Assembly (NCBI GenBank): GCA_046309355.1
Contig: JBKCPL010000057.1
Location: 14,668-78,667 of the forward strand
DNA: 64,000 nucleotides
Direction: 5' to 3'
DNA from: Bacteroidota bacterium
GTDB lineage: Bacteria; Bacteroidota; Bacteroidia; UKL13-3
In this document: one piece after another, positions 1 through 64,000 of the stretch
Layout of the letters: each line of letters starts with the position of its first letter
How positions within the stretch are numbered: the first letter of the stretch is position 1
Notes under the pieces: model-generated
Told to the model about the DNA's origin: nothing
Database searches by the model: none
Seen by the model: the letters and a program-made list of their open reading frames with translations, nothing else
Position numbers and translations under genes: made by a program

Positions 1-3
1 TGA

Positions 4-40
4 AAGAAGGCCCGCCACGCGAAGCGTGGCGGGCCTTCTT
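4..40. terminator. Perfect 17-bp stem / 3-nt loop GC-rich hairpin (AAGAAGGCCCGCCACGC-gaa-GCGTGGCGGGCCTTCTT), followed on + strand by ATTTATTTCTT; intrinsic terminator, lies 85 nt downstream of the ndk stop (minus strand) and may also terminate a + strand gene left of the window
   Basis: Read directly: perfect inverted repeat at 4-20 / 24-40, with T-rich tract after it on + strand. Confidence 0.6.
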
Positions 41-124
41 ATTTATTTCTTGTATTATGCGTAAAAAAAATCCCGACCACTGTTCAGCAATCGGGATGTA
101 TAATTAAATGACTAATAGATGTAA

Positions 125-544
125 TTAGAAGCGCTCGAAGCTGCTGAAGAAGAAACCTGCTTCGCGGGCTGCATTCTCATCGCTGTCGCTGCCATGTATA
201 GCATTGGCATCAATCGATTTGGCATACAAATTACGGATAGTGCCGGGCGCTGCTTTTTGCGGATCGGTAGCCCCTATTACTTCACGAAAATCAGCTACAG
301 CATTTTCTTTTTCGAGTACTGCAGCTACAATAGGACCTGAGGTCATAAAAGCTACCAGCTCTCCAAAAAACGGACGCTCGCGGTGAATATCATAAAACTC
401 ACCTGCTTTTTCTTCGCTCAGGCGGGTGTACTTCATGGCTTTGATTTTGAAGCCCTTTTGAATAATATGGTCAATAATTTTTCCGGTGTGGCCGTTTGCA
501 ACTGCATCGGGCTTAATCATGGTGAAGGTGATTTTTCCGCTCAT
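125..544 (-). CDS. ndk: nucleoside diphosphate kinase
   Basis: Translation ([15 protein letters not shown]...NAIHGSDS...) matches the NDK family over full length; start moved to internal Met (MSGK) of the longer ORF 125..595. Confidence 0.9.
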
Positions 545-625
545 ATATGTTTGTTTCTGAATTTCGGGGCGCAAAGATATTTTGATTTCTATCAAAACCT
601 ATAAAACCGGGTTAATTATCTGTTA
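473..625. repeat. Left copy of 153-bp direct repeat (covers ndk codons 1-24 plus 81 bp of ndk upstream/promoter region); att-like boundary of the island
   Basis: 473-625 is identical to 6213-6365 except one position (A575 vs G6315); also visible as duplicated antisense ORFs 383..604 and 6120..6344 in the ORF track. Confidence 0.9.
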
Positions 626-920
626 TTCCGATGATATTGATGTGATGATAAGTTAAATCATGCAAAATTTTATCTTGTTCCCAAATTATTAAGAAGCGTT
701 TTCAATTATTTGTTTTATGTAATTAACAGAAGACTGCCAATTCATTACAATTTACTATAACTTTTTGAATGTATTTATAATAGTATTCTTTATTCTAAAA
801 AGTTTGAGAACTATACTTATTAATACTATATGATTGTAGTTACAATAAGTTTTGTGACTAAATATTTGATTAGAAATTAAACATAACACAAAACAATAAT
901 TCCTGAAATTAAACAGATAA

Positions 921-1277
921 TTAATGAGTATTAATTTTATCAATTAGCTTTGTTATTTGTGTGTCTTTTACATTTAGTTGCTCTTTCAAGTATTGAACTT
1001 CTTTGCGTAACTCATCAACTAATTCTTTGGCATAAGTTATTTCAATACTATCAATCTCTTCAGTAGTAGTCATGGCTAATATCTTAGTCACACTAGTCTC
1101 GTATAGACTTGCTAATTTTTCTAAGCGTTCAACAGAAATAGCAACCTGACCACGTTCCATACGACCATAATTAGTTGTATCTATTTCTAAATAGTCAGCA
1201 ACCTGCTCTTGACTAATCCCTTTCTGTTTGCGAATTTGACGTATGGCTTCGTACACTGATATTTTTTTATTTACCAC
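921..1277 (-). CDS. XRE-family helix-turn-helix transcriptional regulator with C-terminal coiled coil (cI/Cro-like position, divergent from island operon)
   Basis: N-terminal HTH_XRE signature (KQKGISQEQVADYLEIDTTNYGRMERG); C-terminal heptad-like region (LVDELRKEVQYLKEQL). Confidence 0.7.
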   Translation of the reverse strand: MVNKKISVYEAIRQIRKQKGISQEQVADYLEIDTTNYGRMERGQVAISVERLEKLASLYETSVTKILAMTTTEEIDSIEITYAKELVDELRKEVQYLKEQLNVKDTQITKLIDKINTH

Positions 1278-1451
1278 AACACGAAATTATCGTTACAACC
1301 GTATGCATATAGTGCATAATAATCATATTTATATGCGTTTTTTATGTTATTAATTGCGTTATTTGCATTTTATTATTATCGTGTAACCAAATAATACATA
1401 TTTATAAAAACATTAAAAGTTTAAGTGGTTTACGAAAACTGCATAGTAAGA

Positions 1452-2249
1452 ATGAAAAATAAAATATTTACCGTTGCTGTACTACTATTCGCTACCTCAA
1501 CAAATGCGCAATGGAGTGGGCCTATAAATGGAACCTTAAATACTTCAAATTTTGTTAATATCAATCGATTTGGTATTGGAACAGGACCTAGTTTACCATT
1601 ACTATCTTTAAGTCATGACCCTGGAAATGGTGTATACTACCCTTTACATGTAACAGAGAATCGTGTGGGCATTGGCACAAATAATCCACAGGCGAGTTTT
1701 CATGTACTGAATAATTTGTTAATGACTAGGAGTAATAATACGGAGATTTTTAAAGTTAACTCGACTGGATTGCTCCGCTTAACTACAGATGGCATTGACA
1801 ATAATTTTAGAGGCTTCTATATAAACAATGGAAATAATGATTTTTTCGCATTAACACAGTCTAATATGTACTACAATGGTAAATTTACTTTAAAAGGAGA
1901 TCTTGTAATTAAGGATAATAATAATGATGTGCAGTATAGGTTATATCAGGATGGTTTAATAAGGGCACGTGAAGTTAAGGTAGATTTAAGTATTATACCT
2001 CCCGATTATGTATTTGAAGCCGGATATAAACTAATGCCTCTTAAAGAACTCGATAAGTATATTAAAGAAAATAAGCATTTACCGAGAATACCATCAGCTA
2101 AAGCTATGCAGGATGAAAATGGCATACAAGTCGGTTACATGCAATTATTACTATTAGAAAAAGTAGAGGAATTAACTTTATATTTACTTCAACTAAAAGA
2201 AGAGAATGAATGGTTGAAACAACGCATTACCCTACTCGAGCAGCAATAG
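1452..2249 (+). CDS. secreted tail-fiber domain protein (Peptidase_S74 / endosialidase intramolecular-chaperone-like C-terminal domain) with N-terminal GIGT repeats
   Basis: Signal peptide MKNKIFTVAVLLFATSTNAQ; repeated N(R)xGIGTxxP motifs; C-terminal PDYVFEAGYKLMPLKELDKYIKENKHLPRIPSA...EELTLYLLQLKEEN motif typical of Bacteroidota 'tail fiber domain-containing' proteins; start placed at Met10 of ORF 1425..2249. Confidence 0.6.
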   Translation: MKNKIFTVAVLLFATSTNAQWSGPINGTLNTSNFVNINRFGIGTGPSLPLLSLSHDPGNGVYYPLHVTENRVGIGTNNPQASFHVLNNLLMTRSNNTEIFKVNSTGLLRLTTDGIDNNFRGFYINNGNNDFFALTQSNMYYNGKFTLKGDLVIKDNNNDVQYRLYQDGLIRAREVKVDLSIIPPDYVFEAGYKLMPLKELDKYIKENKHLPRIPSAKAMQDENGIQVGYMQLLLLEKVEELTLYLLQLKEENEWLKQRITLLEQQ

Positions 2250-2929
2250 CATTGTTAGTTATGCTGTTGATAGTTGGTACAAGTAGTGCCCAGCGAGGAG
2301 TTGCGCTAAAAACAGGTGTGCTGTATGGTTACTCCTGGCTTACATTCAACGAAAGTTCGCAAAGTTTTGATAAACGACTTGCACGCGAAAAGATTAACTA
2401 TACGCCACTACAAAGTGTAGGGATTGAGATGGGTGCTCGCATTTTTATTTCATCAAAATTAGCATTGGAAGTAGTTCCACGTTGGCAGCAATGGGGTGGT
2501 ACAATCACCGTAAATAGTAATGAATATACCAACCAAATGCTGAAAATGGTAATTAATTATCAAAGCTTTCGAATACCCGCTACACTCCAATACGCCTTTG
2601 CCGGTAACGAGCGCTTGCAATTTTTTGCTTCACTTGGTATAGGCATAGATTATACCTACCGCTTATGGTTTTTACCCACTAACTACTATGGCAGTGCACC
2701 CACACAAAGACGTACTGTTGATATTGTAACACCATTTACTTCCATAGGTTTCGGTTTTACTTACACACCTAGCGCCAATAGTCAAATGAGTTATACGTTT
2801 GGTATCAATTATGAAACTGATGCTCTCTTAAACCCCGTCAGGTTTAATGAGTTCAATTTTTGGCAAAACTCTGTGCCGTTACTTTCGCATCAGCTCCATA
2901 CTTCTTTTCTAATACAGTACCGTTTATGA
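2210..2929 (+). CDS. outer-membrane beta-barrel (porin-family-like) protein
   Basis: Signal peptide ending SSAQ; alternating hydrophobic/aromatic beta-strand pattern, Y/F/W-rich; alternative start ATG at 2261 would remove the 40-nt overlap with the upstream gene. Confidence 0.45.
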   Translation: MVETTHYPTRAAIALLVMLLIVGTSSAQRGVALKTGVLYGYSWLTFNESSQSFDKRLAREKINYTPLQSVGIEMGARIFISSKLALEVVPRWQQWGGTITVNSNEYTNQMLKMVINYQSFRIPATLQYAFAGNERLQFFASLGIGIDYTYRLWFLPTNYYGSAPTQRRTVDIVTPFTSIGFGFTYTPSANSQMSYTFGINYETDALLNPVRFNEFNFWQNSVPLLSHQLHTSFLIQYRL

Positions 2930-3657
2930 AAATACATGTGATAAAATTATTGCTAGTTATCACCAGCACTATGGTATTGAACACCTGCTTGGCACAACTA
3001 TTTCATCCAAAAGACTCAGTGCGAAAGCAACGAATTGTGCAAGTGGGGCTAGGCGGCTATATGGGTGTTAACCATGTAAAGCCCATAAACCAAATCATGA
3101 GATATCAGATCGCAAACGGTTATGATAAGGGATTATTGGCTGATTTGAAAGTTAATATCACAAATTACTTATCGGTTAAAAGCGGCTTACGAATGAGTGA
3201 ACAAACAGCTATGCTTGGATATGGTAACAATACCTTTTTTGAATCATTTCATTTAACTATGAATAGGCAAACAGTACCAATGTTAATTTCTTTTAAAGCC
3301 AATCATGCCGGCATAAATTTATTTGATGTTGAATTAGGTATTGCTTACAATAACATATCCTTTCGCAGTACAAACAATAACACATATTGGCTGCTTACGT
3401 ATTATTTTGGCTCGCAATATACAGGTGGTTATTGGATAAATTATCAAAATGTAAGCGCTTTATCATATATCCTAAATATTAATAAGGAATATAAAATCAA
3501 AAAATCACTTTTCATCCAATTCTTTAGCGAACTAGATATACTGAGCAAAACACTTGATATACAAGATGCTTATCGGATGCCAGATTTATCTATTATTCAA
3601 TATCAGACACCGTTTATGCTATATAGTATAAGATTAGGAGTTGCAATAAAGTACTAG
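2926..3657 (+). CDS. outer-membrane beta-barrel-like protein (paralogous in style to the upstream gene)
   Basis: Start at internal Met (MKIHVIKLLLVITSTMVLNTCLAQ signal peptide), ATGA overlap with upstream stop; amphipathic beta-strand composition, C-terminal aromatic residue. Confidence 0.4.
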   Translation: MKIHVIKLLLVITSTMVLNTCLAQLFHPKDSVRKQRIVQVGLGGYMGVNHVKPINQIMRYQIANGYDKGLLADLKVNITNYLSVKSGLRMSEQTAMLGYGNNTFFESFHLTMNRQTVPMLISFKANHAGINLFDVELGIAYNNISFRSTNNNTYWLLTYYFGSQYTGGYWINYQNVSALSYILNINKEYKIKKSLFIQFFSELDILSKTLDIQDAYRMPDLSIIQYQTPFMLYSIRLGVAIKY

Positions 3658-3658
3658 T

Positions 3659-5776
3659 ATGAGAAAACATTTTTTTATAACATTATTTTTGTTAAGTATT
3701 GTGTTAGCTAATAACAGCATTGCACAAGTACCCAACAATATAATACCTAACAGCAATTTTAACCATGCAAATAGGGAACCCTTTGTATTACCTGCGTGCA
3801 ATACCCTATTAAAAAATAAAAATGATTATACATTAGTTATTGAGAATTGGAAGGGTGAAGGAGAACGTAACACACCTGAGTGGCGTTCATTTATTGCTGA
3901 CAACAATAATTCGTTTTGTAGTGTATGTAGCCCTTTAAATCCAACTGGACAAAATCCATTTATAGATGATAACTTTATCTTTATTGCGCAAGATGAACTT
4001 GTACCTTATGGTGAATGGCTTTATGCTGAATTGTATACATCTTTGAATTATGATAAAAAGTATAAATTAAGAGTAATTGGTCAAGGTCATTTACCTGCGC
4101 TACCATCTCTGCACGATCCCGGTGTTATTGCTATTCATCTTACTTTACCTGGCAGCAACTGGCACCATCAAAGTGAACTAGACAAAAGCATGATGAGTAT
4201 GATGTATTGCACACATCAGGAATATGAATGTAAACCAAGATCATTTGAACACATTTTTACAGTCACAAAACCGAATTTAAAACAAATTGTATTACAAGCA
4301 AACAATGCGGGATTCTTTATTGACCGAGTAGAACTTTACGAATACTGCACTGAGCTACTTACCCGGCAAGGCCGCACCTATAAATTTGACAGGGAATTAG
4401 AAGAGGCGGGAACCATTATAGCAGGTTCAGTAATTAACAATGCACCAGCAATGGGTGATGTAGTTATGCTGGATGGAAGCATTACCACCTATAAAGCGGC
4501 TAACGAGGTGAAATTAACAGAAGGATTTTATGTGAACAGAGGTGCTGATTTTAGTGCTAAAATTGCACCATGCGGGCAGGATTGTCCATCCACGAACATA
4601 AACATCCCTTCAGAATACGTGCTGTGCAATAGCGATTGTATTAATTTAACTACCGGTACGGTTACTCGCGGGTTAACAGTAAACTGGACTTCGCAAGATG
4701 CGCAAAACTTACAGTACTTATCATCTGTAAGTGTTATAAATCCTGTGTTTTGCCCACCACCTGGCACTTCGGGTGTTTATGAATACGATGTGGTTATACA
4801 AAATGGTTGCGGTGAAACAACAACTAAAAAAGTAACTATAAAATATTTTAGCACACCAGTTCCTGATCCTACAATTAATATTACAAATAGTAACTTAGCT
4901 ACATTACCTACCTATCCTGAAATAAGTGTAGCTTCTACTGAGTTTACCGAATATGTAAATTATGATATTTTAGATTGTAATGGCAATTTGATTCATACAC
5001 AAACATTCACATTCTTTAATCAACAAATGCCTCCGGCACCGGCTCAGTTTAAATTTAACCAATTTTTAGATCCCTGTGGTTGCTATAAAATAAGAATACG
5101 TCAGAAAAATCATTGTAATGAGACGATTGCTGAACAAATATTAGATTGGAATAGACAACAATCCATAAGCAATCTCTTTTTCCCTACATTTATTATATGT
5201 AAAGATGGAAAACGATTAATTTGTTTTGACGGTAAAGGAATAAAACAGTTTCAATTGCAATTGTTTAATAAGTGGGGACAATCTGTATTAAATACATCAG
5301 GTAGTTACAACAAAGACCCGTATTGTATAGAGTTTCCATCACACCTACCAGCAGGTCCATATTATTACATTATAACATTTATAGGATGTGATGGAAGTGT
5401 TCTTACTGCTAATGGAAGTATGCAAGTAGGGGGATGTGATGAATCCATGCTATTGATAAATAACAACGATACAGATAGCATAGAGGCATTTAATAACTTA
5501 GCCGACTCTATATTCATGGAATTAAGTCCTAATCCTACGGCAAATGAAGTGACAATAAGTTTTACCATACCCAATAGTGGTCAATTGAGAATTAATTTGC
5601 TAGATAAAAACTTAAGTCAAAATCAAGTGGTACACGATATGTATTACAGTAATAGTGGAAGTTATCAAATTAGCGTGCAAGTAAATCATCTGTCTGGTGG
5701 TATAAATTATTGCTTATTTGAGTTTATAAATGGAGGTACAGTTAAGGTATATAAAAAATTTACACTAATACGTTAA
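3659..5776 (+). CDS. 705-aa secreted T9SS cargo protein: internal CHU_C/type-B-like CTD segment plus C-terminal type-A Por secretion tail; Cys-rich middle region
   Basis: Signal peptide MRKHFFITLFLLSIVLANNSIAQ; C-terminus LSPNPTANEVTISF...GQLRINLLD...SGSYQISVQVNHLSGGINYCLFEF...KVYKKFTLIR fits the Por_Secre_tail pattern; internal QLQLFNKWGQSVLNT...LPAGPYYYIITF resembles the gliding-motility C-terminal (type B) domain. Confidence 0.55.
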   Translation: MRKHFFITLFLLSIVLANNSIAQVPNNIIPNSNFNHANREPFVLPACNTLLKNKNDYTLVIENWKGEGERNTPEWRSFIADNNNSFCSVCSPLNPTGQNPFIDDNFIFIAQDELVPYGEWLYAELYTSLNYDKKYKLRVIGQGHLPALPSLHDPGVIAIHLTLPGSNWHHQSELDKSMMSMMYCTHQEYECKPRSFEHIFTVTKPNLKQIVLQANNAGFFIDRVELYEYCTELLTRQGRTYKFDRELEEAGTIIAGSVINNAPAMGDVVMLDGSITTYKAANEVKLTEGFYVNRGADFSAKIAPCGQDCPSTNINIPSEYVLCNSDCINLTTGTVTRGLTVNWTSQDAQNLQYLSSVSVINPVFCPPPGTSGVYEYDVVIQNGCGETTTKKVTIKYFSTPVPDPTINITNSNLATLPTYPEISVASTEFTEYVNYDILDCNGNLIHTQTFTFFNQQMPPAPAQFKFNQFLDPCGCYKIRIRQKNHCNETIAEQILDWNRQQSISNLFFPTFIICKDGKRLICFDGKGIKQFQLQLFNKWGQSVLNTSGSYNKDPYCIEFPSHLPAGPYYYIITFIGCDGSVLTANGSMQVGGCDESMLLINNNDTDSIEAFNNLADSIFMELSPNPTANEVTISFTIPNSGQLRINLLDKNLSQNQVVHDMYYSNSGSYQISVQVNHLSGGINYCLFEFINGGTVKVYKKFTLIR

Positions 5777-5789
5777 CTCGTAATGATAT

Positions 5790-6212
5790 ATGAGGCTGTT
5801 AATCTCAATATTACTATTTCAAATACTACTATTTTCTGTGAATATTGGTGCACAATCGAGGATAGATCATATTGACTTTTTTGAGGGCAGTAATACTAAA
5901 ACTGCCACAACACTAGCAATTGATTCGCAGTCTACTTCGGTAAGCGGCATTGTTAATACGGGTGCTATAAACAACACTTATTCGTTAATATCTAAGGATA
6001 GTATCACCTTACATCGTAAGCTACGCTTTGGGTTGGGTGTTTTCGGTGGCATGTCAAATTACTTCACTACTTCAAATGCATTTAGTACTCAAACACAAAT
6101 TGGAAAAGATTAAGGTGCATTGGTACATGTTAGTTATAGAATCACTAAAAAAATATCATTTGATGCAGAGCTTAGATATGTAGGTAAAAATTTATATACT
6201 TCATATGCAAAT
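5790..6212 (+). pseudogene. outer-membrane beta-barrel gene disrupted by an in-frame TAA (6114-6116) and truncated at the island/repeat junction
   Basis: ORFs 5790..6113 and 6120..6344 are in the same frame, separated by one stop; the second piece (…FDAELRYVGKNLYTSYANNNF) is OMP-like and then runs into the duplicated ndk sequence. Confidence 0.5.
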
Positions 6213-6365
6213 AATAATTTTTCCGGTGTGGCCGTTTGCAACTGCATCGGGCTTAATCATGGTGAAGGTGATTTTTCCGCTCATATATGTTTGTTTCTGA
6301 ATTTCGGGGCGCAAGGATATTTTGATTTCTATCAAAACCTATAAAACCGGGTTAATTATCTGTTA
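6213..6365. repeat. Right copy of 153-bp direct repeat; contains a second ndk promoter and an orphan 24-codon ndk 5' fragment (6213-6284, minus strand)
   Basis: 152/153 identity to 473-625. Confidence 0.9.
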
Positions 6366-6398
6366 CTGCATGCCCTTGAAACACCTGAGGTTGTTAAA

Positions 6399-7571
6399 TT
6401 GCCCTATATTCGCAACGTGAAAAATCCGCTACGTACACGCATTGGCATCATTGGTGGAGGTCAGCTGGGCCGCATGATGATTGAGGAGTCGCTACGGCTC
6501 AATGTATCTTTCAATACGCTGGATGCAGCCGATTGTCCCTGTGTCCGATTATCGGCACAGCATATTGCAGGAAAACTCACCGATGGTGATGCTATACGTA
6601 AGCTGGCTGCCATAAGCGATGTACTTACCTACGAAATTGAACATATTGATGTAGCCACACTGCTGCAATTGGAGCGTGAGGGTAAAACCATCATTCCATC
6701 GCCACAGGTATTGCAGATTATTCAGGATAAAGGTTTACAAAAACAATTTTTTGAAACGAACGGGTTGCCTACTGCACCTTTTGTGTTGGTAAACACCGCT
6801 GCAGAGTGGCCTCAGGCTGCTCAGCAACTGGGTGGTGAAAAACTGGCCGCCAAAACCCGCAAAGACGGGTATGATGGAAAAGGTGTGTGTTTGGTAACAA
6901 CCGCTGACGTAATGCGTGGCCATTTACCGTTTGATGTGCCTTCGGTATTGGAGCAATTTATACCTTGCCAGAAGGAGTTATCTGTACTGGTAGCCCGCAC
7001 GGCAACAGGTGATGTAACCACATGGCCGGTGGTTGAAATGGTGTTCGACCCGGTAGCCAATTTGGTTACGTTTTTAGAATGCCCTTCGCAAGTTGATGCT
7101 TCGCTTCAACAACAAGCGCGTGATATCTCTATCAAAGCAATTCAATTACTGAACGGTGTGGGCGTATTTGCCGTTGAGTTATTTTTAACTGAAAACAATA
7201 CTATCCTTATCAACGAAATTGCTCCGCGCCCGCACAACTCGGGCCACCACACTATTGAAGCCTGTTATACTTCTCAGTTCGAACAACTGGTTCGCATCTT
7301 GTGCGGATTGCCTCTGGGAAATACCGATTTGATACAGCCCGCTGTAATGATGAACCTGCTTGGCGCACCTGATTTCAATGGCCCGTATGCCTTGCAAGGC
7401 TTACATGAGGCTATGCACACCGAAGGTGTGTACATTCATTTATACGACAAAGCTGAGAGCAAACCCATGCGTAAAATGGGGCATGTTACTATTATGGCAC
7501 CTACGCTTGAATCAGCTATAGAAAAAGCTTACAAAATAAAAGATTTACTGAAGTTTGTTCCCGAGGGCTAG
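6399..7571 (+). CDS. purK: N5-carboxyaminoimidazole ribonucleotide synthase (ATP-grasp)
   Basis: GIIGGGQLGRMM N-terminus and ATP-grasp body typical of PurK. Confidence 0.85.
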   Translation: MPYIRNVKNPLRTRIGIIGGGQLGRMMIEESLRLNVSFNTLDAADCPCVRLSAQHIAGKLTDGDAIRKLAAISDVLTYEIEHIDVATLLQLEREGKTIIPSPQVLQIIQDKGLQKQFFETNGLPTAPFVLVNTAAEWPQAAQQLGGEKLAAKTRKDGYDGKGVCLVTTADVMRGHLPFDVPSVLEQFIPCQKELSVLVARTATGDVTTWPVVEMVFDPVANLVTFLECPSQVDASLQQQARDISIKAIQLLNGVGVFAVELFLTENNTILINEIAPRPHNSGHHTIEACYTSQFEQLVRILCGLPLGNTDLIQPAVMMNLLGAPDFNGPYALQGLHEAMHTEGVYIHLYDKAESKPMRKMGHVTIMAPTLESAIEKAYKIKDLLKFVPEG

Positions 7572-7578
7572 TCTGCTT

Positions 7579-9666
7579 TCACACACTTCCGTTCCATTTG
7601 CGTATGCCCCACTCCAGGGTTAGCAGTGTCAGCAATACATAAAAAATCCATTTCACATCAATCCAGCTTTTGCGCTCTTTGCCTGTATATACAATAGGTT
7701 GTAATGCATCATGTTGCTGTATGGCTTCAGCTAGTGTATTCAGGTTATGAGCCTGCACTGCATAGCCTCCGGTTTGTGCAGCCAGCTCGCGCATCAGTTG
7801 TGCATGGGCAACATTTTCAGTTTGCTCCAACTGCAGCGGCACAACATAAAAACTACCGCTGGTTTTCAGCTGTTCACTGCCACGTGTTGCTGTGGCAGTG
7901 TAAGTATATTTTCCTGGTGTCAATACTCCGGCTTGAAGCGTGTATCTGTTTTGCTGTGCTGAAAGTGCATAGGTGTATTCTTTTCCTGCGCTGTTTTTAA
8001 TGGTTACCCGTACATCGGCATCTTGTATTGTTTCATAGCTTTCATTGTACACTTCAGCATCGGCTGTGATGGTTTCATTTTCTTCGTAGCGGTTGTTAAA
8101 CAACAAGCGAAAACGCGCATTGTCTTTTCGTGTCGACAGATATTGAATGGTTTTTTGAATGAGCTGCGTTACCGTTTGCTGATTGTTTAGTTGAAAATCG
8201 GCTAGGTGCCAGCGCCATATTCCTTCACCGCAAATAAACGCTGAACGCTGTGTGGCACTTTTCAAAAAAAACCACAACGGGTAATTCGTTTTTACATATC
8301 CAATTTGCTGCGTAAGCAGTGCTTCGTAGTCACCGGCTACGCTATATGTGGCAAACGGACTAAGCAATGGTGGAAATTTAGTGAGCACGTTTTTTTCGGT
8401 TTCGTCCAGTATAAACAAACCGAATTGTTCATTCACATTGGCAAGGGCCTCGTTGCTGGACTGGTTGCGAAATTGTATGCGAAATGCAGGCTCCAGTGCG
8501 GTTAGTACATTTAGTCCAGTCATGCTGCCCAATACATACAACAGGGGTGTATTGCGGCTTTTAAACTCTTCAATCAGCTTTTGACCTTCGCCACGCCAAC
8601 CGGGCAATTGATGCAGCACAACAAGGCTGTATGCATTAGTCGGTTTCATGCCCGACAAGTCATTGATGTACTGTACCTCGCAGCTGTATCCTTCAGTGGC
8701 CTCAATCATTTTTTTCATGGCGCCCAAATCAGGATGCGGTGCAAATGCCAGCAACAGCACACGCTGACGATTGGAAATAATATTTACGTAGGCCTCATAC
8801 ACATTATTTTGTGTGGTTTTTTCTCCGCTTACGGCACTTACTTTTATACGGTATATCTGTGAGCCTTCGCCCAGTGCAGGAATGGTGAGTGTATGTGTTT
8901 CGAAAAAGGAAGAACCGGTGTACGAAATATTTTTTTGTGCCAAGGTATTTCCATTATGCGAAATACTGAGTACAGCACTTTGTCCCGAACAGTTATCTGC
9001 TGCTACATCCACCTGAATAGCGATGTTGTTTCCTGTAAATGCCACCTGATTGCAGCGTACATTTTTTATACGTGCATCTTTAGGCGCAACCGTATCGCCC
9101 AGAAGTACGGTAAATATCGGAACGGCCATATCTGCCGAACTGTACAACGGATTATCGCCACGGTTGTAAAGTCCGTCACTGATTAATACAACTGCGCCCA
9201 GCTGTGCGCTTTCGTAGCGGTTGCTAATCTGAGTCAGCGTTTTGCTGATATCGGTTATTTTTCCATCGTATGCAGGAGTTGAACGTGCATTTAACTGCTC
9301 ATCAAAGGTGTGATGTACGACTTCAAAATCGGACTCGAGTAGGCGTTTAAATTCATTCAGTTCAGTTTGAAAATTACTTTTATAGTATGCGGCTTCGCGA
9401 CTTCCGGCAACCGATTGACTGTTGTCGGATGCAATAACCAGTACAGGTTTTTGTGTGCGTTCGGTAATCCATTCGCTTACCGGTCCTGTTAAGAGCAAGG
9501 CCAAAATGAACAGCACGGCAAAGCGCACGCCCATAAGTATGCGTTGCACCAACACACCGGTTTTTCCTTCTAGTCGAAGCGGATTACTGCGGTACAGCCA
9601 CCACGCAGCAGCAGCCGATGCAGCAGCAGAAGGAATAATTAGCCACGGTGAATATTCAAACGTCAT
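7579..9666 (-). CDS. BatA-like N-terminal double-transmembrane domain protein (VWA-like), Bacteroidota-conserved
   Basis: Two N-terminal TM helices (PWLIIPSAAASAAAAWWLY; FAVLFILALLLTG) followed by a VWA-like region, ~700 aa, as in the TIGR02226-type family. Confidence 0.5.
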   Translation of the reverse strand: MTFEYSPWLIIPSAAASAAAAWWLYRSNPLRLEGKTGVLVQRILMGVRFAVLFILALLLTGPVSEWITERTQKPVLVIASDNSQSVAGSREAAYYKSNFQTELNEFKRLLESDFEVVHHTFDEQLNARSTPAYDGKITDISKTLTQISNRYESAQLGAVVLISDGLYNRGDNPLYSSADMAVPIFTVLLGDTVAPKDARIKNVRCNQVAFTGNNIAIQVDVAADNCSGQSAVLSISHNGNTLAQKNISYTGSSFFETHTLTIPALGEGSQIYRIKVSAVSGEKTTQNNVYEAYVNIISNRQRVLLLAFAPHPDLGAMKKMIEATEGYSCEVQYINDLSGMKPTNAYSLVVLHQLPGWRGEGQKLIEEFKSRNTPLLYVLGSMTGLNVLTALEPAFRIQFRNQSSNEALANVNEQFGLFILDETEKNVLTKFPPLLSPFATYSVAGDYEALLTQQIGYVKTNYPLWFFLKSATQRSAFICGEGIWRWHLADFQLNNQQTVTQLIQKTIQYLSTRKDNARFRLLFNNRYEENETITADAEVYNESYETIQDADVRVTIKNSAGKEYTYALSAQQNRYTLQAGVLTPGKYTYTATATRGSEQLKTSGSFYVVPLQLEQTENVAHAQLMRELAAQTGGYAVQAHNLNTLAEAIQQHDALQPIVYTGKERKSWIDVKWIFYVLLTLLTLEWGIRKWNGSV

Positions 9667-9681
9667 TAATTACAGTACGGA

Positions 9682-10431
9682 TTACATAACCATACCACCG
9701 CACACATTAATGGTTTGTCCGCTGATGTAGGCCGATAAATCAGATGATAAAAACACCACACAGTTTGCCACATCATCAGGAGTTCCACCTCGTTTCAGCG
9801 CAATTCCTTTTACCCATTCGGCTCGTACTTCAGCCGACAGGGCTTCAGTCATTTCAGTTTCAATAAAACCCGGTGCAATGGCATTGCAGCGAATATTGCG
9901 CGAGCCCAGTTCTTTGGCTACTGATTTTGTCAGGCCTATCATTCCGGCTTTTGAGGCAGCATAATTGGCTTGGCCTGCATTGCCTGTAATACCTACTACC
10001 GAAGTAATATTGATGATGCTGCCTGCCTTGGCTTTCATCATGGGGCGCATGGCGGCTTTGGTCAGTGCAAATGCTGATTTCAGGTTGGTATCCAACACTT
10101 CGTCCCACATTTGTTCGGTCATGCGCATCAGTAAATTATCACGTGTTATTCCGGCATTATTTACCAATATATCGAGCGTGCCAAATTCTTTGACGATTTC
10201 ATCTACCAGTTTTTCGGCTTCGCTAAAATCAGCGGCATTGCTTTGATACCCTTTGGCTTTTACACCCAAAGTGTTCAGTTCGGCTTCAAAGGCCTTGGCT
10301 TTTTCAACCGAGCTTACAAAGGTGAAGGCGATGTGAGCACCCTGCTGTGCCAGTTTAAGCGCAATGCCTTTGCCAATGCCACGGGTTGCTCCGGTTACTA
10401 GTGCGGTTTTTCCTGAAAGTAATAAACTCAT
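9682..10431 (-). CDS. fabG: 3-oxoacyl-[acyl-carrier-protein] reductase (SDR)
   Basis: TGATRGIGKGIA Rossmann motif, NNAG, YxxxK (YAASKAG) catalytic motif; full-length FabG similarity. Confidence 0.85.
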   Translation of the reverse strand: MSLLLSGKTALVTGATRGIGKGIALKLAQQGAHIAFTFVSSVEKAKAFEAELNTLGVKAKGYQSNAADFSEAEKLVDEIVKEFGTLDILVNNAGITRDNLLMRMTEQMWDEVLDTNLKSAFALTKAAMRPMMKAKAGSIINITSVVGITGNAGQANYAASKAGMIGLTKSVAKELGSRNIRCNAIAPGFIETEMTEALSAEVRAEWVKGIALKRGGTPDDVANCVVFLSSDLSAYISGQTINVCGGMVM

Positions 10432-10475
10432 GAGTATTGTTTTTATAGGTGGTAAAAGTACATGCTACACATCAA

Positions 10476-10853
10476 TCATACAACTCGTTTTGACAGCCTG
10501 AATCTCCACCATACCACCATACAACCTAATCCGTTGGCCAGCACATCAAAATAATCGAAAAAACGCGTGGTGGTAAGCCATGATTGCAGCAACTCAGTAA
10601 GTATGCCATACATAAACGAGGCCAAACAAGCTATGGTCAGAAATTTAGTGTCGGCTTGCTTATGGCATCTGTATACCAGCCATGCTTGCATTCCGAAAAG
10701 CAACATGTGAATGGGTTTATCATAGGCAAATAAATCGGACAGGCGCAGTGCCTTAAGCGTGCTAACATTGGCTATGGTAGCAAATAAAATGAATATCGCC
10801 CAGGCGGTGGCCAGGGCGATGTAAGATTTCGATGTGGATACCGATTTAATCAT
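10476..10853 (-). CDS. VanZ-like small membrane protein
   Basis: Four TM segments, DKxxH motif ([11 protein letters not shown]); start moved to Met19; overlaps pgk stop by 8 nt. Confidence 0.45.
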
Positions 10854-12060
10854 TGATGGCTTTAATACCGGGTAGTTCTTTGCCTTCAAAATATTCGAGC
10901 AAGGCACCCCCTCCGGTACTCACATAACTCACCTGATTTTCGTATCCAAACTTTGCCACAGCTGCTGCACTATCGCCACCACCTATTAAAGAAAAGGCTC
11001 CGTTTTTGGTGGCTTCGGCTACGGCTTCGGCAGCTGCTTTGGTGCCGGATTCAAATTTTTTCATTTCGAATACACCCATCGGGCCGTTCCACAAAATGGT
11101 TTTCGAAGCTTTGATTACCACATTGTTTTCTTCAATGGCTTTTGGTCCGATGTCAAGTCCCATCCACCCGGCTTCGATATGTTTGTTGTCACAAACTTTA
11201 GCATTGGCATCGGCATCAAATTTATCGGCCACAACTGAATCTGCCGGCAGCAGCAGTTTTACGCCTTTGCTTTCAGCTTTTTTCATCAGTTCGATACACA
11301 ATTCCAGTCGGTCGTTTTCGCACAGCGATGAGCCTATTTCATACCCCATAGCTTTAAGAAAGGTGTACGCCATGCCACCACCTATGATGAGGTTATCAAC
11401 CCTGTCAATCAGGTTTTCGAGAATAAGCAGTTTGTCTGAAACCTTGGCACCACCGGTAATAGCGGTAAACGGACGCTCGGCATTTTTCATCACCTTCTCG
11501 GCATTTTCTATTTCGCGCGCCATCACATAACCAAAACATTTGGCTGCAGGAAAATACTGTGCTATAACCGCAGTTGAAGCGTGTGCGCGGTGTGCCGTAC
11601 CGAATGCATCATTTACATAAATATCGCCCATTGCTGCCAGTTTTTGTGCAAAAGCCACGTCACCTTTTTCCTCTTCTTTGTAAAAGCGTAGGTTTTCAAG
11701 TAGCAATACTTCGCCCGGTTTGAGTGTTGCTGCCATTTCAGCAGCCTGTGCACCTACGCAGTCATCTGCAAACTTGACGGACACTCCCAGCAATTCGGAT
11801 GTACGTTGTACGGTATGTTTAAGGGTAAATTTTTCTTTGTCTATGCTTCCGTCTTCTTTAAGTTTTTTCAAAGGACGGCCCAGGTGCGACATCAAAATGC
11901 AGGAGCCACCGTCATTTAGTATTTTTTTGAGTGTGGGTATGGTGGCACGTATGCGGGCATCATCGGTAATGGTTAAAGTAGTTTTATCTAGAGGCACATT
12001 AAAATCAACACGCACCAATGCGCGTTTGCCGGCAAATGAAAGCTGATCAACTGTTTTCAT
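10846..12060 (-). CDS. pgk: phosphoglycerate kinase
   Basis: Full-length PGK similarity ([10 protein letters not shown]..., GGGASLELLEGK-like C-terminus [16 protein letters not shown]). Confidence 0.95.
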
Positions 12061-12097
12061 AATTCAATTCATAGTTGGTGAATAAAAAAAGTGGGGC

Positions 12098-12105
12098 AAA
12101 AATAG
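12098..12105 (-). promoter_or_regulatory. Candidate Bacteroidota sigma-A -7 element (TATTTTTG, fits TAnnTTTG) ~40 nt upstream of pgk start
   Basis: Motif read on the minus strand of the pgk upstream region; position only, no expression data. Confidence 0.25.
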
Positions 12106-12120
12106 ATTTTTTAGGCACTT

Positions 12121-12570
12121 TTGAGCACCATGAAAAACGGAATATGCGTATTATCCATACTGTTCATGATTTTTGCATGCAGCAACAAACGCGAGCAGAT
12201 GCTATGTAAAACCTGGCAGGTAAGTGATGTGCAGTTTTACAATGTTGAACAAGCCATCGTATTAAGCGATACGTTGCAAGGCGATCAGATAGAAGTGGCC
12301 AAAGGCAATTTGCGCGATATGCTCATGAAAAATATTTACGCATTTGATGAAGACGGTACGTTTAAAACGGGAAATGCAGTTGCAGAAGCCGAAGGTGAGT
12401 GGAAGCTGAAAAACGATGCCCTCCTTTTTGTCGTAGTAAATGAAGAGGGTAAAAAAAAGAAAGAAGTACCGGTTGAAAAACTGACAGACGATTCGCTTAT
12501 TTTGGCTATGGGAAACGATCAAACCAGCCTGAAGGTACGCCTTATTTTAACTCCTGTAATTACTGATTAA
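12121..12570 (+). CDS. small lipoprotein, unknown function
   Basis: Lipobox (LFMIFAC-S); stop overlaps next start (TAATG). Confidence 0.5.
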   Translation: MSTMKNGICVLSILFMIFACSNKREQMLCKTWQVSDVQFYNVEQAIVLSDTLQGDQIEVAKGNLRDMLMKNIYAFDEDGTFKTGNAVAEAEGEWKLKNDALLFVVVNEEGKKKKEVPVEKLTDDSLILAMGNDQTSLKVRLILTPVITD

Positions 12571-12926
12571 TGATGTGGCTTTCCTGGTATAAAGTTTACG
12601 ATTTCATGAGGCATGGCTCGCAACCACAGGAGGTAAACTCGGTGCGTACTGTTGATGTAGAAGGCAAACGCATAAGCCTTGCGTATGATGGCACTCACTA
12701 TTTTGCTCTGGCCGATCGGTGCCCGCATGCCGGTGCACGGTTTGGTGCTGGTGGCTGGTGCGATAAAGGCTTATTGGTATGCCCGGTGCACCGCTATAAA
12801 TACGAGTTGAAAAACGGTAAAGGAATACAGGGCGATTTTATAGAGACCTACAAAACAGAAATACGACACGATGGAGTATATGTAGGCTTGCCACGCAACG
12901 GTAAGTGGTGGTGGCCCTTTTCATAA
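12570..12926 (+). CDS. Rieske [2Fe-2S] domain protein (NirD-like small ferredoxin)
   Basis: CPH...C..H boxes: CPHAGARFG and CPVHRYKY. Confidence 0.7.
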   Translation: MMWLSWYKVYDFMRHGSQPQEVNSVRTVDVEGKRISLAYDGTHYFALADRCPHAGARFGAGGWCDKGLLVCPVHRYKYELKNGKGIQGDFIETYKTEIRHDGVYVGLPRNGKWWWPFS

Positions 12927-12954
12927 GCATTGTTTTGCAAGAAGTGTACTTACG

Positions 12955-15216
12955 CTAATCTTCCTTGCTTTGCGCATCCACTACGGCAATAATTACCATG
13001 TTCACAATTTCGCGTACACTACTGCCCAGCTGAAGTATATGAGCTGATTTTTTAAGCCCCAGCAATACAGGTCCTATGGCTTCGGCTGAGCCCAGCTCCT
13101 GCAACAGCTTATAGGCAATATTGCCTGATGAAAGTTTAGGAAAAATCAATGTATTCACCGGCTCACCACACAACTCACTGAATGGAAAATTTTCCTGAAG
13201 CAAATGTTGGTTCAGCGCCACATTGGCCTGCATTTCTCCATCAACCACCATATACGGGTATTTTTCTTTCAGCAGCTTTCGGGCCTGTGCCATTTTATTG
13301 GGCGTATCGCCATCTACCGAACCAAAATTAGAGTAGGAAAGCAACGCAATACGTGGATTGATATTAAGTTTCTTTACGGCATCGTAAGTCAGTTTGGTTA
13401 TATCTACAATGTCATTTACATCCGGGTTTATATTCACCGTGGCATCGCTGAAAAACAACACACCTTTACTGGTAAGCATAATATACATTCCCGCAACGCG
13501 GTTTATCCCTTCTTCTTTTCCTAATATCTGCAATGCAGGTTTTATGGTACTTGGGTAATTTTTAGTAAGTCCGGATATCATGGCATCCGCTTCGCCCAAT
13601 TCAACCATCATGGGAGCAAAATGATTCCGATCGCGCATCAGCTTTTTGGCTTCGTGCAGGGTGATGCCTTTGCGCTGACGTTTTCTGAAAAACTCTTCTG
13701 CATATACGTTGCGTTTTTCTTCCTCTTCGAGCGGATTTATGATAGGCACATCGCTAATGCGGATATTGTTTTCACGAATTATCTGTTCAATCTTGTTTTT
13801 GTCGCCTAACAGAATGGGAAACGCAATGCCTTCGTCTTTTACAATTTGAGCGGCACGAAGTATTTTGTAATTATCGGCTTCGGCAAAAACAACTCGCTTA
13901 GGATTGCGCCTGGCCTTGCTTCCGATAACGCGAATAAAATTACTTTCTTTACCCAACCTGGCCAGCAATTCGTTGTTGTAAGCATCCCAATCGGTTATTT
14001 GCCTGCGGGCCACACCACTGTCCATTGCTGCTTTTGCCACAGCTGGCGAAACAGTTGTTATCAATCGCGGATCAAGCGGTTTGGGGATGAGGTAAGCAGG
14101 TCCAAAAGAAATGGACTTTTCGTTGTAGGCCATATTTACCAATTCGGGAACCGGTTCTTTAGCCAGCTTAGCCAGTGCATGCACAGCCGCAATTTTCATT
14201 TCCTCATTTATTTTGGTTGCACGCACATCCAGGGCGCCTCTGAAAATGTAAGGAAAGCCCAGCACATTATTTACCTGATTGGGATGGTCACTGCGGCCTG
14301 TAGCTATGATAATATCTTTGCGTGATGCCAAGGCTTCATCGTAAGAAATTTCGGGATCGGGGTTTGCCAATGCGAACACCATACAATTAGCAGCCATGCT
14401 GCGAACCATATCCTGGCTTACCACATTGGCTTTTGATAATCCTATAAATACATCTGCATCTTTCAGTGCATCTTCCAGTGTATGCAGGTTAAGAGATGTG
14501 GCAAATTGCTTTTTGGTTTCATCCAGATTGTTATTGTCTTTACGTATAACACCTTTGCTGTCACACATCACCAGATTTTCAGGATTAACACCCAGTGTTA
14601 CTACAAGCTTGGCACACGATATTGCCGAAGCGCCTGCACCGTTAAATACCACACGCACATCACCAATTTTTTTCTTCACCAACTCAAGTCCGTTAATGAG
14701 GGCTGCGCCCACTATTATGGCAGTACCGTGCTGGTCATCGTGCATGATGGGAATATCCAACTCTGCTTTTAGTCTGCGTTCTATTTCAAAACACTCCGGG
14801 GCTTTTATATCCTCGAGATTTATACCGCCAAATGTGGGGCTGATATTTTTAACTGTTCGTATAAACTCATCCGTATCTTTAGTATTGATTTCAATATCAA
14901 AAACATCAATATCTGCAAAGATTTTAAACAACACACCTTTGCCCTCCATAACCGGTTTTGATGCTTCAGGGCCGATATCGCCAAGGCCTAATACAGCAGT
15001 TCCGTTTGATATAACCGCTACCAGGTTTCCTTTGGCGGTGTATTTATATACATCGTCTGTATTGGCAGCAATTTCCAGGCATGGCTCAGCAACACCTGGA
15101 GAGTAGGCCAAACTCAAGTCTCGTTTAGTGTTTGTTGGTTTGGTAGGTATTACGGCAATTTTTCCGGGACGGCCTTTGCTATGGTACTTGAGTGCGTCTT
15201 CTTTTAATGTTGACAT
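12955..15216 (-). CDS. maeB: NADP-dependent malic enzyme (malic enzyme + phosphate-acetyltransferase-like C-terminal domain)
   Basis: Full-length similarity to MaeB-type malic enzymes (~750 aa; N-terminal malic-enzyme domain, C-terminal PTA-like domain). Confidence 0.9.
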   Translation of the reverse strand: MSTLKEDALKYHSKGRPGKIAVIPTKPTNTKRDLSLAYSPGVAEPCLEIAANTDDVYKYTAKGNLVAVISNGTAVLGLGDIGPEASKPVMEGKGVLFKIFADIDVFDIEINTKDTDEFIRTVKNISPTFGGINLEDIKAPECFEIERRLKAELDIPIMHDDQHGTAIIVGAALINGLELVKKKIGDVRVVFNGAGASAISCAKLVVTLGVNPENLVMCDSKGVIRKDNNNLDETKKQFATSLNLHTLEDALKDADVFIGLSKANVVSQDMVRSMAANCMVFALANPDPEISYDEALASRKDIIIATGRSDHPNQVNNVLGFPYIFRGALDVRATKINEEMKIAAVHALAKLAKEPVPELVNMAYNEKSISFGPAYLIPKPLDPRLITTVSPAVAKAAMDSGVARRQITDWDAYNNELLARLGKESNFIRVIGSKARRNPKRVVFAEADNYKILRAAQIVKDEGIAFPILLGDKNKIEQIIRENNIRISDVPIINPLEEEEKRNVYAEEFFRKRQRKGITLHEAKKLMRDRNHFAPMMVELGEADAMISGLTKNYPSTIKPALQILGKEEGINRVAGMYIMLTSKGVLFFSDATVNINPDVNDIVDITKLTYDAVKKLNINPRIALLSYSNFGSVDGDTPNKMAQARKLLKEKYPYMVVDGEMQANVALNQHLLQENFPFSELCGEPVNTLIFPKLSSGNIAYKLLQELGSAEAIGPVLLGLKKSAHILQLGSSVREIVNMVIIAVVDAQSKED

Positions 15217-15370
15217 AGTTGTTGCGAATTACAGTAGTGTGTTTAGCGGTGCAAGGTTATAAAAAATTAAGCTATTGGCAATTTAGTACCGTGCGATGTA
15301 AAACTTTTACCGTTTATAAATAATTCATGGTAGTGGCTGCGTGCTCATTGTTTTCGTATAAATTTGTGCC

Positions 15371-16027
15371 ATGCCGCGTTGTGTTTGGTTCATTTTGCTG
15401 CTTATTTGTCCGGTGTGGCTGATTGCCCAATCCGACTCATCTTCTGCCAATGCAGATGAACCCATCGTTATGGAGAAGCCGGAGTTAAATCCTTCACTTA
15501 AGGCGGGTGTTCGGTTGGGTTTAGGAGCATCTATGATGATAGGTTCGGAAACCACAACAGCTATTCCACAACTGATGCTTACCGGTGGTGCGTACGTTCG
15601 CTACCGCTTTTCACGAAACTGGATGATTCAACCTGAATTATCCATTACCAGCAAAGGAGGCAGTTTTCGCAATAAGCCGGATGAGTATGGTCAGATCAGG
15701 TGCTATTTTATTGATGCTCCGTTATTGCTTATCTACGGGCTGAATACAAACAATACCGTTAATATGGCTTTGGGTGCTTCCTATTCAAGGCTACTTAGTG
15801 CGGCACAATTTGCCGTAGGAGGTTCGATATCCGAAAAACCCGCTATTAACCCGAATGATTTTATGCTAATGGCAGGTGCACAGTTTCATACGCCTTTTTT
15901 AGGAATACAAGTCATGCTCAAGTACGGGCTATTAAATGCCAACAGGGGTTTGGTTCCTAATATGCGTCCGTTAAATCAGGGCAAAAATTTGAATCATATT
16001 ACTTTTGATGTGAATTTTTTATTTTAA
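15371..16027 (+). CDS. outer-membrane beta-barrel porin-family protein
   Basis: Signal peptide, alternating beta-strand pattern, C-terminal F. Confidence 0.55.
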   Translation: MPRCVWFILLLICPVWLIAQSDSSSANADEPIVMEKPELNPSLKAGVRLGLGASMMIGSETTTAIPQLMLTGGAYVRYRFSRNWMIQPELSITSKGGSFRNKPDEYGQIRCYFIDAPLLLIYGLNTNNTVNMALGASYSRLLSAAQFAVGGSISEKPAINPNDFMLMAGAQFHTPFLGIQVMLKYGLLNANRGLVPNMRPLNQGKNLNHITFDVNFLF

Positions 16028-16036
16028 AAAACATAC

Positions 16037-16855
16037 GTGAACCGCCAGCAACTCGTCAACCACATTTACTCCAGAGGCTCATTTTTATGTGTAGGACTAG
16101 ACACCGACATACAGAAATTGCCAGCTGTTTTGAAGTCAGAATCCGATCCGGTTTTTGCATTTAACAAGGCTATAATTGATGCAACACGGCACACCTGTGT
16201 GGCCTACAAACTGAATACGGCATTTTATGAAGCTTCCGGATACAGCGGTTGGCACAGCATGGAAAAAACGGTGCAGTACATAGGCGATAGCCACTTCATT
16301 ATAGCCGATGCCAAGCGTGGCGATATTGGCAACACCAGCCATCAGTATGCAAAAGCATTTTTTGAAACCCTTGCGTGCGATGCAGTAACGCTTGCACCCT
16401 ATATGGGAAGAGATTCCATTGCTCCGTTTTTTGAGTACGAAAACAAATGGGGTATTGTGCTGGCCCTTACATCAAATGCAGGCAGTGCGGATTACGAACA
16501 ATTGATGACAGGTAACGAACGCGTATACGAACGGGTTATAAAAACCACTTGCGAATTGGGTAATCAAAATAACCTGATGTTTGTGGCGGGTGCAACAAAA
16601 GCCGAGGAGCTTAGCCACATACGGAAGATTATACCCAATCATTTTCTGCTGGTGCCGGGCGTTGGCGCACAAGGTGGAAGCCTGCACGATGTTGCCCGAT
16701 ACGGCATGAATGAACAGTGTGGTTTATTGGTGAATGCTTCACGAAGCATTATTTATGCTTCGGCCGAAAATGATTTTGCAAATGCAGCAAGAAAGGAAGC
16801 CGAAAAAACAGCAGCCGAAATGAAAAATCTGTTGGAGGAATACGGCACGATGTAA
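16037..16855 (+). CDS. pyrF: orotidine-5'-phosphate decarboxylase (type 2)
   Basis: LCVGLDTD and DAKRGDIGNT motifs; GTG start. Confidence 0.8.
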   Translation: MNRQQLVNHIYSRGSFLCVGLDTDIQKLPAVLKSESDPVFAFNKAIIDATRHTCVAYKLNTAFYEASGYSGWHSMEKTVQYIGDSHFIIADAKRGDIGNTSHQYAKAFFETLACDAVTLAPYMGRDSIAPFFEYENKWGIVLALTSNAGSADYEQLMTGNERVYERVIKTTCELGNQNNLMFVAGATKAEELSHIRKIIPNHFLLVPGVGAQGGSLHDVARYGMNEQCGLLVNASRSIIYASAENDFANAARKEAEKTAAEMKNLLEEYGTM

Positions 16856-16901
16856 ACAAGCGAATAACCGAAAGCTCACTCGCGCGCTTAATACAGCGGT
16901 A

Positions 16902-17255
16902 TTATTTTTTAGATAGCAATTCTACTTTCTCTTTTAAGGCAACTATCAAATCCTTTTGTGAATCTACCAGCATGTTCAGCTGTTCAATTTGTCTTTCCAG
17001 TTGCTGCAACCGCTGATTTTTATTTTTACTGTCAGCGCTTGGATAATAAGAATCGGGCTCTTCAACCATTTGATGAAGGGAGTCTATATCAACCTCCAGC
17101 ACTTCGCATATTTTAACCAACGTGTAGTAATTCACTTTACCTGTTTGCTCAATATTGCTAATTAGCGGTCGGGTTTTATTGATTCGTTCAGCTAAATCTT
17201 GCTGAGTCAATCTTTTGCGCATACGCGCAAATTTTATTTGTAATCCTATATGCAT
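16902..17255 (-). CDS. XRE-family HTH regulator with C-terminal coiled coil (same architecture as island regulator 921..1277)
   Basis: HTH_XRE (RKRLTQQDLAERINKTRPLISNIEQG) plus leucine-heptad C-terminus (LQQLERQIEQLNMLVDSQKDLIVALKEKVELL). Confidence 0.7.
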   Translation of the reverse strand: MHIGLQIKFARMRKRLTQQDLAERINKTRPLISNIEQTGKVNYYTLVKICEVLEVDIDSLHQMVEEPDSYYPSADSKNKNQRLQQLERQIEQLNMLVDSQKDLIVALKEKVELLSKK

Positions 17256-17309
17256 TGAACATGCAAGTACATCATATAAAAACTAATAATGCAATAAATA
17301 TATTAATAA

Positions 17310-17333
17310 TTATAAATAATTTATTATTTATAA
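17310..17333. promoter_or_regulatory. 24-bp perfect palindrome TTATAAATAAT-TT-ATTATTTATAA, ~55-78 bp upstream of the XRE regulator start; candidate dimeric operator
   Basis: Read directly from sequence; 11-bp arms with 2-bp spacer. Confidence 0.4.
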
Positions 17334-17483
17334 GAAGTAAATTGGTATAATTAATAATTCGATCATTACGGAGCACTTTAGCTTATAAAACCCTAACTAC
17401 CAATTAGTTTGTATGCATATTAAGTGTGTCTGCTACATGGCAAAGGGTTTATTAAATACAAAAAAAATGTCTAAAAATTTACT

Positions 17484-18941
17484 TTAACCAATTAGTTCTG
17501 CTGTAATTTTAGCACTGCTCAGGCACAGCGGTATGCCTCCTCCGGGATGAACACTGCCACCACAGAAATACAAACCACGAATGTGTGATGAAAAATTTTT
17601 ATGCCGTAAAAACGCAGCAAAACGATTGTTGCTGGCATTGCCGTAAAGGGCTCCGGCAAATGACGAAGTGCGGCTTTCAATAATGCGCGGCTCCAGTATA
17701 TTCTCGGTTTCAATTAGCGGTTCTATCGGGGTATGCAGCAGCCGCGATAACTTATCTAAAACAGACTGGCGAACTGCCGGTATAATTTCATCCCAGTTTT
17801 GACCTGTGTTGTGTGGCACATTGACCATCACAAACCAGTTTTCGCAACCGGCCGGTGCATCATCCGGTTTGTATTTCGAAGTGATGTTAATGTACACAGT
17901 CGGGTCGATATACACCGTTTTGTAATCAAATAAATGCCTGAACTCCGATTCGTAATCGGAACTGAAAAATATGTTGTGCAAATCAAGCTCGCTAAAACTT
18001 TTTTTGATGCCCCAGTAAAATATCAGAGCTGATGAAGATTTTTCCTGATTAAGCAGCTTATGCGGGTGTTTTTCATGTGGTAGTAACCTTTTATAAGTTT
18101 GATGTATATCGGCATTGCTTACTACACAGTCGGCTGCATACACTTTTTGGCCACACCGAATACCGCTTACGCGTTTGTTGTGTACGGTTATTTCGTCAAC
18201 CGGGCTGTTGAAATGAAAAACGACACCTTTTTCTACGGCTAGGTTATATATGCTTTGTGTAATTTGATGCATACCGCCCATAGGAAAAAATGTACCCACA
18301 CTGTGCTCCAAATGCGGAATCATGGTAAGCAAACCGGGTGCTTTGTACGGGTCGGATCCGTTATATGTAGCAAATCTGTTGAAATACTGAACAAGATGCG
18401 GATGTTTAAAGAAGCTGCGGTTTACTGCATGCATGCTGCTGAATAGCGATAGCCAAGGGGAGGCGAGTATACCCCGGAGCGTTTTGCTGGTAATAAAATT
18501 GCGCAGGCGGTGCAGCGACTGTTCAACAAAAAGTGGAGCTGTAGTACGGTATTTGAATGCAGCTGATTGAAGGTAAGGGCGTATTTTTTTTGCGTCACCT
18601 GCATCTAGTTTTTCAGCTATTTCCTGTTCAAATTTGCGCACATCATGGTAGGCTGTAAAGCGCGTTCCATCTTCATAAAAATACCTGCATGAGGTATCCA
18701 GTTGAATATACTTAAACCTCTCAGGATTTTGGCCCGCCAGTGTGTATAGTTCCAAAACGTATTCGGGCATTGTAAACAACGAAGGGCCGGCATCAAAGCG
18801 GTATCCCATTGCACTGAATTCGCTGAGTTTACCTCCCGGATACGCGTTGCTTTCAAATACCTGAACACGATGACCAGCACAGGCCAGCCGAAGGGCTGTG
18901 GCTAAACCGGCAATGCCTGAACCCACCACAATCGTATTCAT
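17484..18941 (-). CDS. crtI: phytoene desaturase-family FAD-dependent oxidoreductase (CrtI/CrtD-like)
   Basis: N-terminal GSGIAGLATA dinucleotide fold, full-length CrtI-family similarity. Confidence 0.7.
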   Translation of the reverse strand: MNTIVVGSGIAGLATALRLACAGHRVQVFESNAYPGGKLSEFSAMGYRFDAGPSLFTMPEYVLELYTLAGQNPERFKYIQLDTSCRYFYEDGTRFTAYHDVRKFEQEIAEKLDAGDAKKIRPYLQSAAFKYRTTAPLFVEQSLHRLRNFITSKTLRGILASPWLSLFSSMHAVNRSFFKHPHLVQYFNRFATYNGSDPYKAPGLLTMIPHLEHSVGTFFPMGGMHQITQSIYNLAVEKGVVFHFNSPVDEITVHNKRVSGIRCGQKVYAADCVVSNADIHQTYKRLLPHEKHPHKLLNQEKSSSALIFYWGIKKSFSELDLHNIFFSSDYESEFRHLFDYKTVYIDPTVYINITSKYKPDDAPAGCENWFVMVNVPHNTGQNWDEIIPAVRQSVLDKLSRLLHTPIEPLIETENILEPRIIESRTSSFAGALYGNASNNRFAAFLRHKNFSSHIRGLYFCGGSVHPGGGIPLCLSSAKITAELIG

Positions 18942-19203
18942 AGCGCAACGATATATATTTTTTCAAACATATAGGTGCACCAATAGTTGGCGTGTACACA
19001 GTAATAAAAATTTAACAATTAGTACGAAGTGCCTTACACACAGCTAGTAAACCACTATCTGCATACGTGCAACTATGGAAATTATTCATACTTTGTTTTC
19101 GTACAAATCATAGTATTGTTATTTTGTGGCATAAGCAATGTTTTTTCATACTGCCAGGCTTACCGCCCGGCAAGTAATCATAGCTTAGGGTTTAGGTTCA
19201 GAA

Positions 19204-19243
19204 TAGGTCGCACCGAGTGCGGCCTATTTTGTTTTTGTACAGC
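19204..19243 (+). terminator. Intrinsic-terminator-like hairpin (9-bp stem with one G-U, CGAG loop) followed by ATTTTGTTTTTGT, inside the 343-bp leader ~45 nt upstream of the purM-like start
   Basis: AGGTCGCAC-cgag-GTGCGGCCT then T-rich run; no + strand gene upstream, so a candidate attenuator/riboswitch platform or sRNA end. Confidence 0.35.
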
Positions 19244-19284
19244 CCCCGACAGTTTCATACATTTGTATCCCTAATTCAAGCCTG

Positions 19285-20451
19285 ATGTCGGACGACAAAT
19301 ACATGAAACGAGGCGTATCTTCCGGTAAAGAAGATGTGCATGCTGCCATCAAAGGGATGGACAAAGGGTTGTTTCCACAGGCATTTTGCAAGGTTGTTCC
19401 CGATTACCTGAGCGGCAACCCCGAATACTGCACGCTGATGCACGCAGACGGTGCCGGCACAAAATCAAGTTTAGCCTATTTGTATTGGAAAGAAACCGGA
19501 GATTTGAGTGTGTGGAAGGGCATAGCCCAAGATGCCATTGTGATGAACACAAATGATTTGATGGCAGCCGGTGTGTATAGCCCTATTCTACTCTCGTCAA
19601 CCATAGGGCGAAACAAAAATTTAATTCCCGGTGAAGTAATCAAGGCCCTGATAGAGGGCACGGAAGAATACATCAGTTTGCTTCAGTCGTATGGTATTGA
19701 AATACATAGTACCGGAGGAGAAACAGCAGATGTAGGAGATTTAGTCAGAACTGTAATTGTTGACAGCACCGTTACTGCACGCGCCAGACGAACCGATATT
19801 ATTGACAACAGCAAAATACGACCCGGTGATGTTATTGTAGGACTGGCTTCATTTGGTCAGACAACTTACGAACACTCTTACAATGCGGGTATGGGAAGCA
19901 ACGGACTAACCATGGCCAGACACGATACGTTGCACAAAAAATACGTATCTTACACCGAAAGTTTTGATCCGCTGGTTCCCGATGCATTGGTATATACCGG
20001 TAATCTCAGCTTAACCGATACGCTGGCTGGTCACCCGCTACCGGTGGGAAAAATGATATTGTCGCCTACACGTACATTTTCGCCAATAGCCAAGCCGCTG
20101 TTTGACATGTGCCGCACTTCTATACACGGTATGATACACTGCACGGGCGGAGCACACACCAAAGTCATGCATTACATCAACGGATTACGTGTGGTGAAAA
20201 ACAATTTGTTTGAAACACCACCGTTATTTGAAATGATTCAGCAACAAAGCAACAGCACGTGGCACGAAATGTATAAAGTTTTTAATATGGGCAGCTTGAT
20301 GGAAATTTACACCGATGAAAAAACTGCAGAAGCCATTATTCAACTTGCAGCAACGTTCCATATTTCGGCTCAGGTAATCGGACATGTAGAACAGGCTTCA
20401 CACAACGAAGTATCCATTACAACATCACACGGAACATTTATATACACTTAA
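19285..20451 (+). CDS. AIR synthase-related (PurM-like) protein
   Basis: PurM-like N/C domain similarity (HADGAGTK, GGETA). Confidence 0.55.
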   Translation: MSDDKYMKRGVSSGKEDVHAAIKGMDKGLFPQAFCKVVPDYLSGNPEYCTLMHADGAGTKSSLAYLYWKETGDLSVWKGIAQDAIVMNTNDLMAAGVYSPILLSSTIGRNKNLIPGEVIKALIEGTEEYISLLQSYGIEIHSTGGETADVGDLVRTVIVDSTVTARARRTDIIDNSKIRPGDVIVGLASFGQTTYEHSYNAGMGSNGLTMARHDTLHKKYVSYTESFDPLVPDALVYTGNLSLTDTLAGHPLPVGKMILSPTRTFSPIAKPLFDMCRTSIHGMIHCTGGAHTKVMHYINGLRVVKNNLFETPPLFEMIQQQSNSTWHEMYKVFNMGSLMEIYTDEKTAEAIIQLAATFHISAQVIGHVEQASHNEVSITTSHGTFIYT

Positions 20452-20464
20452 TTAATCAGTACAC

Positions 20465-21499
20465 GTGAAAGTATTAGTAACAGGGGCAACAGGTTTTATC
20501 GGATCGCACACCGTAGTTGAATTGCAGCATGCGGGCTACGAAGTAGTAGGGATTGATAATTTTGAAAACTCAACCACTGATGTGATTAAGCAAGTAGCGG
20601 CTATAACAGGAAAGCCATTTGTGTGTGAACAGGCCGACATTCGCGACAAAAATTCAATACATGCTATCCTACAAAAGCATGGAGGCATACAGGCCGTTAT
20701 TCATTTTGCCGCTTACAAAGCCGTTGGCGAATCGGTGGCCGAACCACTTAAATACTATGAAAACAACGTAGCAGGTACCGTTAATCTACTACACGAATTA
20801 GAACAGCATGGAATAACCGATTTGGTATTTTCATCCTCGTGTACGGTATACGGAAATGTATCTTCCGACATCTTGCCTGTTACGGAAGAAACCCCATTGA
20901 TGCCTGCCTTTTCACCATACGGCAATACCAAGCAGATTTGCGAAGAAGTGCTGCGCGATCAGTCACATACCGGTAAGCTGCGTGTGGTATCGCTTCGGTA
21001 TTTCAATCCTATCGGGGCACACGATTCGGCCCGTATTGGCGAATTGCCCATAGGAGTTCCGAATAATCTGGTTCCGTTTATTACACAAACCGCTATAGGC
21101 ATTCGAAAGCAACTTACTGTATTTGGCAACGACTATGCTACACCCGATGGTACCTGTATACGCGACTACATACACGTAGTTGATTTAGCAAAAGCGCACG
21201 TGGCAGCCATTTCATATCTGCAGCAAAAAAAATCAGCTGAGTCATTTTCGGTATTCAATATAGGAACCGGGAAAGGAAATAGTGTGCTGGAAGCCATTCA
21301 CTCATTTGAAAAAGTAAGCGGACAAAAACTGAACTACACGATAGGTCCAAGAAGAGCGGGTGACGTGGAGCAGATATATGCATCGTGCAGCAAGGCCGGA
21401 ACTGAACTGAACTGGAAAGCCGAACGCGACCTCGACAATTGTATGCTCACAGCCTGGAATTGGGAAAAAAAATTAGCCGAACAAAAACAAAACGCATGA
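20465..21499 (+). CDS. galE: UDP-glucose 4-epimerase
   Basis: VTGATGFIGSH, YxxxK SDR-extended; GTG start; stop overlaps rfbB start (ATGA). Confidence 0.8.
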   Translation: MKVLVTGATGFIGSHTVVELQHAGYEVVGIDNFENSTTDVIKQVAAITGKPFVCEQADIRDKNSIHAILQKHGGIQAVIHFAAYKAVGESVAEPLKYYENNVAGTVNLLHELEQHGITDLVFSSSCTVYGNVSSDILPVTEETPLMPAFSPYGNTKQICEEVLRDQSHTGKLRVVSLRYFNPIGAHDSARIGELPIGVPNNLVPFITQTAIGIRKQLTVFGNDYATPDGTCIRDYIHVVDLAKAHVAAISYLQQKKSAESFSVFNIGTGKGNSVLEAIHSFEKVSGQKLNYTIGPRRAGDVEQIYASCSKAGTELNWKAERDLDNCMLTAWNWEKKLAEQKQNA

Positions 21500-22557
21500 C
21501 ACAAAACAAAAAAATACTGATTACCGGTGGTGCCGGATTTATTGGCTCGCACGTAGTACGCTTGTTTGTCAACAAATATCCTGACTACACCATTTGCAAC
21601 CTCGATAAACTAACCTATGCAGGTAACCTGAAAAACCTGACCGATATAGAGCATGCGCCTAATTACCGCTTTATTAAAGCCGATATTGTGAATGCCGATG
21701 AGATGAACAACCTGTTTCAGCGTGAAAATTTTGATGCAGTCATTCATCTTGCAGCCGAAAGCCACGTTGACCGCAGCATTACCAATCCGCTTGATTTTGT
21801 AATGACGAATGTGGTAGGAACTGTAAACCTGCTAAACGCATTTAAGGCAGCGTGCGCTGGTAACTTTGACAACAAACTGTTTTACCACATCAGTACCGAT
21901 GAGGTTTACGGAAGTTTGCACGATGGCGGCTTCTTTCTGGAAACTACACCTTACGACCCGCAGTCGCCTTACTCAGCTTCTAAAGCATCGTCTGATCATT
22001 TTGTGCGGGCATACCATAACACGTATAAACTTCCTGTGGTGCTCAGCAACTGTTCAAATAATTACGGGCCTAATCAATTTCCAGAAAAACTAATTCCGCT
22101 TTTTATCAATAACATCCGGCACAATAAACCCTTGCCGGTTTACGGCAAAGGCGAAAACGTGCGCGATTGGCTATACGTAATTGACCATGCACGTGCCATT
22201 GACGATGTATTTCACAAAGGCCGTATTGGTGAAACGTACAATATTGGCGGTTTTAACGAGTGGAAAAATATTGATTTGGTAAAGGTACTTTGCCGCACGA
22301 TGGACCGTAAACTGGGGCGTGCCGAAGGAGAATCGGAGAAGCTGATTGCTTACGTTACCGACCGGGCAGGTCATGATTTGCGCTATGCAATCGACTCATC
22401 AAAAATAATGAACGAACTGGGTTGGAAGCCATCCCTTCAGTTTGAAGAGGGCATTGAGAAAACGATTGATTGGTACCTGGCTAATCAGCACTGGCTGGAC
22501 GATGTAACCAGCGGAGCTTATCAGCAGTATTATGAAAATATGTATGCAGCCCGCTAA
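21496..22557 (+). CDS. rfbB: dTDP-glucose 4,6-dehydratase
   Basis: ILITGGAGFIGSH, YSASKASSDH; start moved to Met20 of ORF 21439..22557. Confidence 0.9.
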   Translation: MTQNKKILITGGAGFIGSHVVRLFVNKYPDYTICNLDKLTYAGNLKNLTDIEHAPNYRFIKADIVNADEMNNLFQRENFDAVIHLAAESHVDRSITNPLDFVMTNVVGTVNLLNAFKAACAGNFDNKLFYHISTDEVYGSLHDGGFFLETTPYDPQSPYSASKASSDHFVRAYHNTYKLPVVLSNCSNNYGPNQFPEKLIPLFINNIRHNKPLPVYGKGENVRDWLYVIDHARAIDDVFHKGRIGETYNIGGFNEWKNIDLVKVLCRTMDRKLGRAEGESEKLIAYVTDRAGHDLRYAIDSSKIMNELGWKPSLQFEEGIEKTIDWYLANQHWLDDVTSGAYQQYYENMYAAR

Positions 22558-22563
22558 TTATGG

Positions 22564-23388
22564 CTACGGAAACTTTGGGAACTTTTTAAAATCGGGTTTG
22601 CGTTTTTCAAGAAACGCATTTTTGCCTTCTTTGGCTTCCTCACTTAAGTAATACAGCAACGTTGAGTTGCCTGCCAGTTCCTGTATACCTGCCTGTCCAT
22701 CAAGTTCGGCATTAAATGCACTTTTTAGCATGCGCAGTGCGATAGGACTTTTTTCCATCATTTTGCGGCACCATTCAATAGTAACATCTTCCAGGTTTTC
22801 GAGGGGTACTACTTTATTTACCAATCCCATCTCCAGCGCCTCTTGTGCATTGTATTGGTCGCATAAGTACCATATCTCACGTGCCTTCTTTTGCCCAACA
22901 ATACGAGCGAGATAACCTGCACCGAAACCTCCGTCAAAGCTGCCAACTTTTGGGCCGGTTTGCCCGAATCGGGCATTTTCGGCTGCAATGGATAAATCGC
23001 AGATGACGTGCAGTACATGTCCGCCACCTATTGCCCAGCCAGCAACCATAGCCACAACAGGTTTGGGTATTCTGCGAATTTGCATTTGCAAATCCAAAAC
23101 ATTCAGGCGTGGCACTCCATCATCGCCTACATAGCCTCCATGTCCTCTTACACTTTGGTCGCCACCGCTGCAAAATGCCTGACCGCCCTCACCGGTTAAA
23201 ATAACACAGTACACGTTTTCATCCTGACGAGCTATTTCCATGGCTTCGCTCATTTCCTTAACGGTTAACGGAGTAAAGGCGTTGTGTTTTTCAGGCCTGT
23301 TGATGCTTATTTTGGCAATGCCCTCATAAAAAGAAAACTTAATTTCCTGAAATTCTTTGATGGGTTGCCACGGGTAGTTTGAGTGCAT
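22564..23388 (-). CDS. menB: 1,4-dihydroxy-2-naphthoyl-CoA synthase (crotonase fold)
   Basis: Full-length MenB similarity. Confidence 0.9.
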
Positions 23389-23456
23389 ATCGGATTACAA
23401 TTTTACGTTTAAGGCCTGCAAATGTAAACGCACGGGTATGAAGTGCCAAATGACAA

Positions 23457-25118
23457 TCACAATACCTGTAGCTGTTTAAACTGCTGTATAGCTTTTAAGT
23501 TTTTTTTCGGGTCAAATTGAAGTTCAAGAACCGCAGCTGCAGGATGTTGTATGAAGGCATCAAACTGCTTCTGAAATGGAGCATGCGATTGAACAGACTG
23601 ATGAAAAATACCTGATGCCGAACACACGTGTTTTATGTCAACCTGATGCGGTGTCGTAAAGTAGGGCATATAGTTGGGGTAACGTGATGGCCCGTCAATC
23701 CACTCAAATATGCGCCCACCGTGGTTATTATACACCACTATTTTCAGGTTGTTGGGCAATTTTTGTGCAATGAGCGGATGTATGTCGTACAAAAAGGCTA
23801 CATCGCCAGTGAGTAAAAAGGTTAGGCGGTTATTGATACATGCAGCACCCACTGCTGTAGATGTATTTCCGTCAATGCCACTTGTGCCGCGGTTTCCATT
23901 CATTACCCACGATGGATGAATATGCCCGAGCCAGCTTGCAAAGCGAATGACACCGCTGCTGCCAAGGTGAACGTTACACGCATCGGGAATACAGTTTAGG
24001 ACATGTTGCGTTACTGCCAGTTCCGTGAAGCTTTGTTTTTGTATGAATGAATGCAATTTTACAGCAGCCAGTTCATTTAATTTCAGCCACGTTTGTTTGT
24101 ACACATCGGCTTTGTACAAATCCGGAATTAGCGTGTTAAGTACATCTGCCGGATTGCCTTTAATGGAGTGGGTTACATGGCTGTAAGTATCAACTTTGTG
24201 CGGGTATTCATCAACGCGGAAATGGTAGGCAGGTTTGCATTGCTGCAGCCATTTTTTTAACGCTTTGGACAACACAGGTCCACCTGCCGAAAGAATAAAA
24301 TCGGGTTGTAACGCACGTAACTTATCAAAGTCAGTAGTGGTAAGAATAGTGTCGTACAAAGTAACTTCGTTTGCATGATGTTGATTGCTAAGAATGTCGG
24401 AAAACAGCACCGAATTAGAATCATTTTGCAACCGATGCAGAGCTGTAAACAATGAGGTGTCGGGTGTATGTTGACCGATCAGAATTAGCTTTCGCTGGCT
24501 GCTTTCCCAAGCGTGTTGAAGTGTTTGATTAGGTGTGAATAAAGTTGCAGCGGATTTTGTGTGTCGTGCGAAAGGCATGACCGGTTTTTTTACATGCGAA
24601 TACAATGGTTCGGCCATTGGCACATTTATATGTACAGGACCTTTTTCACCGCTGTGTGATTGGATTATTGCAGCAGTTATAGTTTCGTAGGTTGATTTTA
24701 CCTGTTCAGTATCGTGCACGTAGCAAGGCAATTCACTATACGATTTTACATGTTTACCGTATAAATGGCGTTGATCAATCATTTGTCCATCCTGCTGATG
24801 CAGCAAATGCGGTGGCCTGTCGGCAGTAAGAACTACCAAAGGCACACGTTGAAAAAAAGCTTCGCACACAGCCGGTAAAAAATTGGCAGCAGCTGTTCCT
24901 GAAGTGCAAATAAGTACTGTAGCTTTTTGTGTTTGCTGTGCCATACCCAATGCCATGTAGGCTGCGCTACGTTCATCAACAATCGAATGACAGCTGAAAA
25001 AGTCATCCGTTGCAAAAGCATATACAAGCGGTGCCGAGCGCGAACCGGGACAAATGATAACATTAGATAATCCTGCGATTTTACAGGCTTCAGCTATGGC
25101 ATATATGTGTTTTTGCAC
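23457..25118 (-). CDS. menD: SEPHCHC synthase (2-succinyl-5-enolpyruvyl-6-hydroxy-3-cyclohexene-1-carboxylate synthase, ThDP enzyme)
   Basis: ThDP-enzyme architecture, MenD-like N-terminus; upstream of menB on the same strand. Confidence 0.8.
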   Translation of the reverse strand: MQKHIYAIAEACKIAGLSNVIICPGSRSAPLVYAFATDDFFSCHSIVDERSAAYMALGMAQQTQKATVLICTSGTAAANFLPAVCEAFFQRVPLVVLTADRPPHLLHQQDGQMIDQRHLYGKHVKSYSELPCYVHDTEQVKSTYETITAAIIQSHSGEKGPVHINVPMAEPLYSHVKKPVMPFARHTKSAATLFTPNQTLQHAWESSQRKLILIGQHTPDTSLFTALHRLQNDSNSVLFSDILSNQHHANEVTLYDTILTTTDFDKLRALQPDFILSAGGPVLSKALKKWLQQCKPAYHFRVDEYPHKVDTYSHVTHSIKGNPADVLNTLIPDLYKADVYKQTWLKLNELAAVKLHSFIQKQSFTELAVTQHVLNCIPDACNVHLGSSGVIRFASWLGHIHPSWVMNGNRGTSGIDGNTSTAVGAACINNRLTFLLTGDVAFLYDIHPLIAQKLPNNLKIVVYNNHGGRIFEWIDGPSRYPNYMPYFTTPHQVDIKHVCSASGIFHQSVQSHAPFQKQFDAFIQHPAAAVLELQFDPKKNLKAIQQFKQLQVL

Positions 25119-25275
25119 TAAACAGTAAACAGTAAGATGGTCAGAATGTTGAAAGGCTCAAAAATATTGGTATTTCAGCGTATGAAAAATAAAATGATTT
25201 TCTATTTTTGAGGGCTTGAAACAATATATGCACTACGGGAACAAACTGTATATAAATCAAATAAGAGTAGAATAT

Positions 25276-26004
25276 ATGCTGAAGAAAACATTAATACTAT
25301 TGCTGATTGCATGTACAGCCTTTGCGGCTCAGGCACAAAGCAAGAAGAAAAAGAAAAAGAAAGCTGAACCGGCACCGGTAGAAGAACCGGCACCCGTGGA
25401 ACAAGCACCCGGCTGGGGAGCTGAGCCGGCTCCCGATACCACACAAGCTCAACCTGCGCCTGATACTACACAAGTGCAACCTGTAGCTGAAGAACCTAAA
25501 CAGAAGCCTTACGAACGCATTGTTTTGAACTTTGACTCGGTTACTAATCTGATTATTTACTCAGGTGTTGTTGAGCAGGAAGAATCGCCTTCTGACTCTA
25601 TTTACCTGCGCGCCAAGAAGTGGATAGAAAGACGCTGGGGCAAAGCGGTGAAAATGGAAATGGATAAACGCAACCAGAAGATGGTTTTTTCAGCCTCGCT
25701 GCCTGCATATAAATACACCAACAAATACACCAAAGCATCTATAGGGAGATATACGTTTAAAGTATCATTATGGATAAAAGAAGGTCGCTATAAATATGCT
25801 TTAACCAACTTTGTACATGAAGGCGACAAACCTAATGAAGGCACTCCTATCCGTAATTACTTTGAGTATTATTATACCACCACAACCAATATAAAAGGGG
25901 TAGATCAGATTCTTCGTTATGCCGATAAGGATATAACGGATTTGATTACTGAAATGAAGAAAGCACTCAAAGACCCCATCCTGGTTGATGAGGACGATTG
26001 GTAG
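25276..26004 (+). CDS. secreted low-complexity protein (poly-Lys, Pro/Ala/Glu tandem repeats, DUF4468-like C-terminal part)
   Basis: Signal peptide MLKKTLILLLIACTAFAAQAQ; KKKKKKK; EPAPVE and PDTTQxQP repeats; start moved to ATG 25276. Confidence 0.5.
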   Translation: MLKKTLILLLIACTAFAAQAQSKKKKKKKAEPAPVEEPAPVEQAPGWGAEPAPDTTQAQPAPDTTQVQPVAEEPKQKPYERIVLNFDSVTNLIIYSGVVEQEESPSDSIYLRAKKWIERRWGKAVKMEMDKRNQKMVFSASLPAYKYTNKYTKASIGRYTFKVSLWIKEGRYKYALTNFVHEGDKPNEGTPIRNYFEYYYTTTTNIKGVDQILRYADKDITDLITEMKKALKDPILVDEDDW

Positions 26005-26007
26005 TAA

Positions 26008-26754
26008 TCAGGTAACAGCAATAAAGTAAAAATCCCGGTTCCAGTTTACGGCATCCGTTTCGTTTAACTGCACTAAGGAGTTGTTTTGTAACCCATGTGG
26101 TTTGTATCCAATGGGTGTTAGCATGGTTAGCATCGCACGTATATTTTCAGTTCCTGATATTTCTATTTGCAATACCGGTTTGTGTTTTTGTAATGAGTGC
26201 ATCAAATGAGGAAACAAATGCACTTCGTATCCTTCTACATCGCATTTGATGAAATCAATAGTTTCTAAGCTACCGAATAGTTCATCAGGAATGTGCATGG
26301 GAACATCGTAACACTTCATGGAGCTGCTGTCTTCATCATCAGCCAATACATGTGTTAGTCCGTGGCGCAAAATACCGTGTATAACAGGAGTGCCCATTTT
26401 TACCTTGCCGTTGCTGGCACCCAGCGCAGTTTGATGCAAGGTTATATTATCGAGAGCCAAGGCGCGGGTGTTTGATCTGAAAATGCGTGCAAACACATCA
26501 ACCGGTTCAACGGCATACACGTGGCCAACCTTACCGGTGCAGTGCGATAGAAACACGGAGTAATACCCGACATTGGCACCAATATCAATGCATACGCTTC
26601 CGGGTTTAATCAGTTGATGAAGGTAAAACAATTCAGGATATTTACGCTGCAGAAAGCCGGCAAGCGTAAGGCGCAGGTAAATGCGGCTAACCAGCCTCAG
26701 GTAGTTTTCAAAACCCAGTACATGAATAAGCAGCGAGCGAATGGCTTTCTCCAT
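26008..26754 (-). CDS. FkbM-family SAM-dependent methyltransferase
   Basis: VCIDIGANVGYYSVF motif and family-length match. Confidence 0.7.
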   Translation of the reverse strand: MEKAIRSLLIHVLGFENYLRLVSRIYLRLTLAGFLQRKYPELFYLHQLIKPGSVCIDIGANVGYYSVFLSHCTGKVGHVYAVEPVDVFARIFRSNTRALALDNITLHQTALGASNGKVKMGTPVIHGILRHGLTHVLADDEDSSSMKCYDVPMHIPDELFGSLETIDFIKCDVEGYEVHLFPHLMHSLQKHKPVLQIEISGTENIRAMLTMLTPIGYKPHGLQNNSLVQLNETDAVNWNRDFYFIAVT

Positions 26755-26984
26755 TAGTTTATTTCCTCATAATCTACATATTCGCCTTCGCCAGTAGGGC
26801 GATTTTTTTGTTTGCTACCCGTTGTGGTATGCACGGTCACCTCACCTTCCTCGGGCTGATGCGGTGTTTTTTTAGTGCCAAATGTAAACACCTGAGGCCC
26901 CGGTGATGACATGCCTAACAGCCTGAATAAAAAGCGAAATGCCAGGTAAAATAGAAATAGCGTAAGCAGAAAACGGACTATCAT
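26754..26984 (-). CDS. DUF4834-family small membrane protein
   Basis: N-terminal TM helix, Gly/Pro-rich middle, acidic C-terminus GEYVDYEEIN. Confidence 0.5.
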   Translation of the reverse strand: MIVRFLLTLFLFYLAFRFLFRLLGMSSPGPQVFTFGTKKTPHQPEEGEVTVHTTTGSKQKNRPTGEGEYVDYEEIN

Positions 26985-27022
26985 ACATCTAAACTTAATT
27001 CGCGGACAAAGGTAACGTAAAT

Positions 27023-27856
27023 TCAGGAATGAAGATTTACGTGCGCAGATTTCACAGGATGGCCGTAGAATACGGTGGCTTTTATGTTGAACTCCTCCGC
27101 ATTATCAGTTGTTAGAAATTCAACCGCACCATTTTTACTGCACATGCTGTCCATTTCCGGATGACGCTGCAAATAATCGACTAGGCTGTTGGCTACTATT
27201 TCTCCCTGAGCAAAAAGATTAATGTCGGCCGGAATAAGCCTGCGCAAGTCATTCATCAAAAGCGGGTAGTGTGTGCAACCAAGTAATACTGTATCGATCT
27301 GTGGAGACAGGTGCAGCAGATTCGATATGTGTTTTTGCAAAAAATAATCGGTCCCGGGATTACCGAATTCCCCATTTTCAACCAACGGAACCCACATAGG
27401 ACATGCCTCCTGATATACGTGTAGATTGGGAAAAAACTTTTCAATTTCGACTACGTACGACTGTGAACTAACGGTTCCTGCGGTGGCAAAAATACCGATG
27501 TGGCCGGTTTTGGTGTAATTGCCGATAATTTCTGTAGTGGGTCTGATTACCCCCAGTACTCGAAGCGAAGGATCAGTTGTGGGCAAATAGGTTTGTTGTA
27601 TGGTGCGCAAGGCTTTGGCCGATGCTGTATTGCAGGCTACTATAACCAGTTTACAGCCTTGGCTGAAGAGGTGTTTAACACATTCCAGCGTATATTCATA
27701 CACCGTATCGAATGACCTGTTTCCGTAGGGTGCACGGGCATTATCGCCCAGGTATAAAAAGTCGTTGTCGGGCAAGTGCCTGATAAGTTCTTTGAGTACG
27801 GTGAGTCCACCATACCCTGAATCGAAAACGCCTATTGGAGTTCTGTTGGTCGACAT
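27023..27856 (-). CDS. murI: glutamate racemase
   Basis: IGVFDSGYGGLTV, VACNTAS, GCTHYPLL motifs. Confidence 0.85.
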   Translation of the reverse strand: MSTNRTPIGVFDSGYGGLTVLKELIRHLPDNDFLYLGDNARAPYGNRSFDTVYEYTLECVKHLFSQGCKLVIVACNTASAKALRTIQQTYLPTTDPSLRVLGVIRPTTEIIGNYTKTGHIGIFATAGTVSSQSYVVEIEKFFPNLHVYQEACPMWVPLVENGEFGNPGTDYFLQKHISNLLHLSPQIDTVLLGCTHYPLLMNDLRRLIPADINLFAQGEIVANSLVDYLQRHPEMDSMCSKNGAVEFLTTDNAEEFNIKATVFYGHPVKSAHVNLHS

Positions 27857-27859
27857 GGT

Positions 27860-28672
27860 TTATTTCAGTTTAGCCAGCTGCGGATTGCGTAAGCCGTCCA
27901 TAGTTACAATTTCAGCTTTTAGCGAACCTACCCAAATTTCGGATTGTACCAGCAGCGGTATTTTATTTTCATCATCGGTTACCCACATAGTAATGGCTTC
28001 CTGATCTTTAAACACACGGCCTTCAATAACTTGAGGTTTAACTTTAATGGCTTTGAATGTTCCGGCATCTACTTTAATAGTCTCGCGACCTAAATAACGG
28101 AACCTGAATTCGTAATTTTTGTGATCGAGGTAAAACGTCACCGGAAAAACATCGCCCGGCTGAGCACCTGTCATATCAAGGCTTCGGGCGTAATAGATGG
28201 ATGAAATAATATCTTTTGTGCCCTCGGGTATTTGCAGCACACCTCTGCGGCTTACGGCTGTTCTTCTGCGGTGGTCAAATGTAATCACATCCTTATCGGT
28301 GTAGTTTCCTTCCTTTACATTTTTAATAGCTTTCCACGGCACCAGTGCTTCCACATCCAGGTACGATTCGTACTCGTCTTTTACCTTAAACATCATATCT
28401 ACAATGCCGGTTGATTTACCTGAAACCTTGATGTGATAGGTTTGCCGCGAATTCACCATTTCTGGTTTTTCAGATACCTGAAAGTCGGCATAACCACCTG
28501 TTAACAGGCCGTAGTGTATGCGGTAGCGTAATTTTTCGCCAAATGTAAATGCGTTGTTTTTTAAGGGCTTCAGTTCATACAGCACTTCATCTTTCGGAGC
28601 CTGATTGTATGCATACAGTGCAGGCAAAAGAAATGTGGCAAGTAGCCATACCGGAAGAATTACTTTTTTCAT
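27860..28672 (-). CDS. DUF3108-like secreted protein
   Basis: Signal peptide MKKVILPVWLLATFLLPALYA; start moved to Met26 of ORF. Confidence 0.4.
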   Translation of the reverse strand: MKKVILPVWLLATFLLPALYAYNQAPKDEVLYELKPLKNNAFTFGEKLRYRIHYGLLTGGYADFQVSEKPEMVNSRQTYHIKVSGKSTGIVDMMFKVKDEYESYLDVEALVPWKAIKNVKEGNYTDKDVITFDHRRRTAVSRRGVLQIPEGTKDIISSIYYARSLDMTGAQPGDVFPVTFYLDHKNYEFRFRYLGRETIKVDAGTFKAIKVKPQVIEGRVFKDQEAITMWVTDDENKIPLLVQSEIWVGSLKAEIVTMDGLRNPQLAKLK

Positions 28673-28757
28673 ACGTATCATAATGCCAAATTGTATGCCA
28701 AAGGTTAAAAAGCTTGTGTGTTTTCCATTTAGCGTGCTGAAAACCAATAATGTTTAA

Positions 28758-29456
28758 TCATCGATTAACCATTGCCGATTGCAGCAAACTTTCAAATAAT
28801 ACGCGGCCATCTGTATTGTACAGTAACTCGTCTACAACACGCTCTGGGTGAGGCATCATTCCAAAAACGTTACGCTGCTCATTGCATATTCCTGCTATAT
28901 TTTCAAGTGATCCGTTGGGACTACTTTCAGCAGTTATATTTCCATTTTCATCGCAGTAGCGAAACAGTATTTGATCATTTGCTTTCAGCTTTTCCAGTGT
29001 GCTGTTATCGCAGTAAAATTTGCCTTCACCATGAGCAACCGGTATTTTCAATGCACGTGTTGTATCGGTCAGTGACGTAATAAGGCTGTTGGTGGTTTGT
29101 GCCTGAATGTATACGTTTTTGCAATTAAATTTCTGATTGTCGTTGTGCAACAATGCTCCGGGTAGTAGCTTTGACTCGCACAAAATCTGAAAACCGTTAC
29201 ATACTCCCCACACCAATCCGCCTCGGTTGGCAAATTCAATCACATTTTGCATGATGGGTGAAAATCGGGCAATGGCTCCGCTGCGCAAATAATCGCCATA
29301 GCTGAACCCCCCGGGCAAGAAAATGAGGTCACATCCCTGAAGGTCGTGATCTTTATGAAACAGGCTTACGGTTTCGCATCCAAACTGATTTTGAAATGCA
29401 TAAATGGCGTCTTGATCGCAATTGGACCCCGGAAAAATAACAACACCTACTTTCAT
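28758..29456 (-). CDS. purQ: phosphoribosylformylglycinamidine synthase subunit PurQ (glutaminase)
   Basis: Class I GATase, GVCNGFQ catalytic Cys, HPER. Confidence 0.85.
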   Translation of the reverse strand: MKVGVVIFPGSNCDQDAIYAFQNQFGCETVSLFHKDHDLQGCDLIFLPGGFSYGDYLRSGAIARFSPIMQNVIEFANRGGLVWGVCNGFQILCESKLLPGALLHNDNQKFNCKNVYIQAQTTNSLITSLTDTTRALKIPVAHGEGKFYCDNSTLEKLKANDQILFRYCDENGNITAESSPNGSLENIAGICNEQRNVFGMMPHPERVVDELLYNTDGRVLFESLLQSAMVNR

Positions 29457-29573
29457 CGGTTAATTTGTTTTGATGCAGCGAAAGTAATGCATGACGGGTA
29501 ATTCTTTACACGGGCAACGTGTTCTTTTTTTAGCACATAAAATACTGCGCTTTGCCTATCTTCGCGCCCTGTT

Positions 29574-31109
29574 ATGAACGAAACCAGACGCGTACGTGTG
29601 CGCTTTGCACCAAGTCCGACAGGCCCTCTGCATATTGGGGGTGTTCGCACGGCATTGTACAATTATTTATTAGCCCGGCAACAGGGTGGAGATTTTATAC
29701 TGCGTATTGAGGATACTGACCAAACACGATTTGTACCCGGTGCCGAAGAATACATCATTGAGTCATTGCGCTGGCTAGGTATTGAACCCAATGAAGGGGT
29801 AGGGTTTGGTGATGGACCCCATGCGCCATACCGGCAAAGTGAGCGCAAACCGGTGTATAAAAAATATGTAGACCAGCTTATCGAAACCGGTCATGCTTAT
29901 TATGCTTTTGATACGCCCGAAGATCTGGAGGCCATGCGCGACAGGCTCAAAGCATCCAATGTAGATGCTAAGTATGATGCCATTACCCGAATGGCCATGA
30001 AAAATTCGCTGACCTTGCCCGAAGATGATGTAAAACGCAGACTTGAAAATGGCGATACGTATGTGGTTCGCATCAAATTACCCAAAAAGGAAGAAGTAAA
30101 ATTTCATGACGAAATACGCGGTTGGGTGAGTTTCAACACTTCGCAAATGGATGATAAAGTGCTGTATAAAAGCGATGGTATGCCTACCTATCACATGGCT
30201 AATGTGGTAGACGACTTTTTGATGCAGATAACACATGTCATTCGTGGAGAAGAATGGCTTCCTTCAGCTCCGCTGCATGTGCTGCTGTATCGTTATTTAG
30301 GCTGGGAAAATGTGATGCCTAAGTTTGCCCACTTGCCCTTGCTGCTTAAACCCGAAGGAAACGGAAAACTGAGCAAGCGCGATGGCGACCGACTGGGTTT
30401 TCCTGTATTTCCGATCGACTGGAACGATCCTGCATCAGGCGAAAAATCAAGTGGCTACCGTGAAAGTGGCTATCTGCCCGAGGCAGTTGTAAACTTACTC
30501 GCCTTGCTGGGATGGAATCCGGGAACCAATCAGGAAGTGTTTACGCTGGAAGAACTGACCGCTGCTTTTTCGCTCGATAGGGTGAGCAAATCGGGAGCCA
30601 AATTCGATCAGAATAAAGCCAAGTGGTTCAATCAGCAATACATACGCCATGTAGATGATGCCACACTGGCTGCCGAACTCGCCAAAGAAGTAAGTAGCCG
30701 TCACCTGAATTTCAGCGATGCTTATATTCACGAAACATGTCGCCTCATGAAAGAAAAAATTTCATTCATGAAAGACTTGTGGCCTATGAGTGTGTATTTT
30801 TTTGTTGAACCGACCACCTACGATGAAACAGTAGTACAAAAACGCTGGAATGATAAATCGCCACTGGTATTACAGGATATGATACAAACGCTTCAAACTA
30901 CACAGGAGTTTGATGCTGCCATTGTTGAAAAAGCCTATACCGATGCATTGGCAAAAGCAGGTGTAGCCGGTAAAGATTTTATGCAATTGCTGCGTGTATG
31001 CCTAAGTGGTGTTGCCGGTGGGCCGCCTATTTTTGAAATGGCCGCTTTGTTCGGAAAAGAAAGTACTTTGCGCAGGTTAAAGCATGCACTCGAAACTTTA
31101 TCGGCATGA
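29574..31109 (+). CDS. gltX: glutamate--tRNA ligase
   Basis: HIGG (PTGPLHIGGVRTA) and KLSKR (GKLSKRDG) class I motifs. Confidence 0.95.
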   Translation: MNETRRVRVRFAPSPTGPLHIGGVRTALYNYLLARQQGGDFILRIEDTDQTRFVPGAEEYIIESLRWLGIEPNEGVGFGDGPHAPYRQSERKPVYKKYVDQLIETGHAYYAFDTPEDLEAMRDRLKASNVDAKYDAITRMAMKNSLTLPEDDVKRRLENGDTYVVRIKLPKKEEVKFHDEIRGWVSFNTSQMDDKVLYKSDGMPTYHMANVVDDFLMQITHVIRGEEWLPSAPLHVLLYRYLGWENVMPKFAHLPLLLKPEGNGKLSKRDGDRLGFPVFPIDWNDPASGEKSSGYRESGYLPEAVVNLLALLGWNPGTNQEVFTLEELTAAFSLDRVSKSGAKFDQNKAKWFNQQYIRHVDDATLAAELAKEVSSRHLNFSDAYIHETCRLMKEKISFMKDLWPMSVYFFVEPTTYDETVVQKRWNDKSPLVLQDMIQTLQTTQEFDAAIVEKAYTDALAKAGVAGKDFMQLLRVCLSGVAGGPPIFEMAALFGKESTLRRLKHALETLSA

Positions 31110-31720
31110 GGAAGAGTAACTACATATACCTGTTTTTAACAGCATGGTTGCTGTCATCGTGTGCTGCACATTTTGACAGGTATCCGGGCGAAAAGCTCAC
31201 AACGTTTCCTCAACAGTTGCAAGGCGACTATTGCTTTGCCAACAAGCCTTTTTTTATGAGTTGGTTTAAAAAAGATACTGCCATATTGCACATATCGCCA
31301 ACCAGCATTGTACGACTTGCAGACAATGAACAAACAAAACCCCTACTGCTGAATGATACGGTGGTGCTATCCTCGTTCGGGAAATATTACGCACTAAGTC
31401 AGCGTGATGAAAATATTGAAGGTGCATGGACAGTAAGTATTATACGTGCCGACCGCCATTCACTATCGCTGTGGGTAGTAGAAGAAAACAAACCGTATGC
31501 CCGCGTTTTATTGTCTCAACTGGCTTCTCAAACCTATGTGAGGCAACCCGGACAAAATTGGAATAAACTGGCAGCCACTCAAGAAGTGAAAGCACGAGCT
31601 ATGAAAAACTCGCACAGCGACACAGCCGTTGTATTTACCATGAACGATGCTGTTTTACTGCAGCTATTCGAAAAACACATTCAGAAAGAACGTCCCGTAA
31701 TACTTAAACGCTATAAATAA
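31106..31720 (+). CDS. lipoprotein, unknown function
   Basis: Lipobox LLSSC; ATGA overlap with gltX stop. Confidence 0.45.
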   Translation: MRKSNYIYLFLTAWLLSSCAAHFDRYPGEKLTTFPQQLQGDYCFANKPFFMSWFKKDTAILHISPTSIVRLADNEQTKPLLLNDTVVLSSFGKYYALSQRDENIEGAWTVSIIRADRHSLSLWVVEENKPYARVLLSQLASQTYVRQPGQNWNKLAATQEVKARAMKNSHSDTAVVFTMNDAVLLQLFEKHIQKERPVILKRYK

Positions 31721-31726
31721 TTACAC

Positions 31727-32131
31727 ATGAACAGACCCATACGCGTACTGGTAGCTAAAGTTGGATTAGACGGACACGACCGTGGCGCAAAAGTAATTGC
31801 TACAGCGCTGCGTGATGCAGGCATGGAAGTGATTTACACCGGACTTCGTCAAACACCCGAGATGGTGGTACAGGCTGCGCTGCAGGAAGATGTGGATGTG
31901 ATTGGCGTGAGTATTTTATCAGGCGCACACAATACCGTTTTTCCGCGTATCATCGAGTTGATGAAGCAGAACGGATTAACTGATGTGTTGCTCACCGGTG
32001 GAGGCATAATACCGGATGACGATATGAAACAGCTGAACGCTTCAGGAGTGGGTAAGCTGTTTGCACCCGGAAGCAATATGGCTGAAATAGCAGCATATAT
32101 AATGGAATGGGTTTCACAAAAACGGACATAG
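31727..32131 (+). CDS. stand-alone cobalamin(B12)-binding domain protein (methylmalonyl-CoA mutase C-terminal-domain-like)
   Basis: DxHxxG B12-binding motif ([10 protein letters not shown]) and Rossmann-like body. Confidence 0.75.
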
Positions 32132-32136
32132 CCTAA

Positions 32137-35100
32137 TTAACGCTCCATTTTTCCACCCAACACAAACGAGCGCTTGCTGCGCTGTACATCGCCTTTTAGA
32201 TTAAATACTTCGAACCATACGGTGTAAATACCTATGGAAGCCTTCGTGTTTTTATCATCTGTTCCGTCCCAGCTAACGGTGCCTGATGTACCTAGTATGC
32301 TGTTGCGCATTAAGGAAGTTACTTCGCGCCCATGTGAGTCGAAAATACTCAGATTACCGGTGTAGCCGCTTTCGGCAAGTTGATACGAAAACTGAATCAC
32401 ATCATTGTACCCGTCATTGTCGGGCGAAAATACTTCGGGCGAAACTCCCAGCAGTGAATGTGCTGCCGAACCATCGGCATATTGTGAATTTTTATAGGTG
32501 GGTGTAGCAAATCCTGCTGAGGCAGATGCAGATGTCCAGTTGGTTTTATCACCGGTTGCCCTGAACGGATGAATACGTTCCAGACTTACACCATCGGTAT
32601 TATCAAGCAATGCAAAATGCATGTCATCTGTATAGCTCAGCTGATCGTAACGAGTCAGAAATTTATCATGAATCACGCACGTGCCTTTGTCATTCGGGAA
32701 TGAGGGCATTTTACAGTTGACCATATTCAGTGGATTCGGAGTGTAGTAGTCGCGCTGCACTGAACCGGCATTGCTGGTTATGACCACATAGTTGCCGGGC
32801 AACACAATAAAGCCGCTGTCGGATATCGCATAGGATTCGAGCAGAGAATAATTTTCACCGGTGTTGCCAACAAAAAATTGTTTCAAATCCAGTATTCGGT
32901 TTCCGGTGTTGTACAACTCTATAAAATCTACACCACTACTGCGTGGGTTAAACAATACTTCGTTAATGACAATATCGCCCGGTTGTGCGGTATCGGGTAG
33001 TCCAAAATCGGCAAAATCCTGTTCGGCAATTTTATTCCCGGCACAATCTTGTACTTCATTCACCACAATACGATAAGTAGATTGCGGTAAAAATGCATCG
33101 GCAAACGAAACCCGAACTTCGTTGTAAAACGGAGGCATAAGTTGTATGCCGTTAGCACCCGAGTTGCCTGCTACAGTATACCTTGATACTGCAAGCTGTG
33201 TTGTGCTGTCTATCGGCTCATCAAAAGTTAGTCGAACAGTGTTCGCGTTAAGCGGATATGCCTGCATCAATACAGGTGGCTTACGGTCGCGTACGATGCT
33301 TTTATTCGAATTTGTTTTGCCCGGACTACCACCTGTCAGTGACGAGCTGGCTATCCAGTTTTCAGCACCTGCACAGGGATTTTGTGCATCCATTAACTCC
33401 AGGCTCCAGCCTCCGTTCTTCTTCACATTATCGCGGTACCAGTAGTCAGTGTATTCCACTGCATGTATCACCTTCCCGAAATTATCCCTTAATACAAGTC
33501 TTTCGCCATCGTTACTTAGCAGCGGGAATCGGTTAATGCCGACAACACGAGCTTTGCCCGTAAAAAACGCAGCGTTATTTAACGATGTAAGCACAATAAA
33601 ACTATCGGGGTATAAGGTAACAGAAGGTAAATCGGCTGTACCTGTGTTGTCGGATATGCTCCAATTATTTAACGAAAGTATACGGTTGCTTCGGTTGCAC
33701 AATTCGATATATTCTGCATTGGGCAAAGCGACTACAGGATCGGGATTGGCCATAATTTCATGAATTAGTACGTCAAACGAGCGAGCAGTATCAGGTACCT
33801 CACGGGTTATAAATGCGGTATAAAGTTGCATGGCATTTTGATTGCAATCGCGTGCACCTGATAGTGTAATTTTGTAATTTATATTTTCAGTAAGTGCAGT
33901 TGTGTTCAGCGTCACTCGATTCAGTTCGGGCCATTGTATGCTTCGGGCATTGATTGATAAAACAGGCTGCGATAAAAAGGAAATGTTCAATGCCGACAGG
34001 CTGTCCATGCGTTCACTGAAATCTATTTGCAGTTGATTTTCGCTTATGGCAGACACAGCACTTACAAGCGGGGCTTGCGAATCGGGTTGTGTGTTCCACT
34101 GCGAATTTTTTATTCCAGGTGTACCTCCTGTTGCATTAACGGCTGCTGCGTAGTTGTTCTGTTGCTTGCAATAATCAAAAGGATTGATGAGTTCAATACT
34201 CCAGCCACCGTCACTTTTTGAGTTATCGGTATACCAACTCATATCGTACTTGAGCTGATGGATAACTTGGTTATGTTGGTTTCGGATACTGATTTCGTCA
34301 CTTGAATTATTGAGTGATGGAAAATTGGTTAAGCCCAGTGATTTGCCGAAGGGTTGAAACATGAAAGCAGCACTGCTTGGGCAAAGTATCAAAAAACTAT
34401 CCGGCTGAAGCACGTATGAAGGCAGGGATGCTGCTCCTGATTCATCGCTTAACGTAAACCCATTCAAATTAATCGGAAATCCTGAACGGTTATACAATTC
34501 AATAAATTCATATTCGGGTAACCCAACTACAGGAGTTGGGTCAGCTAAAAATTCGCTGATGAGTAAATCATACTGTTCTGTTACAACATACTGAAAGGCT
34601 GTATTCAAGCCGACCTGTGTGTTTCCTGATTGATCTTTAACCCCATCAACTGTTAGGGTATAGCTTGTTTTATTTTGCAGTGAGGAGAACAGCGTCAGTT
34701 CTACTGTTCGGTTGTTCAGTAGTGTTGCGCCAATGGCATTGCCTATTCCTTTATCAATACTATAATGCTGATTCTCTACGGCAGAAACAGCATCTAGTGG
34801 TTCATCAAAAACAACCTGAACCTTGGTGGCATTAACAACGGTTACCTGATCAACACGGGGTGCTGAATTATCTACAATTACCGGTCCGGCATATACATCA
34901 TCGGCATAGAAATTAGCTGTATTGCCGGAGGTAAACCGGAATAAAAAACCCATAAAAGCCGATGCAGTAAATTCGTTGTCGAAACCGGTTCCTTCCAATA
35001 CAAAGGAGGTACTTCCGGTGGTATCGGAATACAACTCCCAGTTCCCGTTACCATCACGAAGTATGCGTAGTTTCACCAGATTGTTGTTTTTACTAACTGT

Positions 35101-35529
35101 AGTTGGACGTCCGGCTACAACGCGCGTGTGCACACTCCCTTTTTGTTTGTATAAAGTTATAGAATCGGTGGTGCCGGTCACACCGCCAATCTGCACATAG
35201 TACCCATTGAGGCTGCCCCGCAGGTCGGCTGCATCACTCATGAGGTATATGCGTGAAAAGTTTTGTGAACTCGGACTAAATGCATTTCGAATCCAGAAAC
35301 GCCACTCGGCATTCGTAGTTACACTATAGGCCGTAGCTAAATGTATATCCCGGGCACCTGTAGCTTTGCTTTGAAGTTGTTTGGCTGTATTTATCTGAAA
35401 CAGCGAATCATCGCCTACCCATACCGGATTTTGGGTGAAATCACCATCTGAAAAATCATCAGTGACCTGAGCCTGTACGGCACACAGCCGCAGGCATACC
35501 AGCAAAATAAGGATTCTTCGCTTTGCCAT
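32137..35529 (-). CDS. 1130-aa secreted protein with three lamin-tail domains (LTD) and a type-B (gliding-motility C-terminal) T9SS sorting domain
   Basis: Three repeats of ISEFLADP/IHEIMANPDP/VINEVLFNP + EFIELYN; C-terminal VFSPDNDGYNDVIQFSY...WDGTDDKN...GIYTVWFEV. Confidence 0.65.
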   Translation of the reverse strand: MAKRRILILLVCLRLCAVQAQVTDDFSDGDFTQNPVWVGDDSLFQINTAKQLQSKATGARDIHLATAYSVTTNAEWRFWIRNAFSPSSQNFSRIYLMSDAADLRGSLNGYYVQIGGVTGTTDSITLYKQKGSVHTRVVAGRPTTVSKNNNLVKLRILRDGNGNWELYSDTTGSTSFVLEGTGFDNEFTASAFMGFLFRFTSGNTANFYADDVYAGPVIVDNSAPRVDQVTVVNATKVQVVFDEPLDAVSAVENQHYSIDKGIGNAIGATLLNNRTVELTLFSSLQNKTSYTLTVDGVKDQSGNTQVGLNTAFQYVVTEQYDLLISEFLADPTPVVGLPEYEFIELYNRSGFPINLNGFTLSDESGAASLPSYVLQPDSFLILCPSSAAFMFQPFGKSLGLTNFPSLNNSSDEISIRNQHNQVIHQLKYDMSWYTDNSKSDGGWSIELINPFDYCKQQNNYAAAVNATGGTPGIKNSQWNTQPDSQAPLVSAVSAISENQLQIDFSERMDSLSALNISFLSQPVLSINARSIQWPELNRVTLNTTALTENINYKITLSGARDCNQNAMQLYTAFITREVPDTARSFDVLIHEIMANPDPVVALPNAEYIELCNRSNRILSLNNWSISDNTGTADLPSVTLYPDSFIVLTSLNNAAFFTGKARVVGINRFPLLSNDGERLVLRDNFGKVIHAVEYTDYWYRDNVKKNGGWSLELMDAQNPCAGAENWIASSSLTGGSPGKTNSNKSIVRDRKPPVLMQAYPLNANTVRLTFDEPIDSTTQLAVSRYTVAGNSGANGIQLMPPFYNEVRVSFADAFLPQSTYRIVVNEVQDCAGNKIAEQDFADFGLPDTAQPGDIVINEVLFNPRSSGVDFIELYNTGNRILDLKQFFVGNTGENYSLLESYAISDSGFIVLPGNYVVITSNAGSVQRDYYTPNPLNMVNCKMPSFPNDKGTCVIHDKFLTRYDQLSYTDDMHFALLDNTDGVSLERIHPFRATGDKTNWTSASASAGFATPTYKNSQYADGSAAHSLLGVSPEVFSPDNDGYNDVIQFSYQLAESGYTGNLSIFDSHGREVTSLMRNSILGTSGTVSWDGTDDKNTKASIGIYTVWFEVFNLKGDVQRSKRSFVLGGKMER

Positions 35530-35590
35530 GGTTACAAAAGTGTTATATACGTGTTCGGTCTTGTTTCTTTAGTACATTCGCCCGATAAGT

Positions 35591-35968
35591 ATGGAAAAGA
35601 ACCGAAATATAACACATGAATTGGATGATTCCACAAAAATGAAGTGGTATAAACTTGTTTTTGGCCTGAAAAAGCAATTTGGCAAGAAGCCGGATATGAA
35701 TGCTATACTGTTTTTAATCGGCATGAATGAGGTTGGAAAAGTAAAGGAGTACAGCAAACAGGAGAAAACAGAACTGATGCATGTGGCTACTTGCAAGCTG
35801 CTCAGTTACGAGGGCTATTACAAACTGGAAAAGTACGATCAGGATGGATGGCCTCATTTTGAGCTCGTCAATCTGCCGCCTTATGCCGATTTGTTGCAAC
35901 AGGAAAATTTATTGCGAAAATTAATTGTACAGTATTTCGAAGAAGAAGGTATTTTAGACGAGTATTAA
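35591..35968 (+). CDS. hypothetical protein (125 aa)
   Basis: ORF only; no recognisable motif. Confidence 0.3.
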   Translation: MEKNRNITHELDDSTKMKWYKLVFGLKKQFGKKPDMNAILFLIGMNEVGKVKEYSKQEKTELMHVATCKLLSYEGYYKLEKYDQDGWPHFELVNLPPYADLLQQENLLRKLIVQYFEEEGILDEY

Positions 35969-35978
35969 TTTACCCGAA

Positions 35979-36884
35979 TTGTATATGATTCAGAAAGTAT
36001 TCATTTCGCTGTTTGTATGTTTTGCTTTTACTACAAACTATGCACAACAACCGTCAAAGCCTAAACCCAAAGGCGCACCCAAAAGTACCTTTCAGCAAGG
36101 TGCTGTAGAGCAACGTGCGTATGTAAATCAACCAAAGCCTGAAAAGATATATTATGTCGATATATTGACTACACTAGGCAATATCAGAGTAGGGTTGTTC
36201 AACGAAACACCTCAGCACCGCGATAATTTTTTGAAGCTGGTGCGTGAAGGGTTTTACGACAGCCTGTTGTTTCACCGTGTAATCAATGGATTTATGATAC
36301 AAGGTGGCGATCCTCTTTCACGCTATGCCGAAATGGGCGCACCGCTGGGTATGGGCGATGTAGGCTACCGCATTTCGCCCGAAATTGTACCGGGTATTTA
36401 CCACAAACGCGGAGCCCTGGCAGCAGCCCGAGATAACAATCCCGACAGAGCCAGCAGCGGCTGCCAGTTTTATATTGTGCAAGGAAAAAAATTCACTCCG
36501 GCCGAGCTGCGTGATATGATTAACGCCATCAATAAAACAAAGAAACTGGATATGTTTTCGAAACTTATGGCGGTTGATACCAATAAAGTGCGCATTGACG
36601 ATTTTCGTCTGAGAGGCGATGACAAAGGGTTGGAAAAGTACATGCTGCAGTTGCAACCCATACTCGACACGCTTTTTGAGCCCTACTTTTTCAAACCTGA
36701 TCCGAATTACGTGCAGCTGTATACCAGCATAGGCGGAGCGCCTCACCTCGATCGTGATTATACCGTATTTGGTGAAGTGGTGCGCGGTATGGAAGTAGTT
36801 GACCGCATTGCCGAACTACAAACAGGCAATGGCAATCGGCCTGTTACCGATATTCGATTTCGAATGCGCATTGTAAATCCCTGA
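35979..36884 (+). CDS. peptidyl-prolyl cis-trans isomerase, cyclophilin type (secreted)
   Basis: HRVINGFMIQGGDP and cyclophilin fold similarity; signal peptide. Confidence 0.85.
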   Translation: MYMIQKVFISLFVCFAFTTNYAQQPSKPKPKGAPKSTFQQGAVEQRAYVNQPKPEKIYYVDILTTLGNIRVGLFNETPQHRDNFLKLVREGFYDSLLFHRVINGFMIQGGDPLSRYAEMGAPLGMGDVGYRISPEIVPGIYHKRGALAAARDNNPDRASSGCQFYIVQGKKFTPAELRDMINAINKTKKLDMFSKLMAVDTNKVRIDDFRLRGDDKGLEKYMLQLQPILDTLFEPYFFKPDPNYVQLYTSIGGAPHLDRDYTVFGEVVRGMEVVDRIAELQTGNGNRPVTDIRFRMRIVNP

Positions 36885-39415
36885 TGCGAAAGACGCTTTT
36901 AGCCATATCATTTTTCTTTTTAGTATCGTTGGCTGTTGCACAACAGGAAACGGTAGTTACCGGTCGCATTCTCGAAAAAGGCAAACCCGAACCCTTGCCT
37001 TTTGTTTCGGTTCAGTTTAAAGGAGCCAAAACCGGTACAACTAGTAACTTTGACGGCTATTTTACCCTGCGTACACAGGCATCGGTAGATTCACTGCTTG
37101 TGAGCTATATCGGCTATAAAACCAAACGCATAAAAATACAGCGCGGTAAAGTTCAAAAGCTCACCATTGAACTGGAAACCGATGCGCATGAGTTTAAGGA
37201 AGTGGTTATAAAACCGGGAGTTAATCCGGCCTTGCGCATCATTCGCAATGCCCAACGCAACCGCGAGAAATATGACCAGTCGCAACTCACCAGTTTTGAG
37301 TACGACTGTTACAGCAAGGTAGATGTATCTATGAACAACGTGTCGGAAGAGATGAAAAACAATCCGGTATTCAGGCCTCTGCGTACATTGTTCGATACTG
37401 TGAATCAGATGAAAAATGAAGACGGTAAGTATATACTTCCTTTAGTAGTTACCGAAGTGCACTCACGCTATTATGCACACAACAATCCCGATCAAAACAA
37501 GGAAGTTATTATAGCCAGCAATCAGAAAGGATTTGGAATTAATCAGGGCAGCTACGTAGCCGATTTGTTGGGAGCAAGCACACTTCAGTTCAACTTCAAC
37601 CAAAACTGGATTCGCATTTTGGGCAAAGATTTTATTTCGCCCATAGCTACCGGAGGCAACACGTATTACATTTATACACTTGTTGATTCGATGGATATAG
37701 ATGGCATGAAGTGCTACAAAATAAAACTGAACCTCAGGCGCGAAGAAGATTTAGGCTTTTTAGGCACTATCTGGATTACCGATTCAACTTTTGCACTCAA
37801 ACAACTTCAACTGGAAATTTCACCATCGGCCAATATCAATTTTATTGACCGTTTAAAAATTCAACAGGAAATGCTGCCAACAGATGCAGGTCCGTGGTTG
37901 CCTTCCAAAACACGGATGATTTTTGATGTGGCACAACTGACCAAAAACAGCAGTGGCTTTATTGCAAAAATGTATAGGGCGAATGAAAATATTAAGGTGA
38001 ATAAGCCGAAGCCGCCCTCATTTTTTGATATAACGATTGATAAAGAAGATCAGCTGACCGAAGCCGGTGAAGCTTATTGGGATACGGTTCGCACCGAACC
38101 CTTCAGCAATGTAGAGAAGCAAATGATAACCATGATTGATTCAGTACAGAACTTACCTGTAGTAAAAACATACATTGATATTGTTCGCATTATCACCGAA
38201 GGATTTTACCGCAAAGGGAAAATAGACTATGGCCCCTACGTTTTTTTTATCGGTTACAACGAAGTAGAGCGGCTGCGTATTCGTGTAGGCTTTCGTACCA
38301 ATTTCTTTTTCTCGAAAAGGTGGACCTATCAGGGTTATCTGGCCTATGGAACCAACGATGGCCGCTTCAAGTACGGTGTAGGAGCTGAGTACCTCGTATC
38401 GCGCAGAAAGTGGACCAGCCTGAGTTTTTTTCATAAAGACGACTACGATATTTTGGGCATCACCGATTTAAATAACAATCAGTTGCAACGCAACAATGCC
38501 GCATCCAATGTGTTTGCCGCCATTAACCTGGGTGCGCGCATGGCACGCATCAACCGAAGCATTGATTACCGCATCAATTTTATGAGTCAGTTGTCGCGCG
38601 ACTGGTCATACCGCATTGGCTTCAACCGTTCTTTCTTTCAGCCTTTGGGCGGTTTTGTATTTGCCTACTTAAAAAATCCTGAATTGCCCGAAACACCCGA
38701 TAACCTGGCTGAAAACTTTACTACAACATCGGTCATTGGCGAATTGCGCTGGGCATACAAAGAAAATATGGTGGTGCGGAACAACAGGCGTATCAGGCTG
38801 GCCCGCTCGCGCTGGCCCGAGTTTACCTTTACATATATTCAGGGAATAAAAGGATTGCTGGGAGGCGAGTTTGATTACCGCAAAACACAGATCAACATTA
38901 CACACCACGTGACAACAGGAGTTTTAGGCAATGCCGATTACAGCATTACGGCAGGCAAAATTTTCGGGCAGTTGCCTTATCCGTTGCTTCAAGTGCCCAG
39001 GGGCAATCCCATTTTCTTTTACAACGATGTCAATTTCAGTTTGATGAATCTGTATGAGTTTGTAGCCGATGAATACACCGAATTTATTTACGTGCAGCAT
39101 TTTGAAGGACTGTTTACCAACCGTATTCCGGTCATCAATAAATGGAAGCTGCGCAATTTTGCAGTAATTAAAGCAGCTTACGGACACCTCACCGATGCAG
39201 ACAAGGCATTGCTTCCCGAATCGAACGTGAATAGGAGCGGACGCACACTTTCACCCGTGAATGAATTTAAAAACGAACCTTACTTGGAGATAGGATACGG
39301 ATTCGAAAACATACTTCGCCTGTTTTCGCTAAGCTCTATTCACCGGCTTACATACCTGAACAATGAGAATGTGCGCAGGTGGGGTATAAATGTAGGATTG
39401 AAGGTAGATTTTTAA
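36884..39415 (+). CDS. carboxypeptidase-regulatory-like domain + DUF5686 outer-membrane protein
   Basis: N-terminal VTGRILEKGKPEPLPFVSVQFKG...SNFDGYFTL (CarbopepD_reg_2-like); long beta-rich body ending in F. Confidence 0.55.
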   Translation: MRKTLLAISFFFLVSLAVAQQETVVTGRILEKGKPEPLPFVSVQFKGAKTGTTSNFDGYFTLRTQASVDSLLVSYIGYKTKRIKIQRGKVQKLTIELETDAHEFKEVVIKPGVNPALRIIRNAQRNREKYDQSQLTSFEYDCYSKVDVSMNNVSEEMKNNPVFRPLRTLFDTVNQMKNEDGKYILPLVVTEVHSRYYAHNNPDQNKEVIIASNQKGFGINQGSYVADLLGASTLQFNFNQNWIRILGKDFISPIATGGNTYYIYTLVDSMDIDGMKCYKIKLNLRREEDLGFLGTIWITDSTFALKQLQLEISPSANINFIDRLKIQQEMLPTDAGPWLPSKTRMIFDVAQLTKNSSGFIAKMYRANENIKVNKPKPPSFFDITIDKEDQLTEAGEAYWDTVRTEPFSNVEKQMITMIDSVQNLPVVKTYIDIVRIITEGFYRKGKIDYGPYVFFIGYNEVERLRIRVGFRTNFFFSKRWTYQGYLAYGTNDGRFKYGVGAEYLVSRRKWTSLSFFHKDDYDILGITDLNNNQLQRNNAASNVFAAINLGARMARINRSIDYRINFMSQLSRDWSYRIGFNRSFFQPLGGFVFAYLKNPELPETPDNLAENFTTTSVIGELRWAYKENMVVRNNRRIRLARSRWPEFTFTYIQGIKGLLGGEFDYRKTQINITHHVTTGVLGNADYSITAGKIFGQLPYPLLQVPRGNPIFFYNDVNFSLMNLYEFVADEYTEFIYVQHFEGLFTNRIPVINKWKLRNFAVIKAAYGHLTDADKALLPESNVNRSGRTLSPVNEFKNEPYLEIGYGFENILRLFSLSSIHRLTYLNNENVRRWGINVGLKVDF

Positions 39416-39457
39416 TTTGTTGATACAGTCGCTAAACAGATAACTGAAAACCACTCA

Positions 39458-40165
39458 TCAGAAATTCGGACTGATAGACATCTCGGCATAGTAATCGAGA
39501 ATATAATTTACAGCATCTTCAGCTGTATCTACCAGTTTAAATAAATCGAGGTCTTCGGGGTTAATGTTTTTCTCTTGCTCCAGCATGGTTTTTTTCAGCC
39601 AATCAATCATCCCGCTCCAGAATTCGGTGCCTACCAGCACCACCGGAAAACGGGCTACTTTGTGGGTTTGAATAAGGGTAAGTGCCTCAAACAATTCGTC
39701 CATAGTACCAAAGCCACCCGGCATCGCAATAAATCCCTGCGCATATTTCACAAACATGACCTTACGCACAAAAAAGTAATCGAAGTTGATGATTTTATCT
39801 TTATCAATATACACGTTGTTGAATTGCTCGAAAGGCAACTCAATATTCAGTCCTACCGATTTGCCACCGGCTTCAAAAGCCCCTTTGTTTCCAGCTTCCA
39901 TAATACCCGGGCCTCCACCGGTAATTACACCAAAACCTGCTTCTACCAGTTTGCGGGCAATTTCTTCGGCCAATAAGTAATAGCGTGTTCCGGGCTTGGT
40001 ACGTGCCGAGCCAAAAATAGACACACACGGACCTATTTTGCTCATTTTCTCAAACCCATCTACAAACTCGGCCATTATTTTAAACGTAGCCCAGCTATCG
40101 GAAACCCGTATTTCGGGCCAGTTTTTTTTCTCAAATGCCTTTTTAATTCTCTCTTCGTTCGTCAT
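39458..40165 (-). CDS. LOG-family protein (cytokinin riboside 5'-monophosphate phosphoribohydrolase-like, TIGR00730)
   Basis: PGGxGTxxE motif (MPGGFGTMDELFE) and GGGxGxMEA (TGGGPGIMEA). Confidence 0.8.
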   Translation of the reverse strand: MTNEERIKKAFEKKNWPEIRVSDSWATFKIMAEFVDGFEKMSKIGPCVSIFGSARTKPGTRYYLLAEEIARKLVEAGFGVITGGGPGIMEAGNKGAFEAGGKSVGLNIELPFEQFNNVYIDKDKIINFDYFFVRKVMFVKYAQGFIAMPGGFGTMDELFEALTLIQTHKVARFPVVLVGTEFWSGMIDWLKKTMLEQEKNINPEDLDLFKLVDTAEDAVNYILDYYAEMSISPNF

Positions 40166-40178
40166 GTATCTACACCGA

Positions 40179-40631
40179 TTATCCCAATAGTTGTTTTAAT
40201 AAAGCCGATATGATTTTGCCATCTGCTTTGCCTGCAAAATGCTTCATGGCCAGCGGCATTACTTTGCCAAAATCGGCAGCTGAAGTGGCACCGGCCTGGC
40301 TGATTACCTGCTGCAGCTCAGCTTTAATTTCGTCTTCGCTCATTTGCTTAGGCAGGTAACGTTCTATGACGTCTATTTCTTCCTTTTCTTTTTCAGCCAG
40401 TTCGTTTCGGCCATTCTGTAAAAAAATATCCATCGACTCTTTGCGCTGCTTGGCCAGTTTCTGAAACAGTTTGATGGCTTGCTCATCGGGCACGGTATTG
40501 CCGGTGGCGCCTTCGGCTGTAGCTGCCAGTAATAGGGCTGATTTAAGCGCACGAAGGGCACGCAGACTCACTTCATCTTTGGCCTTCATGGCCGTCATAA
40601 TATCGGTGTTGATTTGTTGTTGTAATGACAT
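40179..40631 (-). CDS. GatB/YqeY domain protein
   Basis: Family-typical N-terminus (INTDIMTAMKAKDEVSLRALRALKSAL) and size. Confidence 0.75.
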   Translation of the reverse strand: MSLQQQINTDIMTAMKAKDEVSLRALRALKSALLLAATAEGATGNTVPDEQAIKLFQKLAKQRKESMDIFLQNGRNELAEKEKEEIDVIERYLPKQMSEDEIKAELQQVISQAGATSAADFGKVMPLAMKHFAGKADGKIISALLKQLLG

Positions 40632-40642
40632 GGTTTGTATCC

Positions 40643-41434
40643 TTATTTTTTCTTCGGAATAAATTTAGCGGATTTGTTCAGGAAGAAGCTGAAGGTATCG
40701 CTGCGCAGTCCAAGCCTCAATGTTTCCAGCGGTATTACATCATTGGGTGCAATATTTCCCAAACTCACATTCGCACCTACCAATTTTATAAAATAGGTTT
40801 GCTGTGCTTTTTGAGGTGCTTCCCAAATGATTTTTTCTTCCGGTATTTTAGTTAAAATTTCCTGCACCAGTCCTTCACGTACTTCGCCACTGCTACGGTA
40901 AACTCCTACATTTCCGGCTTCGCGGGCTTCGGCTATTACTTTCCATGCACCTGCTTTCAATTCTGCTTTCATCAGCTCAATCCACTGGTAGGGCGGAATA
41001 ATTTTTTCTACATCCTTGCTGCCCACTTCGCTCAGCACCGTAACATGCTTGCTCAGCTTGCTGATGTATTCCAATTTTATACCGTGAGGCATTTCAATTG
41101 ACCCGTCCGATATCTCGGCATGGGTTAAATTAAACCGCTCGAGCATGCGCAGGTAATCGTCATACTGATTTCGGACAATAAACGCCTCGAACAGTGTGCC
41201 TCCGAAATAAACACGAATGCCGGCATCGTGATACAATTTAATTTTTTCATCCAGATTTGGAGTAACGTAAGCCGTTCCGAAACCCAGCTTAACCAAATCG
41301 ACATGCGGGCTGCATACCGACAGAAAGTTTTCTACTTCATGAATGCCGAGGCCTTTGTCCATCACCATCGTCAATCCCTTTACCCGGGGCCTGATGGTGC
41401 GTTCGGGAATTTGTTTGAGTTTAAAATTTTTCAT
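40643..41434 (-). CDS. phosphosulfolactate synthase (ComA) family protein
   Basis: Full-length similarity to (2R)-phospho-3-sulfolactate synthase family (TIM barrel, ~260 aa). Confidence 0.6.
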   Translation of the reverse strand: MKNFKLKQIPERTIRPRVKGLTMVMDKGLGIHEVENFLSVCSPHVDLVKLGFGTAYVTPNLDEKIKLYHDAGIRVYFGGTLFEAFIVRNQYDDYLRMLERFNLTHAEISDGSIEMPHGIKLEYISKLSKHVTVLSEVGSKDVEKIIPPYQWIELMKAELKAGAWKVIAEAREAGNVGVYRSSGEVREGLVQEILTKIPEEKIIWEAPQKAQQTYFIKLVGANVSLGNIAPNDVIPLETLRLGLRSDTFSFFLNKSAKFIPKKK

Positions 41435-42837
41435 TGGTACGAGTTCCTGAAAGCATCGATGAGTTGAGTTATTTCATCGGCCTGCAATATAGAAGGAGCC
41501 CATTCATAAATCAAAAAGTGCTCGTTAAAATTAAGCAATAATGCTGTTTCGAGGTATTCTTTGGCCTGTGCGGTTTTGCCGGTCAGGTACAAATAGGTAA
41601 ACAACCTGTAGTAATATTGATGGCAATCGGGGTTGTGGGTAACAGCTTCATACAGCAATTCTATGGCTGCTTCTTCTTTTCCGTTATGAAACTCAACAAA
41701 CGACCAATCCAGCCAGGCTTCCATGTCTTCAGGCTCTAGTTCCGTTACTTTTCTGTACAGTTCTTCGGCTTCGGTTATATTGCCCAGTCGGTACTCGGCT
41801 TCGGCCAGCTGCATCAGGTATTCTGTATTTACGGCATCCAGTATGGTGGCACGTTTGTAGTAACTAACAGCTTCTTTAATTGAGCCGTCTTTTTCCAGCG
41901 TAAGCCCTATGCCAAACCACGCTTCAGCAATATTCGGATTTACCTGTGTGGCTTTCCGGTAATATTCTCGCGCTTCGGTGGTGCGGTTCATACGCTCCAG
42001 GCATCCGGCCATATTGCAAAAAGTAATAGAGTCGGGGCCGTCTTTTTCAATCACCGTGCGGTATTCTTCCAGTGCTTCTTCGTACCGGTGAAGTTCAACC
42101 AATTCATTGGCACGGTGAAAACGAGCTAGTATGTATTCGTCATCAATAGCCAGGCAGTAATCGAACGATTCGATGGCGCTATTAAAATCGAGTATTTTGG
42201 AATAGATAATGCCCTTGCTGTACCATGCATTGGCATTGTACGGGTCGTTGTCCAGCATATCTTCGTAAATGCGTATACATTCATCATACCTGCCCAGCAA
42301 ATCATAGCAATTGGCTAGTTCGTAGCACGCCTGTTCGTTGCCGGGTGATTCGTCCAGTATCTGGTTAAAGTAGTCGACAGCCTTGCTGTACAAATCGCAG
42401 TCTTCGTATACATACGCAATTTCAAACAGCATGTCTATTCGGTCATCGGCTTGCAGCAGGGCGCGTGTAAAACTCTCTTCGGCTTCATCAAATTGTTCGC
42501 TGTTCAAAAAAAGTTCACCTTTCAGCAGGTGCAGTTCAGGGTTGTAGGGTTCATATAATTCAACACGTTCTACTACTTGTATGGCATCATCGTATTTGCC
42601 CATCAGCCCGAATACTTCTGCTTTCAGCAGCAAAAAATCAGTGTATCCCGGATACAACCCTTCGGCATAGTAAATTACTTCCAGCGCTTTTTTCAGTTTA
42701 TCTTTCAGAATGTAGTAATCGGCAATCTGCTCAAGGGTTTCGGCTTCAAAATATTCGGTGGATTTATTACGTAGCATTTTCTCATACCGCTGCACATCTG
42801 GCATCACACTCTCGTCTAAAAAATCATCAGCATCCAT
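41431..42837 (-). CDS. tetratricopeptide repeat protein
   Basis: Multiple 34-aa TPR units (W-LG-Y / A--YY-A motifs); 4-nt overlap with comA-like gene. Confidence 0.7.
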   Translation of the reverse strand: MDADDFLDESVMPDVQRYEKMLRNKSTEYFEAETLEQIADYYILKDKLKKALEVIYYAEGLYPGYTDFLLLKAEVFGLMGKYDDAIQVVERVELYEPYNPELHLLKGELFLNSEQFDEAEESFTRALLQADDRIDMLFEIAYVYEDCDLYSKAVDYFNQILDESPGNEQACYELANCYDLLGRYDECIRIYEDMLDNDPYNANAWYSKGIIYSKILDFNSAIESFDYCLAIDDEYILARFHRANELVELHRYEEALEEYRTVIEKDGPDSITFCNMAGCLERMNRTTEAREYYRKATQVNPNIAEAWFGIGLTLEKDGSIKEAVSYYKRATILDAVNTEYLMQLAEAEYRLGNITEAEELYRKVTELEPEDMEAWLDWSFVEFHNGKEEAAIELLYEAVTHNPDCHQYYYRLFTYLYLTGKTAQAKEYLETALLLNFNEHFLIYEWAPSILQADEITQLIDAFRNSYQ

Positions 42838-43006
42838 AAGCGTAAATTTAAGTTCTAACGAATTTTATGATTTTTCGTTATACCGGGTTTAAAAAGCAAT
42901 GCACAAGTGTGCAAAACCTTTTATACCGCAAATGTAGTTGAAAATAGCAAGATACGCATATACTGAACGGAGTTGATGCAATCTCCTACACACAAAGTGC
43001 AGGCTA

Positions 43007-44098
43007 TTAGTTTACGCATATTTTACGGTATGCGGCTTCACCAAATCCCTTTACGTAAACAATGTAAACACCCGGTTGCCATTCTTCTGTTGATATGGGT
43101 ATATGATTGTGCCCCTTTAAAGTATACTCCCTAATACGTTCACCCCGCAAGGTATATACAATCAGTTCGTAGTTATCTGATTCCACACTGTTCAGTATCC
43201 GTAACGTTCCGTTTGTCCACGAAATGACAGGTGCAGCGGTGCGGTCGGCTGCCTGTATGCTAAGCAAGGGTGTATAGTCGTGTGTGCCATCAAAGTCAAC
43301 TTGCTTTATACGGTAATACACGTGTTCGTCTCCTGCATCATTATCTGTATACGTGTAATACTGTATACCTTTTGACTGACCTTTACCGCTTATAAAGGAT
43401 ACGGTCATCCAGGTGAGTGCATCGGAGCTTTTTTCGATGTAAAATCCACGGTTGTTGTATTCCGATGCAGTTGACCACGATACTTCTGCCGCTTGGCGGT
43501 TTATACGCTGCGCGCTGTGTGTGAGCCAGGTAACAGGCAATACATTGGCCGAAAAAGTTTTGGCATACACCACATCACCACTCGATGAACTGTTGTTGTC
43601 TGTTGAATTGACTACGGCATAAAAAGTTACACTTCCCGAAAAAGCTGTTGGCGTTGTCCAGCTGAAGGTCCATGTTTTGGTATTGCCTGTGGCTGTGGTG
43701 CCCGAGGCTGTTGTATTTACATAATTGCGTGAACCCGCAGTTTGTGTTTGAACCGATGTGTTGGGAGCACTGAAGCTTCCCACACTAGCCGATGAACTGG
43801 TGGCACCACCGGGCAAAGCCAGTACCTGAAATCCGTATTTATCGCTGTTAGGATCGGCAAATGTCAGATTCATTGTGTACGTAGTGTTGGGCAAAAACGA
43901 GCCCAGCGGAACACTGGATGTAAGTGTCATGCTGTTCCATATGCTACCGCTGGTTTGTAATGATGTGCCGCCATGGCAGCCAGTACAGTTGCTTTCACCG
44001 GGTGCGTTGGTGCGTGAGGCCGGTGGAGCATTTTCGTAGGTGAGTGCATGCAGTGTACACAGCAGGCAAAACGCACTTAATATAAGTATCTTTTTCAT
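43007..44098 (-). CDS. secreted T9SS cargo protein (type-A C-terminal sorting domain) with single CxxCH motif near N-terminus and Ser/Thr-rich middle
   Basis: Signal peptide; NCTGCHGG at residues ~38-45; C-terminus TLRILNSV...YELIVYTLRGERI...GVYIVYVKG...KICVN. Confidence 0.55.
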   Translation of the reverse strand: MKKILILSAFCLLCTLHALTYENAPPASRTNAPGESNCTGCHGGTSLQTSGSIWNSMTLTSSVPLGSFLPNTTYTMNLTFADPNSDKYGFQVLALPGGATSSSASVGSFSAPNTSVQTQTAGSRNYVNTTASGTTATGNTKTWTFSWTTPTAFSGSVTFYAVVNSTDNNSSSSGDVVYAKTFSANVLPVTWLTHSAQRINRQAAEVSWSTASEYNNRGFYIEKSSDALTWMTVSFISGKGQSKGIQYYTYTDNDAGDEHVYYRIKQVDFDGTHDYTPLLSIQAADRTAAPVISWTNGTLRILNSVESDNYELIVYTLRGERIREYTLKGHNHIPISTEEWQPGVYIVYVKGFGEAAYRKICVN

Positions 44099-44150
44099 GG
44101 GCAGCGCTTTTGGATAAATACAAATGTATAGTCAATAAATTGTAAAAGTC

Positions 44151-44843
44151 CTAACTGAGTGAGTGGCGTTTTTGCAGCCACCACTCCATAACTGTAACCG
44201 GAATGAGCAAACACGTCAGTGCATAAACCGTATCTTCAAGCGGTATGGTATACAGGCGTATCCCCAGATTTTCGGAATCGTTGTACCACACCACGGGTTC
44301 AGTGGTTGCTGCACCAGTCAATATGCCATTCACTATAAAAAATGGAACCAGGTGCAGCAAGTATGCCATCCAGAAATAGCCCATCCATTCTTTTTTAAGA
44401 AAAAGATAATGAACCGTAAGCACCAACGATGCAATGACGCAATTGTAAAATGTATACGCTTTTTCCGAATTGAAAAGAGCCAGTGTAAAAGTGAAAACAG
44501 CAAACAGAAGTGTAAGATGATGTTTGATCTTTTCAAATGGTGCCCGATTCAGATAAGCCTTAAGGCAGGCGTAAATAAATACACTGGCGTAGGGTACTAC
44601 AAAAAAGAATAGCCACTCTTCAACAGGTAAATCATTGATACGGAAATCCCATACGTATTGGCTGTTAAAACCCCACACACGGGTGCGGGCAAACCAGCCA
44701 TCCCATAAAATAAAAAGTATTCCGTTAAGTGTAATTCCGGCAAATAAACCCGGCCAGCTTTTGTAAAAGGCCACTTTTTTATCGAAACTCAATGCGAATG
44801 GTCCGATGAAAGAAGCGAGCATGAGCCAGGAGTATAAAGACAT
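44151..44843 (-). CDS. crtY: lycopene cyclase domain protein (CrtYcd-type)
   Basis: Two-repeat membrane lycopene-cyclase-domain architecture; adjacent to crtZ. Confidence 0.6.
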   Translation of the reverse strand: MSLYSWLMLASFIGPFALSFDKKVAFYKSWPGLFAGITLNGILFILWDGWFARTRVWGFNSQYVWDFRINDLPVEEWLFFFVVPYASVFIYACLKAYLNRAPFEKIKHHLTLLFAVFTFTLALFNSEKAYTFYNCVIASLVLTVHYLFLKKEWMGYFWMAYLLHLVPFFIVNGILTGAATTEPVVWYNDSENLGIRLYTIPLEDTVYALTCLLIPVTVMEWWLQKRHSLS

Positions 44844-44851
44844 GCAAAGGT

Positions 44852-45304
44852 TTATTTAGAAGTCGTTGGATCTTTCCAGTATTTCAGTGGCACAATCAGC
44901 ATACCGAAGTTTTCGCCCAGCTCTTTGTTCAGGTGCTTGTGGTGCATTTTGTGTGCTCTGCGAATAGCACGTACGTAACGGCTGTTCCAGTGTGTCCATA
45001 TTTTAAATCGCTGATGGATGATAATATCGTGTACCAGAAAATAGCACAGGCCGTATACCGAAATGCCAATACCAATAAATAATCTGAAATCGGCATGCAT
45101 AATACCGGTTATGTAGCAATAGGCACTGGGAACAGCAAAAATGAGGAAGAAGGCATCGTTCTTTTCAAAAAAACCGGGTTCTACCTGATGGTGGTCTTTG
45201 TGCAGGTACCACAAAAAGCCGTGCATCACAAACTTGTGGGTAAACCACGCCATGAATTCCATGAAGAAAAAGGTGGCTATGACGATGAGAATATTGACTA
45301 GCAT
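44852..45304 (-). CDS. crtZ: beta-carotene hydroxylase (fatty-acid hydroxylase superfamily)
   Basis: His boxes HKDHH, HQRFK..H, HKMHHKH. Confidence 0.8.
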   Translation of the reverse strand: MLVNILIVIATFFFMEFMAWFTHKFVMHGFLWYLHKDHHQVEPGFFEKNDAFFLIFAVPSAYCYITGIMHADFRLFIGIGISVYGLCYFLVHDIIIHQRFKIWTHWNSRYVRAIRRAHKMHHKHLNKELGENFGMLIVPLKYWKDPTTSK

Positions 45305-45336
45305 ATGGTTAAAAAACGAATTTGCAGCATTAATGT

Positions 45337-45987
45337 TTACGAAAACATCAAAGTTAACACAATAAAAAATACCGCTTGTAAAATCAGTAGAACCGGTGCA
45401 AGCGGGTTGTACTCATCCAGCTTACATTTTACAAACAGGAAGTTGAACATGAACGAGAAGAAAAACCATGCAGTATAATTTTGCAGCGGCACGCCATCGT
45501 ATTTAAAGTGCCAGTACCAGAAATCGTATCGCGGAGCTACCTGCTCAATCCAATAATCAACACTCACCATCATAAGCGCAGCCACAACGCTTACGCCTAT
45601 ACCAAACATTTTTTTGTGCCGGTAGTCTGCCAGCAAACGGCTGCTTACCGAAGAGGTGCAGTAGCTGAGCAGTAGCCAGTTCAAGCCAATAATAACAGGC
45701 ACATCCAGCACTTTATAGCCCAAATTGAATCCATAAAAGTACGAGCCAAAAATCTTTCCCGTTCGGATGCCGGCATACTCCAGCCAAAAGCCACACAGAA
45801 GCACACACACTACATACGCCAGAAAATAAGGTGTAAATCCGCGGTGAAACCAAAACAGCACGCATGCGCTCACCAGCAGGTTCACGGGCGTAAGTTTCAT
45901 AACTGCATCATCGTAATACAGTGTGCCCAGCAATCCTACGGAGTAAATAATAATTAGAAATGCAGCAGCTGCATGATGCTTTTTCAT
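45337..45987 (-). CDS. carotenoid-biosynthesis-associated membrane protein
   Basis: Polytopic membrane protein immediately upstream of crtZ-crtY; start moved to internal Met (MKKHHAAAAF). Confidence 0.45.
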   Translation of the reverse strand: MKKHHAAAAFLIIIYSVGLLGTLYYDDAVMKLTPVNLLVSACVLFWFHRGFTPYFLAYVVCVLLCGFWLEYAGIRTGKIFGSYFYGFNLGYKVLDVPVIIGLNWLLLSYCTSSVSSRLLADYRHKKMFGIGVSVVAALMMVSVDYWIEQVAPRYDFWYWHFKYDGVPLQNYTAWFFFSFMFNFLFVKCKLDEYNPLAPVLLILQAVFFIVLTLMFS

Positions 45988-46163
45988 GGCAGCGAAGGTA
46001 AAAAAACCGCTCAACACCCGATACAAAATCATGCAGGAATGACCGATTGATGATGCGCAACAGGCAATTGCAAACATACCCTGCGTATGATTGTGCCCAG
46101 TTTATGTATGTGGATGTAACCTGCTTTAGTGTTTAATCGGTTTTGGCGTATTAGCTTTGCCGC

Positions 46164-46727
46164 ATGGAATTATCAATCAAAGACATCTCAACAATAGCAC
46201 TAACCCTGTTTGCCGTTATCGATATTTTAGGTGCATTGCCGGTTATTATCAATATCAGGCAACGCGATACGCATATCGATTCAGGTTGGGCTACCGTTGC
46301 TGCCGGTTTTTTGATGGTCATATTTTTAGTGGTGGGCGAAAGGCTGCTGGCTTTATTTGGCATTGATGTGGCATCGTTTGCCGTAGCGGGGGCAATTGTT
46401 ATTTTCATCATAGCACTCGAAATGGTATTGGGAATTGATATATTCAGGGCTGATCCGAATGATAAAGCAGGAAGCATTATACCAATTGCTTTTCCCATCA
46501 TTGCGGGCTCAGGTACACTCACTACCATTATTTCGTTGAAGGCTGTATACAGTTATGAAAATATCATGGCCGGCATTGTCGTCAATCTGCTTATTGTTTA
46601 TGTTGCACTGAAGTCGACCTCAAAAATTGAACGTCTTTTGGGTAAGGCCGGCTTATCATTGCTTCGCAAGTTTTTTGGAATAGTGCTGCTGGCTATTGCA
46701 GTTAAATTATTCAAAACCAATTTTTAG
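46164..46727 (+). CDS. MarC/NAAT-family integral membrane protein
   Basis: UPF0056 topology and N-terminal motif (LFAVIDILGALPV). Confidence 0.7.
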   Translation: MELSIKDISTIALTLFAVIDILGALPVIINIRQRDTHIDSGWATVAAGFLMVIFLVVGERLLALFGIDVASFAVAGAIVIFIIALEMVLGIDIFRADPNDKAGSIIPIAFPIIAGSGTLTTIISLKAVYSYENIMAGIVVNLLIVYVALKSTSKIERLLGKAGLSLLRKFFGIVLLAIAVKLFKTNF

Positions 46728-46795
46728 GCGCATAAGTATTGAATACTTCCCATTAGGAGCGAAATAGCTATATTGCGCGTTTTAGCTCATTATTC

Positions 46796-47656
46796 ATGAA
46801 AGGTATAATACTGGCCGGAGGAAGCGGCACCCGATTGCACCCACTTACGTTAGCTGTGAGTAAGCAGCTCATGCCGGTTTACGATAAACCCATGATTTAT
46901 TATCCGCTATCTACATTGATGCTGGCCGGTATACGTGAAATTCTGATTATTTCCACACCGCATGATTTGCCCGGATTTAAAAAACTGCTGGGCGATGGTT
47001 CGCAGATAGGATGCACGTTTCAGTATGCCGAACAGCCCAGTCCTGACGGATTGGCTCAGGCATTTATAATTGGCGAACAGTTTATAGGCAACGATAAGGT
47101 GGCACTCATACTGGGCGATAATATTTTTTTCAGTGCAGGGCTAAGCAAGTTGCTGCATGAAAACAACGATCCGGATGGGGGTGTGGTATTTGCTTACCAT
47201 GTAAGTGACCCCGAACGCTACGGAGTGGTCGAATTTGATGCTGAAATGAACGCCATCAGTATAGAAGAAAAGCCGGCTCAACCCAAATCCAATTATGCCG
47301 TTCCGGGTTTATACTTTTACGACAATGATGTAGTTACGATTGCTAAAAATATCAAACCTTCGCCACGTGGAGAACTTGAAATAACCGATGTAAACCGTGT
47401 GTACCTCGAACGCGGAAAGTTAAAAGTAGGAGTACTGCAGCGCGGCACAGCATGGCTCGATACAGGCACATTTGCCTCGTTAATGCAAGCCGGCCAGTTT
47501 GTTCAGGTTATTGAAGAACGTCAGGGACTAAAAATCGGTTGCATTGAAGAAATAGCTTTTAAAAACAGCTGGATAACCAAAGAGCACCTGAAAACCGAGG
47601 CACAAAAACTTCTCAAAAGCGGTTACGGAAATTATTTGTTGAATCTTATAAAATAA
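46796..47656 (+). CDS. rfbA: glucose-1-phosphate thymidylyltransferase
   Basis: [18 protein letters not shown]... full-length RmlA similarity. Confidence 0.9.
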
Positions 47657-47666
47657 AAACACTTTC

Positions 47667-48647
47667 ATGAGTCATCCTCAACACGAAGCTTTAAAACAAT
47701 TTAGTCATCAGATAACATTTGCCTTGCAAAACTATACACCGCATGGCCTGAAGGCAGACGATATAAAGCAGATTATTATTGCAGGCCTGGGCGGTTCAGG
47801 CATAGGTGGCAAATTGGCTTCCTCATTTTTTATGCAATCGGGTACAGTTCCCATAGCATGCGTATCGGACTATGAGTTGCCGGGCTATGCCGGAAACGAT
47901 ACGTTGGTTATTTTGTCATCGTATTCGGGCAATACCGAAGAAACATTATCGGTGTATGAAGATGCCTTAAAACGCGGATGTAAGCTTCTGGCCCTTACTT
48001 CGGGCGGCAAGTTGAAGCAGCTGTGCGAACAAAGTGGGGTTAAAACATATACACTGCAAACCGGTTTTCAGCCACGCATGGCACTAGGTTTTTCGCTTAC
48101 TTATTTGCTACAAATTCTGGGTGAGTTATTTGGCAGCGATGTACAAGCCGAACTGGCTGCAACAGCATCAGCAGTGGCCGATACAGCACACTTCGAAGAA
48201 GACGCCATGCAGGTATTTAACTCCGTTAAAGCCAAAGCCAGATCGAAATTTGTAGTGATTACTGATGCCAGCTACGAAGCAGTAGGCATTCGCTTTTGCC
48301 AGCAAATACAGGAAAATGCGAAGCACGAATGCTTTCACCATGTTATTCCTGAAATGAATCACAATGTGATTGAAAGTTACTACGGCCAGCTCGATTCGGT
48401 GTATTTCTTCATTCATGCGAATGCACACGACCGTGTTGCTTCGCGGTTTGAATTTTTACAAAACCTGTTGGAGGTTGAAAACAACAAAGTAGTCAATATC
48501 ATTACAGATGGCTTCACCATAAAAGAAGTATATGAGGTACTGTATACACTCGACTGGTTGTCGTTATACGTAGCTGATCACCGCAGGGTTGATTCGCTGA
48601 ATGTGCCCAATATAGCATCGCTTAAAAATTTTCTCGATCAGGTATGA
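47667..48647 (+). CDS. SIS-domain bifunctional phosphoglucose/phosphomannose isomerase-family protein
   Basis: SIS motifs (IIIAGLGGSGIGG; VILSSYSGNTEET). Confidence 0.6.
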   Translation: MSHPQHEALKQFSHQITFALQNYTPHGLKADDIKQIIIAGLGGSGIGGKLASSFFMQSGTVPIACVSDYELPGYAGNDTLVILSSYSGNTEETLSVYEDALKRGCKLLALTSGGKLKQLCEQSGVKTYTLQTGFQPRMALGFSLTYLLQILGELFGSDVQAELAATASAVADTAHFEEDAMQVFNSVKAKARSKFVVITDASYEAVGIRFCQQIQENAKHECFHHVIPEMNHNVIESYYGQLDSVYFFIHANAHDRVASRFEFLQNLLEVENNKVVNIITDGFTIKEVYEVLYTLDWLSLYVADHRRVDSLNVPNIASLKNFLDQV

Positions 48648-49396
48648 GCTGGTTCTCACGCTTTACTAAACGAACAAATTCGCCATTTGCTTCCGCGGAT
48701 TTTGTAAATCCGGTAAAGGTGGAGTTTCACTCGCACCTGCTGCCGGGTATTGATGACGGCTGTGAAACCATGGAGCAAAGTATGGAAGTGCTGAAACTGC
48801 TGCAGCGAAAAGGCTATGAAAAAGTAATTATCACACCACATATCATGGGCGATTTTTACAAGAACAGCAAACATACCATAATGCCCGTACTGGAGCAGGT
48901 GAAGGAAGCCGCAGCAGCATTGGGCATTACGCTAAAGCTTGAGGCAGCAGCAGAGTACATGATTGATGAAGTGTTTGAACAGAAAGTAGCCGAAGGCGAT
49001 GTGCTCACATTTGGCAACAATTATGTGCTGGTAGAAATGCCGTTTCAGCAACCTTCGCCCAATATGAAAAAAGTGTTTTTTGACATGCAGGTAAATGGCT
49101 ACCAGCCTGTGCTGGCACATCCCGAACGGTATTTGTATTACGCTGCACGTAAAGAACGCTACAACGAACTGGCTGATGCGGGAATATTGTTTCAGCTGAA
49201 TATGTTTTCGCTGGTTGGGTATTACAACCCGGCTGTAAAACGTGCAGCCGATTACCTCATTGATCAAAAACTCGTGCATTTTGTAGGCAGCGATATTCAC
49301 GGCCCAAGGCATTTGCCGGTATTTCGCGATGTGTTGCAATGCCGCAGCTACGAGGTGGTGTGTACCACCAATGCATTACTTAATAATTCACTGTAA
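48644..49396 (+). CDS. PHP-family protein-tyrosine phosphatase (CpsB/YwqE-like)
   Basis: VEFHSHLLPGIDDG..TPH.. metal-binding His motifs. Confidence 0.7.
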   Translation: MSWFSRFTKRTNSPFASADFVNPVKVEFHSHLLPGIDDGCETMEQSMEVLKLLQRKGYEKVIITPHIMGDFYKNSKHTIMPVLEQVKEAAAALGITLKLEAAAEYMIDEVFEQKVAEGDVLTFGNNYVLVEMPFQQPSPNMKKVFFDMQVNGYQPVLAHPERYLYYAARKERYNELADAGILFQLNMFSLVGYYNPAVKRAADYLIDQKLVHFVGSDIHGPRHLPVFRDVLQCRSYEVVCTTNALLNNSL

Positions 49397-50845
49397 CACG
49401 TTTAATTTCTTTTTACTGATTGCGCATAAGCCGGCAAAGGTTAAGGCACCATTCAGAATAAGCAACTCAATGCCTATGCGGTAGTTGCCCAATAGGTGTA
49501 CTGCGTATGTTTGAAAAAGATAGCACATCGCAGGAGCCAGCAAACATACGAACACTACCCACTTGTTGTTCAGATGGCGTGTAGTAAGTATGCCGAAAGC
49601 AAATAAACCCAACAACGGTCCGTAAGTGTAGCCGGCTATGTCGAGAAGAATAGTTATGATGGATTTATTGTCGAGCCACTTGAAGTACATCACACACAGT
49701 AAAAAAATACCGGCAAAACTCAGGTGCACCTTTTTACGAATAGATGAACGCTGCTCTTCCGTTAATGATTCATTACGCTGAATTCCTAGCATATCAATAC
49801 AAAATGTAGCGGTCAACGCGGTTATGGCTCCATCGGCTGAAGGAAACAGTGCTGAAATAATACCAATAATAAAAATAATAGAAATGGCAGCAGGAAAATG
49901 ATCTAACGCAATGGTTGGAAATAAATCATCACCGGTAGCGCTAATGCCCTTTTGTGCAGCGTATAGATAAAGCAAGCCACCCAACACTAAAAACAACAGG
50001 TTTACCAGCACCATGATGGTACTGAAGGTGAGCATGTTTTTTTGCGAATCGGACAGGCGTTTTACGCTGATATTTTTCTGCATCATTTCCTGATCAAGCC
50101 CGGTCATGCTGATGGTGATAAATGCACCTCCAACGATTTGTTTGAGGAAAAACGTTTTATCAAGCGGGTTAATGTTAAACACGTTCAGATAGTTCAGCTC
50201 ATTCATTTTTGAGAGTGCAGTGCCGAGCGATACTCCCATATCGTTCAGTATATACACCACACACACAACAAGTGCCAGCAGCATAAAAAACGTTTGCAGC
50301 GTATCGGTCCACACAATGGTTTTTACGCCACCCTGATAAGTATACAGCAATATCATAAACAAGATGAGCAGTGTGGTAACGATAAACGGAACACCCATAC
50401 GATCGAGAATAAACAGCTGCATGACGTTAATTACAAGATACAACCTAAGTGTAGCACCCATCGTACGCGACACGATAAAAAACAAGGCTCCGGTTTTGTA
50501 TGCAGCAGTGCCCAGTCGATGATTCAGATACGCATAAATAGAAGTAAGGTTGAGTTTGTAATAAAGTGGCAGAAGTATAAAAGCTACAGCAAAGTATCCG
50601 ATAAAATAACCCAACACTACCTGAAAATAACTGAAGCCGGCAGTAGCTACCGTACCCGGCACACTTACAAAGGTAACCCCCGAAAGCGAAGTGCCTATCA
50701 TGCCAAAGGCTACCAGCATCCAGTTGCTGCTTTTGTTGCCAATAAAAAAAGTTTCATTGTTGCTGCCGCGCGAAGTGAAGTAGGCTACGGCCAGCAGTAC
50801 AGTGAAGTAACACAGTACAAAAAACAGCAGCAGGGTTGAGCTCAT
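49388..50845 (-). CDS. sodium:solute symporter family transporter
   Basis: ~13 TM helices, SSF-like conserved N-terminal region. Confidence 0.7.
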   Translation of the reverse strand: MSSTLLLFFVLCYFTVLLAVAYFTSRGSNNETFFIGNKSSNWMLVAFGMIGTSLSGVTFVSVPGTVATAGFSYFQVVLGYFIGYFAVAFILLPLYYKLNLTSIYAYLNHRLGTAAYKTGALFFIVSRTMGATLRLYLVINVMQLFILDRMGVPFIVTTLLILFMILLYTYQGGVKTIVWTDTLQTFFMLLALVVCVVYILNDMGVSLGTALSKMNELNYLNVFNINPLDKTFFLKQIVGGAFITISMTGLDQEMMQKNISVKRLSDSQKNMLTFSTIMVLVNLLFLVLGGLLYLYAAQKGISATGDDLFPTIALDHFPAAISIIFIIGIISALFPSADGAITALTATFCIDMLGIQRNESLTEEQRSSIRKKVHLSFAGIFLLCVMYFKWLDNKSIITILLDIAGYTYGPLLGLFAFGILTTRHLNNKWVVFVCLLAPAMCYLFQTYAVHLLGNYRIGIELLILNGALTFAGLCAISKKKLNVLQ

Positions 50846-50956
50846 CGGTACAAATGTAAACGGGTACTGATTTGCGTTTTAAATAATTAACCACATCACT
50901 TTAGTGTGCGTTAAAAAATAGGACAGACACCGGTTTTTACCTTATTTTCGTGCGGC

Positions 50957-51562
50957 ATGAATTATCCATCACAGCTTATAGAAGACGCGGTAAATGAATT
51001 GTCTAAATTTCCGGGAGTAGGTAAAAAATCGGCCATGCGCATGGTGTTGTTTTTGCTCAAACAAAAAGAGCAGGATGCCACCCGACTGGGCGAAGCCATT
51101 ATAAAACTGCGCAGCCAGATACAGTACTGCAAGCGCTGTGGCAATGTAAGCGATTCGGAACAATGCAATATTTGCAGTAACCCTAAACGTAACCAACAAC
51201 TGATTTGTGTAGTAGAAGATTTGCGCGATGTTATAGCGATAGAAAACACCCAACAATTTAATGGAACGTACCACGTACTGAACGGTTTAATTTCGCCCAT
51301 GAATGGTGTTGGTCCCGATACGCTTAATATTGAAAGTTTACTGCAACGCGTACAAGCCGAACAAACACAGGAAGTGATTTTAGCCCTTAGTGCCACTATG
51401 GAAGGCGACACTACTGGTTTTTACCTTTCTAAAAAACTGGCACCAACAGGCGTGAAAGTAAGTACAATATCGCGTGGCATTGCCATTGGTGGCGAGCTGG
51501 AATATGCCGATGAAATTACCCTTGGCCGTAGTATTGCACTGCGCACGGTGTATTCGGTGTAG
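50957..51562 (+). CDS. recR: recombination protein RecR
   Basis: C4 zinc finger CKRCGNVSDSEQCNIC, Toprim domain. Confidence 0.9.
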   Translation: MNYPSQLIEDAVNELSKFPGVGKKSAMRMVLFLLKQKEQDATRLGEAIIKLRSQIQYCKRCGNVSDSEQCNICSNPKRNQQLICVVEDLRDVIAIENTQQFNGTYHVLNGLISPMNGVGPDTLNIESLLQRVQAEQTQEVILALSATMEGDTTGFYLSKKLAPTGVKVSTISRGIAIGGELEYADEITLGRSIALRTVYSV

Positions 51563-51781
51563 TGGTTGTACTAGTAGAAATCTAAAACAAACACCGACTA
51601 TGTATTTACAAACTGCATAATCAATAGTGTGCATGTAATCACGGCCAAATCGTTGAAATTGAAACGACCACTAAGTCGGTCCAGCATACGGCAGGCTCAT
51701 GGATAACTCCAATACCAAACACGTTTCACCACGCGCAGCAGCAGAAAAAATTTGGCAATAAATTTGGTCAAAGGGTGGAAA

Positions 51782-52903
51782 CTACTCCATCAATTGCTTT
51801 TTTATCTTTATAACTGTACCCGGCTTTAAGTTGTCTTGTAACAAATTATTCCACTTGCGCAGCTCAACCACAGGCACGTTATACTTCTCGGCTATGGTTT
51901 GGATGGTTTCTCCCGGTTCTACTGCATGTTCAAACTCCAGCTTTTCATCGCTGAAGGGTTGCGCCAAGTATATGGTATCAGCAGCTGTAGCCACTATCGT
52001 TGCAACCTTATTCTTTGGCAATGCTATTACAAACTGCTGACCCGCAGCTACAGTTAGTGTTGGCTTTCTTAGCCATGGATTATAATATTTAAGGTCTTTA
52101 TAATTACAGCCATAAGCTGCAGCAAAAGAAACTAGATTTTCTACCGTTCGGTTAACCACAACATAACTCATCGATTCTTGCTGATACGCATGAGCCGGGG
52201 CTATGTGAAAGCCGTATGACTTAGGGTTTTCAAAAAGGGTTTTAATTGCAATGATCCGAAACAAGTATCGGGCTGTTTCCTGATTCAGATAAAGATCTTC
52301 ATAGCTGCCCACCTGTTGCTGATTAATTTGACGTTTTACACCTTCTATTCCCATATTGTATGAAGCAGCTACCAGTTTCCAGCTGCCGAAAGCCGTATAC
52401 GCTTGTTTGAAATATTTACAGGCTGCTTCCGTTGCTTTATGTAAATGATAACGCTCATCAACCTCATCAGTAATGGTTAGTCCAAATACTTTTCCGGTTT
52501 TATCTAAAAACTGCCAGTAACCGGCTGCACCCGCAGGCGAAACCACCAATGGCTGTAAACCACTTTCGGCAACAGCCAAATACTTAAAATCATCAGGTAT
52601 ACCGTTGCGCTTCAGTATAGGCTCAATTGCCGGAAACAACTTTTGGCCGCGCTTCATCATCAGTAGTGTTTGTGATTGCCAATACACATTGGTAAGCAGT
52701 TCGCGGTCATAACGCTCACGTACGTCTTCATCATTCAGCAACACGTCTTCGCCCGCAAAACCAGTTTTCTCCGGAACAGGCAGGCTGTAAATGTGGTACT
52801 CATCGCGAAATCTGTTTGTCCATTCATCGGCAAATGAAAATAGTATCAATGCCAGCCCGCAGGCAGAAAGCATCAATGGATAGTTTGCTTTGAGAAATTT
52901 CAT
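51782..52903 (-). CDS. lytic transglycosylase (SLT domain) with C-terminal LysM
   Basis: AVAESGLQP...AGAAGYWQF SLT motif; LysM (IQTIAEKYNVPVVELRKWNNL). Confidence 0.7.
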   Translation of the reverse strand: MKFLKANYPLMLSACGLALILFSFADEWTNRFRDEYHIYSLPVPEKTGFAGEDVLLNDEDVRERYDRELLTNVYWQSQTLLMMKRGQKLFPAIEPILKRNGIPDDFKYLAVAESGLQPLVVSPAGAAGYWQFLDKTGKVFGLTITDEVDERYHLHKATEAACKYFKQAYTAFGSWKLVAASYNMGIEGVKRQINQQQVGSYEDLYLNQETARYLFRIIAIKTLFENPKSYGFHIAPAHAYQQESMSYVVVNRTVENLVSFAAAYGCNYKDLKYYNPWLRKPTLTVAAGQQFVIALPKNKVATIVATAADTIYLAQPFSDEKLEFEHAVEPGETIQTIAEKYNVPVVELRKWNNLLQDNLKPGTVIKIKKQLME

Positions 52904-52983
52904 GTATACTTGTGTTACAAAATGGTATTATTCAATAATCCGTAAAAATATCCTCACCAAAACTAACATTTAAAGCGTAAGCT

Positions 52984-54009
52984 ATGAAAATCATAAAACG
53001 TATTTCTATTGTGCTGCTGTCAATCCTGCTTGTATTGATTGCTGCAGGATTTTTGTTACCGGCCGCCATGAAGGTTGAGCGTTCGGTGACAATCAAGCAA
53101 AACAGTGAAGTGCCTTTTGCGCTGGTCAACAATTTGCAACAGTGGCAAAGTTGGTCGCCCTGGAATGAAATAGATACCACAACCGAATGGACTTACAGTG
53201 ACCCAGCTCAGGGAACGGGATCGTGGTATACATGGAAAAGCAACAACAGAAAAGTAGGACACGGCACACTAAAAATTATAAACAGCCTGCCTTTTGATAC
53301 CATACTTACCGAACTCATATTTGAAGATATGCCACCATCGTATGGGGGATTTACATTTAAGCAAATCAAAGAAAATGAGTGTTCGGTAACCTGGTTTATG
53401 GATATGGAATTCGGATACAATCCGTTTGCTCGGTTGATGGGACTAATCATGGATCAATGGCTGGGAGGCGATTTTGAAAAAGGGCTCGAAAAGCTGAAGC
53501 AGGTAAGTGAAGCTACACCCCCTCGTGAAACTATAGGCGGGTTTGATACCGAGTGGCGCAATTTGCCCGAACTAACCGTAATGGGAATACGCTACACACT
53601 GCCACCGTCAAAAGTAAAAAGCGATGTGTTCGCAAAAAGTTATGAAAAGCTGTCGGCAGCTATGGCTGCACAAAACCTGGAGCCTGATGGCATGCCCATG
53701 GCTTTGTATTACAAGTTGAGCAATGCCGAACTTGATTTTGAAGCGGCCATGCCGGTAAAAGGAAATGGGACACCATCGGGCGATATGGTGTTTCATACAC
53801 TGCCTGCCACACGTGCGCTGGTGGTAAGTTACCGCGGTGCATACGATGGTATGACTCCCATGTATCAGGCCGTGTACGAGTATATAAAAGCGAAGGGCAT
53901 ACTACAAAATGGTCCCTCGCGTGAGGTGTATATTACCGACCCCTACGAAGTACCCGATACCGCACAGTGGTTAACCGAAATAGTGATACCCGTGCAGCCT
54001 AACAAATAG
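52984..54009 (+). CDS. membrane-anchored SRPBCC + GyrI-like (effector-binding) domain protein
   Basis: N-terminal TM, SRPBCC-like first half, GyrI-like second half (similarity-based, moderate). Confidence 0.45.
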   Translation: MKIIKRISIVLLSILLVLIAAGFLLPAAMKVERSVTIKQNSEVPFALVNNLQQWQSWSPWNEIDTTTEWTYSDPAQGTGSWYTWKSNNRKVGHGTLKIINSLPFDTILTELIFEDMPPSYGGFTFKQIKENECSVTWFMDMEFGYNPFARLMGLIMDQWLGGDFEKGLEKLKQVSEATPPRETIGGFDTEWRNLPELTVMGIRYTLPPSKVKSDVFAKSYEKLSAAMAAQNLEPDGMPMALYYKLSNAELDFEAAMPVKGNGTPSGDMVFHTLPATRALVVSYRGAYDGMTPMYQAVYEYIKAKGILQNGPSREVYITDPYEVPDTAQWLTEIVIPVQPNK

Positions 54010-54149
54010 GTTTTTAAGGTTAGCGGAAAAGAAGGTACGCTTGCAAATCGTCTCACCCCGGTTAACTGCATTCAGCATTAACTACGCACAAACAACAAAG
54101 CCCAACATCAGATGCCGGGCTTGGGAGTTGTATTTTGTAAAGAAACTGA

Positions 54150-54491
54150 TTACGCTTCCAGTTCTTCTTCTTCTTCCGCTTCGCGGGTGGTGCCCTCCAT
54201 CAGGTGGCGTATATCTATCAATTCTTCGCGGTTGTATTTGTTCTGGTGATCGGCCAGCAAGTCAAGAAAGTAAGCCAGGTTAGCTGCACCATCTTCTTCT
54301 TCCAGGTACAAAAAGGTATAGTCACCGGTTTCCTGTATTTTTTCATAAGCCAAGCGCAGCATGCGTACATAGCCGGGCTCTTTCAGGTTGTTTTTAAACC
54401 ATTCGCGCAATTCTTTCAGTTTTTCGACCGTAGTTTTGTTTATGCCTTCAGTTTCCAGGTGTTTTTTAATGGCATCTATTAATTGCTTCAT
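54150..54491 (-). CDS. hypothetical acidic protein (113 aa, EEEEE C-terminus)
   Basis: ORF only. Confidence 0.35.
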   Translation of the reverse strand: MKQLIDAIKKHLETEGINKTTVEKLKELREWFKNNLKEPGYVRMLRLAYEKIQETGDYTFLYLEEEDGAANLAYFLDLLADHQNKYNREELIDIRHLMEGTTREAEEEEELEA

Positions 54492-54558
54492 GTTGATTCT
54501 ATAAATTGTTTTACCGTGCGAAACTACACATTTTTGAATACGTAAAAAATTTATCGAA

Positions 54559-54930
54559 ATGAAAGCAATCTATACTATTGCGTTGCTGGTTGTATCTAAC
54601 CTGTTTATGACATTTGCCTGGTATGGTCACCTTCAGTTTCAAAAACTGGGTTGGCTAAAAACAACAGGCATGCTCGGCATAATTTTACTCAGCTGGTGTA
54701 TTGCCTTATTCGAATATGTGTTTCAGGTGCCGGCCAATCGCATAGGCCATCACGCACACGGTGGGCCTTTTAGTTTGTTCGAATTAAAAACACTTCAGGA
54801 GGCTGTTTCCATTGTGGTATTTGTGCTGGTCAATATTTTTATATTTAAAGACGGTAACCTGCAATGGAATCATGTGGTGGGCTTTGCACTGATTGTGCTT
54901 GCCGTATATGTTATTTTCACTAAGTGGTAA
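54559..54930 (+). CDS. DMT-superfamily small membrane protein (DUF486)
   Basis: 4-TM ~120 aa, family-typical N-terminus. Confidence 0.6.
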   Translation: MKAIYTIALLVVSNLFMTFAWYGHLQFQKLGWLKTTGMLGIILLSWCIALFEYVFQVPANRIGHHAHGGPFSLFELKTLQEAVSIVVFVLVNIFIFKDGNLQWNHVVGFALIVLAVYVIFTKW

Positions 54931-54933
54931 GCG

Positions 54934-55710
54934 TTAGCTGAAGCGTTTAACTATCAGTTGCTCCAAGTCTTTTACTAATTCGTGTTGGGTATCCCACTGA
55001 TAATGAATTTTCAGTTCGGAGTAATAGCGCAGCGCTTCGTCCAGGTTGTTGGCCTGATTGAGTTTTTCAATCGCTTTGGCGTATTCTACCGTATTTTCAG
55101 AAAACAACTGATTTACAAAAGCAATTTTTTTATTGAGGCTGATAGCCGATTTTAAACTCTCTACCCGTTGCTGCATTTTATCGGCAAGGCCCAGCCGTGA
55201 CTCAGTGCTCAGCGATAATTTTTCGTGCAGCGAGAGTTCGCCCGTTTCTTCGGGAGTAAACGGGGCAGTTTTTTTCTGCTCCTCTTCGGCATGTTTGCGC
55301 TCGATGGTATTCTCTATTTCGTTTTGGGTAAACAGCGTGGTAACGGGTTGAAGTACGGGTGTAGGTTCAGGCTGTTCATCGGCCACCGGTGAAATTAAGG
55401 GCTCAGCGGTTTCTTCTTCTGTTTGGTGAGCATTCACTTGTTCTTCTACCAGCGGGCGCATGGATTCCGGTGTAGGTTCATCAATTATTAGTGGGGGATT
55501 ACCGGTATGCTCGTATGGTTGAACTGTTTTTGGATGTGTAGCCACCTCAGGCGATACCTGCAGCAACTGCTCGTAAATATACACACACTTTTTGCGCAGC
55601 ACGGCAAGTGTTATCGCATCTGCATTTCCCGATGCAGCGCCTTCTTCAAGCAGCCGAACCATCAGCTGTGCTTCGTGCAGCAAATCCGTAAGTGTTTGGT
55701 TAGTGTTCAT
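54934..55710 (-). CDS. hypothetical protein (258 aa, Pro/Glu/Thr-rich linker)
   Basis: ORF only. Confidence 0.35.
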   Translation of the reverse strand: MNTNQTLTDLLHEAQLMVRLLEEGAASGNADAITLAVLRKKCVYIYEQLLQVSPEVATHPKTVQPYEHTGNPPLIIDEPTPESMRPLVEEQVNAHQTEEETAEPLISPVADEQPEPTPVLQPVTTLFTQNEIENTIERKHAEEEQKKTAPFTPEETGELSLHEKLSLSTESRLGLADKMQQRVESLKSAISLNKKIAFVNQLFSENTVEYAKAIEKLNQANNLDEALRYYSELKIHYQWDTQHELVKDLEQLIVKRFS

Positions 55711-55809
55711 GCCAGTACAAACCTAATTGTTTTTGTGTTTGTAAAAAAACAGATTTTATATCCGGTCATGAATAGTTGTAAGGCCGGCCAATGTTTATAT
55801 TTTTACCGC

Positions 55810-56397
55810 ATGTTTTTAGAGCCTAAGTTTTCACGTGCTTACCGCAAAGGGTGGATAGAGGTTATTTGCGGTTCCATGTTTTCGGGCAAAACCGAAGAGT
55901 TGATACGCAGGCTTAACCGTGCGCGTATTGCTCATCTCAGCGTTGAAATATTTAAGCCATCCGTGGATGTGCGCTACCACGAGTCGGAAATTGTTTCGCA
56001 TAACTCGAATGCTATTTCATCTACTCCGGTTCAGTCATCGCTCAATATTTTGCTGATGCACAAAGGAGGCGAAGTGGTGGGAATTGACGAAGCACAGTTT
56101 TTTGATGACGAAATTGTGTATGTGTGCGAAACGCTGGCATCGCGTGGCGTACGTGTAGTAGTGGCCGGACTTGATATGGATTACCTGGGCAAACCTTTCG
56201 GGCCCATGCCGGCATTGATGGCTGTTGCCGAGTATGTAACCAAAGTAAATGCGGTGTGTGTCGTATGTGGCGATTTAGCCACCCACTCATTTCGAAAAGC
56301 AGCCAACAACGACCGTGTGATGCTAGGCGAAAAAGATACCTACGAAGCCCGCTGCCGAAGCTGCTTCAATGAAGGCATGCTTAAAAATCAAGACTAA
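55810..56397 (+). CDS. tdk: thymidine kinase
   Basis: P-loop GSMFSGKTEEL, C-terminal Zn ribbon CVVCG...C..C; start at ATG 55810 inside longer ORF. Confidence 0.85.
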   Translation: MFLEPKFSRAYRKGWIEVICGSMFSGKTEELIRRLNRARIAHLSVEIFKPSVDVRYHESEIVSHNSNAISSTPVQSSLNILLMHKGGEVVGIDEAQFFDDEIVYVCETLASRGVRVVVAGLDMDYLGKPFGPMPALMAVAEYVTKVNAVCVVCGDLATHSFRKAANNDRVMLGEKDTYEARCRSCFNEGMLKNQD

Positions 56398-59300
56398 GCG
56401 AGAAGTGGTAAACAGGCTTTTTGTTTACTTCCATGTCCTGAATTCCCCAGGCTATGTCAAAGCGCATAAAGTACCCTAATAGCTTAGAGCGCAAACCGGT
56501 ACCATAACCCATCACTATGGGCTCGCGCACGTTTATGACTGTGGCCCGTAGGTAGGCTACTTCTACAATTTTCTGATTGAAGGTATTGTCTTCGCTGTAT
56601 GGGTCAGACCCAATCCATGCTGTTCCTATATCGTAAAACGGTACCACTTGAAAATGCTGAATAAAATCGGAACGAATGGGACGGTTTAGCAAGTAAGCAA
56701 ATACGGGCCAGCGAATTTCATTGTTTATCACCGCAAAGCTGCTTCCGTTTCGAATGTTCTGTGCAAAGCCACGCATGTTGGTAGCCAGAGCCTGAAAGGC
56801 ATAATTTTCAGTAACGGGTGCCTGATTGGAATTGTCGGTTTGTGGAAACAACCAGTTATCTACTCCGCCCATCACATAGCGTACCTTGGCCGGTCCGAAT
56901 GAAGTGTTGTATGTAGCACGTGTGGCAAAAATGAGTTGACGGTGAATTTTTTGATAGTGTCGGGCATCAAATCCGATAGCGTTCAACTGTACATTCGTAT
57001 TTGATAGGTTCACGTAACGTTCGTAGAACAATTTAAATTTTGTACCGTTCCACAAATTCAGTCCGCAGGGGATGGAATTGTCAAGCACCAATTCGGCTTT
57101 TCCGCCTCCCCAGTAGGTAAATTGATCGGGCTTTTCAAGCGTTGCATTGTTTACCGAACGAAAAACATCGCGGTCCATTCGGCCAAATGTGCTTACACGT
57201 AAACTCCACACCGGATTGAGCGGAAACTTGATTTGATAGCGCAACTCGTGTAACGTATTGCGAACGGGTGTGGCACCATCTGACCCGTTGCGCACCTGCC
57301 TGTAAAATGTAATGCTTTGGTCGAGCCTGCGCTTCAGCGTTTCGTAAGTGATAAAATAATCAATACCACTGAGGTCGAACGAAAAACGGAAACCACCCGT
57401 GAGGCGGTAATCTTCAAATAGGTCAACCATGCCCAGCTTAAACATGCTGTTTAGTCCGGGGTTAAAAATATTGTCGCTGCCTGCCGTGATGGGCTGGTAG
57501 TAGGTATTGATGATGGAGTTGTCAATTTGTGCAACAAAGTAGTCGGAAAAGAAGGTTACATCGTAAAAACGTGATGCACTTATTTTTATTCCTTTCGTTT
57601 GTTTATCAGTTGATACGCCTGTGTTGCGTACTACTATCTCTTCAGCCTTAGTGCCCGGTTCGGTAAATTCGCTGATGAAGTAGTAGTCGTATTTTTCTTT
57701 TACTTCTTTGGGTTGTTCGGTTGGTGTAGTGGTTGATGGCAGAGCTGTCATAAACCTGCGGTCGCTGTATATAGCTTTGCCTTGAGTAAATGGCTTGGTG
57801 GCTTTACCTGATTTCAGCCGTGCCATAGTTGGGTAACTTTCTGTGCGTGATCCTTTGCCAGGCACATCCGGCTCAACGGGCGATTTGCGATACGAATACT
57901 TGCCGTTAAACAGAATAAGGTCAATCACTTCGCGTGTTTGTGTGCTTATGTCGTGTGCCAGTATTCCGCGTTTGTAATCGGTAAGCGGGTAGGTAAATAC
58001 TATGTCTTTTTCGTGCACAATGGTATCTATGGAGATTACGTTGCTGTCGAGCTGAATGGATTTGCCGTTGTACACAAATACCTGCCCGAAATTATCCAGC
58101 TGATCAAAATACAGTGTGTCTGCCGGTTTTTCAGGATTGGTGTAGTTAATGCGCAATTCGGTAAAGTCGTATTCGCTTTGTATGCGAACAGCATACCGGT
58201 TCTTAATGCCGTTGTAGTCCGAAATATACGCGTAGTAATTGTTGTCGTACTCAATCGGGTGAGTTTCGTTGATATAAGGTGTGTACGTTAGGCGTTTCAG
58301 TCGCGGGCCCTGATTTTCCATATCGTACAGGTACACATCAAAGCTGTTTTCTTCAGGCAAAACCTGAGGCGGAGGCAAATTCAGCGAATCGGAATGGCGG
58401 TTTGAACTAAAGATGATTTTGGTGCCGCCATCGGCAAAGGTGGGATACGCTTCATCAAACGGGTCATTGGTTAGTTGCCTTTCCTTGCGCGATTTCAGAT
58501 CGTAGGCATACAGGTCGGATTGCCCCTTACGAATGGCAGACATTACAAGTGTGCGTTCATTGGAGGAATAAGCCAGTCCCGTTACTTTATCAAACTTTAC
58601 CAGCCATATTTTTTCCCGGGCTTTAGTTACCAGGTCGTAAGTATGCAGCAGTATTTTGCCTTTATGTTCGGTAACAAAGGCTAGTTTTTCACCACCCGGG
58701 TGCCAGGCAATAACCGGAAACGAGTGGTCGATTACACGCTGATAATACTTTACCCCACCACGGAATATTTTTTTTGTTCGTGCAGTTTTGGTATCCATAA
58801 GCCACACTTTGTACTTGCCGTTTTTGTTGGTGGTATAAGCCAGGTGCGAACCGCGTGCGCTTACACGCATCTGTTGCTCCAGTATGGGCTGAAAGCGTCT
58901 TTTAATTTTCAGCGAGTCGTACGTCAGCGTTCGCAGCGAATCGTCTTTGGCATACAATCCGGCATAGTAGGAGTACCAGTCCTTACTGGTTTTTTTCATG
59001 TTATCTCCCGTCAGATACATTAGTGCATTATCGTAATTGCGGCTGATGCGGGTAACATATATCATGTTGGAAATAACCTCTACACCGTATTTATCGGTCA
59101 GAAATTTCCAGAAACTTAGGCCGGCCAGTTCTTCGTGGCGTTGCAGCAGCCTGTTGAATCGTTTTATTTTTCCGGAAATGATCAAATCTTTTAAGTGATT
59201 GTCGTGGTCTTCGTTCCACTTGTTACCGATGTAATCTACCAACCCGAATAAATACCAGTCGGGGAGGCTGAGCAACGCTGCATTTTGTATGCGTTCCTGA

Positions 59301-59770
59301 ATATTTCCGCCAAACAGTAATTCGTTGATAAGCACGAGGGAAATGCCCGAGCGCAGCTGTTGGGCAAAGTGTGCACGGTTTCCGTTGAAGTAAAGAATAA
59401 TTTTATTGGATGTTACCTGCGAAAAACCTCCCGTATTGGCCACATCATTGGCAATACCAAAATTCGACTGCTTGTAATCGGATAAGGTATTGTAACACAC
59501 AATTTCGATACGACCGCTCAGGCGATGATCAATAATACGTTCAATCTCATACAGCTCGGTTTCGGCAGTGCGAATGGCAAATGTGGCCAGTTCTTTGCCT
59601 CCGGCATAGTGGTAGGCATCAAAATTTTCGGAACGCAAAAACGACCATTCAAATTTGCCGTATTGCACCCTGTTTTGCCCAAATGGGGTGTACATGCCCT
59701 GCGCTAAAAGGTGCAGCGGAATACCTGCAGCTATCAGGCATATACATGCTATGTAGTAACGAATCAGCAA
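56381..59770 (-). CDS. 1129-aa outer-membrane protein with TolB-like PD40 beta-propeller repeats and C-terminal beta-barrel-like region
   Basis: Signal peptide; PD40 repeat signatures (DLYAYDLKSRKERQLTNDPFDEAYPTFADGGTKIIFSSNR); C-terminal ...FSLSLDF. Confidence 0.45.
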   Translation of the reverse strand: MLIRYYIACICLIAAGIPLHLLAQGMYTPFGQNRVQYGKFEWSFLRSENFDAYHYAGGKELATFAIRTAETELYEIERIIDHRLSGRIEIVCYNTLSDYKQSNFGIANDVANTGGFSQVTSNKIILYFNGNRAHFAQQLRSGISLVLINELLFGGNIQERIQNAALLSLPDWYLFGLVDYIGNKWNEDHDNHLKDLIISGKIKRFNRLLQRHEELAGLSFWKFLTDKYGVEVISNMIYVTRISRNYDNALMYLTGDNMKKTSKDWYSYYAGLYAKDDSLRTLTYDSLKIKRRFQPILEQQMRVSARGSHLAYTTNKNGKYKVWLMDTKTARTKKIFRGGVKYYQRVIDHSFPVIAWHPGGEKLAFVTEHKGKILLHTYDLVTKAREKIWLVKFDKVTGLAYSSNERTLVMSAIRKGQSDLYAYDLKSRKERQLTNDPFDEAYPTFADGGTKIIFSSNRHSDSLNLPPPQVLPEENSFDVYLYDMENQGPRLKRLTYTPYINETHPIEYDNNYYAYISDYNGIKNRYAVRIQSEYDFTELRINYTNPEKPADTLYFDQLDNFGQVFVYNGKSIQLDSNVISIDTIVHEKDIVFTYPLTDYKRGILAHDISTQTREVIDLILFNGKYSYRKSPVEPDVPGKGSRTESYPTMARLKSGKATKPFTQGKAIYSDRRFMTALPSTTTPTEQPKEVKEKYDYYFISEFTEPGTKAEEIVVRNTGVSTDKQTKGIKISASRFYDVTFFSDYFVAQIDNSIINTYYQPITAGSDNIFNPGLNSMFKLGMVDLFEDYRLTGGFRFSFDLSGIDYFITYETLKRRLDQSITFYRQVRNGSDGATPVRNTLHELRYQIKFPLNPVWSLRVSTFGRMDRDVFRSVNNATLEKPDQFTYWGGGKAELVLDNSIPCGLNLWNGTKFKLFYERYVNLSNTNVQLNAIGFDARHYQKIHRQLIFATRATYNTSFGPAKVRYVMGGVDNWLFPQTDNSNQAPVTENYAFQALATNMRGFAQNIRNGSSFAVINNEIRWPVFAYLLNRPIRSDFIQHFQVVPFYDIGTAWIGSDPYSEDNTFNQKIVEVAYLRATVINVREPIVMGYGTGLRSKLLGYFMRFDIAWGIQDMEVNKKPVYHFSLSLDF

Positions 59771-59852
59771 GCACTCAAAGGTGGGTAAAAATTAGCGTTT
59801 ATACAATACGAGTCAGGTAAACTTTACGAGCATATTTCAGGTTTGTGCAATA

Positions 59853-60515
59853 ATGCTATACTTGCATGGATTTATGCTGCACTTGGCTTCATTTACTTTC
59901 AATCCGTTTCAGGAAAATACATACGTTGTTTACCACGAACAAACACGCGAGTGCGCCATTGTGGATGCCGGCTGTTTTGAGCCCCACGAACAGCGCGAGT
60001 TGCAAGCTTTTTTAAAGTTGCATAGCCTGGTGCCTACCCTGCTGGTGAATACTCATGCACACATTGACCATGTATTGGGCAATGCTTACATTATGGAAAC
60101 TTACGGACTGCCTCTTCATATTCACCGCGATGAATTATCAACGTATGAAGATGCGAATAAGTGGACTGCCATGCTGGGCATGCCACCGCTGGCAGTTCCC
60201 GAACACCTCGTTTATCTGCAGCCCGGAACCTGCATAACGATGGCCGGTGCCGAGTGGCAGGTGCTGTTTACTCCGGGCCACAGTGCAGCATCGGTAAGCT
60301 TATTTCAGCCACACACACAATGGCTGCTAGCCGGTGATGTGCTGTTTCGCGAAAGCATTGGCCGCACCGATTTGCCGGGTGGAAATTTTGATACGCTGAT
60401 TGACAGCATTCGCACACAGTTGCTGGTGTTGCCCGATGATACCACCGTTTATTCTGGACACGGTCCCGCAACCACTATCGGGCACGAACGAAGGTTTAAT
60501 CCGTTTTTAACCTGA
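59853..60515 (+). CDS. MBL-fold metallo-hydrolase (glyoxalase-II-like)
   Basis: HAHIDHV metal-binding motif. Confidence 0.75.
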   Translation: MLYLHGFMLHLASFTFNPFQENTYVVYHEQTRECAIVDAGCFEPHEQRELQAFLKLHSLVPTLLVNTHAHIDHVLGNAYIMETYGLPLHIHRDELSTYEDANKWTAMLGMPPLAVPEHLVYLQPGTCITMAGAEWQVLFTPGHSAASVSLFQPHTQWLLAGDVLFRESIGRTDLPGGNFDTLIDSIRTQLLVLPDDTTVYSGHGPATTIGHERRFNPFLT

Positions 60516-60573
60516 AAAATCTGTACAATTCAAAAAAAATGCGATTATTGACACCCGAAAACGCTACAAGAGT

Positions 60574-63357
60574 TTGGGCAAAATAATTTATACCGGTGTG
60601 TTGCTTCTTGGCATGTGCCTGATGGCAGCGGCACAAACTACTATTACCGGCAAGGTAAAAGACAAGCGCACAGGCGAGGCCATGATAGGTGCAGTGGTTA
60701 CGGTGAAAGGAACTACACTGGGTGCTGCCACCGATTACGATGGTCAGTTCACGTTAAAATTAACTGTACCGCTTCCGGTAACGTTGCGGATAAGCAGCCT
60801 GGGCTATGCCACCGAGGAAATTCAGGTGAGCAATACGGCAAAACCATTAACCATTTTGCTGGCCGAAGAAGTAAAAGAATTAAAAACGGTAGAAATACGC
60901 GATACGCGCATTACCCAAAAACAAAAGCAAACACCGCTTACAGTTGAAACGATGGATGCCGTTACCATCAAAGAAACTCCGGCAGCTAATTTTTATGAAG
61001 GTCTTGCGCATTTAAAAGGAGTCGACTTAACCTCGGCCAGTATCGGTTTTAAGATTATAAATACCCGCGGATTTAACAGTACCTCACCGGTACGTTCGCT
61101 ACAACTCATCGATGGAGTAGATAACCAATCGCCCGGATTGAATTTTTCGCTCGGTAATTTTTTAGGCGCATCCGAACTCGATATTCAAAAAGTAGATTTG
61201 ATAGTAGGTGCCAGTGGCGCGTATTATGGCCCCAATGCCTTTAACGGGGTAATTAATATGCAAACCAAATCGCCTTTCTTGTTTCCGGGATTGAGCATAA
61301 TGGCCAAAGTAGGCGAACGCAATTTGTATGAAGGCGGTTTCAGATGGGCTCAGGTATTTAAAGGGAAAGATGGCAAGGAACGTTTTGCTTACAAAATAAA
61401 CATGTTTTGGATGCAGGCCCGCGACTGGGAAGCTACCAACTACGATGCTACCATTCAGTCGCCAGTAGATGCCCGAAACCCCGGCAGATACGATGCCGTG
61501 AATCGCTATGGAGATGAGTACACCACCAATCGTTTCAGGCAAACCGGAATTACATACATAGGATATGGATATGCACTAAGAAGAGGTTACAATGAAGAAG
61601 ATTTGGTAGATTACAACACACGCAACCTGAAAACGAATGCCATGCTGCATTACCGCTTTGGCAAAGATTGGGAATTATCAGCCGGCAGCAGTTTCAGTAC
61701 CGGCACTACTATTTATCAGGGCGATAACCGTTTTAGCCTGCGCGATATTTTATTTTTTCAGCACAAAGCTGAGGTACGAAAAGAAAACAAATTTTTTGCA
61801 CGGGCTTACGTTACGCACGAAGATGCCGGGCGCAGCTACGATGCATACAGCACAGCCATTCTGTTGCAGAACTATTCGAAAACAGATGCCAACTGGGCAC
61901 AAACCTATGCCGAGAAGTGGAATGCACTCATTTTTAACCGCATGAATGCGCTGAGACCTCCAATTGGTTCGCAACCACCCGGTACAAATTATACTGATTA
62001 TGCCAACCAGTTTATGTATCAAAACTATTACGACTCACTGGTTTTATGGCATCGTATTCTCAATGATTCTACTGATTTCGGGAAGCCACATCCGCAGCGC
62101 GGGGGTATTGACTTTTACCAACCGGGCACTGCCCGTTTCGACTCGGCATTCAATTCCATTACCACCACCTCAAACCGAAAAGGCGGATCCATGCTCATCG
62201 ACCGTTCAGCTCTGTATCATTTTGCGGCAGAATATAAATTTACCATCCAATCCATCGACTTTACATCGGGGGGCAATTACCGCCAATACCGTCCCTACTC
62301 AGAAGGGACCATATTTTTAGATACAGCCGAAAATCAACGCATCACTAACTGGGAAATAGGCATGTATCTAGGGGCAGAAAAAAAATTATTTGACAACAAA
62401 GTAAAAGTGAGCTTTACCAACCGATTAGATAAAAACGTTAATTTCAGCTTGCTGTGGTCACCGGCTGCCACCATTGTATATACCCACAAAGAACACGTGC
62501 TGCGCGCTTCGTTTTCATCGGCTATCCGCAATCCAACATTATCCGATCAATACATCAACCTCAATGTAGGAAGGGCCACATTGCTGGGCAATCTTTCAGG
62601 ATTCGACAGCTTGGTTACTACTTCTTCCATTCTTGAGGCCATAAACGCATTACCTACAGCGGATAGAAGCAAACTTCAGTATTTTAATGTAGAAGCGGTA
62701 AGGCCTGAACGAGTAAGAACACTAGAATTCGGATACCGAACTACCATCAAGCAAAAGTTATTTATTGACATGAGTTATTACCGCAGCTGGTATACAGATT
62801 TCATTGGGTTTATTATCGGGGCTCAACTTGACTGGCCGGTGGGTGATTTTATAAGGCGTATAAATGTATACCGGGTATCGGCCAATGCACAAACTGAAGT
62901 AACCACACAAGGCTTTACCATTGGTGCTAATTATTTCTGGCGAAAGTATTTAGGGTTTAGTGCCAATTACTCGTGGAACCGGCTGGAAAAGGCCGATGAG
63001 CGCGACCCGCTAATTCCCGCATTCAACACACCTGAGCATAAATATAACCTGGGTATTAATGGCCGCGATATAGTAACCCAACTGGGCAATTTTTATATAC
63101 GCGGTTGGGGTTACTCCATCAATTACAAATGGCAAGACGGCTTTATGTTTGAAGGATCTCCACAGTTTACCGGTGAAGTGCCTGCCTACGACATGGTGGA
63201 TGCACAAATCAGTAAAAAATACGAAAAGCTGCATTCAACCGTAAAACTGGGAGCCAGCAATTTGCTCGATAACCGAGTTTTTCAGGTATATGGCGGTCCC
63301 CGCGTGGGTCGTCTGGTCTATTTTTCCATACTTTTTGAGTTGGATGGCAGAAAATAG
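60574..63357 (+). CDS. TonB-dependent receptor with N-terminal carboxypeptidase-regulatory-like domain
   Basis: Signal peptide, CarbopepD_reg-like, plug and 22-strand barrel regions, C-terminal aromatic-rich strands. Confidence 0.8.
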   Translation: MGKIIYTGVLLLGMCLMAAAQTTITGKVKDKRTGEAMIGAVVTVKGTTLGAATDYDGQFTLKLTVPLPVTLRISSLGYATEEIQVSNTAKPLTILLAEEVKELKTVEIRDTRITQKQKQTPLTVETMDAVTIKETPAANFYEGLAHLKGVDLTSASIGFKIINTRGFNSTSPVRSLQLIDGVDNQSPGLNFSLGNFLGASELDIQKVDLIVGASGAYYGPNAFNGVINMQTKSPFLFPGLSIMAKVGERNLYEGGFRWAQVFKGKDGKERFAYKINMFWMQARDWEATNYDATIQSPVDARNPGRYDAVNRYGDEYTTNRFRQTGITYIGYGYALRRGYNEEDLVDYNTRNLKTNAMLHYRFGKDWELSAGSSFSTGTTIYQGDNRFSLRDILFFQHKAEVRKENKFFARAYVTHEDAGRSYDAYSTAILLQNYSKTDANWAQTYAEKWNALIFNRMNALRPPIGSQPPGTNYTDYANQFMYQNYYDSLVLWHRILNDSTDFGKPHPQRGGIDFYQPGTARFDSAFNSITTTSNRKGGSMLIDRSALYHFAAEYKFTIQSIDFTSGGNYRQYRPYSEGTIFLDTAENQRITNWEIGMYLGAEKKLFDNKVKVSFTNRLDKNVNFSLLWSPAATIVYTHKEHVLRASFSSAIRNPTLSDQYINLNVGRATLLGNLSGFDSLVTTSSILEAINALPTADRSKLQYFNVEAVRPERVRTLEFGYRTTIKQKLFIDMSYYRSWYTDFIGFIIGAQLDWPVGDFIRRINVYRVSANAQTEVTTQGFTIGANYFWRKYLGFSANYSWNRLEKADERDPLIPAFNTPEHKYNLGINGRDIVTQLGNFYIRGWGYSINYKWQDGFMFEGSPQFTGEVPAYDMVDAQISKKYEKLHSTVKLGASNLLDNRVFQVYGGPRVGRLVYFSILFELDGRK

Positions 63358-63430
63358 TCAGGTGATTTATGCAGTTAATACCATTTTTTTTGTTTCTTGC
63401 TCCTTGAAATACAAACCAATAAAAATCAAT

Positions 63431-64000
63431 ATGAAGAAAATTCTACTGAATTTCGTATTCACAATGGTGCTTTTAGCTCTGGGAGCTATGGCACAGGCTC
63501 AGGTTCGCTTTGTTGAACCTGTATTTACCAATGTTACACGCACGTCAAACGTTGAGTATGACACCAACCGCTCAGTTAACATTCTGTTCGGTCAGGTTCC
63601 CGGACAGCTGCCTATTATTACCGTGAGCTTAAAATGCGATATTTACCAGCCCGAAGGCGATACGCTAGCTGAGCGCCCGGTAATTATTCTGGCACACACA
63701 GGCAGCTACCTGCCCGCTATCATCAACCGTCAGCCCACAGGCAACAAAGATGACAGTACCATAGTAGAACTGGCAACTCGTTTCGCCAAAATGGGCTATG
63801 TGGTGGTTGCTCCAAATTACCGTTTGGGATGGAATGCACAAACGACCAATTCGGAAATAGCTACGGAGCAATTGCTGAAAGCAACTTACCGTGCCGCACA
63901 AGATATACGCAACTGCGTGCGCTTCTTAAATGCGAATGCATCTACTTACAAAATCGATGCCGACAAAATTACTGTAGGTGGTCAGGGCACCGGTGGTTAC
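63431..64000 (+). CDS. secreted alpha/beta-hydrolase (esterase)-like protein, 3'-truncated by window end
   Basis: Signal peptide MKKILLNFVFTMVLLALGAMAQA; open to window edge. Confidence 0.4.
   Translation, partial: MKKILLNFVFTMVLLALGAMAQAQVRFVEPVFTNVTRTSNVEYDTNRSVNILFGQVPGQLPIITVSLKCDIYQPEGDTLAERPVIILAHTGSYLPAIINRQPTGNKDDSTIVELATRFAKMGYVVVAPNYRLGWNAQTTNSEIATEQLLKATYRAAQDIRNCVRFLNANASTYKIDADKITVGGQGTGGY

Follow-up and report, generated by a model that had tools for sequence, protein, structure and literature searches.

An AT-rich island of surface-protein genes between ndk and purK in an uncultured Bacteroidota species: probable single-event capture of foreign DNA

Background

Integrative elements such as the dusA elements (e.g., IMEVchUSA3) and SXT/R391 at prfC insert at the 5' end of a housekeeping gene, and the dusA elements carry a diverged replacement segment for the gene that they displace (61% identity over 35 residues; PMC8409611). 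CIMEs are decayed integrative elements that retain attL and attR (PMC5704250), whereas the Escherichia coli H47 island, which carries microcin H47, lacks a recombinase gene, and its mobility has been attributed to host functions (PMC3191183, PMC5426353). Direct repeats on both sides of an insert are also generated when a suicide vector integrates by Campbell-type recombination, and illegitimate recombination during natural transformation provides a further route by which DNA can be joined to a chromosome (PMC3240628, PMC8116780).

Here, we analyzed a 64,000-nt stretch of DNA (hereafter referred to as the window) in which an AT-rich island lies between ndk and purK. A sequence-only reading had interpreted the island as acquired DNA whose borders are the attL and attR of a site-specific element, one that inserts into the 5' end of ndk and rebuilds the gene. 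The first part of this proposal is supported by empty sites and by composition, whereas the attL/attR part is unsupported, and the island resembles foreign DNA acquired in a single event more than an integrative element able to mobilize itself.

Results

Repeat search and alignment revealed a 153-nt direct repeat (hereafter R) whose two copies are identical at 152 of 153 positions, each consisting of exactly ndk codons 1-24 (473-544 in the left copy) and the 81 nt upstream of them (545-625; Table 1). A 44-nt core of R was found at only two sites in the 64 kb, where none would be expected by chance, and a 40-mer of R was confined to the ndk-purK locus across the JGI metagenomes, with no match in viral contigs. 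The arrangement is the one that the sequence-only reading had described, with the ndk promoter in the repeat, an intact ndk that holds the left copy and an orphan stub at the right, beside purK. The Ndk protein is identical on 10 public contigs. The true start of purK is probably the GTG at 6417, and this gene has its own TAnnTT(T/C)G box at ~6405-6412, outside R, as seen in an alignment of the intergenic region.

The only mismatch between the copies is an A at 575 (left) and a G at 6315 (right). The Bacteroidota -7 promoter consensus is TAnnTTTG, and TATCTTTG is accordingly a putative -7 box of ndk; the sole difference between the R copies falls inside this box. The box is kept upstream of ndk in 22 of the 23 related species compared, and position 575 is an A in all 23; the G at 6315 is derived. 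We also found that the last 13 nt of R, TTAATTATCTGTT (612-624 and 6352-6364), have a perfect inverted copy at 912-924, which overlaps the stop codon of the XRE gene. This 13-nt sequence therefore has three copies in the 64 kb, against 0.16 expected at up to one mismatch.

Table 1 Features of the ndk-purK region, with positions given in the window
Feature	Position	Strand	Basis or detail
Intact ndk, nucleoside-diphosphate kinase, 139 aa	125..544	-	Pfam NDK (E = 8e-54) and NCBIfam
Left R copy	473..625	.	ndk codons 1-24 and 81 nt upstream; A at 575
Putative Bacteroidota-type -7 box of ndk, TATCTTTG	572..579	-	Conserved in the alignment of relatives
AT-rich island, 5,587 bp	626..6212	.	Composition and absence from empty-site contigs
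Non-coding, very AT-rich left end of island	626..920	.	Includes an arm region of the 13-nt inverted repeat
XRE-family helix-turn-helix regulator, 118 aa	921..1277	-	Pfam HTH_3 (E = 2e-14)
Secreted fibre-like protein, 274 aa by ORF	1425..2249	+	Homologs and profile match
Putative outer-membrane beta-barrel protein, 239 aa	2210..2929	+	Pfam OMP_b-brl (E = 5e-5, short of the curated threshold)
Paralogous envelope protein, 243 aa on public contigs	2926..3657	+	Gene calls on L001 and L011; alignment of cassette paralogs
Secreted protein, 705 aa	3659..5776	+	3-coathanger stack domain and type IX secretion C-terminal domain
Pseudogene of the 260-aa cassette outer-membrane protein	5790..6212	+	tblastx and alignment with the 260- and 259-aa genes of L092
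Orphan ndk stub ORF	6201..6284	-	24 Ndk residues, then ICI and a stop
Right R copy	6213..6365	.	Derived G at 6315; -7 box broken to TATCCTTG
purK (N5-CAIR synthase)	6399..7571	+	Pfam and NCBIfam

The higher AT content that had been noted for the island was borne out by windowed analysis, with a GC fraction of 0.337 vs 0.440 ± 0.008 (minimum 0.423) in every other 5.6-kb interval. Codon usage also differed sharply (GC3 of 0.284 vs 0.449 ± 0.034 in the background; z = -3.2 to -6.2 for six island genes; Mann-Whitney p = 1e-7), as did the tetranucleotide distance to the background (0.40 vs a maximum of 0.152 elsewhere). Searches with Pfam, NCBIfam, PHROGs and PADLOC agreed with the earlier description of the cargo as accessory secreted or outer-membrane proteins plus an XRE regulator, and the domain matches in the island were restricted to this regulator and to envelope-protein domains. 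The XRE gene is divergent from the cassette operon and matched PHROGs families of transcriptional regulators and repressors. The fibre-like protein, which likely starts at the ATG at 1452, had no Pfam match but 512 homologs in Bacteroidota; its family profile matched the Bdellovibrio Bd2133 fibre (8ond, E = 1.8e-10), and its AlphaFold2 model is beta-rich with a long C-terminal helix (mean pLDDT = 77.8). Weak OMP_b-brl_2 matches were obtained for the orthologs of the putative beta-barrel protein. The 705-aa protein matched NCBIfam GCX_COOH (E = 3.5e-9), with Pfam CHU_C and Por_Secre_tail just below the cut-off, and had only 28 homologs, all from Bacteroidota metagenomes. For the non-coding left end, no homolog was found in any locus fetched.

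Collinear homologous cassettes were detected at four other loci in other Bacteroidota (L092; L094, L095 and L104; L101; L102), where they are plain chromosomal gene clusters with no flanking repeats, no recombinases and no other mobility genes. Compared with its own flanks, the cassette at L092 is AT-rich as well; low GC is thus characteristic of the cassette family. The island cargo is a fragment of this kind of accessory cell-surface gene cassette, and its right end shows where the fragment was broken. The pseudogene at this end contains a TAA at codon 108 (6111-6113) and aligns with its orthologs up to residue 141 of ~260, where it is cut exactly at the R junction. The L092 ortholog has AAT AAT at the codons matching the junction, and R starts with AATAAT; the joint probably lies in this 6-nt microhomology, which is deduced from one 69%-identical ortholog and consists of a motif common in AT-rich DNA. 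Judged by its sequence, the right end of the island is an illegitimate breakpoint, not an element terminus.

We further compared occupied and empty forms of the locus. True empty sites, >99% identical, were found on three metagenome contigs (L003, L004 and L008), in which ndk, one R copy and purK are contiguous, and both R copies of the window match this single copy. The adjacency of ndk and purK is the ancestral state and was found in 23 related species, which indicates that the island is a recent, strain-variable gain, in line with the acquired insertion proposed from the letters alone. Among 80 purK loci of related species (23 with complete adjacent ndk and purK), no second ndk fragment and no island gene were detected. 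At least 12 occupied sites were independently assembled, and the island is near-invariant among them (0-5 differences). Since the junctions, the pseudogene and the arrangement of the A (left) and G (right) alleles are all the same across these assemblies, the occupied sites point to one origin. In every contig, the left copy lies between the ndk body and the island start, and the right copy between the island end and the purK flank; the island start was linked only with A and the island end only with G, and this constant linkage indicates that the integrated form is real. Empty and occupied forms were found together in one sample (3300032093). One further contig (L010; 684 nt, 1.4x coverage, possibly chimeric) shows an empty site with the derived G and the window's own flank alleles.

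The reported lack of an integrase, transposase or relaxase was confirmed, and no other recombinase was found among the island ORFs with Pfam, NCBIfam, PHROGs and PADLOC; the non-coding stretches of the island are too short for a recombinase gene. No remnants of integration or transfer genes were detected in the island, and no recombinase was found in the 10 kb of left flank (L002, L106) or, on the right side, among the 32 ORFs of the remaining 57 kb that were checked with Pfam, which lie between 6.4 and 56 kb. A circular or tandem junction (island end - R - island start) was absent from ~35 assembled contigs of at least 15 samples. The island ends have no terminal inverted repeats, and the island showed no phage similarity and no viral-contig match, its one plasmid match being a trivial 98 nt. 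In the literature searched, we found no report of ndk as an integration site. A transposon or insertion sequence was rejected given the lack of a transposase and of terminal inverted repeats and a duplication of 153 bp rather than of short, fixed length. Likewise unsupported are a site-specific integrative element (no recombinase inside, a broken gene at the right end and no use of the ndk target found in related species) and descent of a CIME from an ICE or IME (no integration or transfer remnants and no intact relative found at ndk). As in H47-type islands, there is no recombinase gene, long direct repeats flank both ends, and empty sites occur in other strains.

Discussion

We consider there to be an even chance that the cassette was captured once, by recombinase-independent illegitimate recombination that duplicated the target. 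A cassette fragment would have entered the ndk-purK intergenic region in a single lineage of this uncultured Bacteroidota species, through microhomology-mediated end-joining, template switching or homology-facilitated illegitimate recombination. This event would have duplicated 147-153 bp of the target, comprising the ndk promoter and the first 24 codons, and would have left ndk with an intact gene and promoter and the orphan stub beside purK. The R copies would then represent a target duplication, not attachment sites, and may today provide only 153 bp of homology for precise deletion of the island by host recombination. Within the population, the island is probably spread or lost by ordinary homologous recombination through its flanks. 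The architecture of the locus, its polymorphism among strains, the ancestral empty state, the broken cargo end and the lack of a nearby recombinase and of repeats around related cassettes are observations; how the DNA was joined, the involvement of microhomology and the part played by the repeats in loss are inferences. Two R copies identical at 152 of 153 positions, with a matching copy at the empty site, are expected for duplicated host DNA, and the derived G of the orphan is consistent with a mutation that arose after this copy had become dispensable.

To our knowledge, a target duplication of 153 bp is far longer than that produced by any transposase or casposase. We also know of no documented bacterial illegitimate DNA capture with a duplication of this length, which counts against such a capture here. 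The extent of R counts against it as well, since the ndk promoter plus 24 codons is equally what a gene-rebuilding element would carry; we assume that this extent results from selection acting on the outcome. A capture also leaves unexplained why the last 13 nt of R recur in inverted orientation at 912-924, and this, too, weighs against it.

Alternatively, a 5.74-kb circle consisting of R and the island may have crossed over with the R of the chromosome through host recombination, either dependent on RecA or independent of it, a course of events that we consider possible but unlikely. The reverse reaction, unlikely to the same degree, would excise the island and make it a passive, episome-like cassette moving between strains of one species. 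A single crossover between circle and chromosome would yield exactly two full-length direct copies with sharp edges and would agree with an island that lacks a recombinase, and 153 bp of perfect identity should suffice for host homologous recombination. The coexistence of both forms in sample 3300032093 also fits, and the G-allele empty site of L010 is what excision with a crossover left of 575 would leave, although this short contig could instead be a chimeric path through the 102 nt common to both copies. The recombinase-less H47 island, moved by host functions, offers a precedent (PMC3191183, PMC5426353). However, such a circle would need a prior illegitimate joining of R to the truncated cassette gene, which adds steps, and its junction was not seen in the ~35 contigs. 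Moreover, all occupied sites have one allele arrangement despite the existence of A-type empty sites, with no sign of repeated integration.

It is decidedly unlikely that the island is a decayed or cargo-only site-specific element in which R is the attachment site of a tyrosine or serine recombinase encoded elsewhere or on a helper, and just as unlikely that it enters the ndk 5' end and supplies a replacement promoter and N-terminus. The layout does resemble attL and attR, the repeat spans just the displaced part of the gene and its promoter, the island is truly polymorphic among strains, and CIMEs are a defined class in which att sites are kept and integration genes lost (PMC5704250). Against this and against the original attL/attR interpretation, no integrase was found within the island, close to it or among the 32 Pfam-checked ORFs of the remaining 57 kb, and neither integration nor transfer genes have left remnants. 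A would-be attP would have its right arm inside the outer-membrane protein gene truncated at residue 141, and the R copies are identical to each other (but for one position) and to the host empty site, unlike the diverged dusA segment (PMC8409611). The homologous cassettes at four unrelated loci have neither att-like repeats nor recombinases, none of the 80 related purK loci has an ndk insertion, an ndk stub or an island gene, the island end - R - island start junction is missing from the assembled contigs, the R 40-mer is known only from the ndk-purK locus in JGI metagenomes and is absent from viral contigs, and ndk has no reported use as an integration site in the literature searched. That R is a working attachment site at which a recombinase encoded elsewhere in the genome or on a helper element moves the cargo cassette into and out of the ndk 5' end in natural populations, with the gene and its promoter rebuilt on each occasion, is very unlikely; in that case, the island would represent a satellite, carrying cargo only, of a hitherto unseen family of ndk-targeting elements.

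An assembly artefact, in which a separate circular or unrelated contig sharing the 153 bp was threaded into an empty chromosome, is extremely improbable: R does have the length of a short read, and the assembly graph branches at R, with several contigs breaking exactly at its edge (L002, L005) or 30 nt inside it (L011, L112, L114), but the A/G difference phases the copies (ndk body - A - island start; island end - G - purK) through links each <141 nt, no contig links the island end to A or the island start to G, and L001, L107, L108 and L109 span the whole structure alike in MEGAHIT, SPAdes-type and JGI assemblies and in another MAG.

Like the dusA elements and SXT/R391, the island sits at the 5' end of a housekeeping gene that keeps its promoter and full N-terminus, with the displaced part orphaned at the other end. 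The known elements bring along an integrase and an excision factor, span 20-100 kb and are mobilisable, whereas the island comprises 5.6 kb of surface-protein genes with no integrase, its R copies are near-identical host sequence, and one of its ends is a broken gene. With CIMEs, it shares flanking direct repeats, the lack of integration and transfer genes and presence or absence among strains; a CIME is the descendant of an ICE or IME at the site and depends on a related element with a matching integrase, and none was found in the relatives of the island. The H47 island is similarly small and free of a recombinase gene, with long direct repeats and empty sites elsewhere. Its imperfect repeats are found in many other islands of E. 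coli, and experiments have demonstrated its excision and integration, whereas R duplicates a unique host promoter and gene start, and L010 is the only hint of excision. Suicide-vector integration also duplicates the common fragment directly on both sides and is reversible between the copies, but it is a laboratory construct, and a natural circle of a 153-bp host fragment and a truncated cassette is hypothetical here. Reported illegitimate recombination events usually delete recipient DNA rather than duplicate ~150 bp, which sets them apart from the island. In other respects, the island resembles homology-facilitated or double illegitimate recombination in transformation, which is a one-off process with microhomology joints, arbitrary breakpoints and no dedicated recombinase.

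Repeat structure and flanking genes

Repeat search and alignment bore out the sequence-only reading that the island is bounded by a 153-nt direct repeat (R), whose two copies are identical at 152/153 positions, the sole mismatch being A in the left copy and G in the right. A 44-nt core of R has no further occurrence in the 64-kb window (0 expected by chance). R takes in the 81 nt upstream of ndk together with precisely its first 24 codons, and the right copy forms an orphan ndk stub, the predicted product of which is 24 Ndk residues and then ICI before a stop. The true start of purK is most likely the GTG rather than the TTG. Upstream of this GTG, an alignment of 23 relatives shows a conserved TAnnTT(T/C)G box that ends ~5 nt away in the relatives, and the spacing suggests a very short or absent leader. 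The predicted purK core promoter and its probable start lie to the right of R, so that purK would be independent of the duplication and ndk dependent on it.

Features of the ndk-purK locus, contigs that carry the occupied form, and homologous cassette loci (window coordinates unless a locus is named)
Feature	Coordinates	Strand	Remarks
ndk	125-544	minus	139 aa; Pfam NDK, E=8e-54
R, left copy	473-625		A at 575
Putative ndk -7 box	572-579	ndk strand	
Palindrome TTTTGAT-ttct-ATCAAAA	581-597		
13-nt repeat, copies in R	612-624, 6352-6364		last 13 nt but one of R
13-nt repeat, inverted copy	912-924		over the XRE stop codon
XRE-family regulator	921-1277	minus	island
Envelope-protein operon			divergent from the XRE gene; the four rows below
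Fibre-like protein	1425-2249		first in operon; 274 aa; no Pfam match
Two putative outer-membrane barrel proteins			239 and 243 aa; after the fibre-like gene
705-aa protein			after the barrel genes; 3-coathanger stack domain and type IX secretion C-terminal domain
Pseudogene	5790-6212		last in operon
R, right copy	6213-6365		G at 6315
purK	6399/6417-7571		after right R; TTG at 6399, GTG at 6417
L107, occupied	456-10540		
L108, occupied	1-6366		
L109, occupied	24-6348		
L001, occupied			another MAG
L092, cassette	7225-13965		XRE on opposite strand, then 272-, 223-, 243-, 710-, 260- and 259-aa genes
L094 / L104, cassette	7897-13660 / 2-5681		
L101, cassette	7527-12136		
L102, cassette	259-4097		

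Composition and gene content of the island

The 5,587-bp island has a GC content of 0.337, against 0.440 ± 0.008 in all other 5.6-kb windows (minimum 0.423), a GC3 of 0.284 against 0.449 ± 0.034 (z = -3.2 to -6.2 for its six genes) and a tetranucleotide distance to the background of 0.40 against ≤0.152 elsewhere. It is thus sharply unlike its surroundings, and the proposal of an acquired segment withstood the windowed GC and codon-usage comparison. Each protein of the operon carries an N-terminal hydrophobic stretch, signal-peptide-like by eye in the translations. The 274-aa fibre-like protein belongs to a family with 512 Bacteroidota matches, an invariant C-terminal motif (PDYVF...HLP...EELTLY) and no Pfam model, the profile of which matches Bdellovibrio chimeric fibre proteins (8ond, 8oml), with E=1.8e-10 for the Bd2133 fibre; unlike the sequence profile, a Foldseek search with a model of the protein gave no significant match. 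In some sources, family members are annotated as 'BZIP transcription factor' or 'SlyX family'. At 2183, a 1-nt deletion toggles the gene between a 274-aa and a 256-aa form (L099, L107, L110, L111), and a 1-nt insertion at 698/699 recurs in several contigs; both are possibly homopolymer length variation.

Searches of the island ORFs against Pfam, NCBIfam, PHROGs and PADLOC revealed no integrase, transposase, relaxase, replication protein, phage structural protein or defence system, in agreement with the first reading of the sequence as regards the first three. A phage, plasmid or defence origin was rejected, as PHROGs and PADLOC match the XRE protein only; similarity searches matched no phage, no viral contig and one plasmid, the last over a trivial 98 nt. 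An Rfam search of positions 1-8000 returned terminator-like noise at the window start only. For the left 295 nt of the island, a non-coding stretch, the fetched data contain no homolog.

Ancestral state of the locus

A scan for PurK with one genome per species yielded 80 loci, and the closest PurK is only ~70% identical, so the host species itself is not among them. Of the 80, 23 have a complete ndk upstream of purK, divergently oriented and 60-180 nt away; at three further loci the contig ends inside ndk, and one (L027, 9363-10000) has a 639-nt ndk-purK gap that holds no second ndk fragment. Across all 80 loci we found no second ndk fragment and no island gene within 10 kb. Relatives therefore do not share the island genes between ndk and purK, which would have pointed to an ancestral arrangement; their adjacent ndk-purK pairs without island genes indicate that the empty arrangement is ancestral and the island a gain. 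A large insertion was also considered as the reason why some species have purK without an adjacent ndk, and was rejected: in these species purK lies beside different housekeeping genes.

Empty and occupied sites in natural populations

Public assemblies queried with the exact Ndk protein and the 107-aa pseudogene product provided about 35 contigs that are >99% identical to the window. The island is present in at least 12 assemblies, and several contigs cover the whole structure. In three contigs from three JGI samples (L003, L004 and L008), the ndk body leads through a single R copy directly into purK, with the A allele beside the purK flank. This allele and the purK flank were never combined within 55 nt in the occupied form, which identifies the three as true empty sites; strains with a contiguous ndk-purK, as sought for the predicted empty site, thus exist at >99% identity. 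Sample 3300032093 contains the empty and occupied forms side by side; the occupied form is also present in SRR31534990, SRR31534991 and SRR35828740. Without exception among the contigs, A is linked to both the ndk body and the island start and G to the island end, while the purK flank is linked to either allele. Each link spans <141 nt, and this consistent phasing indicates that the integrated arrangement is real and not an assembly artefact. Occupied contigs differ at 0-5 positions across the 5.6-kb island, and their flanks are equally uniform save for small SNP patches inside ndk; relative to population diversity, the gain is recent. Together, these findings establish the island as a genuine, recent and strain-variable acquisition; that it was acquired had been proposed from the sequence.

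Among the about 35 contigs, which are assemblies rather than reads, no junction from island end through R to island start was found, as would mark an excised circle or tandem array. Several contigs break either precisely at an R edge or 30 nt inside R, and a repeat of about read length should produce such breaks. The L001 contig stops 101 nt beyond ndk, near the window start, and L002 and L005 begin exactly at the outer R edge; public assemblies of the host species are prone to breaks around this locus. Contig L010 (684 nt, 1.4x coverage) shows an empty site that carries the derived G together with the flank alleles of the window itself, the pattern that island loss across R would leave, but it could also be a chimeric path through the 102 nt common to the copies.

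The ndk body (window 22-455) has dense SNP patches at 239/245/248/251, 362/371/374/377 and 441-443/455 (L002-L010, L098, L099, L106 and L108) in contigs otherwise ~99.9% identical; L108 and L106, for example, differ at 12 sites inside ndk, three in the 3.2 kb to its left and one in the island. These patches resemble short tracts converted from diverged ndk alleles, or a mix-up with a related species during assembly. A sweep of the island across diverged backgrounds was considered, given island-linked ndk haplotypes up to 18 nt from R, and was rejected because L108 and L106 are ~99.9% identical outside the patches. Moreover, A-type R is identical in the empty and occupied forms, so short-read contigs are possibly chimeric across R, and the sweep argument was not used.

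Homologous cassettes and the island junctions

The 705-aa protein has only 28 homologs, all in Bacteroidota MAGs or metagenomes. Its closest relative (69% identity) lies in a collinear cassette in L092, flanked by a thiolase gene and a DUF4293-AIRS-family gene cluster; this cassette is likewise AT-rich, with GC of 0.31-0.37 compared with 0.43-0.47 on either side, and no repeat of at least 25 nt flanks it. Neither flanking repeats nor mobility genes were found at three further, more distant cassette loci, including L101, whose flanks are themselves AT-rich. An apparent flanking duplication around the L101 cassette, in which a 'Helicase_C' fragment faces a DEAD-box helicase, was discarded, as it is a different helicase gene split by a run of N. 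The content that recurs at these four chromosomal loci in other Bacteroidota is a fibre-like protein, at least two barrel proteins and a ~700-aa secreted protein, sometimes with an XRE regulator and two further barrel paralogs. The cassette appears to be an uncharacterised, often relocated surface-structure module in Bacteroidota; by sequence comparison it is apparently a movable piece of the accessory genome in this group, with low GC as a family trait and no conserved attachment system.

The last island gene has counterparts in the 260- and 259-aa genes of L092, with which it aligns over residues 1-141, exactly up to the start of R; a TAA stands at its codon 108. The island cassette is thus a fragment broken inside a gene, with the second paralog missing. 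Its right end reads '...TATGCAAATAATAAT' up to the point where it meets R. R opens with AATAAT, and the L092 ortholog reads AAT AAT at the matching codons; judged from this ortholog, the right joint therefore probably falls within a 6-nt microhomology, although such a motif is common in AT-rich DNA. The nearest cassette is 69-75% identical to the island, and a donor search for a closely similar cassette whose sixth gene is intact matched the pseudogene product itself only.

The single mismatch and the ndk promoter

The Bacteroidota -7 promoter consensus is TAnnTTTG, and the ndk strand at 572-579 reads TATCTTTG, which fits it and marks a putative -7 box. Of 23 relatives, 22 keep this box and all have A at position 575. 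The orphan copy carries the derived G, which breaks the putative box to TATCCTTG; this fits a mutation in a copy no longer required for driving ndk, and might also reduce antisense transcription into the island. The nearby palindrome was rejected as a recombinase core site, since it is not conserved in relatives and overlaps an ndk-strand TTTG motif, taken as a putative -33 promoter element. The 13-nt sequence TTAATTATCTGTT near the end of R has a perfect inverted copy 287 nt away. It is found at only three places in the 64 kb, where 0.16 copies are expected if up to one mismatch is allowed; chance, an operator for the XRE regulator and a remnant of the joining event are possible explanations. 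Beside the inverted arm, positions 1-56 of L007 (2.6x coverage) form a 56-nt fold-back in which window 891-946 forward is joined to 896->1 reverse, probably an assembly artefact.

Mechanism of insertion and implications

The simplest account, to which we give about an even chance, is a family of explanations in which a single recombinase-independent illegitimate event captured a linear cassette fragment. Such a fragment would have been joined into the ndk-purK region with duplication of 147-153 bp of target, possibly by fill-in of staggered ends, by a replicative template switch re-entering the chromosome 153 nt behind its exit point, or by homology-facilitated illegitimate repair with DNA from an empty-site strain, the last of which would account for the differing alleles in the two R copies. 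This rare outcome may then have been retained by selection, since through the duplication ndk kept both its promoter and codons 1-24. The weak point of illegitimate capture is the length of the duplication, as we know of no documented 147-153 bp target duplication from such capture in bacteria. A Campbell-type crossover between the chromosome and an R-bearing circle would yield the observed structure, and the H47 island of E. coli, which lacks a recombinase, is a documented parallel (PMC3191183, PMC5426353). Such a crossover, however, requires R to have been joined to the broken cassette gene beforehand, hence extra steps, and we consider it unlikely. Mobilisation by a recombinase acting in trans, a CIME-like state (PMC5704250), seems improbable: no recombinase was found in the island, in the 10 kb to its left (GAPDH, DUF3127, CysS and other housekeeping genes) or in 32 Pfam-checked ORFs 6.4-56 kb to its right. 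The original proposal, an attL/attR pair of a site-specific element that targets and rebuilds the ndk 5' end, was not supported by the tests run, as we found no recombinase in the DNA covered, no defined ends, no target reuse by relatives and no diverged element-borne segment of the kind that dusA-targeting elements carry (PMC8409611). The proposal also predicts an attP junction, and none was seen in the assembled contigs, the data set searched.

Whichever model applies, the island could now be lost precisely across the 153 bp of identity between the two R copies, and the duplication is a built-in route back to the empty site. The locus is a clean natural example of a bacterium gaining a block of surface-protein genes without mobile-element machinery; one population retains both the empty and the occupied allele, and 23 relatives reveal the ancestral state. 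The target duplication, exact and unusually long, left both neighbouring housekeeping genes working, which may explain the survival of a rare insertion type. For genome scanning, a pair of long direct repeats resembling attL/attR is insufficient for calling a site-specific element; informative tests are whether the cargo ends are intact and how homologous cassettes behave at other loci. Practical importance is limited by an uncultured organism, putative cargo roles and an inferred mechanism. Rather than a new class, the structure is best described as a genomic islet that lacks an integrase and is delimited by an exact target duplication of unusual length, and it shares the lack of a recombinase with the H47 island of E. 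coli.

Follow-up and report, generated by a model that had tools for sequence, protein, structure and literature searches.

An exported phage-fibre-like protein and its envelope operon on an acquired island in a Bacteroidota genome

A regulator gene of a type known from phages, transcribed divergently from a gene for a fibre-like protein, can be read either as what is left of a prophage or as a fibre that was co-opted by the cell. Here we ask which reading applies to such a gene pair (921-2249) in a 64-kb stretch of Bacteroidota DNA (64,000 nucleotides, hereafter the window). An earlier note on this DNA had put forward both possibilities, together with a cI/Cro-type switch and a C-terminal Peptidase_S74-like chaperone domain. 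Our analysis leads to a different label for the locus: it is neither an S74 chaperone nor a prophage, but a small acquired island with an envelope operon. The explanation that we favour, with moderate confidence, is that of a domesticated, Sec-exported envelope fibre with a non-S74 module, encoded together with outer-membrane barrels and type IX secretion system (T9SS) cargo under an XRE regulator.

An island between ndk and purK

The gene pair lies in a low-GC insertion of 5,587 bp (626-6212) between ndk, which is intact (125-544/595, minus strand), and purK (6399-7571). This island is bordered by a 153-bp direct repeat, the two copies of which were 99% identical with one mismatch in a direct-repeat search. 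The left copy (473-625) comprises the ndk 5' end and the region upstream of it and is the native one; homology to the closest relative (locus L091) extends from it leftward into the body of ndk. The right copy (6213-6365) is a duplicated 5' fragment of ndk that abuts purK. Within the island the GC content is 0.26-0.40, versus 0.43-0.49 in the flanks. In L091, the closest ndk relative (88% amino acid identity), which was found by a protein-based search, purK is divergent from ndk at a distance of 180 bp and the island is absent. An exact-pattern search of metagenomes returned no match to the empty ndk-purK site, and the left island junction was also found in two independent metagenome contigs. 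The short motifs ATATG and AATAATTTTT flank the left boundary in both repeat copies, and the right end of the island cuts through a gene. Scans with Pfam, NCBIfam, PHROGs and tRNA models detected no integrase or recombinase domain, tRNA or phage gene in the island, while Rfam and tRNA scans of positions 1-7000 gave only sub-threshold matches on the ndk terminator hairpin. The island is integrase-less and, as indicated by the direct repeats, the deviant GC content and its absence from the closest relative, horizontally acquired.

The regulator and the operon

The minus-strand gene of the pair (921-1277) encodes an XRE-family HTH regulator of 118 amino acids with a match to PF01381 (HTH_3; 2e-14, residues 12-64). 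The earlier note had described an XRE protein with a coiled-coil tail; the HTH part stands by this match, while the coiled-coil-like nature of the C-terminal ~45 residues has weak XLF_CC and ZapB matches as its sole basis. As had also been noted, the gene is divergent from an operon, a packed plus-strand string of co-directional, overlapping or abutting genes (1452-2249, 2210-2929, 2926-3657, 3659-5776 and 5790-6113), the first of which, directly opposite the regulator, is the fibre gene itself. Between the two lies an AT-rich region of 174 bp (1278-1451), the presumed promoter and operator region. Within it, a 13-nt block (1279-1291, ACACGAAATTATC) is also conserved in the related locus L001, and a single perfect inverted repeat with 6-bp arms, TATGCA-n5-TGCATA (1302-1318), is not conserved there. 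A promoter and terminator scan revealed no sigma-70-like enrichment in 1278-1451, and no exact match to the Bacteroidota -7 motif TAnnTTTG occurs in this region. We consider that the region may function as an operator and that the local XRE protein may regulate the operon.

A cI/Cro-type switch is not what we found. There is a single HTH gene without a Cro-like partner, and the XRE gene is present at only 7 of 87 related loci, in one small clade; in loci L001-L003 a 120-amino-acid orthologue (1e-25) is divergent from the equivalent cassette. Like the XRE/cI-type repressors that phages and mobile elements carry, the protein is small, has an HTH_3 fold, is encoded divergently from its presumed targets and lies on acquired DNA. 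Unlike these, it lacks a second, Cro-like repressor and a peptidase S24 domain, and its operators are putative. Both genes of the pair are genuine: the fibre gene has more than 3,156 homologue clusters, and the XRE gene has a conserved counterpart (1e-25) in a related cassette. A reading of the locus as a defence system was rejected because PADLOC returned matches to generic HTH proteins only.

The remaining operon genes point to the cell envelope. The second gene (2210-2929, plus strand) shares 40 nt with the end of the fibre gene and encodes an exported protein of 239 amino acids (signal peptide ending in SSA, cleaved before Q), which is probably a small outer-membrane beta-barrel (PF13505, OMP_b-brl, 5e-5, under the gathering score); it has syntenic homologues in five loci (L001, L008, L009, L010 and L030). 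The third gene (2926-3657, plus strand; syntenic in L001, L009, L010 and L011) encodes an exported protein of 243 amino acids with an aromatic last residue. This protein itself has no Pfam match, but is probably a small barrel too, as judged from recurrent sub-threshold matches of its paralogues and orthologues to PF13568 (OMP_b-brl_2; 2.2e-5, 1.5e-4 and 2.5e-3). The fourth gene (3659-5776, plus strand) encodes an exported protein of 705 amino acids with an NF045639 3-coathanger stack domain (3.5e-9) and a probable C-terminal T9SS-type sorting region, for which the matches to CHU_C (1.7e-5, 25.3 bits) and Por_Secre_tail (3.1e-5, 24.6 bits) fell just below the cutoffs of 27; its counterparts in L006 and L090 match Por_Secre_tail clearly. 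The string ends with what is left of another small OMP-like gene (5790-6212, plus strand). Its ORF of 107 amino acids stops at an in-frame TAA (6111-6113), beyond which the frame runs on to the island edge and is truncated there by the repeat. The remnant is weakly similar to the full-length genes for 260 and 259 amino acids that L001 has in this place (2e-4 and 1e-4).

The cassette of fibre, small outer-membrane barrels and T9SS cargo recurs at other chromosomal sites among housekeeping genes, and at all loci of the fibre's own subfamily with enough flanking sequence the partners are small OMP-like proteins and a T9SS-tailed protein. This bears on the view that the island is a prophage or tailocin remnant, with the XRE gene as leftover repressor and the fibre gene as a decaying tail-fibre gene without a cellular role. 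Such a view would fit the foreign origin of the island, its flanking repeats and the decay of one of its genes, the matches of the XRE protein to phage repressor profiles (PHROGs phrog_8, 2.6e-12; an RstR-like NCBIfam profile at 45 bits, under its cutoff of 80) and the occurrence of the C-terminal fibre module in phage fibres. However, scans of all island ORFs with Pfam, NCBIfam and PHROGs revealed no gene for a capsid, terminase, portal, tail, lysis or integrase protein, in line with the earlier remark that no phage genes are nearby, and tblastn against 50,697 phage genomes returned nothing. Moreover, the fibre differs from phage-borne members of its family by its Sec signal peptide, and the conservation of the intact cassette among housekeeping genes in other genomes (44-75% fibre identity) indicates selection for a cellular function. 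A prophage remnant is therefore very improbable and largely refuted.

The fibre protein and its C-terminal module

The fibre gene (1452-2249, plus strand) most likely starts at ATG 1452; an alternative GTG at 1425 would give 274 amino acids. The 265 residues previously ascribed to the mature protein are those of the precursor, since residues 1-19 (1452-1508) form a signal peptide, MKNKIFTVAVLLFATSTNA followed by QW, with cleavage between A19 and Q20 and a mature protein of ~246 amino acids. GIGT occurs twice, at residues 41-44 and 73-76 (1572-1583 and 1668-1679), which together with the signal peptide confirms the secreted, GIGT-repeat character that the protein had been given. The stalk is a beta-strand region (residues ~28-172), and an AF2 model of the protein consists of a beta stalk and three helices (pLDDT 85). 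A profile of the fibre family matched the beta-helices of the mosaic adhesive trimer (MAT) fibres of Bdellovibrio (8OND, 1.1e-9; 8OML, 1.1e-4; 8OJN, 3.9e-4), which supports the proposed fibre-like character by homology to trimeric beta-helix fibres. The capping-loop motif V-G-[GN]-x-x-x-P-x-x-x-L, described with the MAT fibres (PMC10769870), is present as RVGIGTNNPQASFHV ahead of the C-terminal module. Scans of the fibre with Pfam, NCBIfam, PHROGs and PADLOC were empty except for a stalk-only match to phrog_18345 (E 0.079), and a Foldseek search of the whole monomer model against the PDB gave only weak stalk matches (E>=0.036). In BFVD there was one significant match, to a 'Megaviridae environmental sample' protein (E 2.1e-4), and S74 proteins were non-significant. 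The fibre protein has no T9SS C-terminal domain, lipobox or barrel of its own.

The C-terminal module (residues ~168-265; 1953-2249) was delineated by invariant columns in two alignments (A1 and A2). It is composed of G-x-I-x-A-x-E-V-x-V, PDYVF (2001-2015), Y192, L194, HLP (209-211) and S215, and ends in LLEKVEELTLY (residues 234-244) and a long terminal helix (227-264). The resulting signature, WPDYVF...HLPxIPSA...EELTLY followed by a long helix, comes with a motif composition that was examined in 188 members. AF2 modelled the module alone with a pLDDT of 87.7 and a pTM of 0.72, and the module falls outside all Pfam, NCBIfam and PHROGs families.

Structure prediction thus recovered a fibre stalk with a helical C-terminus, but not the S74-type fold that had been expected, and the Peptidase_S74-like chaperone proposed for the last ~90 residues is undetectable by HMM, motif or fold, the outcome that the earlier note had named as refuting its reading. 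PF13884 did not match the fibre protein at E<=1, nor any of 74 family members at E<=10. An HMM built from 169 canonical S74 domains reached a best E of 0.04 in an hmmsearch over 313 family members, and hhalign of the module against canonical S74 gave a probability of 8-10%. The SDxxxK Ser-Lys dyad, and with it the conserved autocleavage serine, is missing at the boundary of stalk and module, which reads GLIRAREVKV, and most members have Ala at the position in question; of 188 members, two contain SDxxxK, in both cases within a GIGT loop. No fold similarity of the module to solved ICA domains (3GW6, 4UW8 and MYRF) was found. Single-sequence PDB searches were uninformative, both for the C-terminal domain and for a canonical S74 seed. 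The module is therefore non-S74, not detectably a self-cleaving chaperone, and its most likely role is that of an analogous, non-proteolytic nucleus of trimerisation and assembly on a coiled coil.

The module might alternatively be a degenerate, distant Peptidase_S74/ICA domain that lost the N-terminal Ser-Lys segment and kept the helical chaperone core, with cleavage either lost or carried out by other residues such as the invariant D185, H209 and S/T215. Like S74, it ends a beta-helix stalk with GIGT repeats and precedes a coiled coil, and Bdellovibrio swaps S74 and non-S74 tips on one type of stalk (PMC10769870). In addition, hhalign reproducibly pairs FI..NKHLP.IPS...LLEKVEELTLY with GFTAQNIQ.VFP...DAM.VEAIRAL (P 0.003-0.004), and two members are named 'Peptidase S74 domain-containing protein' in UniRef, although they carry only the present module. 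Because of these two names and the hhalign P of ~0.003, we retain distant S74 homology as a doubtful but conceivable origin. Against it stand, besides the low HH probability, the PF13884 and hmmsearch results and the missing dyad, a BFVD S74 protein at E 2.5 and probability 0.06.

The closest known counterparts are the non-S74 subgroup of the Bdellovibrio bacteriovorus MAT fibres (Bd2133 and Bd1334; 8OND and 8OML). Like the present family, these are cellular proteins with a signal peptide and not part of a virion, have a beta-helix stalk (trimeric in MAT) with the loop motif and significant stalk homology, carry a non-S74 module in place of S74 at the C-terminus, and belong to multigene families (PMC10769870). 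The MAT proteins are ~1,000 amino acids long, with a common beta-rich N-terminal domain of ~130 residues and variable adhesive C-terminal tips, whereas the fibre studied here has 265 residues with a conserved C-terminal module and a variable middle, a Bacteroidota host, and outer-membrane barrels and T9SS cargo as operon partners. The PDB entries of MAT fibres cover their C-terminal parts only. With phage S74 fibres and tailspikes (PF13884; K1F endosialidase 3GW6, T5 pb1 4UW8) the protein shares a module after a triple beta-helix, a long end helix and a presumed role in trimer assembly, and its module also occurs on real phage fibres. Unlike them, it has no SDxxxK dyad and no HMM or fold match, it has a Sec signal peptide and it has no phage neighbours. 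Bacteroidota also encode S74-ended 'tail fiber domain-containing proteins' (L069 6231-7175; P0121-P0152) with a G..GI... stalk motif upstream; these end in ...ANSDARLKKNI...GFTAQNIQ and match PF13884, while the present family does neither.

A fibre family of phages and cells

The fibre gene belongs to an uncharacterised and very large family of phage-fibre-like proteins that are exported in Bacteroidota. As lower bounds, this family comprises more than 3,156 homologue clusters and at least 593 sites in species-representative genomes, often with tandem arrays of up to 13 paralogues. A signal-peptide-like N-terminus was found in 92% of the chromosomal members, but not in members inside or beside phage structural modules. 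There, the module ends genuine phage fibres: in L180 immediately after a baseplate wedge gene, and in L185 within a head and tail module. The module is common to phage fibres and to cellular copies with a signal peptide, and the evidence favours the co-opted fibre among the earlier alternatives. Literature searches on tail-fibre domain proteins, DUF6443, S74 of Bacteroidetes and the combination of secretin and Rhs found no description of the family beyond the Bdellovibrio MAT work.

For the locus itself, the favoured explanation runs as follows. A 5.6-kb integrase-less island was acquired horizontally and inserted between ndk and purK, bringing an XRE regulator that may locally control a divergent operon for envelope proteins exported by Sec. 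The fibre gene at the head of this operon encodes a short family member with a Sec signal peptide, a trimeric beta-helix-type stalk of GIGT..P...L repeats and a helical module of ~100 amino acids. This module would nucleate trimerisation and assembly via the coiled coil, without proteolysis, and the fibre would work at the cell envelope, presumably at the surface, in cooperation with the co-transcribed small barrels and the T9SS-sorted 705-amino-acid protein. The function is inferred.

Alternatively, the fibre could remain periplasmic or on the inner side of the outer membrane, where it would structurally tether the barrels and the T9SS cargo that are encoded with it. The Sec signal peptide without a recognisable outer-membrane translocation signal, the short mature protein and the coupling of fibre and OMP genes by their overlap are consistent with this. 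However, those relatives of the stalk that have been characterised, the Bdellovibrio MATs and the fibres of phages, are external without exception, and diversifying tandem arrays are typical of exposed recognition proteins, so that we consider a tether unlikely.

If the family members are surface recognition fibres, they would be relevant to adhesion, to inter-bacterial antagonism (in view of the Rhs association), to phage-host receptor mimicry and to the folding of trimeric fibres without an S74 protease. The domain that ends them is unmatched in Pfam, NCBIfam and PHROGs, yet it occurs at hundreds of sites in species-representative genomes and on phage fibres, and it is the hallmark of a group of phage-like fibres, exported by Bacteroidota, that is unstudied.

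Some arrays have neighbours of another kind, which raises the possibility that the fibre serves, as substrate or accessory, a secretin/T2SS-type IV filament system or Rhs toxin delivery, its island neighbours being incidental. In L018, L066 and L074, arrays adjoin genes for pilin-like proteins, a secretin (1.2e-35) and a T2SSE ATPase (2.5e-128), with an OmpH-like gene also in L018; a secretin homologue lies beside the array in L033 and L052, and DUF6443-RHS proteins lie beside arrays in 13 loci. None of these genes is present in the island or in the window, and the consistent OMP-like and T9SS-tailed partners of the own subfamily also argue against this possibility, which we regard as improbable for the present fibre.

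More tentatively, and at clearly less than even chances, the module may represent an unclassified class of C-terminal fibre-assembly domains without a Ser-Lys dyad, common to phages and Bacteroidota. Fibres bearing it would have been domesticated at large scale as Sec-exported, diversifying surface-recognition repertoires, a phylum-wide counterpart of the Bdellovibrio MATs. Within such a repertoire, some arrays adjoin secretin/T2SS-like machines and Rhs toxins, and others, as here, T9SS cargo.

A divergent operon in a small island

As the earlier note had described, a gene for an XRE-type helix-turn-helix protein (921-1277, minus strand; 118 aa; HTH_3 PF01381, 2e-14, residues 12-64) is divergent from an operon whose plus-strand genes overlap or abut (1452-2249, 2210-2929, 2926-3657, 3659-5776 and 5790-6113). 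An AT-rich spacer of 174 bp separates it from the first of these, the fibre gene. Of the coiled-coil tail attributed to the XRE protein, only weak coiled-coil-type matches were recovered in its C-terminal third. Against NCBIfam the protein scored as a generic repressor (RstR-like, 45 bits, cutoff 80), and against PHROGs it matched phrog_8 (2.6e-12). We infer that it controls the divergent operon. Since an XRE gene was present at 7 of 87 loci, it is a local regulator of its own clade and not a feature of the family.

The first operon product is indeed a secreted protein with GIGT repeats: its N-terminus, MKNKIFTVAVLLFATSTNA followed by QW, is a Sec signal peptide, and residues 41-44 and 73-76 are GIGT. 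Counting from the ATG at 1452, the precursor has 265 aa, a figure previously taken as the mature length. A signal peptide followed by Gln was observed in all five plus-strand products, which fit a pattern common in Bacteroidota, where Gln directly after the cleavage site is frequent in signal-peptidase-I substrates. The 705-aa product with a probable T9SS tail (3659-5776) matched the NCBIfam '3-coathanger stack' (NF045639, 3.5e-9) at residues 273-305, while its remaining N-terminal region had no Pfam or PDB match. PADLOC detected no defence system.

The locus is an insertion. Its 5,587 bp (626-6212; GC 0.26-0.40 versus 0.43-0.49 outside) lie between two copies of a 153-bp direct repeat with one mismatch (473-625 and 6213-6365), as revealed by a repeat search. 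The repeated sequence comprises the 5' end of ndk with the DNA upstream of it; on the left it is continuous with the intact gene, and on the right it adjoins purK. In the locus with the closest available ndk relative (L091, 88% aa identity), purK is divergent and 180 bp from ndk with nothing between, and the ndk-island junction was reproduced in two independent metagenome contigs. Pfam, NCBIfam, PHROGs and tRNA scans of the island found no integrase, tRNA or phage gene, in agreement with the earlier statement that phage genes are lacking nearby. Of the last island gene, a small OMP-like one (5790-6212, plus strand), a remnant is left: it has an in-frame TAA at 6111-6113 and is truncated by the right repeat; at its position, the related locus L001 has two intact OMP-like genes of 259-260 aa. 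At the left boundary, both repeat copies are flanked by short common motifs (ATATG and AATAATTTTT). These motifs, together with a right edge that cuts a gene carrying an in-frame stop, suggest insertion by illegitimate or homology-assisted recombination and not by a self-mobile element. As an island, the locus is small and ordinary, and its envelope operon is uncharacterised.

Downstream of ndk, a GC-rich hairpin at 1-69 gave a sub-threshold Rfam match to Thr_leader (32.5 bits, gathering score 55). Its simplest interpretation is as the terminator of ndk; L004, an independent metagenome contig, begins inside it.

The stalk and the C-terminal module

Homologues of the fibre protein fall into more than 3,156 clusters, nearly all unnamed. 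A profile built from an alignment of 74 family members matched solved structures of mosaic adhesive trimer (MAT) fibres of Bdellovibrio bacteriovorus, with matches confined to the GIGT-repeat region (Bd2133 8OND, 1.1e-9; 8OML, 1.1e-4; 8OJN, 3.9e-4). MAT fibres are trimeric beta-helices whose capping loops carry a V-G-[GN]-x-x-x-P-x-x-x-L motif, one that also occurs in S74 proteins such as MYRF, and in some MAT fibres other domains take the place of the S74 chaperone (PMC10769870). In the AF2 model of the fibre protein (pLDDT 85), residues 28-172 form short beta strands and three helices come after them. Its stalk is a real fibre stalk, and the Bdellovibrio MAT family is the nearest described analogue of the fibre family.

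The C-terminus did not turn out to be the S74-like self-cleaving chaperone that had been proposed for it. PF13884 matched neither the fibre protein (E<=1) nor any of the 74 aligned members (E<=10); a canonical S74 protein (...ANSDARVKKEI...) was found in locus L069. In profile comparisons with 33, then about 150 further PF13884-type domains, hhalign aligned only the helical half, locally (probability 8-10%, P 0.003-0.004). With the S74 HMM, the best E among family members was 0.04, and a BFVD structure search gave an S74 protein at E 2.5, so that the last ~90 aa have no significant HMM or structural match of this kind. The Ser-Lys dyad, including the expected autocleavage serine, is absent from the fibre protein, whose boundary sequence is GLIRAREVKV; of 188 members, 2 contain SDxxxK, in each case within a GIGT loop. 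One might still read the module as a degenerate S74 domain, given that UniRef names two members containing only the module 'Peptidase S74 domain-containing protein' and that the hhalign alignment is the one expected by eye, but membership is unsupported by the HMM, dyad and BFVD results and we consider this reading rather unlikely.

Across 188 members, the module has the consensus W-P-D-Y-V-F-x3-Y-x-L-x-[SP]-L-x-E-[VL]-E-x-[YF]-I-x2-N-K-H-L-P-x-I-P-S-A-x-E-x3-N-G-x2-L-G-E-M-x3-L-L-K-K-[IV]-E-E-L-T-L-Y, followed by a variable helix of 25-40 residues, and it is not covered by any Pfam, NCBIfam or PHROGs model. It is always C-terminal, and in chromosomal members it is preceded by 88-1,381 aa. An element that stays constant at the far end of otherwise variable fibres is expected to serve assembly or trimerisation, and we infer this role for the module rather than that of a receptor-binding tip. 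Both the module and the scale of the cellular family appear to be undescribed in the searched libraries and literature. The sole significant viral structure match of the module in BFVD was A0A5J6VKV2 (719 aa, unnamed; E 2.1e-4, TM 0.69), whose label, 'Megaviridae environmental sample', may be mistaken or reflect contamination.

Phage-borne and cellular members

A tblastn search of 50,697 deposited phage genomes returned nothing. IMG/VR yielded 23 loci, and true phage structural modules are among them. L180 has a baseplate wedge gene (phrog_219, 4.5e-26) and, immediately after it, a gene for an 878-aa protein with the C-terminal module; in L185 (4954-6792) the gene for a 612-aa protein of this kind has that of the major head protein (1.7e-73) on one side and that of a head-tail adaptor on the other, and tail sheath genes lie further downstream. 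Related phage contigs encode versions of 1,811 aa (L190, 1003-6438) and 3,052 aa (L191, 1478-10636). The L185, L190 and L191 proteins share an N-terminus (STINPKPDSPN...) as well as the C-terminal module, and the position of the L185 gene between head protein and adaptor is unusual for a gene encoding a fibre.

Members inside or beside phage modules lack a signal peptide, as do the other large members resembling them. Among 182 chromosomal members, 92% have a signal-like hydrophobic N-terminus, and the xQ motif is also present in 167. The fibre protein, by its signal peptide, falls in this exported, cellular class; Sec would not be the route of a virion fibre. The prophage remnant suggested in the earlier note was therefore not borne out, given an island free of phage genes, the empty tblastn search and the Sec-exported class; the fibre protein is very probably neither a prophage remnant nor a canonical S74 protein.

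We regard the following mechanism as reasonably likely. Under XRE control of the divergent operon, the fibre protein would be exported by Sec and would form trimers, starting at its C-terminal coiled-coil module, with no self-cleavage. Its place of action would be the envelope, probably in the form of a short surface fibre, alongside the probable barrels and the presumed T9SS cargo encoded in the same operon.

Related cassettes and fibre arrays

In L001, the fibre is 75% identical; the same divergent XRE gene precedes the fibre gene, and counterparts of the island genes for 239, 243 and 705 aa come after it, together with the two small OMP-like genes. This cassette has a thiolase gene on one side and housekeeping genes on the other, at a site other than ndk. 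More distant subfamily members (L006, L008 and L090, 44-51% identical; also L009, L010, L011 and L030) are followed by small OMP_b-brl-type or unknown proteins of ~215-285 aa and a large Por_Secre_tail protein, with gldLMN, parAB and aro genes among their other neighbours. Across these loci the cassette is conserved, and it is a cellular one. In L006 (10767-20549), the single fibre gene is followed by a unit encoding an unknown protein of ~280 aa, a Por_Secre_tail protein of ~950-1,000 aa and a 216-aa OMP_b-brl_2 protein; this unit is repeated twice, and a third repeat appears to begin.

GTDB species representatives contain at least 593 sites encoding fibre relatives. Tandem arrays reach 13 genes in L047, 12 in Pedobacter vanadiisoli (L054) and 9 in an Ekhidna MAG (L037); head-to-tail arrays of 5-13 paralogues, found in many Bacteroidota genomes, with L087, L029, L022 and L031 as further examples, vary in their N-terminal and central parts and are constant in the C-terminal module. 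Clustering of array neighbours revealed DUF6443-RHS in 13 loci, together with an unknown protein of ~1,150 aa, a TPR-histidine kinase in 11 loci and OmpH-like chaperone genes in four. A complete-looking type IV filament/T2SS-like cluster adjoins the array in L074 (2751-8926), L018 (1762-7978) and L066 (3136-9208), with a T2SSE ATPase (2.5e-128) and a secretin (1.2e-35), and a secretin homologue lies beside the array in L033 and L052. The loci with secretion genes belong to several Flavobacteriia and relatives. None of these partners (DUF6443-RHS, histidine kinase, secretin/T2SS, OmpH) occurs in the 64-kb window. The T2SS-like cluster may be a dedicated export route, and the various contexts of the arrays suggest that family members may reach the outside by different routes.

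The clusters in L018, L066 and L074 also encode a pilin-like protein, a 160-aa polytopic protein, a PilN-like protein and a 170-aa protein. Downstream of the arrays in L017, L018, L044 and L064 is a conserved set of three genes, for an OmpH/Skp-like chaperone, a lipoprotein-like protein of ~200 aa and a protein of ~1,650-1,750 aa, the last having no Pfam match. The ~1,150-aa protein and the DUF6443-RHS protein are often encoded just after the fibre arrays, as in L066 (12322-18572), L074 (11772-20282) and L089 (13901-21332), and the DUF6443-RHS protein of L089 carries a Tox-REase-3 toxin domain.

What the first reader, a model, noticed from the sequence alone, without database searches (positions are those of the whole stretch)
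2210..5776. Two small OM beta-barrel genes directly upstream of a T9SS cargo with an internal type-B-like plus a terminal type-A sorting domain
Type-B T9SS cargos (the SprB class) are normally encoded next to a dedicated PorP/SprF-family outer-membrane beta-barrel that is needed for their secretion. Here two back-to-back ~240-aa beta-barrel proteins overlap each other and sit just before the 705-aa cargo. That cargo carries a CHU_C-like segment internally (…QLQLFNKWGQSVLNT…LPAGPYYYIITF…) and also a canonical type-A Por tail at the very C-terminus. A protein with both sorting-domain types is unusual. The three genes may form a self-contained, horizontally transferable secretion/anchoring cassette, possibly a new cargo-adaptor pairing.
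Basis: inference. Interest (0 to 1): 0.65.

Follow-up and report, generated by a model that had tools for sequence, protein, structure and literature searches.

The report
Inserted surface-protein island with double-tailed cargo
A recently inserted 5.6-kb island in an uncultured Bacteroidota genome carries a tail-fibre-like protein, two small 8-stranded outer-membrane barrels (not PorP/SprF adaptors) and a secreted adhesin-like protein that has a working-looking type-A secretion tail behind a degenerate leftover type-B tail.

Summary
Three tightly coupled genes (B1 2210-2929, B2 2926-3657, cargo 3659-5776) encode two small barrels and a 705-aa protein. That protein has an internal CHU_C-like domain (aa 504-593) and a terminal type-A CTD (aa 617-705).

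The PorP/SprF interpretation fails. No PF11751 or TIGR03519 hit appears in either barrel family. B1 models as an 8-stranded OmpW/OmpA-class barrel, not a 14-stranded FadL-type one. B2 is its distant paralog.

The double tail is real and typical of its family. In this uncharacterised superfamily, internal CHU_C plus terminal Por_Secre_tail is the majority architecture. Some relatives score far above threshold for both domains, and others end in a bona fide type-B CTD. The window's clade has lost the two loop blocks of the type-B domain, so I read it as a relic.

The cassette idea is supported and extended:
- The most constant partner of the cargo is an upstream tail-fibre-like protein (1452-2249).
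- The whole module (626-6212) has low GC and is flanked by 153-nt direct repeats.
- It is absent from a 99%-identical conspecific contig, which is an empty site.

What the barrels do is unknown. A new anchoring role is not excluded.

The parts
473..625 (.). Left copy of the 153-nt direct repeat. It covers the first 24 codons of ndk (minus strand, ATG at 544) plus 81 nt upstream.
   Evidence: one mismatch to 6213-6365; present once in the empty-site contig L023.
921..1277 (-). XRE/Cro-type HTH regulator, divergent from the operon
   Evidence: HTH_3 at 53.8 bits. A divergent HTH gene is also present in L001 and L004.
1452..2249 (+). orf0: a secreted tail-fibre-like protein (265 aa). It has a signal peptide, GIGTxxPxxxLHV-type beta-helix repeats, and a conserved C-terminal ~85-aa module ending in a coiled coil.
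   Evidence: a homologue lies upstream of the cargo relative in 19 of 22 loci, and the other three contigs stop short of that position; alignment; profile hit to Bdellovibrio MAT fibres 8OND (E 3.4e-7) and 8OJN (3.7e-4).
2210..2929 (+). B1: small 8-stranded outer-membrane beta-barrel (239 aa) of the OMP_b-brl / OmpW-OmpA class
2926..3657 (+). B2: distant paralog of B1 (243 aa). Its start overlaps the B1 stop (ATGA).
3659..5776 (+). Cargo: 705-aa T9SS substrate with a signal peptide, CBM-like jelly-roll, 3-coathanger-stack region, two Ig-like domains, a relic type-B CTD, a linker and a type-A CTD
3731..4348 (+). Cargo aa ~25-230: beta-jelly-roll resembling carbohydrate-binding modules and MAM domains
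4355..4573 (+). Cargo aa 233-305: 3-coathanger-stack (GCX_COOH) region, ending in APCG
   Evidence: NF045639 at 36.3 bits (cut-off 26); 24 of 24 homologues.
5168..5437 (+). Cargo aa 504-593: internal CHU_C-derived beta-sandwich. The strand blocks are kept; the loop blocks TPNGDGxND and CxWDG are lost.
5441..5506 (+). Cargo aa 595-616: disordered linker ending in the invariant D616-S617. Inferred region of CTD cleavage.
   Evidence: pLDDT below 50. D616 and S617 invariant.
5507..5773 (+). Cargo aa 617-705: terminal type-A CTD (Por_Secre_tail-like)
5790..6218 (+). Decayed remnant of a third barrel gene. It has an in-frame stop after GKD and is truncated at about residue 120 of 260.
   Evidence: tblastn E 2e-14 to the two intact downstream barrels of L001; that type is a paralog of B2 (hhalign 98.7%).
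6213..6365 (.). Right copy of the 153-nt direct repeat, carrying a 5' fragment of ndk

Best explanation
Window 626-6212 is a ~5.6-kb laterally acquired island. It sits between the divergent housekeeping genes ndk and purK and is bracketed by a 153-nt duplication of the ndk 5' end.

The island carries one surface-protein module:
- a divergent XRE regulator;
- an operon encoding a Sec-exported tail-fibre-like protein (orf0);
- two paralogous 8-stranded outer-membrane barrels (B1, B2);
- a 705-aa adhesin-like T9SS substrate;
- a decayed third barrel.

Shown: the cargo belongs to an uncharacterised superfamily whose tail is a type-B CTD. In most members that type-B CTD is followed by a linker and a type-A CTD.

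Inferred: in the window's clade the terminal type-A CTD is the operative secretion signal, following the PorV route with removal of the CTD in or near the disordered linker. The internal type-B domain has kept its fold-forming strand motifs and cysteines but lost both loop motifs. It therefore persists as a structural or interaction domain rather than as a sorting signal.

Shown: the barrels are not PorP/SprF shuttles.

Inferred only from conserved, translationally coupled synteny: the barrels act as outer-membrane partners or anchors for the fibre and/or the cargo, so that together the products form a glycan-binding surface appendage.
For: Island:
- GC is 0.26-0.39 inside against 0.44-0.48 outside.
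- A 153-nt direct repeat with one mismatch lies at 473-625 and 6213-6365.
- Contig L023 is 99.2-99.7% identical. It joins window 1-625 directly to 6366 onward with a single repeat copy.
- Relatives L024-L026 also have ndk next to purK.

Cassette:
- The order orf0, B1, B2 (one to three copies), cargo recurs in loci from about a dozen genomes whose cargo is 30-69% identical, each with different neighbours.
- Gene junctions overlap or are 1 nt apart.

Barrels:
- No PorP_SprF hit at E<=1 in either family, while OMP_b-brl and OMP_b-brl_2 hit 8 of 10 B1 relatives.
- PorP-like proteins are 14-stranded FadL-family barrels (PMC9143113).
- B1, B2 and the downstream type are paralogs.

Cargo:
- The domain layout comes from the AF2 model (pLDDT 81.9).
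- The head is CBM-like.
- Both tail domains are conserved family-wide, including the invariant PNP, D616 and S617.
- CHU_C hits 14 of 24 and Por_Secre_tail 9 of 24 at E<=0.01.
- Relatives such as P0062 (57.3 and 41.7 bits), P0054, P0094 and P0052 are well above both cut-offs.
- Relatives of ~600 aa end in CHU_C at 36-55 bits.
- The loop blocks are lost only in the window's clade.
- Paillat et al. report that mutating any one of the five motifs abolishes SprB-CTD secretion (PMC12618676).

orf0: it matches trimeric beta-helix fibres.
Against: - No experiment or complex prediction links the barrels to either orf0 or the cargo.
- B2 was not modelled.
- The window protein's own CHU_C and Por_Secre_tail scores are just below Pfam cut-offs. 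TIGR04183 is hit only marginally (2 of 24 at E 0.07) and TIGR04131 not at all.
- The direction of evolution (gain of the A tail versus loss of it) is not resolved by the rough midpoint-rooted NJ tree.
- The island has no integrase, so how it moved is unexplained.
- orf0 has a signal peptide but no T9SS CTD, so its route to the surface, if it gets there, is unknown.
- T9SS core genes were not identified in the window. Their presence is inferred from a second CHU_C-terminal protein at 32137-35529.
Confidence: 0.6

Rival explanations
1. B1 and B2 are dedicated adaptors or anchors for the cargo. They recognise its type-B-derived domain and so do the job of PorP/SprF with a different, smaller barrel. 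After the type-A CTD is removed, the CHU_C-like domain lies near the new C-terminus and docks non-covalently on the barrels.
For: - Small signal-peptide proteins of about 190-245 aa sit between orf0 and the cargo in loci from most of the genomes examined. These include relatives that end in a bona fide type-B CTD (L019, L020) and one with strong double tails (L022).
- None of these loci has a PorP_SprF gene next to the cargo.
- The genes are translationally coupled.
- The internal domain is conserved, with invariant cysteines, and is not decaying freely.
Against: - B1 has 8 strands and no similarity to PorP, PorV or FadL.
- The loop motifs are lost in the window's clade.
- The small proteins of the distant clades are not detectably homologous to B1/B2 and have no Pfam hit.
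- Two type-B-terminal relatives (L017, L021) have no small gene at all.
- Canonical sprF-like genes lie downstream of their cargo.
Confidence: 0.15
2. The barrels serve the fibre protein orf0, not the cargo. They would anchor or help assemble its conserved C-terminal module and coiled coil in the outer membrane. The T9SS cargo would then be an independent tip or co-adhesin that merely shares regulation.
For: - orf0 is the most constant partner in the cassette, and the barrel genes directly follow it.
- orf0 has a signal peptide but no T9SS CTD, so it needs some other way to reach or hold the surface.
- The C-terminal ~85 residues are the best conserved part of orf0.
Against: - Loci L017 and L021 have orf0 and the cargo but no barrel.
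- No known precedent was found for an 8-stranded barrel anchoring a trimeric fibre.
- Nothing was tested directly.
Confidence: 0.2
3. This is just a cluster of unrelated surface proteins. The barrels are generic porin-like OMPs with no functional tie to the cargo, and the internal CHU_C match is only a generic Ig-like resemblance.
For: - Only generic OMP_b-brl matches were found.
- The window protein's CHU_C score is below the cut-off.
Against: - The order and coupling are conserved across cargo identities of 30-69% in unrelated genomic neighbourhoods.
- The whole set arrived as one island.
- The internal domain aligns column by column with bona fide terminal CHU_C domains of relatives.
Confidence: 0.05

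Closest known systems
Type-B CTD cargo with a cognate PorP/SprF shuttle (SprB-SprF and Fjoh_3952-Fjoh_3951 in Flavobacterium johnsoniae; PG1035-PorP in Porphyromonas gingivalis)
   Same: - The cargo family descends from, or includes, proteins ending in a CHU_C/type-B CTD.
- Outer-membrane barrel genes are tightly linked to the cargo gene.
- The cargo has an adhesin-like multi-domain body.
   Different: - The barrels have 8 strands and about 240 aa and belong to the OMP_b-brl class. PorP/SprF barrels have 14 strands and belong to the FadL family.
- They lie upstream of the cargo rather than downstream.
- The type-B domain is internal, lacks two of the five conserved blocks, and is followed by a type-A CTD.
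Type-A CTD substrates of the T9SS (for example RgpB, RemA and mirolase), which are handled by PorV and PorU
   Same: - A terminal ~85-aa beta-sandwich with a PNP block and a basic end.
- A flexible linker precedes it.
- It superposes structurally on the mirolase CTD.
   Different: - It scores below the Pfam cut-off for this protein and barely registers with TIGR04183.
- It is preceded by a second CTD-type domain, an arrangement I did not find described in the literature I searched.
Small 8-stranded outer-membrane barrels (OmpW, OmpA N-domain, NspA, PagL; in Bacteroidota the PF13568 group, which from my own knowledge includes PorT/SprT)
   Same: - Fold and size.
- Weak-to-moderate PF13505 and PF13568 matches across the B1 family.
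   Different: - No specific family assignment and no NCBIfam hit.
- They are encoded as tandem paralogs inside a cargo cassette.
- A relationship to PorT specifically was not tested.
Bdellovibrio MAT fibres and phage tail fibres (relevant to orf0)
   Same: GxGTxxPxxxLHV-type repeats match the trimeric beta-helix region of Bd2133 and Bd3182.
   Different: - orf0 is much shorter (about 265 aa).
- It has no S74 chaperone domain and no PHROG hit.
- It ends in a distinct conserved module plus a coiled coil.
- It is always paired with a T9SS cargo.

Membership tests
PorP/SprF (PF11751, TIGR03519) | Significant match to the family HMMs | tested here: not met
   Whole-library scans at E<=1 returned no PorP_SprF hit for B1, B2 or any of 21 family members.
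PorP/SprF (PF11751, TIGR03519) | 14-stranded FadL-family outer-membrane barrel (PMC9143113) | tested here: not met
PorP/SprF (PF11751, TIGR03519) | Gene directly linked to a type-B CTD cargo, canonically downstream of it | tested here: inconclusive
   The genes are linked and coupled, but they lie upstream of the cargo, and the cargo's type-B domain is internal and degenerate.
PorP/SprF (PF11751, TIGR03519) | Binds the type-B CTD and is required for its secretion or anchoring | not testable with these tools
   This needs complex prediction or genetics.
OMP_b-brl clan (PF13505 / PF13568), small 8-stranded barrels | HMM match at or above the gathering score | tested here: inconclusive
   Window B1 scores 24.0 against 28.7 and 15 against 27. 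Eight of 10 B1 relatives hit, with best E-values of 1e-8 and 1.5e-7. Window B2 has no hit, and 2 of 11 B2 relatives hit.
OMP_b-brl clan (PF13505 / PF13568), small 8-stranded barrels | 8-stranded antiparallel barrel with a signal peptide | tested here: met
   B1 only. The signal peptide ends in AQ.
T9SS type-A CTD (PF18962, TIGR04183) | HMM match | tested here: inconclusive
   The window protein scores 24.6 against 27. Nine of 24 homologues hit at E<=0.01, and P0003 passes at 29.2. More distant relatives score 29-51 bits. TIGR04183 hits only 2 of 24, at E 0.07.
T9SS type-A CTD (PF18962, TIGR04183) | Beta-sandwich at the extreme C-terminus, after a flexible linker | tested here: met
T9SS type-A CTD (PF18962, TIGR04183) | PorV-dependent secretion and removal of the CTD by PorU | not testable with these tools
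   Experimental.
T9SS type-B CTD (PF13585, TIGR04131) | HMM match | tested here: inconclusive
   The window protein scores 25.3 against 27 and covers only profile positions 26-74 of 86. Five of the ten relatives scanned (nine of them hand-picked as having a precomputed CHU_C annotation) pass, at 28-31 bits. There are no TIGR04131 hits.
T9SS type-B CTD (PF13585, TIGR04131) | Located at the C-terminus | tested here: not met
   The domain ends at aa 593, which is 112 residues before the C-terminus.
T9SS type-B CTD (PF13585, TIGR04131) | All five conserved blocks present, each of which is needed for SprB-CTD secretion (PMC12618676) | tested here: not met
   TPNGDGxND is replaced by C-KDGKR with a 2-residue deletion, and CxWDG is replaced by CIEFP. 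The three strand blocks are kept. Mapping these blocks onto the paper's motifs A-E is my inference from their order and from the loop/strand assignment.
T9SS type-B CTD (PF13585, TIGR04131) | Common descent with bona fide type-B CTDs | tested here: met
   The domain is positionally homologous to the terminal CHU_C (36-55 bits) of full-length relatives, and to the intact internal CHU_C (up to 57 bits) of others.
3-coathanger stack / GCX_COOH (NF045639) | HMM match above the cut-off | tested here: met
   36.3 bits against 26 at aa 273-305, and 24 of 24 homologues hit. In this protein the domain is internal.
Integrative genomic island | Flanking direct repeats, and an empty site in a conspecific genome | tested here: met
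Integrative genomic island | Its own integrase or recombinase | tested here: not met
   No such ORF lies in 626-6212. The only regulator is an XRE HTH protein.

The most novel reading that the evidence does not exclude
The B+A tandem may be a two-step sorting device. The terminal type-A CTD would drive export through the PorV route. Its removal would then leave the type-B-derived domain at the new C-terminus, where it docks on cassette-encoded small barrels, or on the fibre protein, instead of on PorP/SprF or A-LPS. That would be a previously unrecognised, self-contained and horizontally mobile way of anchoring T9SS cargo. It would also separate the secretion signal from the targeting signal in natural proteins.
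Probability: 0.12. Interest if true: 0.75.

Novelty: new variant of a known kind. Interest (0 to 1): 0.5.

Why it matters
[quoted passage not shown] Recent work argues that a CTD contains separable secretion and targeting information (PMC12618676).

This superfamily supplies natural proteins that carry both CTD types in tandem. They form a graded series:
- a terminal type-B CTD only;
- an intact type-B CTD followed by a type-A CTD;
- a degenerate type-B CTD followed by a type-A CTD.

That series gives ready-made constructs for asking which signal is read, and what an internal type-B domain does once the protein is outside the cell.

The constant pairing with a tail-fibre-like protein and small barrels suggests an unstudied surface appendage in uncultured freshwater Bacteroidota. 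The island has precise boundaries and a matching empty site in a conspecific contig, which shows that it is exchanged as a unit.

If the barrels turn out to be ordinary OMPs and the internal domain is inert, the finding reduces to an uncharacterised adhesin cassette.

Tried and rejected
B1 was therefore modelled from 4 sequences.
- The afdb50 fold library was unavailable.
- A Foldseek search of the whole cargo against the PDB gave only generic multi-Ig matches.
- PHROGs gave nothing for orf0, B1, B2 or the cargo.
- Pfam gave nothing for orf0.
- PDB sequence searches gave only marginal 8-stranded-barrel hits for B1 and B2 (Opa60, OprH). They gave nothing for the C-terminal module of orf0.
- The small proteins in distant loci (L015, L016, L018, L019, L020, L022) could not be linked to B1/B2 by HMM, hhalign or Pfam. 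Calling them barrels rests only on their signal peptides and aromatic C-termini.
- The exact-pattern search for the empty site in metagenomes found nothing. The purK-based search then found it.
- No flanking repeats were found around the cassette in eight other loci.
- The promoter and terminator scan was at background level.
- The 301-aa gene next to the window's other CHU_C protein was considered as a possible PorP. It is a cyclophilin.
- Literature searches found no description of B+A tandem CTDs. The library is limited, so this is absence of evidence only.

Full report
**What is in the sequence**

Four genes on the + strand run almost without gaps.
- orf0 is mechanically 1425-2249. Its likely ATG is at 1452, giving the start MKNKIFTV.
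- B1 is 2210-2929. It overlaps the end of orf0 by 40 nt.
- B2 was listed from TTG 2860. Its homologues begin at MKIHV, which is ATG 2926. Its start therefore overlaps the B1 stop as ATGA.
- The cargo is 3659-5776. It starts 1 nt after the B2 stop.
- A divergent XRE-type HTH gene lies upstream at 921-1277 on the minus strand (HTH_3, 53.8 bits).
- A 107-aa ORF follows the cargo (5790-6113).

All four + strand proteins have signal peptides ending in AQ.

**The barrels**

The window's B1 scores just under Pfam's cut-offs: OMP_b-brl 24.0 against 28.7, and OMP_b-brl_2 15 against 27. B2 hits nothing. Neither protein hits PorP_SprF or TIGR03519 at E<=1.

I assembled the two families from database hits and from syntenic loci (alignments A2 and A3).
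- Eight of 10 B1 relatives hit OMP_b-brl and OMP_b-brl_2, with best E-values of 1e-8 and 1.5e-7.
- None of the 21 family members hits PorP_SprF.
- B1 and B2 are distant paralogs (hhalign probability 97%, E 8.5e-11).
- The barrel type found downstream of the cargo in locus L001 is a paralog of B2 (98.7%).

They are generic small barrels, not PorP/SprF. B2's barrel status is an inference from paralogy. I could not model it.

**The cargo**

For the window protein alone, CHU_C (25.3 bits, aa 528-576, profile positions 26-74 of 86) and Por_Secre_tail (24.6 bits, aa 624-686) are each about 2 bits below cut-off. NCBIfam reports only the 3-coathanger-stack domain (36.3 bits, aa 273-305).

The family settles the question. 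Twenty-eight full-length homologues of about 700 aa exist, all from uncultured Bacteroidota. In a 24-sequence alignment both tail segments are conserved. Invariant or nearly invariant positions include G527, C514, C556, C577 and C593 in the internal domain, and D616, S617, P624, N625, P626 and G681 at and in the terminal domain.
- CHU_C hits 14 of 24 members and Por_Secre_tail hits 9 of 24 at E<=0.01.
- In every member scanned individually the hits fall at the same positions.
- Several pass the cut-offs: CHU_C 28-31 bits in P0002, P0004, P0014, P0015 and P0028; Por_Secre_tail 29.2 bits in P0003.

The AF2 model (pLDDT 81.9) gives this layout:
- signal peptide;
- a jelly-roll at aa ~25-230;
- a beta region at aa 233-305;
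- two Ig-like domains;
- a sandwich at aa 504-590;
- a disordered linker at aa 595-616 (pLDDT below 50);
- a final sandwich at aa 619-703.

**The double tail in its wider family**

A profile search of 1.84 billion cluster representatives found 155 proteins at E<1e-30. I classified the full-length relatives with sub-profiles and checked samples with Pfam. Three architectures emerged.
- About 600-aa proteins end in a bona fide CHU_C: P0107 55.3, P0106 49.9, P0117 41.8 and P0135 40.9 bits.
- About 700-aa proteins have an intact internal CHU_C and a strong terminal Por_Secre_tail: P0062 57.3 and 41.7; P0054 43.6 and 43.1; P0094 40.4 and 41.6; P0052 47.6 and 51.2.
- The window's clade has weak matches to both.

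Among 79 relatives that have a detectable CHU_C-like domain, 67 carry a tail of about 100 aa after it. In this family the B+A tandem is therefore the norm.

An alignment of the CHU_C regions shows what changed in the window's clade. It keeps the blocks FN(K/R)WG, GxYYYI and the final GxxxV strand. It has replaced PNxxTPNGDGxND with FPxxxC-KDGKR, with a 2-residue deletion and the acidic residues gone. It has replaced CxWDG with CIEFP.

Paillat et al. report five conserved motifs. Two are in loops and three in strands, and mutating any one of them abolishes SprB-CTD secretion. Mapping my blocks onto their A-E motifs is an inference from order and from loop/strand position. On that mapping the window's domain keeps the fold-forming motifs and has lost both loop motifs.

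In a rough NJ tree of the region upstream of the tails, the window's clade is nested within the B+A radiation. The degenerate state is therefore derived. Whether the A tail was gained once or lost in the B-terminal clade is unresolved.

I found no mention of tandem B+A CTDs in the papers I searched.

**The cassette**

- All close relatives (30-69% identity) show orf0, B1, one to three copies of B2, then the cargo. In some, B2 or extra paralogs lie downstream.
- The flanking genes differ in every genome.
- An orf0 homologue precedes the cargo in 19 of the 22 loci. In the other three (L008, L013, L018) the contig ends before that position. The 19 include type-B-terminal relatives (L017, L019, L020, L021), a strong double-tailed one (L022) and the distant L015 and L016.
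- Small signal-peptide proteins of about 190-200 aa with aromatic C-termini occupy the slot between orf0 and the cargo in L015, L016, L019, L020 and L022. They are not detectably related to B1/B2 and have no Pfam hit.
- L017 and L021 have no small gene in that slot.
- No locus has a PorP_SprF gene beside the cargo.

The N-terminal GxGTxxPxxxLHV repeats of orf0 match the trimeric beta-helix of the Bdellovibrio MAT fibres Bd2133 and Bd3182 (profile E 3.4e-7 and 3.7e-4; PMC10769870). Its best conserved part is a C-terminal module of about 85 aa (PDYVF...HLPxIPSA...LLEKxEELTLY) ending in a coiled coil. That module matches no known family.

**The island**

GC content is 0.26-0.39 from about 500 to 6400, against 0.44-0.48 outside. 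A 153-nt direct repeat with one mismatch lies at 473-625 and 6213-6365. It consists of the first 24 codons of ndk (real ATG at 544, minus strand) plus 81 nt upstream.

A metagenomic contig that is 99.2-99.7% identical (L023) joins window 1-625 directly to 6366 onward with a single copy of the repeat. More distant relatives (L024-L026) also have ndk next to purK. So 626-6212 is an insertion that is polymorphic within the species. It carries exactly the regulator, orf0, B1, B2, the cargo and a gene remnant.

That remnant (5790 to ~6218) is homologous to the two intact downstream barrels of L001. It has an in-frame stop and ends at about residue 120 of 260.

The island encodes no integrase. A repeat of this length would fit Campbell-type integration of a circular molecule carrying a copy of the ndk 5' region, but that is an inference.

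**How it most likely works**

Shown:
- a mobile, co-inherited module;
- an adhesin-like cargo with a CBM-like head;
- a conserved terminal type-A CTD behind a flexible linker;
- a conserved but motif-depleted type-B-derived domain;
- 8-stranded barrels;
- a fibre-like partner.

Inferred:
- The cargo is exported through the T9SS by its type-A tail (the PorV route), and the tail is removed near the invariant D616-S617.
- The internal domain acts as a stalk or interaction domain.
- The barrels and orf0 provide the outer-membrane base or partner of a surface appendage.

The presence of a T9SS in this genome is itself inferred. It rests on the CTDs and on a second protein with a C-terminal CHU_C at 32137-35529.

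The alternatives are listed as rivals: that the small barrels are a new kind of anchor for the type-B-derived domain, or that they serve orf0. Neither is excluded, because nothing here tests protein-protein contacts.

**Verdict**

The PorP/SprF reading is rejected. The cassette and its horizontal transfer are confirmed and sharpened. The double tail turns out to be a family trait with an informative evolutionary series.

I rate this a new variant of known kinds (a T9SS cargo plus small OMPs) and of moderate interest. Most of its value lies in the natural B+A tandem series and in the unstudied partnership of fibre, barrel and cargo.

Noticed in passing
window 473-625 and 6213-6365; L023: 153-nt direct repeats (one mismatch) bracket the low-GC cassette. 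A 99%-identical metagenomic contig has ndk next to purK with one repeat copy and no island, which makes it an empty site. The island has no integrase.
   Followed up: yes
window 5790-6218 (+): The 107-aa ORF after the cargo is the 5' part of a decayed barrel gene. It has an in-frame stop and a 3' truncation, and it is homologous to two intact barrels downstream of the cargo in L001.
   Followed up: yes
window 1452-2249 (+) and its homologues in the related loci: An uncharacterised tail-fibre-like protein lies upstream of the cargo relative in 19 of 22 loci examined; in the other three the contig ends first. Its C-terminal module (PDYVF...HLPxIPSA...LLEKxEELTLY plus a coiled coil) matches no Pfam, PHROG or PDB entry.
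   Followed up: partly
window 32137-35529 (-): A second putative T9SS cargo of 1130 aa has three lamin-tail domains, a Big_5 domain and a C-terminal CHU_C (28.4 bits, above cut-off). No PorP/SprF gene is adjacent. The divergent neighbour at 35979-36884 is a cyclophilin-type PPIase, followed by a DUF5686/CarboxypepD_reg protein.
   Followed up: partly
L019 2894-4162, L020 7874-9130, L021 2838-4073: In the type-B-terminal relatives the cargo is directly followed by a ~415-aa protein. In L019 and L020 this protein has faint-to-weak BNR/sortilin beta-propeller matches and its own type-A CTD; in L021 it has no Pfam hit on record. This suggests a fourth, clade-specific cassette member.
   Followed up: no
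L017 8800-14276: One type-B-terminal relative sits beside a UvrD-helicase gene, an OLD-like TOPRIM/AAA_15 gene (a Gabija-like pair) and a serine recombinase. This looks like a mobile or defence-island context.
   Followed up: no
L006 10124-14262; L012 9145-13064: A ~30-nt palindromic element (GTAGAGACGTTGCATGCAACGTCTTTAC) recurs 3-5 times in intergenic positions downstream of the cassette. It resembles a REP element.
   Followed up: no
L001 7267-7355 and 10361-10449: An 89-nt stretch covering the end of B1 and the signal-peptide start of B2 is repeated at 83% identity at the start of the first downstream barrel. This points to recent duplication or gene conversion among the barrel paralogs. 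L006 has three tandem B2 copies.
   Followed up: no
window 7579-9666 (-): A 695-aa ORF next to purK has an N-terminal membrane segment and no Pfam match at E<=1e-5.
   Followed up: no
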